DNA of 62,654 nt, counting the filler, from Phoronis australis (lineage: Eukaryota > Animalia > Phoronida): NCBI GenBank assembly GCA_002633005.1. It is 4 parts of 4 records of this genome, joined end to end, with 100 filler letters (N's around TTAATTAATTAA, not from the genome) between each part and the next. Parts side by side here need not be neighbours in the genome. Positions count along the whole stretch, not along the records: positions 33,452 to 58,991 come from NMRA01000423.1; 3 more parts are not named here. One strand, given 5' to 3'. How positions within the stretch are numbered: position 1 is the first letter of the stretch; each line of letters begins with the position of its first letter. Under the pieces are notes generated by a model that worked only from the letters and a program-made list of their open reading frames with translations, was not told where the DNA came from and made no database searches. Below, one piece after another: positions 1-62,654 of this stretch. The translations under genes were made by a program, and so were the position numbers.

Positions 1-3000
1 AAATGTCTACGCTGTATCGATATGGGTGTGAAGCGTCTTCGTGTTGGTGACTATTGTTTTGATGAAAAACAGAAGTATCTGTTCATGATGTATCTTATTA
101 TGAGACATATCATACATGAACACGGGAAAAGTTAACACATCTCATCAAACAAGAAAAAACCAACAGGAGAACAACATTAACGTGTTACTTAATAAGGTCA
201 GTCCAAGTGGTTTGTATAATTCATACATATCAGTCTTTAAATAAACATCAGTAAGCAACATACTGTAAGAAAATGGATTACTGCATAACGGTAGATTTGT
301 TACTAGTCTCAGTCCAGAAATTCAGCATATTGGTCTATCATAATAATTTTACCTCTCACTACTCGACGTCTAAACACGCCATAGTCCATTCTCCTTAATC
401 CTGTCTTCAGATTTGGAAAGAAGTTTTTCATTGATTTTTGTTCAAAATGAAAGTTAACAGAGATAACTATTGTAGGAAATGTTGATGTTCCTCGAGTCCA
501 CCATTGGTCATTTTGACCATGTCCTCTTTGTATGTTCTCATTTGACCTTGCTGGTTACTGTGTTATGCATTTCATTTTGTGAAACTTTTTCCAGGTCAAA
601 AATATGGAAAACTCAATAGCTACTGAGTCTAGTCTTAAGAATAACAAACACTTACTCATAACAAGTCATAAATTGTCACTGACAGGAGACCATAATTGTA
701 AAGGTGAGTCTTTTATTAAACTTAACTTATTCAAAGGCAATCGACGTTCATGATATCACGATTCGTTGAAAATTGTTCCTTAAAAACAGGGTCTCTACAT
801 GTATTGGCTAATTTCAGAAAAGTTTATAAGTTACTATTGTTATATGCAGGCTACAATGTAAGGGACAAGAAAAAAGTATTGTATAACTGCAGTTACGAGC
901 AACCTTGCATTACCAAATGAATATTATGACCGATTACTTTTGTTTATGGATTAAGAAACAGCAATGGTGCCAGTGATAAACCTTTTTCCGTTCGTGGCAA
1001 AATTCGTTTTTGAACATTTTTGACACTTTGACCAATAGAAAATCTGCTAGTGGAAATTAGGTTTTTACTTGTTATAACGGCAAAGATAAGTCAACACCAG
1101 GAGAATAAAAGATAAATAATATGCCCTGTTGCACACAGTGTATCCGGGTATTCCTGTCATGTATTGATCCATGACATCTACATGTATTATAATGGGAAGA
1201 CATGTACTTCCCGTGGCTGGCCTTGGAAACAAGAATACAATATCTCTAGTTCTCTCAATTAAAACAACAGGATTATTTCAATTTAAAATTCATTAACATT
1301 TCAATTCAACAGCTTAAAAATCCCACATTAATGTAACTCAACATATCAATTTAAAAAGAGCACTCCTAGGGGCAGGGTAAGCACACCTTATATTGACAAT
1401 CAATTGATAAATGATGTGAACAGATCAGTGTTCATGAACACCTGGCCAGTTTGGAGGTAGTATATCTCTCCAGTTTATAAACCAATCCAGTTCGAGGACT
1501 CCCTCAAAATATCCCGAATTACATAATTAAACTTCCGTCAAAGCAAAGTAACTTGGCCAATGCTTACAGCTCATTTAACCCTTTTTATGTCACATTACAT
1601 TTTGTACAAAAAGATACAGACATTAATGATCCCTTTCTTCGTGTGCCTTCCATCAAGTCGATATTGGGGATTTGATACGATAATTTCACCTACACCCTAT
1701 CTGATGTGAAATCAAATTTGCACCAAAAGACCACGTGGAATTATGCAATGATTTTGCATTAAGCTAATCAATCTCCCATATTCTTTATATAATGGGTACT
1801 TTATGTCACCATTCGGCTATAATAATCTAAATGTCAAAGCTGACACTTGTTTATTCACTCCTTATCTTTCATAACGCTATTAGAATTACCACCAGGGAAA
1901 TAAATTCATTTCCACATTGTTCTATTGAATACGGGTACTATATGCAGAACGTCATTCATAGCGCACCTGAAGGAAGTGCCTCAGGTCGGCGGTTGCAGCC
2001 TTGTGCAGGCCTAAATTGGTACATCGTCCCAAATTGTCACAGCTTCAAAACTGTGACAAATGGGGTCAGCGCTGTGGGCACAAAAAGTCGCAATTTGCCC
2101 AAATTGCCACAATTTTTGTGTGAGTCAGTTTGGGCCTGTACCACAGAAGAGCCCCAAGTTGTCAGACGAACGTGATTTGTGTCTGGATTACTCTAGCCAC
2201 GGAGTGAAAATTTTCACCAAAGAACGTCCCACAGTATAACAATACGAAAGTTTGAGCTCCACGGTAAGAACAATTTAATAATTCGAGAAGTAGTTGGATA
2301 CCAGGTTAACGTCATGAAACGCATACATGTCTTTCATTTTACAATCCAGATATTGTACAAGATATAGACAGCATTTGGAACACTGTCTGAATTTACTGTA
2401 AAAACCCGAACGAATGCGCCTTATTTTGGAGATCCGCATGGCCTAGTAAGTAGGAAATTTGAGTGGTAAAAAATCTTTAAAAACTCGATAGGTTTCACAC
2501 GTTCACTTCACGTGATCCCAATTTACAGATACTCTGCCTGCGTTCAAAATTCTTCTCAGGGACGGTGATCATGAGTTACGACCGTTTTCACCACGATTCC
2601 GCCTAACTTCTCGCCTGGCTGGGATTGGTGCGTGATGGAGAGATGAGTTCAGAAATATACTGATGCAAGGCAAAACATTTTTTAACGGACCATAAAATGG
2701 GCGCCTGTAAAAAAGTATAGCTTCCGAGATCTGAGCGTGGACACATGAGTGTGAGTGTCCTGCAGAATCTGCCACCCTTCTTAGATGATTACATGTATAC
2801 CGAATGAGGCCGTATGCTCTGGTGACAACTGCACCATTTCGAACATTTCCGACATCCATGAACGTTTCGCGGTGTCCTTCAATTTGTTCTTTAATCAGAT
2901 CAACCAAACAAAACACCCCTTCAGACGGGTTAAGACTGTTGCCGAAAAGTCGTTCGTTGTCGTTTCTGTTTAGGAGGAAGTGCTCAAAGCCATTTTTGGG

Positions 3001-3260
3001 CTTTGGCAATAACCGTGAAGGGCACAGGAAAGGACATCGTCGGTGGGAAAGCAACTGAAAATGGTAAGTCAATATAACTCGTTAGGCAGCATGAACAAAT
3101 TCAAAATTGGACGTTTTACTATGAAACCTTGCATGCTAGTAAATCCGTGAGGTCATGGATGCATAGCAGAGAAAGGGGAAACTGGAATTATATCCGAAGC
3201 AACGGGCTGATATTTGTTACACTTTAGAAAAGTCTCCTTAAAATACACCACTTCACTCTA

Positions 3261-3340
3261 CAAGCACATTGGCTTACATACGGAATTAGATAACTTGGGA
3301 CAAGCACATTGGCTTACATACGGAATTAGATAACTTGGGA
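3261..3340. repeat. Exact 40-bp tandem duplication
   Basis: caagcacattggcttacatacggaattagataacttggga occurs twice back to back (3261-3300, 3301-3340). Confidence 0.95.
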
Positions 3341-3642
3341 TTCTACAATATGCATGACCACTGATTGAAAAGAAAGGAAGTATACAGTGGCGGATGTAGG
3401 ATATCACAAGACAGGGGCCAACATTTTGTTTGTAAGCATTTGCGCAAAGCACGATTGTAAACGCGCATAGCACCGAATGGGAGGAGGTCAGGAGGGGTGT
3501 TTTCCCCCTACCGCCCAGGAAGTTTTTTGTTTTTTCCTCTAAAAATCAAGCGTTTTCCTTGATTCCTGGAGTATTATCAAAGAAAAAAGGAAAAAACAAA
3601 AAACACGGAGAACGTGTCCAACAGGAACAACTGCATTAACTA

Positions 3643-3700
3643 CAGACTCGAACCCACGACCTGGCGAATACAGCGCGCGTGCTTTACCTCTACACCACTA
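3643..3700 (-). mobile_element. tRNA-derived SINE head or tRNA pseudogene fragment
   Basis: Minus strand reads tagtggtgtagaggtaaagcacgcgcg...gccaggtcgtgggttcgagtctg, with Pol III A-box-like and B-box-like (GGTTCGAGTC) motifs. No complete cloverleaf. Confidence 0.6.
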
Positions 3701-4238
3701 AGATTTTACTCCTAATTAGTTTCATAGAGACCTACTTGACTATGGTCCACAGTGTTTGCGCACGAAACCTATTTTTTGTAAGGCTTATTACACGTTTTAT
3801 ATTTTGTGCAATCGGTTCGTAACAAATTTGTTGTATTTAAAATAGTCTTCAATTGCCTAAAAGACCAAATCCGTTTCTCGTGTTGGCAATATGGACGCGA
3901 TTGCTTTGGAAATCGTCACAGTACGCTGTGACAAAGAGAGAATTATGAGTTTCTGAGTGATTCACTAATGCTTCGAGTAAAATTCAGATCTTACCAGCAG
4001 CTTCTGTTTTTTCATCGTCTCTCAGCTTCCATTTTCTTTTAAAAAATGAAGTAATTTTCTTCATTGCACAGTGAAGCAGACGACGGAAAAAGAGTCGTAG
4101 TGCGCTGCGCCACTGCCGGTCGCCTGGGATAACGCGGGAGAACCTATACTCAGCCGCAGTTCCGTTACGATTGGGCCATGTTACGACTTTGACACTTGAA
4201 ATTCGATCTGAGCCCCCTCCCTCAACATTAAAAGTGCA

Positions 4239-4467
4239 TGTAACGTCGTCGGTATACGACGTATAAAAACCAATTGAATGATATAAGAGTTATATTATCA
4301 AAGTATTCAGCATTAAAGCAAACGACATCCAAGTGACTAAAATACATGCAAGAAAACTATTTATACACGCTAAGGATATACGTCATAGTGACACGTGATT
4401 AATTAACAGTCATACATTTAAGTGTTACCGGAACTATAAACATCTGGTAGAAATTCAATACATGACA
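4239..4467 (-). repeat. 3' LTR (229 bp)
   Basis: tgtaacgtcgtcggtatacgacg...aattcaatacatgaca; both ends match the 7271-7326 copy; adjacent to the polypurine tract. Confidence 0.9.
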
Positions 4468-4483
4468 TCTCTCCTTTCCTTAG
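4468..4483 (-). other. Polypurine tract (PPT)
   Basis: Minus strand ctaaggaaaggagaga lies immediately upstream of the 3' LTR. Confidence 0.85.
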
Positions 4484-4671
4484 ACAAAATGTTCAGTCAT
4501 CAAGGATAAAACTACCAATGAAACATTTAGTCATCAAACATCAAAACAACACTAGTGTACTCAATCATTATTACATAAGGCTTCCTCTACAGTGAGTGCA
4601 TAAACAGGTTAGTCACAAACAATTAATCAAGAAATCACCATGCACCAAAGTAGTCACAAACAAAGATCAAA

Positions 4672-7230
4672 TCAAATGACAAAGTCTTTCAAATGTGCAG
4701 GCGGTCGTATGACTCGTCTCGGTCGTCCTTCCGACAATACGTCATTCGCGGTTGGATCAGCTGGTACGTCCGGTAACTGAGTTGGAACTTGCGTAATCGT
4801 ATTGTCCGCATCGCTGACTAACCTATCAGTTGGAACAACAAACTTCTTCACTGCCGTTGTGTTCCGGGAATAACTGACTCCTTCCGGCGATTTTATAACC
4901 ACCTGATTTCCCGATTTGTCAACAACTTCATGTGGTGTCGGGTTGAAGTTCGTTGTGTACTTGTTTTCTTTGTCTTGTCGTACAAGCACCATGTCGCCAA
5001 CGGATACTTCCGATGGNACGGCACCAAGTCCAACAGGACTAGCATCAGCGATAACCTGTGTCGGTGCATCCTTGTCGTAGTAAGCAAGTGTGCCCTCGCT
5101 CGTCAGGCTGTCTCTCAGGAGTGCAAAGGACTTTCTCTGCTCTGGGCCAAATTTAAAACCAGTCCCCTTTTTTGTCAGTCGTCTTAATGGTTCGGAGATC
5201 GTGGCAAAATCTCATATAAACCGACTCGAGAAATTAGCAAGGCCAAGAAAAGATCTTACCTCACTCGCGGTTTGCGGCTCCCTCGCATTCCGAATGGCTT
5301 CAACTCGGGCTTCAGTGGGGCCAATGCCTTTTTCAGACAATAGTATTCCCATGAATACCAGCTTATTCATGCCAAACTGACATTTCTCACTGTTCAGGGT
5401 TAGTCCACAGTTCTCTAGTCGCTTCAAAACAAGATGTAGGCGTTTGTTGTGTGATTCTACATCTGGACCATGTACAATTATGTCGTCCGAAATATTTTCG
5501 ACTCCTTCAATTCCAGATACAGCTCGACTTATTTCGTACTGGTACTGTTCAGTTACGGAGCTTACTCCAAACAGCAGGCGTTTGTATCTAAACAACCCAA
5601 CATGGACAGCAAATGTAGTTATATCACGGGATTCTGGAGACAATTCAATTTGGTGATATCCCCACTTCAAGTCTAGCTTACTGAAAACTGTAGATCCATT
5701 CATGTTTTGCAGGATCTTGTTTACAGTAGGAATGGGGTGTCGCTCCCTCAAAACTGCTTCATTTGCGCGTCTCATGTCCAAACACAAACGAATCTCATCT
5801 TTGTTTTTAGGTATGACCACTACCGGGTTTAACCATGGAGTGGGACCATCAACGGGTTCTATTATGTCCAACTTCAATAGTTCGTTTATTTTATCTTCAA
5901 CTTTGTCCCTCAGAGTGTACGGTATTCGCCGTAAAGGCTGTGCAACAGGTTCAACACTGGGAATGATGTGGAGACGAATTTGTCTGTCCTTCAACAGGCC
6001 GACTCCGGCAAATACTTTTGGATATTTCTGCTGTAGCGATTCCGAGTTGATCTCGCTTACCTGGTTTATGCCAATCTGTAGTACGCGCAATTCCGTCGCT
6101 GTCTTGCGTCCAAGAAGAGGCATTCCTTTCCCACGAATAACGAGAAATTCGCATTGTGCTGAATTACTTCCAGCTGAAATAAAACAGCGGAACTCTCCCA
6201 GTATGTCTAAGGGTTTTTTCGACGCGTATGGATATAATCGTTTTGCAGATTTAACTGGTTTTGTCAGCGTTTTCATGCCCTTGTTCTTTAACATGTTCCA
6301 GGTTTTCTCGTCCATTATATTGCTGGCGGCTCCCGAATCGCCTATAACTTCTAGGCTTACCCCTCCGAGTTTCACCATGATTGTGGGCTGGGAGTCCGTG
6401 CCAATGCCAAAAACGGTTTCCGATGTTTCACCCACAGAATTGACTTTATGTTTTGTTACCTTTGTTTTACAAGTTGACGCGAAATGGTCTTTACCACCGC
6501 ACTTATTGCATGACTTTCCCCTAGCTGGGCACTGTGGATCGCGACCAAAATGTCCAGCTTTTCCACAGCGATAACAGAGTTGTCGGTTGTCGGGTTTTCG
6601 TGACTTCTGATTTTTCCAGGACTTCGTGTCAGTGCGAACTCGATTTATTTCTCCATCCCGCCCGTTGACGCTGAGCGATGCCATTTGCGTCTCTACCTTC
6701 TCGCAGCTTTCGGCTATTTCTAGTGTCCTCTTTAGTGTTAGATCCTGTCCTTCTTCCAGCAATTTCCGTCTCAGGTAGTCCGACCGCGTTTTTGACAAAA
6801 TTTCATCGCGGATGTGGTTGTCCGTGTCCGCTCCGTAAGCACACTCTTTCACCGCTTGTCGCAATCGAGTTGCGAATTGCAGAGTCGTTTCACCATCTTT
6901 TTTGTTAATTGACGAAACGCGTGTCGGGCAAAAGCAGTGTTCACTTGGGGAACGAAGTGTTCGTTCAGTTTATGGACTGCCAAGTCGTAATCCTTGGCCG
7001 TGCCCGTCCAAGGTCCAAAAAATGTCCTGTACATCGTGACCAGCGTAATGCAACAGCTGTGCTCTGCGCCTCTGGCAGTTCTAGTCAGAACCCGGCTCTA
7101 TAATCAGGCCTTTACTGTCGGCAAAGAGCTCGAACGATTTTAACCACCGCTCCCATCTTGGTCCTACCGTGGCTGGATCGGAAAAACAGTCAAATTTCGG
7201 TATATATGAACCATCTCCTCCTTCCGTCAT
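4672..7230 (-). pseudogene. Disrupted gag-pol: Gag with two CCHC-type knuckles, aspartic protease, RT, start of RNase H, C-terminal tail of integrase
   Basis: Gag starts MTEGG...RWERWLKSFELF and contains LLHYAGHDVQDIF. Knuckles CYRCGKAGH and CNKCGGKDHFASTC; protease DSGA; RT LDLKWGYHQIEL and ISDD. RNase H DASPVGLGAV is fused to integrase tail VGDMVLVRQ. TGA at 5212-5214 and frameshifts in gag. Confidence 0.92.
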
Positions 7231-7256
7231 CTTCAAAAAAGTTTCAATGAAAAGAT

Positions 7257-7269
7257 ATCCTCGTCGCCA
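7257..7269 (-). other. Primer-binding site, probably complementary to the tRNA-Ser(GCT) 3' end
   Basis: Minus strand TGGCGACGAGGAT lies 1 nt from the 5' LTR. tRNA assignment is from recalled metazoan tRNA-Ser(GCT) ends (...ATCCTCGTCGCCA). Confidence 0.8.
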
Positions 7270-7270
7270 A

Positions 7271-7326
7271 TGTAACGTCGTCGGTATACGACGTATAAAC
7301 ATCTGGTAGAAATTCAATACATGACA
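7271..7326 (-). repeat. 5' LTR with internal deletion (56 bp)
   Basis: Keeps both LTR ends but lacks 173 bp between two tataaa motifs present in the 3' LTR. Confidence 0.88.
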
Positions 7327-7464
7327 GTGCACACATTTAAATCTTGTTTCGTCCGTATAATTTTAATTACCGGGGTTAATAAACATCTGGTAGAAATTCA
7401 ATACATGACAGTGCACACATTTAAATCTTGTTTCGTCCGTATAGTTTTAATTACCGGGGTTAAT
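7297..7464. repeat. 84-bp tandem duplication spanning the LTR end and host flank
   Basis: 7297-7380 is repeated at 7381-7464 with one mismatch. Confidence 0.92.
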
Positions 7465-8309
7465 TAATGAACTCAACATTTCCCTACGCTCTTGCTGTTT
7501 CATTTATTTGCGGCACCCAAGGGGGCGCGGGCCCCCTGGGCCACCCCCCTAAATCCGCTTATGGTATAACAAACCAGGTTAACTTTTACAGCAACCATAC
7601 TTATAACAACAAAAACATACGCAAACAAGATCATATCGTAACCGCGATTTCCCATGCGCATGTGGCATTTATTCCATTGAAGAAGCGTGAAGTCACGTTT
7701 GTAAAGACGGAGCCCGCTTCCTCAACACTGACTTATGTCTAGCAAAATTGAAACTTAAGTCAATTTAAAGATGTCTTAAGCCCGTTCCAAGAAAATGGTC
7801 CCTTGTAGAAGCTTCAATGTTTGGAGGTTGAGACAAGTCCTAGGCAATGAAAGTAATATGATTTGTCAACATTTTGGCTAAGTTTCATTCTCATAGCAGT
7901 GGGGGCAGATTTGGTATAGCAGTGTACTGAACACAACCTCAAAATGGCATAACGGGGGCAGTGTAGTAAAACTATTAAATGAGGGTGGTAAATCGGAATC
8001 GTGTTTCAAGACATCTGTGTAACAATCTAGAGGCACAACTAAACAATGCCAAGTCTATAATAAATCAATAGCTTTCATTCTAGGAAAAATATAAACATTT
8101 AAATTTGACAGTTTTTATACCGTGAAAACATGGCTGCGAAGCCGTAAAATGTGTTTGAGCCTACAACTTTGGAAAAACGCAATAATTTGAGGAAATATTT
8201 TACCTCTGTTTATAGATCCCATAGGACTGCCTACTGTACGTGCCAAATTTGGTGAAAATCGGCTGACCCCCACCTTGCCGCTGGATGGCTGGTGCTCTCG
8301 TGGACTAGT

Positions 8310-8850
8310 ACTTAATTTTCCTCGGTAACCTATTTTACACCGTCGTTTCTGATTGGCTAGTCGAATTCTCAACAGGCAGCGCTTTACGCAAACAAACTGG
8401 CATGACTGATGGACTGAAGTGTAAATGTGGTCTGTTGTACATACAAATCGGTGCTTAAAATTTATGTTCAGGAAATGTGAAGCCTAGAAATTGTGGAATG
8501 CATCTTTCTACTGTCTTTGACTTTTGTTTACGATAGTATCCTGTTTTCATACAGTATGAATAACACACAGGTTAAATTGGCCACATATGTGTTTATTGTA
8601 CATGTATGTGCTTCAAGCACGCGGCTATTAAACATCACTGCAGAAACGAAATAGTTGCTGCGACGCCGCTTGCATGACAAGGATAAAAATCGTTCACCGT
8701 CCGCCATTTTTTTCACGGTGTTGTAAAGCTAACCAATGACTGCCAAGGTTACTTTGACCAATGCTAAAGCGCGTGCCACTGCGTGATACCTCGCTGGTTC
8801 CCTGCATGGCGCTAGGTGGGGCGGTAGCCGCGCCAGCACGCAGGTGTCAC
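8310..8850 (+). repeat. Dispersed repeat (MITE-like), copy 1
   Basis: acttaattttcctcggtaa...gtgatacct is closely matched at 13122-13617. Confidence 0.85.
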
Positions 8851-11800
8851 CAGAGACCGTAGAGAGGGAGACGTTTCAGCTAGCGAAATCCTATTGGACG
8901 GCCACTGGCGGCCATTGTTGTTCCATGGACCGTAGAGACGTCTAGCGGGTGTGTGTGGGAAAAAAGGAATATGGCTGATACTCGTGGTCAGCGGTCACAG
9001 AGACAAGATATTTTATCTGATCATGTACTTCATATAGATTTCCCATCGTTAATACCTCTGAGGGTAGTGCTGTGTCAAGTAACTACAAAACAAGATATGC
9101 CGGCTGCAGTCCCTAAAAAGAGGATCAGAGGAGCTTTTTGCGCTGCAGAAAAACCGAGACTTGCACTCCCCACTGATAAAGACAGGTGAGATATACGAGT
9201 GATACAAAGAATTCTTTTCGTGAAAATGCTACCTGTCAACCATTGATGTTGGCAGAGTGATTTGAACTTGTAAACTTGAAACTTTAAGTTTCAAGGTTTT
9301 ATTTGATTACTCAAACCAAAATTGTGATAATCCGTTGCGTATGGCTGGGATGATGGGTACTAGTACTTGATTTTAGAGCCAGTTTCTGAGTTACTCCCAA
9401 TGAATTACGCCCGTTATTCAGTAGTAGTAACTGGTTCTCAAATGAATTTTGAGTGAGGGGCCCACCTATCAAACTATAACCGAAATTGTCCTGCACGTGT
9501 TTCATGACTTAGGGCCTACTGATAACTTGTGTTTCTATTCTATGCTTGGCTCTAAACTGTAATTTCTTTCACTTCTTCAATTCACTTCAGTGTTTATACA
9601 TTCAGATCCAAGAGATAGGTGATAAACAGCAAGTGTGAGGACCTGCTAATGAGAAATGCTGTGGTGTTAACTTGTTCCAGTACAGTGCTGTAGAGGTAAA
9701 ATTAGAGGTAAGTAGGTGCCTAAAGCCCACCGTATCACATTGAGCACTGAACGTAACTTACGGTGCGTAGGCACTACTTTCAAATGCCAAAAGGTGGTTG
9801 GCTGCGCCTACGCCCCACTACAGCACTGGTCCAGTAGACTAGTATGGGTTTAGTTAGGTCTTTACTGTGATGGGCATTCATTGTACTTTGAAGGACCTAC
9901 ATTGTATAGTCCGAAGGGTCATTACTTGAAAAATATATCAATCAGGTGTTATTCCAAAGCTGCATTACTCCGAAGGGTTATTACTTAGCTGCAATAATGG
10001 GAAAGAGTGAGTGACGCTGCATTATAGAGAATATTGCTGATGCCACATATTTTTCCTGCATGTTGTATTTGTTATAATATAAATGATATTTTTCCAGCCA
10101 ATAGATCACAGCTACGCCACGAGTGAGCCCAGTGAAACACCCCCATCTGCTGAGCACCATGCATTGCTGCTTTAGTAAAGCTCTTAGGTGAGGTAATAGG
10201 ACATAATTGATAATGACCATAATTTCATCCTCCATGACTGATGGTTTTGTTGTACCTATTGTATTGCTACCTGAATCTCACCTCTCTACTTACTATAGTT
10301 ATAAAAAAGCGGACTATGTTGTTATATCTATTGTATTGCTACTTGAAGCTAACCTGTCTACTTACTATAGTTATAAAAAAGCGGATTCTGTTGTTTTTGA
10401 TTTCATGACTTGGATGTATACTTTTCTTGATCTGAAATGGTATTTCAAATATTTGTTTGGTTTAACACACTTGGGATTTTTAAAGCCCTTTGATTAAAAA
10501 TATGCTGAAAATCAGAGGATGAGACTTAAGCCAGGCTGTTTGTTAAAAATCTGGGTGTGGACAAGTAGACAGTTGTAGGTAGTTAACATGTGTAGATACC
10601 TTAAATGTATTTTTGTATTCATTCATTTCAGAAAGTTGTTGACTTGCATGAGAAAGTAAGTCAAGTGGGGATGCCGAAAATTCTGCGCCCAGCGGTCCCT
10701 ATTGTGCCCGTGACTGTAGAGGGAATTGTCAGTGGTGCCGTCGGATTAGGCATGGCGCCATTAACTTCAGCATCTTTGGTGCTACTATCAGAGACCCTAG
10801 ATTGGGAGACAGTCCACCTAGCGAAATCCCATCGGACGGCCACTGGTGGACATTGTTGTTTCATGGACTGTAGACACGTCTAGCGAGTGTGCGTGCAATA
10901 AACAAATGTGGCTCCCGTCAGTAAAAAAAGCAATGGTGCTTTTTGCACTGCCTACGGCTGCAGCAACAGTTAATTGAAAATTCGTGACTCATACTTTTTG
11001 CTTCCTCAATGATTAAGATAGGTGATGTTCATGATTGAAACAGAGGATATTTCTGCGTGAATCTCTTGCCAGTCATTCAGTGATGGACTGGGTGTCTTTA
11101 CTGTTTCCTGCATTTGATTGCTGATATAGAAAATTGTCATAAATTGTTTGCATGATTTTGGAAACTACTGATTAGTTTATTCTATGCCCATTGATGCTTC
11201 TAGTTACTTTTTTCATTTTGTTCTGCAGTCTTAATACATTCAGATCTAAAAGATAATTATATTTACGATTATTTACTAATTTTATTATTGTTTTTTATCA
11301 TATATTTGTTATTTTTGATTATTTATTATTGTTTATTTGCTATTACTTATTTAAATTATTTCTTGTGATCCCATACAGTCAACATCCTGGCTGTCGTTGA
11401 TCAATAATCTGTATAATATGATCATGATATGTACTTCAGTGCATAATAACTATTATGTTTATGGTATGGTAACCTACTTGATTATTTGCCATAGAAGTGG
11501 TGAAGGAAGTGTTCTTTTAAAGGCACATTTAGCCATACACCTGTGGACACTTCGGTGGTATGTCTATTACCTTGGAAACTTGTTAAACTTCAGTGACGAT
11601 GTTGTTTGTTTAGATTTTTGTTTTGACATGGGTTTTAAAACATCAAGTCAAGAAATAAGGCGTCGTTATGTTATTTACTATGAAGTTGGCCTGCCAACGC
11701 AGGATGAATATGCCTTTAACTAACTGCTAATAGTTGATTTAAAAATGTGAGTGATTTATGAGAGCTGGAAAGCATAGTAAAAAATATCCAAAATGGATTG

Positions 11801-13090
11801 CATATTCAATAGGCACCTTGGCTGTTTTTATGGGGGCATCCAAGGCAGGTTTACTGGACTTCAGGCAGGAATTCCATCTCTTGCAGGTTTGGAACCCGTA
11901 CCCCTCTTGCCTCCAGTTTCATTCACCACAACCCACCCCAATGCGCTACCCATTTCAGATACCATCGGGCACGGAAGCTTGGGGTCCAGTGAATCAGTCC
12001 CAAGTAGCGACTCCACTGTTGCCTAAAACTACTACGTTTTTGGGAGTTTTCTATGTTGAATTCTCAATGATTGAAAATAAGTAGGGATCTTTTCATGCAA
12101 TGCACCTAATTTAAGGACTAAGTCCCTAAATGTTTTGACTGAATTAAGAGCTCAGTTTTTAGTTATATTATTATAAAACATCATAAGTCAAAAGAGGAGT
12201 TCATAATAAAGAAAAAATGATAGAAAAATGTAAAAACTGTGAGTAAAGAACAAAAAAAATTACCAACTCAGTTGAGTACAGGCAGATCCAGGGTGGCAGG
12301 TTAAAGGGGTCTGGACCCCCCATTTTCCTTGATTGTAGTGATATCAATGCTAGAATTTTCAAATTGTTGACTTGGGCCACCTTTCTTAAAAAATCATTAT
12401 CCGACCCCCCCTTTAAAAAATCCTGGATATGACCCTGTTGGGTCGATATTTGGGACTGTTTCATGTAAATGGGCTCAGACACAACTGCTTGAATCTAGAA
12501 CGTCTTTAAGATGTGAATTTTCGAAAGAAAGATCTACTAATTTCTCCATTTTATTTTAAAACAAAGTTTGTGTGTTAAAAGCTTACATAATTAATTGTTA
12601 ATTAATTGTTAATTAATTGATATTAACACCTGGAATATTGGGGGAAGAAAGCTATCTACCTTTCAATTGGTTGAGGGGCAGCCCCCACTCCTATCTCTTC
12701 TTCAGCAGATCCATTTGATGTTTATTACATTCCTGACCCCCCTGGACAAAATCCTACAGGTTCGGTACCTGCACATTCTCCAATAACCTACTTTCATCAG
12801 CTCAGCTCTTATTACTGAGTCTCCCTCTTGCTTATGATTTATTTCTCGTAATTTATAATACCTTTGCTGCCCAAATTTTTCTTAGTTTACTCTATATTTT
12901 GCCTATGTGTATTTTTCCATTACAGTGCTCGTGTTTTTTGTTTTCAATATTTTAAACAAAGACACTTCACTGACAATTTCGAATTTGGCAAACTAAGATC
13001 GGCCATAGTTAATGCCTTGCGTACTTCGTTGGCCCACACACACCCGCTAGGTGTCGCCACGGTCCATGACACAATAATGGCGGCGGCCTT
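8851..13090 (+). mobile_element. Two nested or adjacent degraded THAP-domain DNA transposons (P-element/THAP9-like)
   Basis: Related termini cagagacc-tagagagggagac... at 8851 and about 10790, with an inverted partial copy at about 13030-13090. Each left end is followed by a decayed THAP start: GAFCAA...PTDKDR|gt at about 9100-9185, SKR*VINSK.EDLL at about 9605, and GAFCTAYGCSN at about 10935. Superfamily is inferred. Confidence 0.55.
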
Positions 13091-13121
13091 GGTGAATAGT
13101 CTTGTTAGCGTCTTTGGTATC

Positions 13122-13705
13122 ACTTAATTTTCCTCGGTAATTTTTTTTTACACCGGCGTTTCTGATTGGCTAGTCGAATTCTCAACAGGCAGCGCTTTAC
13201 GCAAATAAACTGGCATGACTGATGGCCTGAAGTGTAAATGTGGTCTGATGTTCAGACAAATTGGTGCTTAAAAGTTATGTTCAGGAAATGTTAAGCCTAG
13301 AAATTGTGATTGCGCCTTTACGGAATGCATCTTTCTACTGTCGGTGACTTTTGTTTACGATAGTGCATTGTATTCATACAGTATGAATAACACACCGGTT
13401 AAATCGGCCAGATATGTGTTTATTGTACATGTATGTGCTTCAAGCACGCGGCTATTAAACATCACTGCAGAAACGAAATACTTGCTGCGACGCCACTTGC
13501 ATGACAAGGCTAAAAATCGTTCACAGTCCGCCATTTTTTCACGGTGTTGTACAGCTAACCAATGACTGCCGAGGTTACATCGACCAATGCTTAAGCGCGT
13601 GCCACTGCGTGATACCTGCGTGCTGGCTGGGCTGAGCACGCAGGGAACCAGCGAGGCGTGATACCTGCATGCCGGCTGGGCTAAGCACGCAGGGAACCAG
13701 CGAGT
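13122..13705 (+). repeat. Dispersed repeat (MITE-like), copy 2
   Basis: Matches 8310-8850. Its terminal hairpin core is inverted relative to copy 1 and tandemly doubled. Confidence 0.85.
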
Positions 13706-15399
13706 TCCTGGGATGGTACATGTATTCGCGATACCTGTTGTTGAGTTGGGTGGTTATCATCTTTCGTGGGTTATACGCTACTTCTGTTGTCGGGAGACGA
13801 GAGAGAACCAAGGGGATAATACAATGGCGACACGTGGCGCGCGCTAAATAAGGTAATCCGCCTTTGTTGTTATTCAGCAGCGTAATCCCTACTTTGTTTT
13901 GGCTCTTGATCATTTGAACTTTACAAAACAACGTCTTTTTATTGTCAGAGCATACGGGTGGTGGACCGTGTCGTCAGCAATCATGTGATTTCAAATTCGA
14001 CCTTCTGGTTTAGCGACCACTTCTTACACTCAAGACCGTGACCTTGGATCGAGGTGCCTCTCTAACATGTCCAATTAAACCTACTACGCAACCGACGTCA
14101 TTTACTTAGGGAGTCAAGATAGTTTGCAATGTCCCATGCTTTCTTTCATCAAATATGATGTTCAACATGCTGTTTTCTGTTGCAATATGTCCGTCCAGGT
14201 GCAGTGGCCAAACCCGTTCCTAAATTCAATTTCCAATAATAGAGATAGTGAACAGTCCGACATATTGGCAATGAGTTCCTGTTAGCTCGTGGCTGGGCGT
14301 CAGTATTCGTGATTTGTTTGATAAACGAATATGATGCAGGTTGAAGGCGATCTAAGTGCTATTCGGTTTTTAACTCTGGAAATACATGTAACTAGGTAAA
14401 TGTGTCAATCTCGAACAGGCGTGGACATGTAGAACGGAAACATTTCTAAGACTCGTCTCTACCCCACGTGATGCCTACATCACGTGACTTCATGAGGATT
14501 AGACTGGAAACATTTCTGACCCGACCTGGAGTCGAATCCGGGAAATTCCGCTACATGTAACCGTGCAGACTATCTAGTCGGCTGAGTTGATTATACTTAT
14601 TTCCATACATCTTTTTGTTTGATTTTTTAACGTAATATTTATGTCAAATACTGCCCCACCGCAATACGTCACTAAAAACCGCAATACTTGGTTGCCACTA
14701 CTTCTGTCATACTCAAAATATTTATTTACGAGTCGAGACATGGTCTACTGGTCGTGTTTACTGACAGCGGTCTGTAGAAGTCTTATAGCGCTAATCGCTT
14801 TCGGAATCCTTTCCGCTTAGCGTGCTAATGAGAAAAACCAGAGCGCGTTGAGAACCGACATACTACACCCTTTTGAGTAGTGAAGTCATCGGCTTTGATT
14901 TCGGTGAAAGGCTTAAGGTTCATAATGATAATAGTTCCGGCACCTTTTGTTTGTGAAGCCAACGTTGACTCACTCACATCGAGATTAGGCAACTGGACTG
15001 GATTACGTACCTCAAAATCTGCCGCAATCAGGAAAGACACCTCCCGTTTGTAGTCAATTGTATTACCTGGTTTAGATGTTAACATTTTTCAAATTATCTT
15101 ATCTATTATAAACCCAATGGGGACAACAATGGTGTTTTTGAAAGTTGGTACACATGTAATTATGTTAAATGGCATATTCTTATATTTTGTGAGAATTACA
15201 CGTGATCAGTTGTTTGAATTTTGAATATGTAGAACGAAAAATTAACACTTTTACAGCTAAAACTTTTGGAGAATGTTATCATAATTCTCCTAAGGTGTGC
15301 AACATAATTAGGCCAATCGTCAAACCAGTACGCAGGGCAATTGCATTATGAAGTAAGCCAAGCGTCATGATAGAATTCTTAACGTGAGAACACGAAGTT

Positions 15400-15835
15400 C
15401 ATTATCCGTCGGCTGGACTGCAAAACCAACTGGGCGGTAATCCAACGTGTGGTCCGGACTTCAAGTCGCGAAAGACTCTCCCAAAAAATAGTTGATTAGA
15501 TGCAGAACACGATGGACAGTGCTATAACTTGTTTTCTGGTGATCAAACAAAATTCCTGGGCTTCCCCAGAGGCTCACTGTTAATGTTTTGAAGGCTTCAA
15601 GTGCCATTTAGTGTTTTTTGTACCCGTTTGTTTTTATCTCAAAATCGGCTGTTTTTGGTGATTGTGTTTGACCTTTGGTGTCCGGCCACCAGGTTCATGG
15701 GTGCGCCCATCTGATTTTGAGGTACTGGCCAACCAGTTTTGAGGTCCTACCACCAATTGTGCACACCAGCCTTTGAGTTTTGCAGTCCAGCCAGCCGGTT
15801 TGGAAGTCCTTCTCGTGGTCTTTAATCCGACCACT
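15400..15835. repeat. Degenerate ~21-bp repeat array in inverted (foldback) arrangement; related array at about 27075-27306
   Basis: Units like ggctggactgcaaaacc face units like ttttgaggtccggccacc; the same motifs recur at 27075-27306. Confidence 0.55.
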
Positions 15836-15837
15836 TT

Positions 15838-15843
15838 TTTATT
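15838..15843 (-). other. Candidate polyadenylation signal of the lectin gene
   Basis: AATAAA on the minus strand about 210 nt downstream of the stop codon at 16057-16059. Confidence 0.45.
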
Positions 15844-16056
15844 ACCCCTTGAATCAGTGTGTGCATGAGTGCGTGTATCTGTGTATGCATAAATGCACGT
15901 TTCCTTGTACTATGTTGCACACAATTAGAAACCGAGTGTTTCTGCATTGATCATGCATCGACTACAAAGTTTAACGGATTTTACCCTTTACTGTTCTTCA
16001 ACAGAGTTGACAATGGAATATCAACATTAGCGAGTGTGTTAAACACAGACCCTGTT

Positions 16057-16312
16057 CTACATAAACTGGAATTCCAAGCGGATTCCACCGCAACCGTCGT
16101 TGATCACGATTTTGGTGTTGGGGTCTGGGTTAGGAGAGTGACTGAATGGATGCCAACACTTCTTACTCGTCATCTGCTGTAGGTATTTATTGTAGAGCAG
16201 GATCCATTTTGCCTCTTTGCGGTCGGAATACACGCAGTCGTTATCGTACAGCACAATCTCCGTGGTGTTGGGAGGCTGGGCCTGTCCGCCCTTCACTTGA
16301 ATGCATTTTCCA
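16057..16312 (-). CDS. Last exon: beta-trefoil lectin subdomains beta and gamma
   Basis: Acceptor ttcgttttag|T GGA AAA TGC. Encodes (S)GKCIQVKGGQAQPPNTTEIVLYDNDC...SKKCWHPFSHSPNPDPNTKIVINDGC...LEFQFM*, resembling the mytilectin repeat SGKxxHPxGG...P.N.T..VL. Confidence 0.88.
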
Positions 16313-16929
16313 CTAAAACGAAAGACGTTCTGTTGTATTCACTACGTGAAGGACGCTGATACATGTACTGAGCGCAACAGCCTAATTTCAAATCCCGACT
16401 CATCACCTGTCTTAGCCAGACCACAATCGGGGTACAGTTCAATAACATTAGGACCTCGTAAGGACCTCGTAAGGACCTCGTAAGGACCTCGTAAGGACCT
16501 CGCTTAAAAGAATTCGCGAGATTACCCGAGATTACACGAAATATTGCCGAGCATCTTAAAGGCACGTGATTTTGGCTACATTATTCTCTCCGCAAGTAAG
16601 CTACTGAATTCTACACGGGTATCAGAGACAAACCTATCATAGTGCTCATTGATAATGTCAACACCCATCGCTTAGAAGTGTACAAAAATGCTGCTACTAT
16701 CAAGTAAGGAAAAGTACCTTGCCGACGAAGAGAGAAAAGTTACTGTCGTAAAACATGCCGTAGAGGGCATATTCATATTTAATTGAAATAATTCTAGTTT
16801 ACCTTAAACAGTGATATACTCTTGGTTACAACAATGCCTTCCGCACATCAATCTGTGCACATAAATACCATAAGTTACAAAATTTAATGAGCTGTTAGGC
16901 TGGCATATATATGTGTGTGTGTGTGGTGT

Positions 16930-16985
<56 letters not shown>

Positions 16986-19900
16986 CATTGAAAAGTAAGA
17001 AATTCTTGGCCTTAGATAGTTTGTTCAACAAACTTTCGTATTGCCTACATAAATATGTCTTTCTTCAGATTGCAGTTGAAATAACAGATCGCCTAGTGTG
17101 AGTGGCATCACGAACACAAATATATGAGTGTATATAAAATAAAACACTGTACAAAACATTTCATAGTAAAACAGTTGCTGTACTTTGACTAGACTTCAGT
17201 CATCCATGGCAAATGAATTTGAAAATCATAAACGCTATCGTGTGTAATACATGAAAGAAGAACAATTATATTATCAAGAGCGCAATTAAACAAGGAATTG
17301 TCATGGAAATTAGTGTACTATAAAAATGCTATAAAAATTATTGAAATACATAGGTGTTAAAACAAATGGACATTATTTATATCACAAGGTACGATGGAAC
17401 CCAGTATCTTGGAAATTTATTGCTAACAATATCTGAACGAGAAACTGTTCCGTTTGTGGAGTGTTTGAAAATGATCTTCAATGGATCCATTTCGTTAATG
17501 CATCGATAACCGGCGAGATAAAGTGCAAGCTGTCGTACCAACATACTTTGATCAACCAGTGTTTGAAAGAATACATTTGGCACCTGTCCCTATTGTCTAA
17601 CTCAGAAGTAACGTTTGGTAAACATTTAACTTTAAGCGACTGTCTATTTGCTCAGTTTTTTATTTGGCAATCAATCTGATTAGTTTACCGTATTTTACCT
17701 CTTTGATATTTAGTTCATGTACTAAATGTCACCGCCAGAAGTTCTCTTTACACCAATTAGTGTGATATCTCAAAACACATTGGATTTTCTATACAACCCA
17801 CTATCTGTGTCAGTGCATTGAAAAAATGTCATCGTCAACATTGAAATCAAAGGGCATTTCATCATGGAACGGCAATATTTGCGAGTGGTCGAATGTTACG
17901 CATGGTGACATTTTAACTATTTGATAGATTCGAAAGCAGTTTATGGATAGTCTTTGAAGTCATCCAATTTCTTCCAGAGGCTGCGTTGGAAAGAGCTTAC
18001 ACCATAATCTGTGCAAGGAGACTGTGATCATTAAGTGGAATACCAGACCATGTCAGGACATCCACAGTGACTGGAACTCGGTCTGCCTACTGAAAGCATT
18101 GAATAGTGGTGACATAGGGTCTTGCAATTTTAAATATATGTCCGGTTTAGGAAAGACATCCAATTGCATTGGTGCTGTGTTGTGGAAAATTGAATGCAGT
18201 GTCAGAATGGGGATGAGGGCAATAGCTGCACCGACATTTCTACAAAATGGAATATGGGAAACAAGCAAAATAAAGAGCCAAAATTTCTAAGTAAAATAGC
18301 TTTTAAAAAACCAAAAATACAACACAATGTTGTTGAAGACTGGGATTATGCTAGTACTAGATGGAATGTGCCAATGTTTTCATCTCATCAGGCATTCCAG
18401 GAATACTCTACGAGAGTCTAAACCGGGTGTAAGCATTGCACTGCCTGTCAGCAAGTCATTTCACACGCTGGGATCTCATTTGCCCCTTCGGAATGCTGGT
18501 TAGCAGCGAGCCCTGGTGAAATCCTAAACGGGGATACATTGTTGGAAATATAAAACCATGTTCCAATGTTAAGGTCAATCTTACATTAACTCGTACAGTA
18601 TCATCCAGTGAATATGATGTTGTGTAGAACAATTATGCTGCTACTATCAAGTTTATGAAAGGCAAAAAGAGGAATTCATCCTGCTTGACTTTATCATGGA
18701 GTCCCAGATTTTCCAAAAAAGTAATAGTTTCCGCAGGAAGGAAACACAAATAATCAATTCATTGACGCTAATAGAGCCAAACTGAACAATCAACGCTGCA
18801 TCCTCGGGGAAACATGAACAACATAACCCAGGCTCATTTGGAGAAGGACACACCAAATATTCATCAAAAAGGATAACTGACCTCTGTTCAGTCCTGACTA
18901 CAGTCCAACGTACTATGCCATTTGGGAGTCTCTGGAGGAGTAATTTGCCGGGGAACGAGAGGCAAATTGCCTGAGTAGGAGTTAAAAACACGATAAATAT
19001 GTCATGAGAGGAAATCCGTATTGAAGAAATATGGAAAATCATTTCTGGTCGAAAGAAACGGCTCCGTTTAGTCGTGGAGGGAAAACACGCAAGCACACCC
19101 TTACATGTACATGTATATGGCTGTACTTCGGAGCAAGTTTTCCGATACGCAAAACTGGTTGAATACACGACAATGGTCGTTATTAACAATCTTTACTCTG
19201 TTCCATTCGTATCCTTGGAACAAATGCTTTTGTAGACCTCCATATTGATACATGTACTGTATGTATAATAAGTGCCCTTTGAAGCAAATGGTTAATTTTA
19301 TGTAACGAAAATCAGCACCTCTAACTCTCCAGGACCCAGTTGCATAAAGGTTATACGCCGTATAGCAACAATGACGTCGCACTATCATGCATCACGTTGT
19401 TATTGTTGAACAATGCACCTGACGTCATGCAACAATCAAACTTATCCATTGGATAACTTATAAAGCTTTATGCAACTCTGATGTCATACATGTATTTTGT
19501 GCAAATCATGTGTTAGTTTTTGCACAAGGTCGAGGAAAAGATAAACATACGAGCGCATGCCTTACCTCGCTATATGAATAATATGGCCGCTAGTAGTGAA
19601 TCCAAAATTGATGCCCCAATGGTTGCAAGAGCCAAGTACGAGTGGCGTGTTTGGGTATGTCTGGCCACCTAGCGGCTGGACACAGAGTCCTCCAGAGTGT
19701 CGGATGCGCCCGACTCTCTTGAAGACTGGCTGGGATGCTGGAATGCACAAATCAGTGAAATGAAACTGTAGCATAGGAAGGAGAAGAGAACTACTTGAAA
19801 GAGATGCAATATATCCGTAGATGACAGAGAGAAGATTAGCTTATGAACAGAAAATATTATAAGAGATAGTTGATGATAGTGCACGAGACACTATGCAAGC

Positions 19901-22900
19901 TGTATATGTATACCGGGAATAACTTTTCTATAACAGTTTCCATCTGTTTTAGAATCGTTTTCCATTTTTTAAAACTTAAAGGAGAAACCGATAATAGATA
20001 GTTGTTTAGTGTTCCACATCTCATCATGCTTTGAAGACCCGAATATTAGACATTCCCACAATATCAGTTTCTATTCACAAACCATCGCCTTTCTCCCATT
20101 AACTATTAAAAAAGACTCTTTTTTGTAGACTTGAAATATTAAAAGAAATCCACTTCAAAGATGGCAGCTCAATACGGAATTCGATTTTTTCCTGAGGAAC
20201 GTGCTACATGTACCAGTTGTTTTAGGGATTGGGATGACGTCACCCATAACCCAGTCCACAGCACCTCACGTTCATTTCCAATGATTTAACAATGAAAAAA
20301 TATTGATGCCTGAAAGTTTGCTATTCTCTGTCACGTAGTTGTCGAACAATAGAACCTACAGTGGCAGATCTACGTTTTCAGGAACAGAGGTTAGGATTTA
20401 CGCAATTCCGAGGCACGTAGTGCCGAGCGGATATAGAAGGTAGGGAAGGGCTTTCGCGTCTTCTGTATGATATTATCAAAGTGTATTACCGTAACAGTGG
20501 CCCACCAACACCGTCAACAAAAGAGCAGCAGTAAGCTTCATCACGTCTGAAACGTAGAGAACACTTTTAGTAAACATCATGGGAGCAAGTTCAACACACA
20601 CTATCCAGAGTTATGTAAATCAATTAGAAATCTCGTTGAATACACTTTTACCAAAATTTTGGCTAGCGAAACTTTAGCCTACCTGTGGAATTGAAGTGTC
20701 CGATAAAGCAAAATATTGTGCATTTGCTATTGAAATGGATCGATTCACGAACTACGTAACACTTCGTGGAGAATTCAATTCCAGAGGCCAGTTTGCTAAA
20801 AATAACACTACTTCTAGTCCTCGATAATTGGATTTATGTCGGTCAATGTTTTATTGCCTTGGAGTCATCGCTAATGCAGTAATTGCCCTGCTCCACACAA
20901 AAAGAAGCAAAACCAAAGTCTCTGATGCCGACGGGATCGACTTAGTGACGAATGACAATTTCTTAAAGACATCGTGCTTGAAGGAAATAAAAGCAGGCAG
21001 GTTGACTGATTTTGGCAAATAAACAACAAAACGCCACCTTTGAGAAGGACCAGCCAATAGTTTTAAAAAAGTGGCGGCATAATAACGTGTTTTTTGCAAT
21101 TAAAAGCTGACAGAAATATCATCGTTCCTATGATGTCAAAGATGTGTGAAGCGGTGGTGGTAACATCAGGTCAAACCGTGACGCGCATGCGTAAATATGT
21201 GATGTCTAACTGGGGAAGTAGAAAGTACATTGTACTCTGAAAAGACATTATCATTCTGCTTAAACCCGGTCTAGGTCGATAGTTCAAAGAAGCAATAGGC
21301 CAAAAAACTGACTGTCGGCGTTTCGAACTACAAAAACATGCACTTTCTCTTTCTATTATTTTTTAGTATAAAATGCGAAATGAAATTGCTATTTGGTCAA
21401 TGTTAGTTAGGTCGAAGTAAATATAAATGATGATGAAGATTGGACATTCTGTTATTAATGGACGTGAAGTCCCATGTCTCATGTGGCGCCAATTTTTGTG
21501 TCACACGTCACAGAAAAAGGAATTTGGTATATTATCCCGTTTTCATATATTGCTTCAAGTGCACATACTTTGGCGGCTTTTGTTTTATACAATCCTCTTT
21601 AAATGAAGCCTTGTCAAAATCTTTTTGTTAAATCACTATATAAAATTGTTTAGTGCATTGTATGTCCGTTACCAGCTATTCTAATGACCCGACTAGTAAT
21701 TAGTTCTCGAAAAATGTATGCCTCCAGAGTTTAACTTAACGCAATTTTTGAACTTACGAATCTTCATGGAAAGATTCCCAGTTCTTTGACAGAATTCTGC
21801 GACTAAAAATGCTACGGGGTGGAACGTAGTGAACTGTAACTGATTGTTGGCGATGGGAAAAATTTAGTGTTACGAGCCGAAAGGAATTTTTCCTTTTACT
21901 TCCAAATCATTAATGCTTACGTCACACCATTTGACATTATATCAAGTTTTAATTTTGAAGTTGTTTCGCCACTATATGGTATTTTGCCGTTCATTGTATG
22001 CCGTCAGCCACATAAGAACTTCGTCGGGGACTACCGGTATTTTAATGTTCCATGTCTCAATTTAGTTTCTGGATTTTTGGAACTTTAATTGTCAGGATAT
22101 TTAAACTGCACATCAATTTTACTCAATTACTTGGGTGTTGCATATTCGTTGTTATGTTTATACTTTTTACCAGAAATTTTTACTCTCAGTAAAACATGCT
22201 CATAGCAGTCGCCATAACGCATGTTCATCTATGTGTTGTTATCCAATCTTTATTTAATGAATCTCACTTCCGACTTTTCGGCACGTACACTTGAAATCGA
22301 CGAGTATCAATGGGCTCCTGTTCGTGAAAACTGAGGCTTTTTATGAAGTCCTCGCCTACGGACTCCGTTACAATTGAACTGTATGTACTGGGGGTTTCGC
22401 TGTAACGTGGTCTAACAGTGCTAAGAGCGTGTGGTACTGACTCATTAAGCTCGCACGAGTCTCATTCCAGGAGCGCATCTAAATATTTGTACAATAATTA
22501 TGAATACCAATGCCAACACAATGTCCAATTTATAACTAGTACATGTATAGTTAACGTTTACGAGCCGAATAAAGACAACCATGTTTTCTTCCAACAAACG
22601 TGTCAGTTCAACCTATTGTTGTCATGTGCTCGGTTCTTGTAATTGTCGCCGAGTAAATGGTCGGAAACAAGAGCTTGATATTTTCTCGAGATTTTCTCGT
22701 TTTATATCCTGGCGCTAGGTAAATAATGTTAGTGTTGAAATCACTTGGCATTCTGGAGTTTTGCTGATTTCTGAAGGTATTCGCGTGGTGTTAAAGGAGG
22801 CCAGAATTGAAACTGATTATAACCAAACAACTTCATCATGCAAACCTGTTCTTTGAATTTGTTGTTCCTCATAAGCAAAATTTTCTCTTGAATAATTTGA

Positions 22901-25900
22901 AATGTTCATCTCTTGTAATAGGGGTCATTGTCAGAATAATAATGGTTATGTGCTTAGCAGAGTTAATTAGATTGAATTTGTCCAAATGTTGTGCATACGT
23001 AAAAAAACATGTGGTCAGACATGTGTTTACGTGATGTTTGTCTCGTTAGTTTCGCGGTCAATGTAATCTTAGGATTCTTGGAATTTCTGGGATCAACTTG
23101 TAATTACCAATGGAGTGATATGATAAGATCATATGGAATTATTGGCCGTCTGTAAGTACGTGCATTGGCCTACATGTAACTGGGGTAGAAGACGTGGGAG
23201 ACAGTCAGGTGAATTACGTATTTGAAGCTATAGGACTTGCTTCAAGACACTGAAGAAACAATGAAATAGAACCATGTCGAGGAAAATTCTAAAGATTATC
23301 TGTTGAATGGCAAATGTTAACAACAAGCAGCTGCGAGTCACGTGCATCTCGGGTAGTAAGATACTGCTTACACGTGTTGCATCACAAAATACTGTGACCA
23401 ACAGGAGCAATTCTGGATAATGAGATACTGCCTACAGGTGTCGTTGCGTTACGAAGTAATGTGGCCAGCCTAGAGTATCGTGGGTGGAGCGACACAAACG
23501 ACTTGCGTTGCGCCATGAAGGATTGATACCAACAAACAAATTGTCAAAGTACCGTGTTATTACGAGGATCGCCTAACGGAATAGCGGATAAGATGGTTGT
23601 TTGCTTTTGGTTCATTGATTGAACTTACTACTTAACCCAATATAGGGAAATTAATTAACAACATGTTTCATTTGCATTAATTTAAGGTAAGTGATAAATA
23701 AATCGCTTACTGCGTTTAGTCATCTTTTCTCCGCCCATGCACAATCGCACAGCATAGTTATTATTTAAACTAAACCTACATTCAAATTCTGACAATTGTT
23801 AAGTGTGTAAATTGCAATGCGTTTGGAATAAATATTAATACCATAGATAACATTGCCTACATCGATATGAAATCTTTGTATTTATTTCAAAAAGTAGTTA
23901 TATTAGAAATACTTCTGTTGGAGATTTGTTGCGAAACAAGTTTTTTTTGATTATTGAAAAAAAAACAGGCAGACAAATCTGAGCTTCTGCTTTTGAACAA
24001 AAATTGATAAATTAGACGAAAAATTAAGATATTGGTTTGATCGCCTAGAAGCGCACTCAGTTGATTGAGGTGAGGAAAATTTCGACTTTACGGGTAAGCG
24101 ATTACGTGTAGGTGCAAATCAAGAAAGGTTGTGGAGTGAGATACATGTACTTTTACATTACTTAATCAATATTTTACAAGCAAGCGCTCGCCTCTCTTGT
24201 GGTAGCTTGACAATACAAGTAGTGAGTCCGACAATACGCAAGAGAAGTTCCCTGTTATGAAAATGTAGCAATGGCAATTTAAAACAATGTTTTAGAAAAA
24301 GCAATATTCCCGAGCTTGGGTAAAAATGAAAAGAGAAAAGCTTTTGTCTTATCAGAAAACTACCAATTGTTCTAAAAACGAAAGTCACACTGTGCTGGTT
24401 CCGATGAGTTTACAATTGAATTCTGTTCAATTGTGCAGAGGCGACAAAGGCATGACTATACTAAAATTTATAACACGGTATGTGCCTTTTTGTCCTCTTC
24501 AATAACTAAAATTGCTGAAAAAATTGGCGTTATTAAAAAAAAAACTGGCGTCCTAAGTTTTTTCTCAATGTCACTCACAGTACATCGTCGGCAGCGACTG
24601 CAGAACGCAAAAATACTGATTTAGGCATGTTTTCATGAGAATCAGATTGCCAACATCTTAAGAGTGCAGTACACTTCAGACCAGGCAAAAATCCATACAG
24701 GGGTGATAAACCCTATGTGACGGATTTGGATCATATTATGCATTTTTGTTTACTTTCTTATGGTAATTACTAAAATGCACTTTAAACAGATTCTATCGCG
24801 GTAGGTAGCTTAAAAGCCGGGTACCTCGGTTTTCACTGAAAACCACTATCAGAACTTACCCCAATAATCACAGTTTTCGTGACATTGTAAGTAATTACAG
24901 AACCTACTAGAAAATGAAATAGCTACTGTTTTGTATAAAGTCATCCATTGTCTTCGTAAAAATGAAAAATAAAAGTGTCAAGTTGCACCTTAAATTCCAC
25001 ATTTCGGGTTTGAAGGGTCATGGGGTCATACAAGCAGAAAACATGGATAACTTGCCCAGGTTTGAATGAGTCAATCTCAGCTGAAGCCAAATTTTACACT
25101 TTGAAACTTAATTGTGGGTTTGATCTATCTTAGTAGAATAGATATTTGGCATCAAAACCACCGGCAAACACATGTCTTCATATAGTAATGAGCAATTGTT
25201 CGCAGCCACCTCAGCCAANNNNNNNNNNNNNNNNNNNNNNNNNNNNNNNNNNNNNNNNNNNNTTAATTAATTAANNNNNNNNNNNNNNNNNNNNNNNNNN
25301 NNNNNNNNNNNNNNNNNNCTCGAATGTATGTGCTAGCTCATTTTTGGGGGGTCCTTTTTTGGTTTCTGCCGGACCCATTCCAGAGTGCAATTTGTCTGTC
25401 ATGGGTCATTTGGTGTTCAGTGCGGTACTATTGTTCGTTTAAAATCAGTTTTGGCCGGTACCTCGAAAATCTAGTCTAGCTCAAATTTTTGATGGCATAC
25501 CATGGTTGAGATTTTTGGGGGTTTCTGCCGGGCACAACCCAGAGTGTATTTTGTCTGTCATAGGGGTTTTAGTGATCTGTGACATGTATTGAATCACATG
25601 GAATTGGTTTTGTGTGGTACCTCGAATGTATGTGCTAGCTCATTTTTGGGGGGTCCTTTTTTGGCTTCTGCCGGACCCATTCCAGAGTGCAATTTGTCTG
25701 TCATGGGTCATTCGGTGTTCAGTGCGGTATTATTGTTCGTTTTAAATCAGTTTTGGTTGGTACCTCGAATATCTAGTCTAGCTCATTTTTTGGGGTCTTT
25801 GTAAGGCCCCCAGGGGTCACACCCAGAGTGCAGACAACGGCAGACGTCCATTTCTGTACATACTGAGGTGGACTTTAAATGCTCCCGTGGTCAGATGTTG

Positions 25901-28900
25901 GTACCTCGTTCATCTATGCTAAGTGCTCTGGGCTGCCGGTCTAGTTTGGCCACATACGTTTTGATAAAGTCGTGCGGCACTAACCGTGCCACGTGTCCGT
26001 GCAATAATCAATTTAAAGGTTTCATACGGTCAAGTGGCCGTAACAACCATCGTCGAGTGACCAAAACAGAATTAGGCCTACTTTTTCGGCTGGAATTACA
26101 AAGTTTCAACACGATCAACCACGATTTAAGCTGGGTAAGTTATGTACGTGAAATTACCTTTTTAAAAGGTAATTTCACGTAATTAAAGTTACTAAACATT
26201 TCAAAAAACTAAATAAACGTAATACACTGGAGAGCATTTGGTAATTAATATCCCAAATTCTCCACATAATAAACGAACACTTTTTTGCCATTCGGCTTTT
26301 GTTGTCACTCCTTCCTCAAATTCGCCCGTTCACGACAGTTCGTAAACAATGCCGGATAAATCAATTATTTTAATAACAGTGGTAACTGCGGTAGAGTTCT
26401 GTCAGTTTTCACTATTGTGTGGTGTAAAACTAACATACCCTTACCGGGAATTTCCGTAGATAAGCCCATGGGCGTGTATTCGGAAAATTTACAAATATAC
26501 CTCCAACTGTCTAGACACTTGACACCCGCAAGTTGTAACACCAAATAAACATCCAATTGTCATAATTTTCCGAATAAACGCCCATGGGTGTTTCATCGGG
26601 TGGGCTTACCTACGGAAAACCCCGGTAGAAAAACACGTGCACGTAGTTCAACACAATTACCTGTTGACAATTTTTAACAAATACATGCAAAAAAAGCAGT
26701 TAAGTACTTGAATCTGATTTAACTCAAACATTGAGGCTACTGACAGAGCGTCTCAGAAAATTTGTCCGGCTCTATTGGTCGATTCCCAGGATGCCAATGA
26801 CCTGTTTTAAAGGTCGGGGTTCCATTTTTTCGGGCTTGTTAGCTGTTGTGAATTTGCGTTAGTCTGTTTTCGACTCCGGGATATCTGTTTTGCACCTGGA
26901 TTTCAATTTTGATGGAACACCTTGTCTATGGCGCGCGTACTTCTGATTGATTCCAGTGACACGGCCCGGCGTCTCTGGCATTTGTGGACAGGCAACTTCT
27001 CGTTTGCACGTACGGAGCAAAACTAATATATGTAGTTTACTCAACCCGCGCGTACAAGCTAGGGTCAAGCAATAATTGGTCGGACATCAAAACCACTTGC
27101 TCGGATTTCAAAATCTGCTGTAAGCCTATAGTGGCTGGACTGCAATCCCCAATGTTAGTTTTGGGTCCAGCCAAATTGTTTTCGGAGTAAGACACGCGTT
27201 TTGAAGTCCGGACAACACGTTTGATCACCGGTTATTTCAAATGATTTTGCAACCCAGACAAATGGTTTTGAAGTCCGGGTGAAGAGTGTTTTTGAAGTCC
27301 GACCACTTGTTGACCCCCCAACCCCTCTTTTTCGAGAAGTGTGTTACCAATTTTCTTCCAGTAACCAGCTTAATTTCCAGAATGGTGTCTTTGGTAATCT
27401 AGGAATTTCAGCTTTTGACACAAATGTACTCCTCGATCCGACCTTTCCCCCATTCGGCACTATGCGGGTCTACAATCGTGCTTTGCGCGACTGCTTAGGA
27501 GACAAAATGTTGCACCACCCGCCTCATGATATCCTAGATCCACCACTGTACTACACGTAACTTTGAGAAGTTTTTTTTTTAGTTAGGCCTAACAGTTTGT
27601 TTTTTCAAACTATATTTACTGGAGAAATTACACGTGTATTTCTGACCTTTCCACAGTCTCCCAAAATTAGCTTGAATCCGCTACCATTCACTGAAACTCG
27701 GACGAGACGATTAGCCCACACTCGGCTAGAAAAAAGACGATTTGTTACGATACTACACACCTGTAGGTCTTTGATTTGATTTGGTCGCGTTGTTTTTATT
27801 TTCTATTTTTGTCTTTCAAACTTGCTAAATCGATTCTCGTAATTGCATACACTGTACATGTAACAGAGAAGATCCAACCGAGCTCACGACCAGACTCGTT
27901 GGTCTTGCAAGTCCGCACTCTTAATGTATGTTCAGATCTAGTCGAGCTGTGGGTCGAGGGGGTCATGGATCGAGGGGATCTTGGTGTGTGGGGTCGAGAG
28001 GGAACAATGCCTAACAGTTTGCTAGCAGTGATTTGGAAGTGGACTCAACGTTTGTTATTTGCTAAGAGCGCGATCTGTCATTTTTCTGCTAACTCAGAAA
28101 CCGCGTCTCGTCTGCGCACAGTGAAGACGTTGAGGCCAATTTTATAGTGATTCGCGGTCATAACCCAAAACCTTGCTTCTTAAGCGGAACGTCGGTTTAT
28201 GGCAGCATTAAACTTGTTAGTCAGGGATGGGAGTTGAGGACAGCCAAGTGCGCGGGATAAATGGTGCTCAGAAATGAGATCAAAATGACACCTGTGTCAT
28301 CCAAAACGTAGGGGAGGATAAATTAGCAACAGTTCTGTAATAAGGGTCATTTTTTTTCGCTCGCGTCTAGTGTCAAGCGTGCACTTAGAGTGCATGCCTG
28401 TCACTGCTATTAATGTACATTGTTTGGTAGCAACCCAGTTCAATGAGTGGATTCATAGACTAGTAAGTGGACAGCCAACTCCGTATATTTTTACTGGACG
28501 AAGTACACCTGTATGTGATCTTACACATAAGCCGTCACGTCATTATTCACTAGTGACACCTGGCAAAAATAGCAAGCAAGACTTCCGTCAAGTACGTCGT
28601 CTGCTAACCGTGGTTGGCTGTTGCGTAGCCGTTTTTTCGGCCACACAAGCCAAATGTAAGTTTCTAAACACTGAAGCTTGAATTTTGCAATTACATGACC
28701 AGTAGCATTGCCAAAGGTACTCACGATACCAAAAGTTCTACTATTGGAACACTTTGAACAGCGTTGCAATGTCGAAATTAATTTTTTCGTTGTAGGCATA
28801 CTTGACAGTAAAATAGATGCGAGAATTTCCCATCGCGATATACTAAGCGGAAACTGAAATTGGTAATCTAGGAGGGTAGCACCTCCTCTACGAAAATATG

Positions 28901-31900
28901 CAAGAAACTTTCAGAGTTGCGAATCTATTGTCAAAAATCTATGGTGGATTTCAGTGTTTTTGTCAAAGCACAAAGTATAGAACTAATGCACGTGGGACTT
29001 AAAACAGACGCGAGACTAAGTCAAATTGCCCGTAGGCTTATATTAAAACATCTCATGCTAAACAAGCACGTGAGTTGACCTCTATATCCCACGTGAATTG
29101 TTACAGATTCAAGCCAATTAATTTTTTTCTAGTGCGTGATATGCTAACGTCAATGTAAACTTAACGAAAGAAGTTTATGATCCATCAGTAAGTTCATTTG
29201 ATGTATGTTGCGCTTGCTGGGTGCTATCAGAAACCAGTGTTCGGCAATCGCCAACTCAACTGTCAAGCTCAAGCTGTCTCTCATTGATTCGTTTTGAGTG
29301 CATGCATGAACACACGGGACACTATTGATATTCTGTGTTAGTGCATGCTTTGAAATGGTTTTAAGGCTAGATATTTCAATATTTTTTAAAATTCACATCT
29401 GATGTTTGCCCTCAAATCTTTATATCAACACTGATTGTTTTTCGACAAGTATGCTGAAAAAAAAAAAACTTTCTGATAATTGATGCACAAGCACCGTGCA
29501 CGAATTAAACAAACGATTTGAAACTCACTTGTGGAGCATTGACAGAAACAAAATGACGTTTCGGTGTACATGTCCTATGAAGCTTTAGTGCAAAGCTGTT
29601 CAGTCAATGCAGTCATAGACTATAGTACAGTTGTCTATAATCTATGGTGCTGGAGTAGCCGGCCAGCTAGCTGTATGAAGACTATCGACCGCCCTGAGCG
29701 AGTTTTTATTTTCATAAAAACAGTTGATGGAAATAATGTCGTTTTTTTACGATAGGCATACATTAAGTTCACTCAAAAACAGCAATTGACTAAACAAAGA
29801 TATTTTTGAACCAACGTAGCATCTTTATCGTCGCAAACGCAAAGGTTCAACTTTTTGGTGAGAAATGCACGATTGAGTTTAAAGCATGTTTTTCTTAAAC
29901 GGTTTGTTACTAAAAGTTATCCGGTTCATGTAAATTTATCTTTTTAAGTAGGCACTATTTTGGGGACGTTTTTTTTTTTGGGGGGGGGTGTAATGTTTAT
30001 AAATAGCCAATAGATGTCAACCTTCATGTAAGCCTAGGCTTTGCAATTAAAAAGCAAACGTAAGTTTTTAATCTGGATGTTAGCTAGTATGCAAGCACAT
30101 TCATTCATACGTAGAGCTGGCCTAGTCAAGAATGTTCACCGCATTAACACATGTAGCGAGTCGCATAATGTACCAGTGCGTATGATTTATTGATGGGGTG
30201 CGGGATGAGTTTCAATCTCAAGCATGGTTTTCCTCACTTTGTTAGCGTATAAGCGAAAGCGCCTGATTCCGTATATAAGCGTAGTTTCGAATGTAAGCGC
30301 CTGAGCCTAGAAATCACGCTCCTATACGGTAAAAACGTTATACTTATCTGCAATTGAATTTCGAATGAAAAGTTGACACTTAAAAATACTAGTAACTTTC
30401 GCAGAAACTTCCATTCTGGCACACGTCTGAATTACAGTTTAATGTTCAGATTGATTTGCAATGCAAACATATGTTGTACACGTAGAATATTTAACAGCGA
30501 GGCACAGCAAATCGATCATCACTTGACGTCCGACTTGGCTCAGTCGGAAGAGATTTAGAGGTCTAAAGTTTCGAAAATTTGGACACAAACATTATTGTAC
30601 GCGTTTTTATACATCCGCAAATGACGAGTGGTGATGTCATAATGTAGGAATTACCCTAACAGTGTTTAGGCACTGGAGACGTCGTTTGATGATTGTTATA
30701 TTAAAATGCTGCGTTCGCGAAAACCCCCACACTCTGAAAATGATGCCCCTCGGCAATTAGAATTTTTGCAAAATAGAAAAGGGGACGATGCATAGATGAC
30801 TCTTTTAAAGAAGCATCATTGATTATCGAATTTCTCTGATTAGCTGTGCAGCATATGTTTAGACAACCTACATTATCCAGGTACTGAGCAGTTACTTAAA
30901 CTGGCTACATTTGACCGTCTACTACCATTTTATACCACAATATTAGCGTCAAATGGCAGATACAACCGTGTAATAACCCATAGAGTTATCTCACTAGTGA
31001 GATATNCGCCCCTCGGGCGATATTTCTCCAAAATCCACTCGGGCTCTAGATAACGGGGGATAACGACTTCGCCATGTAATAATCTATATTTATTAAGTGT
31101 ATTAATTAACAGTACACATGACCGCCGACCATTTTGTTAATTATAGCAGGAAGAGATCTCTTCCTGCTTATAGTAAGCTCACTATACGTGACCATCTACC
31201 AGTTTGTCAAATATAGTAAATTGACTACATGCATTTGTCTACCATTTTGTTATTTAAATTGAGCTCACTACATTTGACCGTCCAGCATTTTGTTAATTAC
31301 AATAATCTGGCTACACGTGACTGTCTACCATTTTGTTACAAGATTACAAAACCCGGCCTTGGCCTATTTTCTCATACAGTTCCCATACAGTTCCTTGAAA
31401 CAAAGTAACGCTCTGTAACCCTCTACAACCTTCAAAAGTTTGGGGGAAAATTTGAAAACTCCTTTCAAAGTTTGCTAAACGGGCAAGCGTGACATATGCT
31501 TTTAGCGAATTACACGGCAACTGTGGGGAAAAATCTCCCTGCACCCCGGACAACAATATCCAATCTGTGAGATTTTAGTTGATTCCTGCCTTTAAGTTGG
31601 AAGATTGATGCCAATAATGCATGTGCAGGTGACAGAACGAAGATTGGTGGAAATCATCAAGATTTAGTATCCTTTCTGTATACAGTAATTAACCGACTAC
31701 ACGTGACTGCCTACCATTTCATTAAATATGCAAAATGTAGTAAACACTCTGATAATAGTTTAAAAAAAACTTGCTCCTCTGTTTTACACAAATTTCCACA
31801 TATACATGATATGGCACATCACTGTCATGGTCTGTGCGATACATTTTTTTAGATTTGTCCCTTGCGTTCTATTTGCAGGTTTTGGGTGACCTAGGTGTCC

Positions 31901-34900
31901 CATGCCCGTCTTCGCATAAGACAACAGAAAATGCTGTCGATATGTCATTTATTAAGGCTACATGGACATATTTTCTTCGAAAATAACGACCAGCTCCTTG
32001 CGTCAGGCTAGATCCGCCAGCGCTATGATTGAGCGTGCGTGTACAGTCAAGCATCTATACGGAAACCGAAGTTGCTATTGGCAATATTTTTTGAAATTTT
32101 TGGGCATGGCCATCCTTGGTGCTAACAGTATGGGTTAAGACTGATATGAATGTTTAATGAAACGTTAAAAGAGAAAAAACCTCTTAACTTGATGCATACT
32201 TATTTCCAGTGACACACAGGGCCTCGCTGGTTCATGAAGTCGTCTTTATAGCAACCGCTATTGTGGAGATTGGTATGTGCCAAATTTGAGGCGAAATCAT
32301 TAACATTATCTGTCAATTGTAGCTTCGAGTTTGATGCGCATTTTAAAAGTCATTTGTTGTATAATGTCATCAAATTGTATGCACAGTTTTGTAAAACTAG
32401 GGATAGATTGAACTTGCAATTTGCCATGTTTAGCTGACTGAAAAAATCGAATTTGGCCCTTACTCTCTGAAGTCTGTCTCACAACATTTCGTAGCGTGGT
32501 ATGTTTTCCTTCCCTTACCAAATCAAGTCACAAGAATGTGAACGTGCAACAATTGCAAATTCGCAATTTTAGGTTTGGGAAAACCTGATAACATTTTAAG
32601 CATTCTTTGAAACGTTTCTCAGTGGTTTCGATGCTCTTGGGAAGGGAATAGAATCCCACCGACACCGATTGTATGAGAGTAAAAACCGATCCTCGCATTT
32701 ATCCAGCTAATCAGGGTGAAACCTTGCTTGAAATAGTTCTTTCGAACGGCGTTGAAACTAATATTTGATGACGCGAAACTACATGTAGCAATCTGACGCA
32801 TTTTGTTCCGAAAGTCAAAGTTTTCGTTGTTTTCCAAATCAAGTACTGTTCCAGTTGGATTACAAATTACTTTACACAAAGCGAAATCTCAAAACTAAAA
32901 AATAACGTAATGAGGAATCTTTAGGACATGTACACAGATTCTGCAATTGCTACCGCAAGCATTATATTTGCCATCGGCATTATCGTTTTGATTAGCAGTA
33001 GCTGAGTGTCAGAAGAAGTGGAAAATAGGCTCGTCATTGGTCTCTAGGTGGCATTGAAGTATAAGATGATCACATATTTAGAGACGTGGTGGGTTGTTTG
33101 CAGACGTTTCGACCTGGTCCGCCACGTCTTTGTCATTGAATGAGCGAAAGGCGGGAAATCCCTTATTCATTGATAAAGACCTGTTGGACCACGTCGAAAC
33201 GTCTACTAACAACCTACCACGTCTCTAAGGAAGTGATCATCTTATACTACAATCTTTGAATCGTTTGGACATGCACATTATTTTGTTTCTCATTTTATAA
33301 CAGCGAATGTTACGACTGTGTCCATCGCAAGCATACCAACAGCAACGAATCNNNNNNNNNNNNNNNNNNNNNNNNNNNNNNNNNNNNNNNNNNNNTTAAT
33401 TAATTAANNNNNNNNNNNNNNNNNNNNNNNNNNNNNNNNNNNNNNNNNNNNAGTGCGGTACTATTGTTCGTTTAAAATCAGTTTTGGCCGGTACCTCGAA
33501 AATCTAGTCTAGCTCAAATTTTTGATGGCATACCATGGTTGAGATTTTTGGGGGTTTCTGCCGGGCACAACCCAGAGTGTATTTTGTCTGTCATAGGGGT
33601 TTTAGTGATCTGTGACATGTATTGAATCACATGGAATTGGTTTTGTGTGGTACCTCGAATGTATGTGCTAGCTCATTTTTGGGGGGTCCTTTTTTGGCTT
33701 CTGCCGGACCCATTCCAGAGTGCAATTTGTCTGTCATGGGTCATTCGGTGTTCAGTGCGATATTATTGTTCGTTTTAAATCAGTTTTGGTTGGTACCTCG
33801 AATATCTAGTCTAGCTCATTTTTTGGGGTCTTTGTAAGGCCCCCAGGGGTCACACCCAGAGTGCAGACAACGGCAGACGTCCATTTCTGTACATACTGAG
33901 GTGGACTTTAAATGCTCCCGTGGTCAGATGTTGGTACCTCGTTCATCTATGCTAAGTGCTCTGGGCTGCCGGTCTATTATCCCGGGCAGTGACTCGGAAA
34001 CTGATCAGACATCACGAACATAAACCAGCCAAAGTTCAGTGGAAACTAAACTTCCAGTCAAGAAAATACTATACTAGTGAGCCAAAGTAATGTGCACGTG
34101 ATTATGTTGGTGAATTAGCCACGAAACTGCAAATCTACTTACTCGTCGGGGCCGCGAATTCACTCGGGTTCCGCTTTGGCCTCAGCACCGTCAGGGCAGA
34201 AGTTGTACATTGACAATCATTATTTGAGTAATGATGATGTAAATAAAGATTCCCCTAACACCTGGCCGTGGGATGGAAATCCAGTTGTTTCACAACAGTT
34301 TCTGCCAGCAAACACTAAATTAGCATTAGCTCACACGGCCTCGGTATCCCGTCAATTAGTTTTATTGCACCTAAAGCCGGTAACGCAGTGATTTATTCAT
34401 TGCTGGCTTCTCAAATCATTTGCACTCACAAACACTTCAAAGGCATTACAAATTGCATCTAATGAGATAGACTTTGTTTCAGTTTTATATAAGTACTGGT
34501 TAGGGTGAGAATAATTCATGAAACAGAACGCTCAGTAATAAACGCCAACATGGCAACTCGCAATCCCGACTTAGGACGAGCTAGATCTCATCAGTCCCGA
34601 CTTCGCAGGTGGATCGCTAAGTTTTACAGACTATCAATTCGAACAGGAATACAGTGATGAAGAAATACTAGGGAGGCGCCGTGAACAAGCTCAGACAACG
34701 AAATGTATGTAGTTATTTGGTAAGCCAGCATTCGTCAGGCACTGTCGACGTCTGCAGGCCACGGACACGGAGATGTTTCACGACCTCATACTTGCTACTT
34801 ACAGCGTACATTTCATTCTTCACTACAAAGAGCCACTTCCTAAGCATTTGGACTCTCGAGGAAGTAAAAAAAAACGATATACCCGGTTTGTTCGCAGTTT

Positions 34901-36874
34901 CATAGTTCATACAATCGGGAACGATGCACTGCAACATAGCGGCATTCACCCTGCATATGAACCACTGACGTCGCTAGCGTCGTTTCTAACCTTCCTCACA
35001 GGTTAACACGAAACCTCTTGGCAAGGTACGGTCGACCGTATCCGAGGCGATGTGGATATGGAGCGATTAAGACGGCAAAAAAGACTAATTAAATCGGGTG
35101 GCATTCTCCTTTAAAGCCTGCGAGCTTGCGCTCCGAACACTCTCGAATAAAATTCTACATTTAGAAACATGTAACGTTCAGGGGTCTTCAAAATGGTCAA
35201 TGTGCAAAACATATGCCTTTCCCGACACGAGCAAATGTTTCTTTGTCACAATCACAATGTATAGTACATGCAGTCAGTCTTGCAGTTGAAGTTATACAAA
35301 CCTGAGAGATGAGTAATGACATATCCATTAAGAACCCGTCACCCTGTTTCCCTTTTATAATGTGACAAAATCCACACATAAGCGAATGTGTGTGTAGGTG
35401 TGTGTGTGTGTGTGTATGTGTGTGTTTGTGCGTGCGTGCGTACGTGCGTCGCGTTAGTTTGTCTATGTGTGCGTGTGCACACGTACACAGACAGACTCAT
35501 TTATTTAGCAATAATAGAAAGACGCGGGAGCAGGCATTTTCAAGGACATTTCTGGTGACATTTTACATTTGTGCCTTTCAGATATTTTTGCATGCGCGAC
35601 ACTTTTTGCTCCCATTGCAAACCCTCGGCAGCTACATGTATTACAAGGGCGAACCCGAATACTGAAACTTACCTCGGAGCTTCTGCTATAAAGCTTCCCA
35701 TATCTGCACAGAATGTTCCCACAATAAACGCTTAAACTTCCAAATCGATAGATTCTGTCAGTTTCTGCCAAAATTGAACGAGTTTCTTGCCATAAAAATT
35801 TGCCAGTTTAATACAAAAACTGTTTTACTAAAGATGCATGTTTTCCGCTTTTTAGCCGTCATGTCATTTTAAAGATATGCGCCTATCAGGTAGGCCTACT
35901 CGGTATTCTAAAAGCCAAATACACCTCCGAAGTATACCAGTCTGTCTTTTACCCAAAGTAAGCAATTGAGACATTTTGGTACCGGAAAATACCAAGAGAA
36001 CGACACTGTATTACTAACCGATGTTAGGGATTTGTAAACATCATGGCTACAAGTCAAATCTATAGCAACTTTGGTCAGACCTCAAAAGTCAAGAACCAAG
36101 ACAAAGTACTAAAGCCAGACCTTCTACTGTCCGAGTTCAACCTGAATGGCGAATCAGTATATGAGACACTTTTTTGCATTGCATGGCAACTTACTTCACT
36201 CCCGTCCAAATACAATTTGCCCATGTCGCAAACCAATTTCCCACATTTTGTTAGGTATGAGTCTTGAAACGGGTGCATGGTTCTGCCTTCGTAATGACAC
36301 GGCGGTGATGGCGTTGGTGGCGATGGTGAAATGGTTGGCTTGCAATCGTAATTAGATGGAACCTGAATGAAATAACCAAACAGTCGCGCTGAAATCCTGT
36401 ATAACACACAAGGTTTGAGATCATCGTGGGAAAACTGAAAATGACACATTTTACATGCGTGCGAAAATCATGGACAGTGAAACGGGTTAAGTGTAACTCG
36501 ATCCTCGAATATAATGTAGTTTTACTAGTTAACAAGCCTGTTTTTATATACGTGTTAGAATGGAGGCCACTAAATATGGTTTGAGATAACCTTAAACGTA
36601 TAGGAGTTTCAATACAGGAAAGTAAAAACGCTCTTTCGAATCAATTTGCTTGTTCACTCACATAATTCTGGCAACAATCACTAGGGAAATAATGAATGCA
36701 TGCTGGAAAAGAAATGGAAAAATCAGACAAAATTTGAGAGTATCCATGCCGCAGTTCTTCTTCTTCTTCGTTTTCTTCTTTTTGGTTTAAGTGACCACAC
36801 CCTCTCCAGAGTAAATTGTCACTGTGTATCAACGAATATCAACAAAAGCGAGAACAACTATAACGGGTTTAAAA

Positions 36875-36929
<55 letters not shown>

Positions 36930-39717
36930 CATAGTGGACGTCATTTCAGAGGTCGTTGAACATAGCTAGATCGTTAACAGATAAGGCAGTCAGTAACCCG
37001 GTTCCCCAAATGGAGGCACTCCACTATGTTACTTCAGAAAGGCAGATAGCTTGATAACATGATAACAGAGATATCAAGAGATGGGCCTGATGTAATGCTG
37101 CCCGGCAAGCTATTCCAGTCCGCGGCTGTTCTAGGAAAGAATGTCTTTTTCCTGTTATCTGTCCCATTTATTGGAATACTATAATTGGATGACCTTCTGG
37201 TACAGATGCCCGAGGCAGCAAGATCTACGATAGGGGCAACATCAGAGTTGATGATCACCGATTTCTTATTATATTTGTAAAACATTTTCAGTCGACCGAT
37301 TTTGCGTCTGTTGCTGATAGTTAACATGGTCATTGGGCATCGCAAGTTTCGGCTCAATTTTTACGGGTGGAAAGGTGCACAAATATAAATTTACTTGATG
37401 GTGGTGGTGATGGACGGTACGTTAAAATCATCAGGGTACATTGAATGTGTAAACCGTATCGCCGATTTTAATTATCAACATTGTCGCCATGTTCCTATTA
37501 GAGGTCTTTAGATTCGACGTCGATATTGCAGTCGTTAGGCAGGAATGTTATTCATGCTTCACTTCTGTGAATTAAGCAGCACCGTGCCTTTGGTCAAAAA
37601 CAAGTATTGATTTAGGTCAATACCGTTATGGATTGATCTCACATTGTTCTATAGTCAGATTAAGTGTGCTTTCGGAGTTGGAAAAAATAGACAGTTCGTC
37701 AATTCTTCAGAACAATCTCATAACATTCGAGGTGCCTTACACGTTTGATCTAACTGAACCGACGGAGTCATGACACAATTGCAGGTATTGAAACGACTAC
37801 ATGTAAATGAAGCTTGCTGACTTTGTAGACCCGTGCAAGATCACGCAAGACTTCGCCGTCTAAAAGTTTCGCTTGATCGTTCTAGCTTTACGTGGGAATT
37901 CTTGCGTTCCCAGATTAAAGATGGATAATTTTTAATGTACGTCTAAGGCCTAATGATTCCTGTCACTGAGGTTTTAGTCCAGTCATTTTTAAATTGTCAG
38001 GGGTTCAATAAATGTTGTCTCCAAAAGCCTACCTCTACACCGTTAAGAAACAGCTTGCTCATGTTGCACACTAGTTGTCCACATCCAGTCAACAGGGTAT
38101 CACGGAATGGGTGTAATCTTTTGTCGTTATAGTAACACGGTTCTGGTAACGGCGGTAGAGTTGGAGCGCACTCGTAGTCGTCCGGAACCTGTATGAGGAA
38201 ACAAAACACATCAGTTGAATCCATAACAACGGGCAACTTTGAAACACAGTGGTTGTTATTGCATTGTGGGTACTTTATTCAGATTATCACATGTCATGTT
38301 CATAACTTTTTGCACACGCCATCTACATGTACAGTACATGGACGTAGGGATTCAAATGTGTGTTTTCTGCTCATCGTTGTATGGGTTAGTCATGGAAATT
38401 AGATATTGCTGAGGATGTTTAGAAATTCTAATGTAAAGCTACTGATATCCTCTTCGTTTTTCAAAATCGTTGAACTTGTTGTATATAAGTGGTTGCCTTC
38501 AGGAAACTTTAAATAGTAATAACAACGCATTACGTCCACTCACTACAGTACATTCTTCAAAAGAGTGAACATTTCAAAATAAACGCTTAAACTTCCACAG
38601 ATCGATCGATTCTGTCAGATTCTTCCAAAATTGAACTAGTTTCTTACCATAACAGTTTGGCAGTTTAATACAAAAACTGTTTTAATAAAGAAGCATTTTT
38701 TCCGCTTTTTAGCCGTCATGTCATTCTAAAGATGCGCCTATCAGGTAGGCCTACTCGGTATTCTAAAAGCCAAATACACCTCAGTCTGTCTTTTACCCAA
38801 AGTAAGCAATTGAGACATTTTGATACCGGAAAATACCAAGAGAACGACATTGTATTATTAACCGATGTTAGGGATTTGTAAACATTATGGCTACAAGTCA
38901 AATGTATAGCAACCTGAGTAAGACTTCAGAAGTCAAGAACCGAAGACAAAGTACTGAAGCCAGACCTTCTACTGTCCGAGTTAAACCTGAATGGCGAATC
39001 AGTATACGAGACACTTTTTTGCATTGCATGGCAACTTACTTCACTCCCGTCCAAATACAATTTGCCCATGTCGCAAACCAATTTCCCACAACTTGTTAGG
39101 TATGAGTCTTGAAACGGGTGCATGGTTCTGCCTTCGTAATGACACGGCGGTGATGGCGTTGGTGGCGATGGTGAAATGGTTGGCTTGCAATCGTAATTAG
39201 ATGGAACCTGAATGAAATAACCAAACAGTCGCGCTGAAATCCTGTATAACACACAAGGTTTGAGATCATCGTGGGAAAACTGAAAATGACACATTTTACA
39301 TGCGTGCGAAAATCATGGACAGTGAAACGGGTTAAGTGTAACTCGATCCTCGAATATAATGTAGTTTTACTAGTTAACAAGCCTGTTTTTTATATACGTG
39401 TTAGAATGGAGGCCACTAAATATGGTTTGAGATAACCTTAAACGCATAGGAGTTTCAATACAGGAAAGTAAAAACGATTTTTCGAATCGATTTGCTTGTT
39501 CACTCAAATAATTCTGGGAACAATCACTAGGGAAATAATGAATGCATGCTGGAAAAGAAATGGAAAAATAAGACAAAATTTGAGAGGATCCATGCCGCAG
39601 TTCTTCTTCTTCGTTTTCTTCTTTCTGGTTTAAGTGACCACACCCTCTCCAGAGTAAAATGTCGGTGTGTATCAACGAAGATCAACAAAAGCGAGAACAA
39701 CTATAACAGGTTTAAAA

Positions 39718-39764
<47 letters not shown>

Positions 39765-42619
39765 GTGGACGTCACTTCAGAGGAGATAATGCAGTCAGTA
39801 ACCCGGTTCCCCAGATGGAGGCAATCCACTATTCTACTTCAGAAAGGCAGATAGCTTGATAACAGAGATATCAAGAGATGGGCCTGATGTAATGCTGCCC
39901 GGCAAGCTATTCTAGTCCGCGGCTGTTCTAGGAAAGAATGTGTTTTTTCCTGTAATCAGTCCCATTTATTGGAATGCTATGATTGGATGACCTTCTGGTA
40001 CAGATGCCCGAGACAGCAAGATCTACGATAGGGGCAACATCAGAATTGATGATCACCGATTTCTTATTATATTTGTAAAACATTTTCAGCCGACCGATTT
40101 TACGTGTATTACTTAGTTAAAATAGTTAACATGGTCATTAGGTATCGCAAGTTTCGGCTCAATTTTTATCCGTCTGTGTGTGTAGTCCATTCAATCTTCA
40201 GTGTCTCCATGCAGCCGGCAAATATCAAGTCCAAAATTTGACATTAAACAAGAATTTCTCATAATTGAGCGCAACAACCTAATTTGTATCAATTTAGATC
40301 GAGTAGTTCTACTCCACAACGACACGTACGGTTGCGTTTCCTGACACCTGACGGCAGACGGAGGTGTTGAAATTATCCAATGACGTCATCGATTTCACAC
40401 GCAGTCTGTTCAGCAGTTCACAACACGGGTTACTGGTGTTAGCTTATCGCTTGAAGTCATCGTTTAACACCAATAAATCATCACATCAAACTTTGATGTA
40501 AAACCCTTAAAATACACCGAGTTCTTATAAGAACGTGTTGCTTTATTTCGCTCTTACGGATTTATTGGTATTTGGACACACGGTAGCCTACAAAGTTCGG
40601 CAGGCCAATAAGGTCCGTAGCAGGAGTTTGGGGTCTGTTCGGAGACAATTTCGAAGTATTTACCGAGAGATAGAGACAGGAGAACCTAGATCTGTGTTGT
40701 TTAGACTTGTGATTTTTGAGTTTTAAACACAAAACGATTGTTATCCTGCATGGCCAGAGGCTCGGAGCCAGATCAGGCTCGTCGCGGCCGGCCGGATTGA
40801 CTCGTTATCCCGGGCAGTGACTCGGAAACTGATCAGACATCACGAACATAAACCAGCCAAAGTTCAGTGGAAACTAAAGTTCCAGTCAAGAAAATACTAT
40901 ACTAGTGAGCCAAAGTAATGTGCACGTGATTATGTTGGTGAATTAGCCACGAAACTGCAAATCTACTTACTCGTCCGGGGCCGCGAATTCACTCGGGTTC
41001 CGCTTTGGCCTCAGCACCGTCAGGGCAGAAGTTGTACATTGACAAACATTATTTGAGTAATGTAAATGTAAATAAAGATTCCCCTAACACCTGGCCGTGG
41101 GATGGAAATCGAGTTGTTTCACAACAGTTTCTGCCAGCAAACACTAAATTAGCATTAGCTCACACGGCCTCGGTGTCCCGTCAATTACTTTTATTGCACC
41201 TAAAGCCGGTAACGCAGTGATTTGTTCATTGCTGGCTTCTCAAATCATTTGCACTCACAAACACTCCAAAGGCATTACAAATTGCATCTAATGAGATAGA
41301 CTTTGTTTCAGTTTTATATAAGTATTGGTTAGGGTGAGAATAATTCATGAAACAGAACGCTCAGTAATAAACGCCAACATGGCAACTCGCAATCCCGACT
41401 TAGGACGAGCTAGATCTCATCAGTCCCGACTTCGCAGGTGGATCGCTAAGTTTTAAAGGCTATCAATTCGAACAGGAATACAGTGATGAAGAAATACTAG
41501 GGAGGCGCCGTGAACAAGCTCAGACAACGAAACCTATGTAGTTATTTGGTAAGCCGGCAGTCGTCAGGCACTGTCGACGTCTGCAGGCCACAGACACGGA
41601 GATGTTTCACGACCTCATACTTGCTATATACAGCATACACTTCATTCTTCACTACAAAGAGCCACTTCCTAAGCATTTGGACTCTCGAGGAAGTAAAAAA
41701 AAAACGATATACCCGGTTTCTTCGCAGTTTCATAGTTCATACAATCGGGAACGATGCACTGCAACATAGCGGCATTCACCCTGCATATGAACCACTGACG
41801 TCGCTAGCGTCGTTTCTCACCTTCCTCACAGGTTAACACGACTCCTCTTGGCAAGGTACGGTCGACCGTATGCGAGGCGATGTGGATATGGAGCGATTAA
41901 GACGGCAAAAAAAAAATTAAATCGGCTGGCATTCTCCTTTAAAGCCTGCGAGTTCGCGCTCCGAACACTTCTCGAATAAAATTCTACATTTAGAAACATG
42001 TAACGTTCAGGGGTCTTCAAAATGGTCAATGTGCAAAACATATACCTTTCCCGACACGAGCAATGTATAGTACATGCAGTCAGTCTTACAGTTGAAGTTA
42101 TACAAACCTGAGAGATGAGTAATGACATATCCATTAAGAACCCGTCACCCTGTTTCCCTTTTGTAACGTGACACACCCACGAATGTGTGTGTGTGTGTGT
42201 GTGTGTGTGTGCCTGCGTGCGTGCGTGCGTCGCGTTAGTTTGTCTATGTGTGCGTGTGCACACGTACACAGACAGACTCATTAGCAATAATAGAAAGACG
42301 CGGGAGCAGGCATTTTCAAGGACATTTCTGGTGACATTTTACATTTGTGCCTTTCAGATATTTTTGCATGCGCGACACTTTTTGCTCCCATTGCAAACCC
42401 TCGGCAGCTACATGTATTACAAGGGCGAACCCGAATACTGAAACTTACCTCGAAGCTTCCGCTATAAAGCTTCCCATATCTGCACAGAATGTTCCCACAA
42501 GGTGTGTCTATAGTCGCGGCGTGTTGAATCGTCTTGCCAAGATAGTTACATGGGGGAGGCGCGGGTGTGATGGCACCCGAGCACGTTGTGACGAGGACAG
42601 CAAAAATCACCAGCCTCAT
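16057..42619 (-). CDS. Spliced gene for a secreted protein with four 4-Cys modules plus a C-terminal mytilectin/ricin-B-like beta-trefoil lectin (~372 aa). Exons 42619-42449, 39207-39040, 38188-38033, 36362-36195, 19765-19566, 16312-16057
   Basis: All introns are GT-AG with compatible phases (0,0,0,0,2). The joined frame is open from ATG to TAG. Further exons could hide in the two gaps, so the 36195-to-19765 link is inferred. Confidence 0.72.
16449..16502. repeat. 11-bp minisatellite (taaggacctcg), about 5 copies
   Basis: Directly visible tandem array. Confidence 0.95.
16911..16983. repeat. (GT)n microsatellite
   Basis: Directly visible. Confidence 0.97.
17400..17800 (-). mobile_element. 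Penelope-like element remnant (GIY-YIG endonuclease)
   Basis: A minus frame reads ..NVYQ...SKYVGTTACTLSRRLSMH*RNGSIEDHF, the typical PLE GIY-YIG pattern YxGxTxxxLxxRLxxH, with stops. Confidence 0.7.
18020..18310 (+). mobile_element. Remnant of a SWIM zinc-finger transposon accessory gene (YqaJ-associated type)
   Basis: GDIGSCNFKYMSGLGKTSNCIGAVLWKIECSVRMG..SCTDISTKWN resembles the decayed consensus CxCxAGLGExCxHxxAxLxxIE...SCTxxxxxW. Confidence 0.6.
18780..19090 (+). mobile_element. Tc1/mariner-superfamily transposase C-terminal remnant
   Basis: Frameshifted NAASS..NITQAHLEKDTPN-FIKKDN*PLFSPDYSPTYYAIWESLEE...KKRLRLVV, a decayed WPxxSPDLNPxDYxxW motif. Confidence 0.75.
19566..19765 (-). CDS. 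Penultimate exon: last Cys of a module plus beta-trefoil subdomain alpha
   Basis: Acceptor tctcttctccttcctatgctacag|TTT (phase 0). Encodes FHFTDLCIP...RIRHSGGLCVQPLGGQTYPNTPLVLGSC...GHIIHIA. Donor AG|gtaagg (phase 2) joins 16312 to give IIHIAS-GKC. Confidence 0.88.
22850..23160 (-). mobile_element. Possible second Penelope-like GIY-YIG remnant
   Basis: Frameshifted pieces YIDRET..., AQHLDKFN..NSAKHITIIIL resemble the PLE endonuclease; heavily decayed. Confidence 0.4.
25219..25318. other. Assembly gap with TTAATTAATTAA linker
   Basis: 100-nt N run containing a six-frame stop linker. Confidence 0.97.
25319..25943. repeat. End of a satellite-bearing dispersed element (alternating ~143/160-bp units), copy 1
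   Basis: Internal repeats of gtacctcgaa...agctca...tctgccgg...ccagagtg. 25419-25943 is nearly identical to 33452-33976. Confidence 0.85.
26443..26626. mobile_element. MITE with imperfect inverted repeats (TACCG...CGGTA termini)
   Basis: taccgggaatttccgtagataagcccatgggcg..ttcggaaaatt is mirrored by aattttccgaataaacgcccatggg...gcttacctacggaaaaccccggta. Confidence 0.75.
30900..31730. repeat. Degenerate dispersed/tandem motif ctaca(c/t)gtgaccgtctaccattttgttaa
   Basis: Several copies at 30900-30935, 31110-31345 and 31690-31730. Confidence 0.6.
33054..33252. repeat. ~200-bp palindrome, possibly a Penelope pLTR-type inverted repeat with degenerate hammerhead cores
   Basis: gtataagatgatcac...gacgtttcgac is mirrored by gtcgaaacgtc...gtgatcatcttatac. 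Confidence 0.7.
33352..33451. other. Assembly gap with TTAATTAATTAA linker
   Basis: 100-nt N run containing the linker. Confidence 0.97.
33452..33976. repeat. End of the satellite-bearing element, copy 2
   Basis: Nearly identical to 25419-25943 and ends at the same gccggtcta. Confidence 0.85.
33977..35724. repeat. Segmental duplicate A (copy of 40805-42500), including the 3' half of exon 1 at 35673-35723
   Basis: Collinear high similarity from ttatcccgggcag to gttcccacaa. Contains CGNILCRYGKLYSRSSE|gtaagt with no phase-0 acceptor. Confidence 0.92.
34545..35114 (-). mobile_element. Kolobok-like DNA transposon remnant (THAP start plus a convergent accessory-gene start); second copy at about 41375-41942
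   Basis: Minus strand MLQCIVPDCMNY...ISFF...RKWLFVVKNE...YEVVKH (THAP). Plus strand YQFEQEYSDEE. Terminus reads TTAAAGGAGAATGCC on the minus strand. Confidence 0.6.
36195..36362 (-). CDS. Module exon 4 (duplicate of exon 2)
   Basis: ttcattcag|VPSNYDCKPT...CHYEGRTMHPFQDSYLTKCGKLVCDMGKLYLDGSE|gtaagt; 168 bp, phase 0-0. Confidence 0.8.
36877..36929. repeat. (AT)n microsatellite (duplicate at about 39719-39760)
   Basis: Directly visible. Confidence 0.95.
37040..37320 (-). mobile_element. CR1/L2-type LINE 3' ORF2 fragment (duplicate at about 39850-40110)
   Basis: RRKIGRLKMFYK...KKTFFPRTAADWNSLP matches the typical LINE C-terminal FFPRTxxxWNSLP. Confidence 0.8.
38033..38188 (-). CDS. Module exon 3
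   Basis: cctcatacag|VPDDYECAPTLPPLPEPCYYNDKRLHPFRDTLLTGCGQLVCNMSKLFLNGVE|gtaggc; 156 bp, phase 0-0. Confidence 0.88.
39040..39207 (-). CDS. Module exon 2
   Basis: ttcattcag|VPSNYDCKPTISPSPPTPSPPCHYEGRTMHPFQDSYLTSCGKLVCDMGKLYLDGSE|gtaagt; 168 bp, phase 0-0. Confidence 0.88.
42449..42619 (-). CDS. First coding exon: signal peptide plus first Cys module
   Basis: MRLVIFAVLVTTCSG-AITPAPPPCNYLGKTIQHAATIDTPCGNILCRYGKLYSGSFE|gtaagt. Basic N-terminus, hydrophobic core and small-residue cleavage site; phase 0. Confidence 0.88.
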
Positions 42620-44275
42620 ACTATCTTAAGTCGTGATAAATTTCAAAAATATAGTCGACAGTTTCCTTAGTGCTAAGGCAGCACGGTTAAATAGTAACCA
42701 GGTCCTGTGGATTACTGTTTACATAGACGACCTCCTCAGCTGTTCAGTCTCACACTTGTGTTTGTGTGTATAATGAGGATTAGCCTGACGTTTACAACGT
42801 GTAGTCTTTGAATTTACCGGCAATAAACCAACAATGGCATGGAAAAGGAAGACCCGAAAACTAAACAAAGGCACATGCAAAAACGAGTCTAAACTAAATA
42901 ATCCATTCGATCAAATTATTCCAGTGAAGGTGAAGCCAAGGATATCTGTCGAGAACGAATACTTAAAAAGCAAATTTTCTCACGAGTATTAGTAAAACTT
43001 AAACTTGGATTATTTCGTATACCGTTCAAGTATGCATCTTATTTTAACGCCGCTCGCTAATTCAGTATATTATAACTGATTTGATTAGCAATTTATTTTG
43101 GTCATTCCAACGACATTTCGGAACTCTGATCACTGCATAGTGACTCACAAAAAATGTTAGCTGTGGAATAAATGATTCCGTGGGGGTATTGCTGCAGTCT
43201 AATCATCACGTGATCATATTAGGGGAGAAATCTCATTTTATCTGTTTGGCTACCCTCAATTATTGAGCAAGATGTGGCGCTGCACTCTGCCTCTTTAGCC
43301 AATCACAAGCTCCGATTTGGACAAGGCGCAGATGAGGACTACCTCCAAATGTGTTCCTTACTGAGGTCAACATAATGTCAAAAGGCCAGATGTGTTATTT
43401 TTTCGCAAATAGCATGGATAGAAGGTGAGAAGTGATGAGTACGATGTGTCATTACTTTGGAGTTTTATGACGTAATTATGCGGTTCAGCCTAGTCTCTGA
43501 TTTCAGTGTCACAAGACATGTTAAAAGTAGGATGAGCAAAGTAATATCCAAATTCTGTCATTGCTATAAATTTTGTCTTTTTATGCAATATTTACACGGT
43601 CAATGATATTTATCAACACACTTAAAGATGAAAAAATGTAATTTACAATCAAATAAATCTTTAGCTTTTCTTTTTCCCATATCCATGACAAACAATGCAA
43701 GCGTCAGTGACCATGGGTGGCGCAGCTCTGTAAAAGTGAGGGGCTATATTTCCGCCCCCCCAACCCCCTACATTTATGGGGCACTGCCCGTAATTTACAG
43801 ATACTCTCCACAACTGAAGGTCGTTTATAAACCTTGGAGCACAATTTTGCCCAAATAATGCAAGTTAAAATCGAACCTGTTGTAGTTGGTTAAATGAAGC
43901 AAAATCCAGTACCAGCTCATAACCAAAACAGAAAAAAGTCATTTAATGAAAGTAGTTGGCAGTGTGCGCAGAAATGTCAACATTTTCCACACAAATGTCT
44001 TGCTCTCGACGCCATCTTAATTCCTAGTAAAAGAGTGGTAAGTTGATGTGATTTTTGAAAAGATGTCAAAAGTTAACCTAATGACGCATTTATTACTTGA
44101 ATGGCATTGGCTGATTCAGAAACTAGAGCAGCCTCAATAACTTTTTCTAGCGGAACACCTCAAAGTCTCAATTTTGGAGGTGTTCTTTTATTGGCAAATT
44201 TCTTTAATAATTTTGGATCGCTAATGCTTGTGCAGGAAACGTGAACAGAACAGAGGATGATTATTTCATACTGCA

Positions 44276-44525
44276 AGGGTCCATTCCAAGAAACTGACTT
44301 AAGTTCAGTTTTGACTTACATCTAAGAGTTGTCTCAACTTCCAAACTTTGAAACTTCCACATCTGGTAAGTTACATGTGGTCTAATTTAAGACAAAGTTT
44401 ACATGTAAGTAAAAATAATTACTGTATCTAAAGATCACTTTCAAGGAACGGACTTACGACAAATTAATAGTGGCTTAAATTTAAGATTTGTCTTGGCTAG
44501 GTCAGTTTTCTTGGAACAGGCCCCT
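44276..44525. mobile_element. MITE with terminal inverted repeats (related fragment at about 7730-7802)
   Basis: agggtccattccaagaaactgac...gtcagttttcttggaacaggcccct. Confidence 0.7.
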
Positions 44526-47500
44526 GGTATGTTTTTAAGTTGTTTTGAAGGTGGCACTTTTCACATTTCGTCAAATTTCTTTGAAAACCGCCCTTAGCAA
44601 ACACTAGCAGAAGAGTCCGCACATGTGAGTAGCATTGGTTATTTGTGACTGGCTGCGACAAGCCAATTTGGAAAGAACATTGTCTCAAGCATTGTCGAAC
44701 TGTCAGATCTTCCAAAGCCAATAAAACACCTCCCATTTAACCAAGGAACAACCTGAGACTAGTTTCATAATCTTAATAATTTCAAGTGGCCTAAATCAAA
44801 TGTTAGTTTTAGTAATGGACTAATCCAGTACGCTAATTGAAGGCAGATGGTTTTTGACGTTCATCACTTTGAAACCATGAATCTATAAAATTTTCAAACC
44901 AATACGTGGCTACGATACAATTGCTTTTATTTAGACGGTCTTAGCTTTCATCTAAGTTGGCAATCAGATGACATGACACGTACACAAGTATATAAGACGG
45001 CTTCTAAGAAAGGTAATTTATTATATACATCGTCAATTCGCATCATTAACACCACTTCAAGCAACACACAGAGTATCGTTCCTACCAGAGGCTCGCTAAG
45101 GTTCGCCATTCTGCTCAAAGTTAGATATTAACATATAAAGTAGCATATGCATTTTTCCACAGACATGTTATCACATAACTTAATCCCTTGTGATTAAACT
45201 CATTAACACGTACATGTACACTGGAGCTGGCTGGGTGGAAAGTTATCAAGTTGTAGTTTTGTGTTGTCAGTGTGGTGAAAACAACTACAGGAGTATTCAA
45301 CAACATGACGCTGGTAAGGTTCTCCGCATTACACATCGTGAACAGAATCACTAATATGAATTTTTACATATACATTTTCTACTGAACCAAAATGTGATCG
45401 AGCAATAACATTTACGAATAGCACTGACCGGGATATGGTTAGTTGATACATACACGGTGTGATATTTATTTTCAATTTTGCAGAATCTTGAACCTTTTGA
45501 AGCTAGATTAGAGTACATGTATACTCGAAGGTACTCGACATCTGGCGTTATTTCAGATCCTACGATAAAGCTGCACACATGTAGTTACGATACCGACCGC
45601 GTCTACGTACACTATCATGTACTCGACCTTCTACATGTAATGACGGAGCTTATCTTGAGTTTTTAAATAAAGATAAATTGTCAAAAATACTTTCAAGTTC
45701 GAAGATTAAATTTCTTGTTATCTACCTGTTGCGGTACATTTAGTACCTCAGTGGGAATTTTCAAAAAAGCACTATTCAGCCAAAAATATTAATTGAAATC
45801 CCCCACACATTCAAATTTCAGAAGTCCTGTTTTACTTATAGCAAATTTTAATAGAGTGTTCAAACCTGATAATAAAGTTTGAAGTTTCGTGTTGCTCCAA
45901 GTTGCATTCGGGTAGCGGTAGACACTGCACTAGTTTACAGAAGTACACGTATATGTTAAACTATTAGTTAAAGGGAAAACTTGCGCTTATGCAAGACCTT
46001 TTCGACAAATCCGTTTTTAGACACGATTCAAGAACTATACATTTTAACCCATTGAAAGAACTATACCTTTTAACCCATTAAAGACATATATTTTCTCAAA
46101 TCGAAAGATGTAATAATTTAATTTTTAGGTGACATTTTACCCAACTGTCGTTCATTGGGTCACGTGTCCATGTTTTGTTAGTGAAATTTAGCTAAAAACG
46201 TTTCTCGGATTGCGTAAGAGGTGCCTCAATGACATGACATTTTGTTGAAGATGAAATCTCAAAACCATCGTTACAGTTTTTTGAAGTACCACTTTGTTCC
46301 GTGTCAAGCAACTTTTAAGTTTTGTCACGATAATCACACATGTCCAGTATTTGACAGCTTTTTATGCAAAAATGGTACTTTAAAAAGTTCTAATTAGCAT
46401 AACGTTTGGAACAAAACAGTATCTAAATATTTCCTGTGATTCCAATTAGCCATTTTTGAGAAATATTCTTTCAAATTTGCCAAATGTTGACATCTTCCTA
46501 GGATCCTAGTCGCTACACAATCTTAAACAGCGTACATGCACACCCAGACTTTCCTTTAAGTAACACTGTTAAAATTGAATGCAATCCATGCGCGCACCCG
46601 GGGGGGGGGGGCTCGGGGGGATCGAACGAGCCCCCTCCCCGTTTGGCGAAATGGGTAAAAAGATCCGTCTCAGAGAAACAAAAAGTCCGAGAAAACGAGA
46701 CAAAAGTCCACTATAAAGGCGCAGACGAACAGTTCACAGCTTGAAGGTGGTACCCGTTTTTTTCTCCCGCTTTTTGTTAGAAAAAGGTCCACTTTTTCAA
46801 ACATTTGATCCCCCAACATCAAAGGTGGGGTGCGCGCAAGCAATCGTTTGTTTCTTTGCGTCGTCAGCCAAGGCGATCTGTTTGGTCTAACATCGGAATA
46901 CCGTAAACTGAGTTACCATGCCGTGCCAATTTTTGCTTCTTTCTGAAATCATAAAAATGACAAACTGTGTGTATATTACGGTAGTTCTTCACTTATTTAG
47001 CATACAATAATTAAAATTTCTCCTCTCCAAAAATGAAGTTTACGAACGTTTTTGTCAATTAAAAATATGGTGCGCAGATCTCATAAAACAACATTTCACA
47101 AAGTTCCCATTATTTTCGGAAAATTAATCAGCCTGATGGAAATTGACCATTTTAGAAATTAGTTTTGTGCAAAATAAGTGGAAATGCTCTTAACAAAATT
47201 TCCACACATGACGTGGGTGCTATAACGGCGTTGCCAGGAATAAGAAACAAATTGCTTGACAGCATAAAGCTCGGAATCCGTACAAACAACGATTGGTTCA
47301 TCCGTAATTACTGTAGGTGGCCAAATGGGGATTTGAGGCCACGCAAGTACCCGGAGTGTTCAAGATGCAGTCCTACTGTTCGAAGGCCATGCATCTAAAT
47401 GCCATGTATATGCAAAGAATATAAATGCAGCGGGAGGATCAAGAAGTGGCAAACACTGTACCAAATATTACACTGTACGTTGTTTCTTGAAAAAAACCTA

Positions 47501-48130
47501 TTATTTTTACCAATCTACAGATGGCGCAGCCTGTTACACGGAATTAGGCTAACACTTAAAGTCTGAAAATATGTGGACAACACGACACCAAAAAGAAACC
47601 CAGGGCCTACTTAGGAGCAAACTAAATCCCAGAGCAAGTCAAAAGACAAGAACTCAACTTAAGGCTCAAACTTATTATTTAAGCCACAATTATGTTATAA
47701 AAAGGGCTAACAAAGCGTTATTTTTGCAAAGCCAAATGTAACTTTTCACCTAAGTGAGAATCAAGTTATAACAAGTTTAAATTGTTGTCAAAACCTAAAA
47801 TCCACTTCTTCTAAGCTAACATTGAAAAAGCGCTAGTTGATATCTGCTTTGAATGAGTGATTTCGTGTGTCTCCGATGACTGTATTTCCATCTGCATACT
47901 GATTTCTATAATTGGGTGACTCAATGTGCAGTCCTGAAAGACAACAGAGCGGTAGACCGCGAGTCATGAGTCGGGAGCTGCAGTGGATCCCCAGTCGTGC
48001 CATTGCCTTTTTTAAGCTACCTGTAAGTAGATGCGGCTACCGGGTCGAACAACGCCTCAGTATTGGTCACTGATGGAAAACCCTTACAAAATGGGAGATC
48101 TAGACCAGATCCTTGATTTTGTTAACGTAC

Positions 48131-48230
48131 CTTCTCCTTCTGTACACGAAAACCGCAGCAACAATTATTGCAGCCAACAGTAGCCCTACACCGACAGGAA
48201 TCAGCAAGTATGGCACGTGCTTATAAGTAC
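48131..48230 (-). CDS. Transmembrane exon of the TSR protein
   Basis: catgcag|GT ACT... encodes [34 protein letters not shown], a hydrophobic helix followed by a basic stop-transfer cluster; donor AG|gtacgt. Confidence 0.85.
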
Positions 48231-51200
48231 CTGCATGTTCAACAAAAGAGATCACAAAATGCGATATGATTTCCATTTAAAGGCATACATGTACAGTATC
48301 TTAAGATTAACGATTATTACTTGGATATAAAGTTTCTCACCAGAAAACAAACTTACATTTTTACCAGCGCGACAACTTATGAGAAAAGTAATGTGAACTT
48401 TAAGTAGAAGTTCTACGTGTGTGAGTACATCATTACTAGAGAGACAACTCAAGCAGACGACATATTAGCTGAAGCGTGCGTCAGGGGTCTAAGTGTTTTT
48501 GTAGTTCACTCCTAGACCATTGTAAACACAACGAAGATGTTTGTCCATTACACTTGTTTGCCTCAGAAGTTATAAGATTATCCTAATTATTTGTCTGGAT
48601 ATCCTATCCACTGCAGGACCGAACACACGTTTGGTGCTATTTCAAGTTTCATAAACGTGCATACTTGCAAAATTTGGAAAATTCCAGTAGTATACTGATT
48701 AAGAATATGCATCACAAATTGCACAGACTTTGTAAAAGAGGTCCCTGGTATGCGCAGTCTCTAGTGAGTATTAATCTAAGCTTACTGCAGTCATATTCTG
48801 TTTTGAAATTAATATCTGAGCAATGATGCAAAGGAAAACCCTTTTGTGGCCCTTAAACAGGAAAGCCTTCGATTAAAATTGCCTTAGGTACACTAAAATG
48901 TTAGTTCCACCGTCGACGTTTATCAAAGCAACTTAAATTGCTGAATGAGCTAGATCATACACGTATGAACAAAAAATGTTCTTTTCGTTTTCAGATGGAA
49001 AGAGTGTACAGTAGCGGATCTAGAATGTCGTAAAGAGGTGAACATTATATTGGTTGCTCCATGAGATATGGTGAAATATTTTGGACAAGGCAATGCAGTG
49101 GGCCTAGACAGCATAACCTGACGGTCTAACATTTAAGCAAAAACATTGATGTGGTCTATTGATTAAACAGATCCATTGAACTTTAGTTACTACACTAATG
49201 ATATGATAATTTGGGGCGACGAAAAGTTGGAGGGTACCTTTACTTTGTTGTTCTGCTCCATTCCTCTCAGCTTTAGTTTCAGCGATAGGCAAACCGTTCA
49301 GTGGCGCAGTTTTGCAATTGTAGGATTTACCACTACATCCCTGTGTTTGTGTTTCCTCCATTTGGCATTCCTTCCCAGAGTAACTGCTGCATACCTCGCA
49401 AAAGCGCGTTCTATGGTGAAAACAGTCTTTTGGGCATGTGTACATATCGATCCAATCGGACCATGTTTTACAAAGATTGTTAACACTTGACGTGTTGCAC
49501 GGTACTATTTCAGTTGAATTTCCCTCGCACATGGAGCCACCAAAAGAGGGAGTCGGGTTGGAACAACTTCGAAATCTTTTCCGGAAATTGTTGTTTTGCA
49601 ATTCTGAGCACTGTTCCCATTCCGACCATTCTGTCCAATTTCCGTCAACGGAACAGAAAAAGTCGTTACATGATCGAATTTCAACTGGTTTACCCGTACA
49701 ATTGTCTCCCCCAAATAACGGTTCCGGATTGTCGCAGAGACGCGTTCGGTCCTGATGGCCGCCACCGCAGTCATGGGTGCAGTCGCTCCACATGCTCCAC
49801 AAGGACCAACGACCGTTTACGGGACACGAAGTCAGACGACATCTTCGAGACTCGAATGAAATACCCAAACAAAACTGCCCTCCGAATAACGGTGGTGGAT
49901 CAGTACAATTTCGAGAACGAATCTGTTCACCTGCATTACAAGACCTTGAACACATGCCCCAGCTGCTCCACTGTGACCAAAGACCATCGAGAGGACAGTG
50001 TACGTCATTGCATTTCCTGGACTCATGGCTTGCACCTGAGCAATTCTGACCGCCGTCGACAGGAGAAGGATTGTTGCAGTTCCGATCACGCATCTGTTTC
50101 CCTCCACCGCAAGAACTGGAACACGCTTCCCACGTACTCCATGGAGACCATCTGCCGTGGACTGGGCATTCCTTGTGGTTGCAGCTTTGTTCTTCAAACT
50201 CTTTACCACTGCAGTATTGACCGCCGAAAGACGGCTTCGGATTGTCGCAAGCCCTTACTCTAACCTGCTGACCTCGTCCACATGACGTAGAACACATCGA
50301 CCAGCTACTCCACACGGACCATTGTCCGTTTATTAGACAATTTGACGACTTGTAACAGGGAAGAGTCTGTGAACTGTCTCCAGAACAATTAAGACCCCCA
50401 AATGATGGTACAGGATTATCACATTTTCGACTTCTAATTCTAATTGTGTCACTGCATGTGACGGGGCAGTCAGACCATTCGGTCCAAGGAGACCAGCTAC
50501 CGTCCACTGAACAGTTATGTGCATTGCATTCGCGTATTTCAAATGAATCCTCTTGACAGTATTTTCCGCCAAGTGCAGGAGGTGGCTCGGTGCAGTTTCT
50601 TAACCTCGATTGGTGACCGCCACCACATAGCTTTGTACATGTGGACCAATGGCCCCAGGACGACCAATCACCATTTACAGGACAGCTTATATTATTACAT
50701 ATGGCATATTGGTTTCTTTCTCCAGGGCAATCTTTACCATCGAATTCTGGTGCAGGACTCGTGCATGACCGTGAACGGTAATGGCTTCCTCCACCACATG
50801 ACCGTGAACACGTGGACCAAACGGACCACAAGCTCCAAACGCCGTGAATGGGACAAGAATGTGTATTACACGAACGAAATGCATAAGAGGAGTTGGTACA
50901 AAATTTTCCCCCTCGCTGTGGGCCCGGATTCGTGCACTCGCGCGTCTTTCTTTGCTCCCCTCCGCCACAGCTTCGTGAACATCTGGTCCATATCGTCCAC
51001 GGTGACCACGCTCCGTCGATTGGGCACTCAAGTGCATTACAAGACTCAGCCTGCGTGCTTGTCTCGGAACAGTTGCTACCACCATGTGCTGGTGCCGGGT
51101 TTGTGCACGTTCTGGAACGGTTACGCAGGCCTGAGTCACACGATTGGGTACATTCACTCCAAACTGACCAAGGTGACCATTCTCCGTTCACGGGGCAGCT

Positions 51201-54200
51201 TAAGTTGTTACACTCTCCAATATCAAAACTTTCTCCAAGGCAATACTGTCCTCCGTGATTGGGTGTGGGGTTGTCACATTTTCTCAAACGTTTTCTTTGA
51301 CCTCCTCCACACGTCTCAGTGCAGTCCGTCCAAAAAGACCACATAGACCAGCCTCCATCAACTGGACAGCTGTGCATATTGCACTGTTTATAGTCTGTGG
51401 AGTTGCCGTAGCAATTATCGCCACCGAATGCAGGTAACGGGTTATTACATATACGAGTACGTTTCTGCTTACCGCCACCACAGGATTGGGCGCACCTGTT
51501 CCAGTACGACCACTCAGACCAATGTCCGTTTACTGGACAACTGAAGGTATTACATTGTATTGACTCTTCTGATTTACCCTGGCAATTTCTACCTCCATAA
51601 CGTGGAGGTGGATTGTTGCAAAGTCTTGTACGAGTTTGTAGACCACTGCCACACGTCACAGAACACACAGACCATTTTTGCCAATTTGACCACTCGCCGT
51701 CTACTGGGCAGTTATGCGAGTTGCAGCATCGGCTTTCACTGAAATTTCCTGAACAATTTTTGCCACCAAATGCAGGAAACGGATTGTCGCACCTTCGTGC
51801 GCGCATTTGGCGTCCTTCACCGCAACTGAGAGTGCAAGTTTCCCAAGGTGACCAAACTGACCAATGCCCGTCTACGGGGCAAGTGAAATTATTACATTGC
51901 TTTAGTTCAAATGCTTCACCTCTACAGTAGTGCCCACCGTGCTTTGGAGCAACACAGGTTCTTACGCGAGACTGTTTTCCACATTCGCAAGTTTTAGAAC
52001 AGTGGGTCCAGTTTCCCCATGGTCCCCATACACCATCAATGGGACAAGGAAATGAATTGCATTGTCTAACCTCGCTGTCTCTTCCTAAACAAAATCGACC
52101 GCCATATGCAGGAGACGGGCTCTGGCACTTCCTTTGCCGGTATTGCTTTCCTCTTTCACAAGAGGTTGAACAAATGCTCCAACCAGACCAAGCATTCCAC
52201 AGTCCATCCACTGGGCAGGAGAAGTTGTTACAAACAGCGAGTTCAAAGGGTTTACCAACACAATAAATCCCGCCATGAAGTGGTTGAGGGTTATTACACA
52301 ATCTTGATCTAGTCGCATGTCCACCGCCACATGTTCGTGAGCACATTGTCCAATTTGACCAGTCTGACCACTGGCCATTCACTGGGCAATCGAATTCATT
52401 ACACACTCTTCTTTGGTTTCTTTTCCCTGAGCAAATTTTTCCACCGTGTTTGGGTGACGAATCATTACAAAATCTCTGTCGGATCTGATGTCCCCCAGCG
52501 CAAGACGTAGAACACACCGTCCACGTTGTCCAACGTGACCATTTACCATCAATAGGGCAGCTAAAATTGTGGCATGTATAAACCTCAAATGAAGAGGAAT
52601 TACAGAATCTACCGCCTTGGCTTGGAATTGGATTGTTGCACACTCTTGAGCGAGTCCGGGTTCCTCCTCCACACGACACAGAGCACATAGTCAAGTTGCC
52701 CCATTCTGACCATTGACCGTGAACAGGGCATCCTCCTTGAGAACAACTCTCCGTTTCTCGATTACCACCAGGGCAGTACAGCCCGCCATGGGCAGGAGAG
52801 GGTTCGTTACACATTCGCATGCGGGTCTTCACGCCATGTCCACAAGATGAGGAACAAAGACCCCAGTGTGACCATTCTGACCACTGTCCGTCAACTGGAC
52901 AATCACGGACGTTACACGGTCGTGCAGCATACATCGGTCCTTCACAGAAATCGTCGACGGCGTCAGGTGGCGGGTTATTACAAAGCCGTGAACGAATTTG
53001 ATGTCCTCTCCCACACGTAGTCGAACATGACATCCAATTTCCCCAGGTCGACCAGGCTGGAAAAAATTAATGTCTGCCTAACACACAAAGAATGCTGACG
53101 AATGAGAGTTTGCACTACAGACATCTTATGAACATTAAACCATCGTCAAACCATGGATCTGCTTTATGTTGGTAACAAGATCAGAGTATTCATGCTTAAT
53201 ACATGATTAATACTCAGTGGTATATAATAGGAAATCGCGTGTGACAATGGAAATGTGTAGACAGTGGTCAGGGTGTCGTGTATGGCTTCGTATAGGACCG
53301 ACGAAATTCCAATCTATTTCAAGATGTTTGTGACCTCAGTGCCTATTATTGATGATATGCCATTTGAACCATTTTAGGTTTTGTGTAACCAAGTGACACC
53401 CAGATTGGACATTAAATTTCGAAGGCGAACAAATATCGACTCAGAAACAGTCTCAAACGGCAAATGGAAACACAGTAAATCAATTAAGTTGCGGAGCGTT
53501 TCATGAGTAGACGGGGCAGATTCCAAATGTAAGCTAAATCTATATTTCTTAACCATGTAAAGGAATCTTCTCATGGAAAAATCCATGCTTTGGAACGGTT
53601 GCTGGTCATGTGAAGAACATACCCTGGCAGCCCTTAGCCCTGCAGCGTTGGGTTGTCGAGTTGCTTCCTATACATGAGGCGCCACCATAGGCGGGTGCAG
53701 GATTGGTACACGTGCGCATAGCAGTCTGTGATCCAAATCCACAGGTTACAGTGCACGATCCCCAAACACTCCAGTCAGACCAACTGCCATTCACTGTAAT
53801 TGCAGCGTGTGGAAAGATGAACTGAAGAATTAAAAGTGTCGAAAAATTCTTGTTCGCTTTTACGTTCGCTGGTCATTTTTACAATGGCATGACAATAATG
53901 TAGCTTTAATGTTGTCTTTCAATAAGTTATATAGGTTACACTGTAGACTGGAGAGATTAGAAGAATATAAGATACACCTTTATTACCCGGAATGAAACAC
54001 ACAAAAGGAAAAATCGCTAGTTTTTGAACTTGTGCAGCTCGTCGTCAGGTGATCCCAGAATCAATGGAGGCATGCGCGCATAATAACCGGGACATCCTCT
54101 GGGATATTGGGCGTTTGCTTAATTACTTCTAATTAGCATTTCATCGCCCTTCCTCTTCCTCTCGTGTTGGTGTCGATATATTTTTCGTGCATGCCCTTTC

Positions 54201-57200
54201 TGCAGTTTCTGTTGTCTTTATACATACCTGACGAAAAGCTGTACAGTGCATGTAGACTACATGCTTGAAAACTAGATTGTTCATTTTAGTGTTTTATTCT
54301 AAAAAATAAATGTTCATTTATACCACATTTCATTTACATTTTCTCTCTCAATGCAGCCTTATTTACAAACGTAAGAATTGTGATCCACCTCCGCAAGTTA
54401 CACTACAAGACTCCCTACTAATCCAGGCTGACCAGTAAATATTGACCACTGTAAATATTACTGGTAACTCATTGAAGACTGTTAAAAGAGGCCTAGAACG
54501 GGATAAACAGACTAAATTGCAATATTGAAATTAGTTTTCTGCAACTGAAACAGAATTACATGTAAGCCTGCTCACCAGGTATTTGCATGGTTAGTTTGTA
54601 AATATTTTTAATTTGTGTTGATGTCAAATCATTTTCGTTAAGTTTAAAATTCAAAAAACGACCTGTCAACTGCTTGTCACTTCGTCGATTTTTCTCTCAC
54701 AAAGCAAAGCACATCTCCTTATTTGGTGAGGCAAGAAAGACATAGACGTAGCATATTTCCTTTATATAGGAAATGAGACCTTTGACCTCAGGTGACTTCA
54801 AGCAACTTACTGGGAGTGCAAGCGCGCTTTTGTCATAAGTGGGAGGGAAAATAGAAACTCTGTGGTAACCACAGAGTTTTTACTTTTTCGCGAGTGTTTC
54901 GAAAACCTTAAAAATTCCAATTTAATATAAATGTAACACAGTAATACGCTTCATTGAAATATATACGGTGAAAAGTCTTAAAATACAAAAAAAATTGGAG
55001 CAGCCTCTCTTGACGACAGAATTCTTACTCTCTTTAACTGTCTTTAACTGTTGCTGGCTTAATGATAGCAGGCTACAATGGCCATGTCCCGCCCGAATGG
55101 AAACTAAGAGCAGTACCTGAGATAAAATTGTACAAGGAAAACAAGAGACAACATGCGGTGCACTCCGTGAGCTGCACATTCTTACAACGGTTTTTACAAG
55201 CAATAAAAAAAGACTAATACTGCTAACTTGAGAGTATTGTGTCAAATTTGCCGAGATGCAGTGTTATCGACAACATCATGTCCAGTAAAATGGTCTTGAA
55301 GTGCTCTCGAAATTCATGGAGAGTTGCAGGCTTAAACAACATGCCGTGTAGCCGAGGACACATCGCATGCGTGTACTGGAACGGTAAAGACAAGTGAATT
55401 CATAAAAATCTAGCCAATGGTGGCATTTTCTGGAGGCTTGACTAGAGTAGTGCACCGAGAGTTCTGCTAGTAGACAGGATCATGGATTTTGTCTACTGGT
55501 TTCACAACTTAGGCACCCTGTCGTGCAACTATACGTTCGTCACAAACCTAGTCTCTCGATACACTCTTCATATAATCAATCTTAGTGCTCCCAGTGCTGG
55601 CATTGGTATCAGTACTCAAATCAGATCTAGGGACAAACATTTTCCAATCAGAAGATATTTGGTCCGCCTACTTAAGGCAATTAATGAGAATAGCTACTGC
55701 GAAAAGTTCTGAGTACTCACTGTCAGCATACAAGCAAGCATCAATGTCTTGGTTTGTGATGGACAAAAGTACGGAAATCTCTGTCGCTTTGATGTACCGG
55801 GACATCAGAAAAACTGCCGTTTTTCGCAGACAAGCCACATGTAATATTTTTCACCTCAAAGAAGATTTAATTAAACATTCATAATAAGCCCCACTTTGTT
55901 CGCCGTTCACTTTTCAGTTTCTCTATATACACTGTATGGAGGAACAACCAAGAAACTGTGGGAGCAAATGAAAGTAGAACTTTAATAAAGTTCTTCAGTT
56001 ACACCAATTACACGCATTTCAATTAGTAATGCATTTTACTCCCTAAAATTCCGTTAAAGAATACTCCATCATGTTTTACGAGAAAAAAATGCACATTTGG
56101 GTTAAGATTTTTTAAACATCATTGAATTATTAAATAAGAACGCTGCAACATTAGATGGCTTCCGAAAGATTTCGACTTGATGACTGCGTATTACGTTTTC
56201 ACTTCATCAATAAGGGGATCTTCAATAAGCCGTGCAACGTTCTCTGGATTTTCAGAAGGGGTTAGGCAATGGATTGTAACTTTATTAATCCAGACCCACG
56301 AACCTTTTTTCAATAAATAATTGAAGCTGTGCATTAGAAATGGATACCTATGCAGACATTCGAAACTTGGAATTCACCCTGATTGCCATCCAAACCTACT
56401 GATAGTGTTGTCTATACAACAAGCAACACTGTCGTGTACTGTAGTTGCAAACTAACAGTACAAGGTACATGAACGTGTAAATCAGCAGTCAACAATTTAC
56501 TAAAAGCCTGAATCTATCTTATTTAAATTCATCGATTTTTAACAAGATGTTGGATAAAAACTAACCAGGGCATCTCCTGCTATTACAGTTTTGATTTTTC
56601 GAGCCACTTCCGGAACACGAAGTGCCGCCATAAGCAGGTGAAGGATTGGTACACGTCCTTGTCGCCCTCTGCGACCCGCCTCCGCAACTTGCACTACAAG
56701 GTCCCCATCTACTCCAGGCTGACCAGCCACCATTCACTGTAAGTATAACGTGTTCATTAATGATTAAACAAAACAAGGCAAACGCATGTAAACATATCGT
56801 AACATGAAGGTTTGATGTAAAGTACGTGCAAGCATTGTTGACTTGATTGCCCCAAATCCATGCTGTTTAGAATGAATTTGCTGGATTTCCCTTGTGTATA
56901 AGCAATTCCAAAATCAGTTGATTGTTAATGATTTTGGTTACTTTGTAATGCCTGTTTAGTAAGTACGTTGATTCGCACGAGTTTTTGGACAAAGAAACGG
57001 CAAAGTAATTATGCATTGCCTCAGACTGAGTTCAAAAACTTTTGAACAATTGACATTTCAGCAGCCAAAAATGAGGGCTTGAGGAATTTTAAACATAGTG
57101 TGATCACTGGTATATCCAGTTTGTGAGGGTATCAATTTGTGACCACACCTATACGAATAAACTATAAGAATATATGAAATGTATACCTAAGCAGACATTC

Positions 57201-57564
57201 GAAACTTGGAATCCACCCTTATTGCCATCCAAACCTACTGATAGTATTGTCTATGCAACAAGCAACACTACCGTGTGGTTGCAAACATACAAGGTACATG
57301 AACATGTAAATCAGCAATCGAAAATTAACTAAAAACCTGAATCCATCTTATTTAAATCGATCGATTTTAAAAAGATGTTGGTTAAAAAGTAACCTGGGCA
57401 TCTCCTGCTAGTACAGTTTTGATTTTTCGAGCCACTTCCGGAACACGAAGTGCCGCCATGAGCAGGTGAAGGATTGGTACACGTCCTTGTCGCCCTCTGT
57501 GTCCCGCCTCCGCAACTTGCAGTACAAGGTCCCCATCTACTCCAGGCTGACCAGCTACCATTCA
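48131..57564 (-). CDS. Type-I transmembrane protein with at least 24 thrombospondin type-1 repeats, 5'-incomplete. Exons 57564-57394, 56736-56566, 53793-53623, 53056-49238, 48230-48131
   Basis: WxxWxxW-CSxTCGxG-RxRxC repeats; phase-1 GT-AG introns join in frame; a hydrophobic TM exon follows. No signal-peptide exon was identified and the cytoplasmic tail is unresolved. Confidence 0.85.
49238..53056 (-). CDS. Giant 3819-bp exon with 21 TSRs plus one degenerate TSR
   Basis: Acceptor ttttttccag|CC TGG; donor AAAG|gtaccc; repeats counted in the 1309-aa ORF. Confidence 0.95.
53623..53793 (-). CDS. Single-TSR exon (171 bp, phase 1-1)
   Basis: attacag|(V)[20 protein letters not shown]...RAKGCQ|gtatgt. 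Confidence 0.92.
54363..54448 (-). pseudogene. Decayed TSR pseudo-exon
   Basis: atttacag|(V)[27 protein letters not shown]; truncated, with a stop and no donor. Confidence 0.75.
56566..56736 (-). CDS. Single-TSR exon (171 bp, phase 1-1)
   Basis: cttacag|(V)[20 protein letters not shown]...NSRRCP|gttagt. Confidence 0.9.
57394..57564 (-). CDS. Single-TSR exon (171 bp, phase 1-1), duplicate with a weaker donor
   Basis: cttacag|(V)[20 protein letters not shown]...TSRRCP|gttact. Confidence 0.78.
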
Positions 57565-58049
57565 CTGTAAGTATAACGTGTTCATTAATGACTAAACAAA
57601 ACAAGGCAAAAGCATATAAAAATATCTTAACATGAAGGTTTTGATGTAAAGTACGTACAAGCATTGTTGATTAGATTGCGCCAAATCCATGTTGTTTGGA
57701 AAGGTTTTGCTGGATTTCCCTAGTGTATAAGCAATTCCAGAGTCAGTTGATTGTTATTGATTTTGGTTAGTTTGGGATGCCTGTTTAGTAAGTACGTTGA
57801 TTCGCACGAGTTTTGGACAAATAAACGGCAAATTAATTATGCATTGCCTCAGACTGAGTTCAAAAGCTTTTGAACAATTGACATATCAGCAGTCAAAATG
57901 AGGGCTTGAGGAATTTTAAACATAGTGTTGATCACTGGTATATCCAGTTTGTGAGGGTATCAATTTATGACCACATCTTTACGAATAGACTATAAGAATA
58001 TATATTTCAAAACAATTTCTAGAAAAGCACATCTACATGGCACAACTAT

Positions 58050-58991
58050 GAAGGTTATCACCTGGGTTAGTGCCCTACACTTGAGAAGGGGAGGGGAGAG
58101 TGAGAGGGAGAGGGAGAGAGAGGTGGTGTGGGAGGTGGGAAGGGACGGGGAGGGGAAGGGGAGGTGTAGAAAGGGGAGAGCTAAGGAGAAATATTACGGT
58201 CAGAACACTCTGATGTGCAATCACAGTGATTATTTTGGAAGGATTCCAAATAAAACCCGCTTCACATTCCACTCAATAGCAGATCACAGTACACTATGCT
58301 GTGTCCGGTATGAGTATATGGTCGACCCGGATCATGAACACAAGCGGTACAATAAGACCCTTTATCACGATCCACCTCACTCATCGGTGCTTATGGAAGA
58401 CAAAGAACTTGGGTACTTATAAAGTGACAACCAGGAATAGGCTGGGAGACAACCTGGAGAGGCAGGTGGCAGCTGGAGAGACAGCAGACAGCTGGAAAGA
58501 CAGCAACCAAACCGCCGGAAAGGCTAGCAACCTACCTCCGGTGTAATGTCAAGTGCTACAAGTAACCATACGAGAGAATACCCTCAGGGTCCTCCGAGAG
58601 GGGGGGAGGATGAAGGACCCAATGATCAGATTACGACGATGATGACACGGCAACGAACAAGGACAATGAGATTGAATATCGACAACACGAGAGTTTGTGT
58701 TTGTGGCAAAGTATGCAAGAATGTACGAGGTGTCAGAATACATCAAGGGAAGATGAAATGTCTTCAACGGCAGCGCTTAGATGGTACAGCAAGTACTTCT
58801 AGTCAGACGAATGAAGGTAGTAGCCGGGGAGGAAACCACAGAGCTACTGTATTCAATGCCAGTGAAGAGAAAGAGGCTGATGCGACTTATGCTTTGGCCC
58901 AGACACAGACTCAAGCTTCAATAGTAGAGATGTCAGCAGTCACCACTGACGAGGTATTCCTGGAAGAAAGAGAGCAGAGGGCTGAGTTCAC
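58050..58991 (+). mobile_element. 5' end of a HERO/NeSL-like (restriction-like endonuclease) non-LTR retrotransposon; ORF from 58546 runs into the gap
   Basis: N-terminal zinc finger CVCGKVCKNVRGVRIHQGKMKC is typical of HERO-clade elements; purine-rich leader. The left boundary is approximate. Confidence 0.75.
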
Positions 58992-59091
58992 NNNNNNNNN
59001 NNNNNNNNNNNNNNNNNNNNNNNNNNNNNNNNNNNTTAATTAATTAANNNNNNNNNNNNNNNNNNNNNNNNNNNNNNNNNNNNNNNNNNNN
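58992..59091. other. Assembly gap with TTAATTAATTAA linker
   Basis: 100-nt N run containing the linker. Confidence 0.97.
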
Positions 59092-59774
59092 ACCCATAGA
59101 GCACTGTGGCACCAAAGAAAATTGGTTACCTTTTCATGCCCAAAAAAGCTCTGGGATCCCGGTCTATACTACCTATTACGCAACTGGTACTCTAGCCTAA
59201 AAATAGCAGCCGACCGGTCGGCTAAAGGGTCGGCTGAAGGGTCGGCTGTGTGGTCGCCTTATGAGTCGGCACTGCGGGCGGCTGCCAGTCGGCTAATTTT
59301 TAGCCGAGCGGTAGGCTAATTTGCCGACCGGTCCGTCGACCAATTTCCGACCGGGCGGACAAAATTTCGTGATGTGTGCTGTATGACATGAGTACTGGAA
59401 ACTAAACAAAAAACGAAATAAAAATATCGTTGCCAATGTTTCTTAATAGACCCTGAAATTTTGTACCTGGGTAGAACATTTAAATCACAAAAAATCTCGA
59501 ACTTGCCACGATATACATGTGTATTTGGGATTAGGAAAGCAATATACACTACATATGCATGCCTCATTTTGGTTACCGGTTGCAATACACCAGTTGAGGT
59601 TCTTTACGGTTAAATACGAGACAACTTTTAAATTCGTTCTCAAAACATTCAAAATATGTCGAGTCCAATAGCAAAACTGCATTTTCTGTAAACACTGTAT
59701 TTTTGTCAATTTTACAATAAACTTCGGAATACTTTCTTTTATTAACTAAAAATGATAAGAACCCCCTTACAAAA

Positions 59775-60010
59775 ATGAACTTAAGTTTTTCGCTGAAAAC
59801 TTAAGTTTTTCAGAAAACTTAAGTTTTTTCAAGTGTAAAACTTAAGTTTTCACAAATAAACTTAAGTTTCAAGTAATAACTTAAGTTTTCATGAAAACTT
59901 AAGTTTTTTGTACTAACAAAACTTAAGTTTTCCTGACTTCTTAAGTTTTTCAGAAAACTGGATTTTTTCATTTGTGGAAAACTTGAATTTTCAAAAAACT
60001 CTAAGGTTTC
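59775..60010. repeat. Array of the palindrome AAAACTTAAGTTTT at ~20-bp spacing
   Basis: About nine clear copies plus degenerate ones. Confidence 0.9.
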
Positions 60011-62654
60011 TTTGTGATGAAAATTTACGTTTTCAAGTTTTTAAAATTTGAATATTGTGAGATATTTAATTTTTGGTTCGAAAATTTTCCCATTATTTTC
60101 CAACAAAAAATTTTTGTATGCTCATGCAAAACCCATCATCTCAAAAATGTTGCCCGAATGTTTCCTTAACATTTATATAGATACAAATACCATAAAACGA
60201 CAAACGTTTAACCTGTTCAGTACAGAATTAGTGCAGTTATGTAATCATTACGGCACGTTCTTTGTGAATTTAAATGTAGATGAACATCCGGTGACCAACA
60301 GCAGTGAAAATGCACCCAATGTTAATCCCCTGAGACACTGACCTGTTCAGTACAATGTAATAAATTGAACTCATGCAATTCTTAAAAAAACATAGTTATT
60401 GTGCAAGTTTCCTTTGTGTTGAGTTGTATTCGTAAGGCAGTTTCCACCGGAAGTCAGTTTGAATTTTAAAACCGACAGTCAATTTCGATGAAAAAGTCGT
60501 GTGTTGGCTAGCCCGCGACAATGAAGTTTATATTAGTACGAGCAGAGTCAGCAAGAAGACATTTCAGAAGTTTTGGAAGTCAGGTTTGTGCCAGAGAGCG
60601 TTCTAAAATCGATTGGCCACAATCGGTGCTGTGATTTCCAACGAACGTGTTAAGTTCAGTTGTTTGTCAGCCACTCACGAGTCACGCTGTCACATACCGA
60701 CATGGATTCATTCTGTGTGTGAATTATTTAAACTTCTAACGCGTAATATACTTCTGGAGGTCCATCAGGGGAAGCCATAACGTTCACTTAAGGCTATTAC
60801 TCTATTATATTTCTGTCTCCTGAAGTTGTGTCAGTGTGATCAATGCAAGGGGGGGGGACTACCAAGGCAAAGTGTAATCACCTCCCAAGTTGGGTATATT
60901 GGCATTGGTTGTGTGTGCTTATGTCTATGTTCGTAGTAATTCTTAGAAGCTCCTGATTTTGAAATCTCATATCACTACAGGTCAATAATTTGCAAGGTTC
61001 ACTTGCCTCATCCTTGCATCAATCCTAAAATATGGGGGGTGCTCAAATTTTTGGGCATGTTGACCTTTTACTAAAAAAACGTGGTATGTTCAGAGCTGTG
61101 CACAGTGCATTCCTGAATTACAGATTTTTACTGGACTCGTGTCTCGTTTTTTCAATTCTTTTTGTTTCTATGAGGCTGACCTTTTCATGCCAACTTCGGC
61201 AGGTGGGGGGTGCTCGTTCGAGCCTCCCCTTGGTGCGCTTATGTGCCTGGTTCTCAAAATTAAGAATAACCAATGTAACTATTGTATTGCCTATTTTGAC
61301 TGATTTGCTCAGGTTTGTCGGGAGGATCTAGGTTATTGAATACGAAAGGACATCCGGATCCCACTACTAGTAGTACCCTATCTGGAATTTACCCCTGGCA
61401 TAGGTCACAATGTACCCAAGTGAACTCTCACCAGTCAACATGTCAACTATTGTTAAGCCCAGTGAAACTTGCATAATTCCTATCTAATTGCACCAAATAA
61501 TTCAATGCAAATAAGGAAAATCTGTGTGATTTGACTTTGGGATTGAGTATGTGCTTTCAAATTTTTACCGGGTTGTGCAATACTAGAATGTTGCAAAAGT
61601 TTGCATATTCACATTCAATGCGAGTTCGACTGGTTTTATTGAAATCAATTATTTCAGTGTCATGGTGAAAGACAAGTGATAGTTAATCTGGGTACAACTT
61701 TACCTAGGAGTTGAGTTGAGTTGAGTTGAATATCGACTGACTAGAATGATCTCCCCATGTCTGTAGGGACATATTCTTTTCCCTCTAGAAATTTGCTTGG
61801 AACCTCAATTTAATATCTTTGAAAATGTCAGCCAGTAAAGTGATTGGTAGGAGTGCAGGATATAGTGTTTTTATGTTTACTGTAGTACATGAGATAATAA
61901 TTTTATTTTTACTGTAAACTATAATGGTTACGTAAGACTTCTCGTGAAGACCATGCCAGTATCTTCAATGGTGGATTCAGAGGACAGCTAAGGGGCCATG
62001 GCCCCGGCCCCATAAAACGCTACAAGATCAATTGGCAGTTGGGGGGCAGGGGGTGAATGTCTGATGGGCAAAACCCTACTCTGCCCCAACCCCCCCAACT
62101 CAAAATCCTGGACCCCCCACCACCCCTGATCTTTACATAGATAACATTCCCTGTGAATGGGTTATGTCTGGAATCTTAAGAAGCTATCACATACTGTTAT
62201 GTTTGCTAATATCTCATTGTTTTCAGGTCTCTATTAACTTGACGGAGTACTTGGAAGAACTAGACATCCAAACATTTGCATCGAAACAATCACCCAGGGG
62301 TGGTATTGGGCTGTTTACATCGACATGGCAGGTAGAGCTCCATATGTTTCATTGTTGAGCTAAAAATAGTGCTGCTATCAGGGTTTGAATTTGAAACAAT
62401 ATGAAATATGTCCTTAGTTTAGCCAATGGGCTTATAATCTTTAACAAGCTCAATGATTCAATAAGCCATTTGGTCAAGTCAATGTAAAGCTTCTTGGTTT
62501 TGCTATAAGTTTCAAAAAGTACGCGCCGAAGTATACATGTCAGATTAAACTTTCAGTTCTAACCCTGGTTGTGCCGGCTAAATGTCCATGAAACATTAGT
62601 GAGAAGTTCTATGCTGGCTGGAGACAGCTAGTTAGAATACAACTAGCTCTGCTC

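What the first reader, a model, noticed from the sequence alone, without database searches (positions are those of the whole stretch)
36195..42619. Unrecognised ~40-aa 4-Cys module whose exon boundary cuts through the domain
Seen: consensus C-x-Y-x-[GD]-[KR]-x-[IML]-...-C-G-x-[IL]-x-C-x-x-[GS]-K-L-[YF]-x4-E | x6-C, separated by P/T/S-rich linkers. The phase-0 intron lies inside the module, so each folded unit is chimeric between two neighbouring exons. Duplicating or skipping any exon keeps both the frame and four Cys per module. Inference: the start resembles the VWC N-terminal subdomain or a fibronectin type I module (CxYxG...), but the CxxCxC core is replaced by CGxLxC, so this may be a new or strongly derived domain.
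Basis: partly seen in the sequence, partly recalled or inferred. Interest (0 to 1): 0.7.

Follow-up and report, generated by a model that had tools for sequence, protein, structure and literature searches.

The report
Four-cysteine VWC-like beads spanning exon junctions
An invertebrate gene, spliced and transcribed, encodes a likely secreted string of small four-cysteine modules that are predicted to be slimmed-down von Willebrand/fibronectin-type beta-domains missing one disulfide, each likely completed by a short tail from the next exon: a new variant of a known fold rather than a new kind of domain.

Summary
In detail: four minus-strand exons (E1-E4) repeat the motif, all introns are phase 0, and stranded RNA reads splice E2>E3 and E3>E2/E4. 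Reads also show exons missing from this assembly, including a last mini-exon with one Cys and a stop, which favours a module closed by the next exon. The simplest model is 8 exons, 7 modules, 391 aa. E2 and E4 are recent near-identical copies. Pfam, PDB-sequence and protein searches found no relative. AlphaFold models of one exon give a hairpin plus three-stranded sheet; all top structural neighbours are VWF/mucin E, VWC subdomain 1, fibronectin type I or microseminoprotein modules (weak scores: E>0.2, Z<=4.1). The register puts two Cys on VWF C829-C851 and a Leu on C858, so the C3-C5 bridge is lost. Verdict: strongly derived VWC-SD1/E-type module, not a new fold, not a member of canonical VWC or pacifastin. 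No exon skipping appears in the joints shown. Function is inferred: multivalent extracellular binder; the codon before Cys2 varies (P/S/G/K/L). The scan's earlier notes hold no look-alike.

The parts
42449..42619 (-). E1 coding part: likely signal peptide (codons 1-15/16, includes Cys13), Pro-rich spacer, head of module 1 (C24, C41, C46)
   Evidence: mean hydropathy 3.7 over residues 3-10; in-frame stop upstream; no SignalP run; RNA contig spans 42698-42449 and leaves the window exactly at the donor (table 8)
39040..39207 (-). E2: tail Cys of module 1, 14-aa Pro-rich linker, head of module 2
   Evidence: E2>E3 joint 40/42/9 reads and one X5 contig
38033..38188 (-). E3 (copy a): tail Cys of module 2, 10-aa linker, head of module 3
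   Evidence: folded
36195..36362 (-). E4: recent copy of E2 (166 of 168 nt identical); tail Cys of module 3, head of module 4
   Evidence: E3>E4 joint and 19 X6 reads leaving its donor into an exon not in the window
36246..36248 (-). Variable codon just before Cys2 (Lys in E4; Leu in an X5 contig; Ser in E2 at 39091-39093; Gly in E3 at 38084-38086, Lys in the E3 variant; Pro in E1)
38575..40168 (.). Duplicated block B containing E2 and flanking intron
   Evidence: 91% identity to 35720-37363; introns 94-96%, exon 98.8%
35720..37363 (.). Duplicated block B' containing E4
   Evidence: DNA contigs of X1 and X2 run from the E3-side intron 30 letters into B' without differences, one letter short of the tool's bridging rule (records 2 and 11)
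33977..35724 (-). Partial copy of E1 (from Cys41 codon) plus intron 1; the assembly jumps here instead of continuing to the remaining exons; no usable phase-0 acceptor
   Evidence: 94% to 40805-42500; 2-nt overlap at the junction; acceptors tested; RNA reads laid there carry E1's base (13 of 13 in X6, 17 of 18 in X7)
39208..42448 (-). Intron 1 (phase 0), holds a repeated element at about 40270-42100

Best explanation
The exons belong to one transcribed gene for a likely secreted protein made of probably seven small beta-modules on Pro-rich spacers; each module is predicted to be a von Willebrand E / VWC subdomain-1-type fold that has lost the C3-C5 disulfide, likely closes its second disulfide with a Cys supplied by the next exon, and would act as a multivalent extracellular binder. 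Shown: exon structure, splicing, extra exons in RNA, replacement of the C3 and C5 slots by Ile/Leu and Leu/Ser. Predicted: hairpin plus three-stranded sheet, C1-C4 bridge. Inferred: C2-C6 bridge across the junction; order E1-E2-E3a-E4-Ex-E2''-E3b-terminal (391 aa, 28 mature Cys); origin by fusing the terminal mini-exon of one gene copy to the post-signal part of E1 of the next, then duplicating a two-exon block; function as an avidity binder (surface recognition or matrix/mucus partner) with the turn residue before Cys2 tuning specificity.
For: Cys bookkeeping is even only if modules span junctions: E1 gives 3 mature Cys, internal exons 4, and the last exon reads (V)PADWVCNL-stop with one Cys (16 reads in X7; X5 contig; translated). 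All tails keep Pro and an aromatic residue two before the Cys (E2, E3, terminal exon, and the extra exon starting IKHPEHFCRP, 19 reads in X6), which E1 lacks before C13. C4-to-tail-Cys gap is 17 in 3 of 3 junctions in the window while the tail-Cys-to-C1 linker varies 10-14. AlphaFold: strands 18-20, 23-25, 31-34, 37-42, 45-48 (pLDDT 77; core 89), the SD1 layout described in PMC10326224 and PMC2683937. Foldseek: first 12 rows shown are VWF, mucin, NELL, collagen 2A vWC or CCN3 vWC chains. VIA over 48,161 chains: top 23 rows for the core are all FnI/VWC/E/microseminoprotein chains, rmsd 1.2-2.1 A over 33-36 residues. Range 1..35 to VWF 827..860 (29% identity) puts model C3/C26 on C829/C851, a stated E' disulfide, and Leu33 on C858 (PMC10196764). 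A second E3 version makes up 33 of 61, 31 of 59 and 8 of 11 reads and is in DNA contigs too.
Against: No structural match is significant: Foldseek 0 of 65 and 0 of 36 matches at E<=0.001; VIA best Z 3.6-4.1, none >=5, in the range the tool calls a common arrangement. No sequence link to any family. E1's C13 sits 10 residues before C1 exactly as in E3, which fits an exon-contained module. The C4-C6 gap (17) is longer than in the pacifastin signature (11-15). The 8-exon order is pieced together from short reads and two contigs; the E1>E2 joint is not among the rows shown. Nothing here tests function, ligand or tissue.
Confidence: 0.62

Rival explanations
1. Multi-headed serine protease inhibitor: a pacifastin-related scaffold whose variable contact residue has moved to the Thr-X-Cys turn, so that neighbouring modules hit different proteases.
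For: Same Cys register as pacifastin C1, C2, C4, C6 (signature in PMC2689174). Thr two before Cys2 is invariant in 4 of 4 exons and the residue between is P, S, G, K or L; E2 and E4 differ only in that codon, 2 differences where intron divergence predicts about 7 (P=0.024), and two further double-base changes hit the same codon. Thr at P2 with Lys/Leu at P1 is typical of canonical inhibitors (recalled).
Against: The pacifastin reactive loop C5-x-P1-P1'-x-C6 and its C3-C5 brace (PMC13388995) are absent, Asn after Cys2 is Gly in 4 of 4, there are no dibasic sites in the linkers, and the variable residue lies in a two-residue turn in the model. Adjacent double-base changes can be single mutational events or gene conversion.
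Confidence: 0.15
2. The exon itself is the folded unit: its first Cys bonds back to Cys2 of the same exon through the Pro-rich stretch, so the intron lies between domains.
For: Every exon in the window, E1 included, has four Cys with the same order and E1's first-Cys-to-C1 gap equals E3's (10).
Against: E1's C13 falls in the likely signal peptide; the terminal exon's lone conserved Cys would be unpaired; the stretch between first Cys and C1 varies in length and is 40-50% Pro; residues 1-10 have the lowest confidence (pLDDT 59) and no strand in the exon model.
Confidence: 0.1
3. The fold match is convergence or AlphaFold bias: any short Cys-rich sequence starting C-x-Y-x-G is modelled as SD1/FnI, and the module is an independent lineage-specific invention.
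For: All structural scores are weak and no sequence search links the module to a family.
Against: Three kept Cys, both lost Cys slots and the Gly after C4 fall in register with VWF E'; both members of one disulfide are lost together; the same model gave no comparable matches in the viral library (best prob 0.14).
Confidence: 0.08
4. The repeats are partly an assembly artefact (haplotypes stacked in tandem) and the extra exons belong to alleles or paralogues, so the real gene has fewer modules.
For: The assembly jumps at 35720-35724 into a partial E1 copy and has N gaps and a 99.8% duplicate nearby; DNA contigs show a further E1-like version with 26 differences and an E2-like version with 7.
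Against: RNA joins E3-type to E2-type exons and E2-type to E3-type exons, and single X5 contigs carry E4-type + about 159 nt + E2-type, and E2-type + E3 variant + terminal exon; the E3 variant is near half of the reads in 3 of 3 RNA samples.
Confidence: 0.05

Closest known systems
von Willebrand factor E' module (residues 828-863; PDB 2MHP, 6N29, 8D3C) and mucin MUC2/MUC5AC/MUC5B E modules
   Same: Stand-alone module of about 36-42 aa; predicted hairpin plus triple sheet; C1-C4 register (C829-C851); highest identity of all structural neighbours (29-33%).
   Different: Two disulfides instead of three (Leu on the C858 slot); last Cys about 6 residues further out and on the next exon; no TIL/VWD context; Pro-rich spacers.
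VWC subdomain 1 (collagen 2A 5NIR, CCN3 5NB8, NELL2)
   Same: Same predicted topology, rmsd 1.2-1.9 A over 32-36 residues.
   Different: No subdomain 2, no C2xxC3xC4 or C8C9xxC10 motif, 4 Cys instead of 10 (PMC2683937).
Fibronectin type I module (fibronectin, factor XII, tPA finger)
   Same: Four Cys, tandem arrays, top VIA rows (Z 3.6-4.0, rmsd 1.3-1.4 A).
   Different: Identity 8-17%; FnI keeps the strand-to-strand bridge that this module lost and lacks the C2-C6-type bridge (recalled pattern), so the two are complementary reductions.
Pacifastin-like domains, 'ancestral' class with N-terminal hairpin (PMC13388995); Trichoplax tapp-1 (PMC2689174)
   Same: Secreted tandem arrays; C1-C4 and C2-C6 register; Gly after C4; in tapp-1 each domain needs two neighbouring exons.
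   Different: Six-Cys scaffold, Asn after Cys2 and the C5-x-P1-P1'-x-C6 loop are not kept; in tapp-1 each exon holds half a domain (3 Cys), here each exon holds tail + linker + head.
SVWC/Vago family (PF15430) and beta-microseminoprotein
   Same: Secreted invertebrate VWC derivatives with fewer Cys (eight versus ten, PMC11515477); MSMB3 and PSP94 appear among the structural neighbours.
   Different: SVWC is a single eight-Cys domain with a second subdomain; this protein is a chain of four-Cys modules. That SVWC lost the same Cys pair is recalled, not checked.

Membership tests
Canonical VWC (Pfam PF00093) | Ten Cys with C2xxC3xC4 and C8C9xxC10 motifs (PMC2683937) | tested here: not met
   Four Cys per module; C3 slot is Ile/Leu in 4 of 4 exons; no CCxxC
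Canonical VWC (Pfam PF00093) | Subdomain 1 fold: two-stranded hairpin plus three-stranded sheet | tested here: met
   Met in predicted models only; neighbours 5NIR, 5NB8 at rmsd 1.2-1.9 A with non-significant scores
Canonical VWC (Pfam PF00093) | Match to the family HMM | tested here: inconclusive
   0 Pfam families for 4 exons and 4 exon cores at E<=10, but the last 7-8 residues of the module lie on the next exon and were not scanned with it
VWF/mucin E module | C1-C4 disulfide register (C829-C851 in VWF E') | tested here: met
   Aligned range 1..35 to 827..860 places model C3 and C26 on 829 and 851; bond itself not measured
VWF/mucin E module | Three disulfides (six Cys) | tested here: not met
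   C858 slot is Leu (Ser in E1) and the C3 slot Leu/Ile
VWF/mucin E module | C2-C6 disulfide | not testable with these tools
   The spliced module could not be folded; pairing is inferred from the Cys count and from the pacifastin connectivity 1-4, 2-6, 3-5
Pacifastin-like domain | C1-x9-12-C2-Asn-x-C3-x-C4-x2-3-Gly-x3-6-C5-Thr-x3-C6 | tested here: not met
   C1-C2 gap 16-17, Gly after C2 in 4 of 4, no C3, no C5; only the Gly after C4 is kept (3 of 4)
Pacifastin-like domain | Protease inhibition through P1 between C5 and C6 | not testable with these tools
   Needs an assay; the braced loop is absent by sequence
Fibronectin type I | Hairpin plus triple-sheet fold | tested here: met
   FnI chains are among the top VIA rows, Z up to 4.0; predicted model only
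Fibronectin type I | C-x-C core with the bridge between the last two strands (recalled) | tested here: not met
   No CxC in any exon head
SVWC (PF15430) | Single domain with eight Cys and four disulfides (PMC13115929, PMC11515477) | tested here: not met
   Four Cys per repeat, followed by a Pro-rich linker; no Pfam hit

The most novel reading that the evidence does not exclude
An undescribed family of secreted multi-headed recognition or protease-inhibitor proteins: a two-disulfide minimal VWC/pacifastin-type module whose variable site has moved to the Thr-X-Cys turn (P/S/G/K/L under diversifying selection), built from tail-linker-head exons so that every duplication or deletion re-pairs heads with different tails and individuals differ in module number and specificity.
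Probability: 0.2. Interest if true: 0.68.

Novelty: new variant of a known kind. Interest (0 to 1): 0.42.

Why it matters
It adds a third way of trimming the VWC subdomain-1 scaffold: E modules and pacifastins keep three bridges, fibronectin type I keeps one pair of two, and this module appears to keep the other pair, which makes it invisible to Pfam. It is a compact natural test of which disulfides this fold needs. The gene also shows, with first, internal and terminal exons all visible, how a repeat protein can grow from exons that are out of register with the domain. If the codon before Cys2 is a selected specificity site, the protein is a candidate variable recognition or inhibitor molecule in a poorly studied invertebrate. 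For annotation, it flags a place where the assembly lacks four transcribed exons.

Tried and rejected
Sequence searches gave nothing: Pfam on exons and cores; the search for homologous proteins with E3 (longer; 6 candidates, none E<=1), with alignment A1 (longer; 421 candidates, none E<=10; near length, no candidates); 1.84 billion representatives with E2 (3 hits, all long unrelated repeat proteins on inspection); PDB sequences (2 and 1 hits at E 0.17-8, spurious). These libraries may hold few invertebrate proteomes, so the blanks do not show the family is unique. The ESM Atlas gave no result and no whole genome is held. No RNA holder was listed by index; RNA runs came by species label. Viral fold library: nothing. 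Pacifastin structures are not among the listed fold neighbours, which is inconclusive. I first read the 'E4>E3 goes back' joints (12/11/1 reads) as further repeats; rejected, since their E4 side is at most 52 nt and never passes the diagnostic codon 51 nt from the exon end: they are ambiguous E2>E3 reads. 'E3>E2 goes back' cannot be told from E3>E4 (first 115 nt identical), so no circular RNA is needed. A lectin-like exon at 19765 was considered as the continuation; rejected because reads leave E3-type exons into a stop-containing mini-exon. The three extra exon ends are not in the window (0 matches each, up to 3 mismatches). The read-through of E1 into intron 1 gave no Pfam or PDB hit. Earlier scan notes: nothing near, by sequence, by words or in relatives. 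Literature searches for a four-Cys VWC-like secreted repeat found none; key structure papers were not held, so this is weak. No supplements were read.

Full report
Observation. The region holds four exons of a minus-strand gene: E1 42619-42449, E2 39207-39040, E3 38188-38033 and E4 36362-36195. Their lengths (171, 168, 156, 168 nt) are multiples of three, acceptors end in CAG and donors start GTAAGT or GTAGGC, so all introns are phase 0. Each exon ends with a head C1-x-Y-x14-15-C2-G-x-[IL]-x-C4-x-x-[GS]-K-L-[YF]-x4-E; E2-E4 begin with a tail VP-x-x-Y-x-C and a Pro-rich linker of 10-14 residues. The head pattern occurs 4 times in the window and never in 100 codon shuffles. E1 starts with a hydrophobic stretch (mean hydropathy 3.7, residues 3-10) after an in-frame stop; I read it as a signal peptide cleaved after residue 15 or 16, which removes Cys13 (inspection; no predictor was run). 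E2 and E4 are 166 of 168 nt identical and sit in a 1.6-kb duplicated block whose introns are 94-96% identical. Downstream of E4 the assembly jumps, with a 2-nt overlap, into a partial copy of E1 and intron 1 that has no usable acceptor.

Transcription and missing exons. Three stranded RNA runs of one study (X6-X8, about 18-19% of each read) and contigs of another study (X5, RNA is a guess) were laid on 35600-42800; X6, X7 and two DNA contig sets of one sample (X1, X2, possibly the window's source) on 35450-40170. Exon reads are all from the minus-strand transcript. Joints: E2>E3 40/42/9 reads; E3>E4 7/15/2 and E3>E2 12/16/2, which cannot be told apart because the first 115 nt of E2 and E4 are identical; E4>E3 12/11/1, whose E4 side never passes the diagnostic codon and which are therefore ambiguous E2>E3 reads. 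Only 15 of 39 and 15 of 25 joint rows were shown; E1>E2 is not among them, and no exon-skipping joint is either. An X5 contig leaves the window exactly at E1's donor. Loose ends (24 of 788 and 24 of 421 rows shown) reveal sequence absent from the window: after E4, an exon starting IKHPEHFCRP (19 reads, X6); before an E2-type exon, one ending FGKLYLADN(E) (21 reads, X7); after an E3-type exon, (V)PADWVCNL-stop (16 reads, X7; also an X5 contig). One X5 contig runs E4-type, about 159 unplaced letters, E2-type; another runs E2-type, an E3 variant with 12 differences, terminal exon. That E3 variant is 33 of 61, 31 of 59 and 8 of 11 reads at 38085, and DNA contigs hold both versions. The simplest linear reading, inferred, is E1-E2-E3a-E4-Ex-E2''-E3b-terminal: three two-exon blocks, 7 modules, 391 aa, 28 mature Cys. 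Further E1-like and E2-like DNA versions (26 and 7 differences) point to a divergent allele or paralogue.

Where the module boundaries lie. With the signal peptide removed, E1 gives three Cys, internal exons four and the last exon one, so all pair only if each head takes the next exon's tail Cys. The tails keep a Pro and an aromatic residue two before the Cys in all four tail types seen; the C4-to-tail gap is 17 at 3 of 3 junctions in the window, whereas the tail-to-C1 stretch varies in length and is Pro-rich. Against this, E1's Cys13 lies 10 residues before C1 as in E3. I read that as a trace of origin: the internal exons look like a terminal mini-exon fused to the post-signal part of E1 (E1 is 61-66% identical in DNA to E2 and E3 by local alignment). 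The pairing itself was not measured.

What the module is. Sequence searches found no relative. AlphaFold on E3 with a 4-row alignment gave strands 18-20, 23-25, 31-34, 37-42, 45-48 (best pLDDT 77; five models 77-56), and on the 37-residue core pLDDT 89 (89, 85, 64, 56, 55). This is the hairpin plus three-stranded sheet of VWC subdomain 1 (PMC10326224, passages; PMC2683937, passages). Foldseek found 65 matches at E<=10 and none at E<=0.001; the first 12 rows shown are VWF, MUC5AC, NELL, collagen 2A vWC and CCN3 vWC chains (prob 0.75-0.97; similar). VIA over 48,161 chains gave 42 with Z>=2 and none with Z>=5 for the core; the top 23 rows are all fibronectin type I, VWC, E or microseminoprotein chains (Z 2.5-4.1, rmsd 1.2-2.1 A; domain labels for some ranges are my knowledge of these entries), with complement control modules below (22 top rows). 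Scores this low prove little alone, but the neighbours are one superfamily and the Cys register fits: model 1..35 aligns to VWF 827..860, placing C3 and C26 on C829 and C851, a stated E' disulfide, and Leu33 on C858 (PMC10196764, passages). Positions 846, 849 and 863 as the remaining E' Cys are recalled. In the six-Cys signature with bridges 1-4, 2-6, 3-5 (PMC2689174, passages), the module keeps C1, C2, C4, C6 and has Ile/Leu at C3 and Leu/Ser at C5: one whole disulfide is replaced by hydrophobic residues, and the stretch before C6 is longer and carries the intron.

How it most likely works. Shown: a transcribed, spliced gene with repeated heads and tails. Predicted: small beta-modules. Inferred: a secreted chain of about seven two-disulfide beads on stiff Pro-rich spacers that binds an extracellular partner by avidity, as FnI arrays, VWC subdomain 1 (BMP binding) and SVWC proteins (bacterial binding, PMC11515477, passages) do. 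The residue before Cys2, in the turn between two strands of the model, is P, S, G, K in E1-E4, L in an X5 contig and K in E3b; E2 and E4 differ only there, with 2 differences against about 7 expected from their introns (P=0.024). This suggests a specificity site, but double-base changes and gene conversion could give the same picture and no selection test was possible. A protease inhibitor role is the main rival; the pacifastin reactive loop and its C3-C5 brace (PMC13388995, abstract, section 6 and passages) are absent.

Comparison and novelty. It works like a VWC-SD1/E/FnI module but fails the defining Cys patterns of canonical VWC, E modules, pacifastin, FnI and SVWC (PMC13115929, passages), so it should not be filed as a member of any. 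An intron inside a domain of this fold family is known: each of the 42 domains of Trichoplax tapp-1 needs two neighbouring exons (PMC2689174), though with half a domain per exon. I found no paper on a four-Cys form (listings only), but several key papers were not held and no supplements were read. Other notes on this genome call it a likely lophotrochozoan; I did not test that.

Verdict. Real feature, expressed, new variant of a known kind; fold assignment likely, cross-exon pairing likely, function untested. Interest 0.42.

Noticed in passing
window 42448-42281, minus strand (copy at about 35668-35505): Read-through of E1 into intron 1 stays open to 113 aa and gives C-N-x-C-x-C ten codons after the donor, the canonical core that the modules lack (about 2e-4 expected by chance near four donors, post hoc). 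RNA depth is 0 further on and Pfam/PDB give nothing. Relic of an ancestral six-Cys module or chance.
   Followed up: partly
E1-E4, second half of each head: The stretch after C4 (G-K-L-Y-x-x-G-x-E, 17 residues to the next Cys) resembles the start of a VWC module (recalled motif) and has the same length as the C1-C2 gap, so the module may have arisen by fusing two module starts.
   Followed up: no
window 49107-53066 minus; 53609-53872, 56564-56866, 57332-57670 minus: Upstream gene with 21 TSP1 repeats in one open frame plus single-TSP1 exons, two of them in an 840-bp tandem duplicate of 91% identity.
   Followed up: partly
window 19577-19765 and 16060-16338, minus strand: Two exon-like frames resembling beta-trefoil lectin repeats; the second has a weak Ricin_B_lectin match (E=0.025, below the curated cut-off). 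Probably a separate downstream gene.
   Followed up: partly
window about 40270-42100 (copy in 33977-35140): Repeated element in intron 1 with RNA depth of 100-400 on both strands and many variant letters, i.e. transcripts from copies elsewhere. No clear terminal inverted repeat found.
   Followed up: partly
window about 36550-36600 and 39386-39441: Short very high-copy repeat: summed DNA contig depth about 13,000 in X1 against 30-200 in flanks.
   Followed up: no
window 25419-25943 and 33452-33976: 525-bp block present twice at 99.8% identity, each beside an N gap; likely a scaffolding artefact.
   Followed up: no
window about 2570-7360, minus strand: Fragmented LTR-retrotransposon-like element with zinc knuckle and reverse transcriptase matches.
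   Followed up: no
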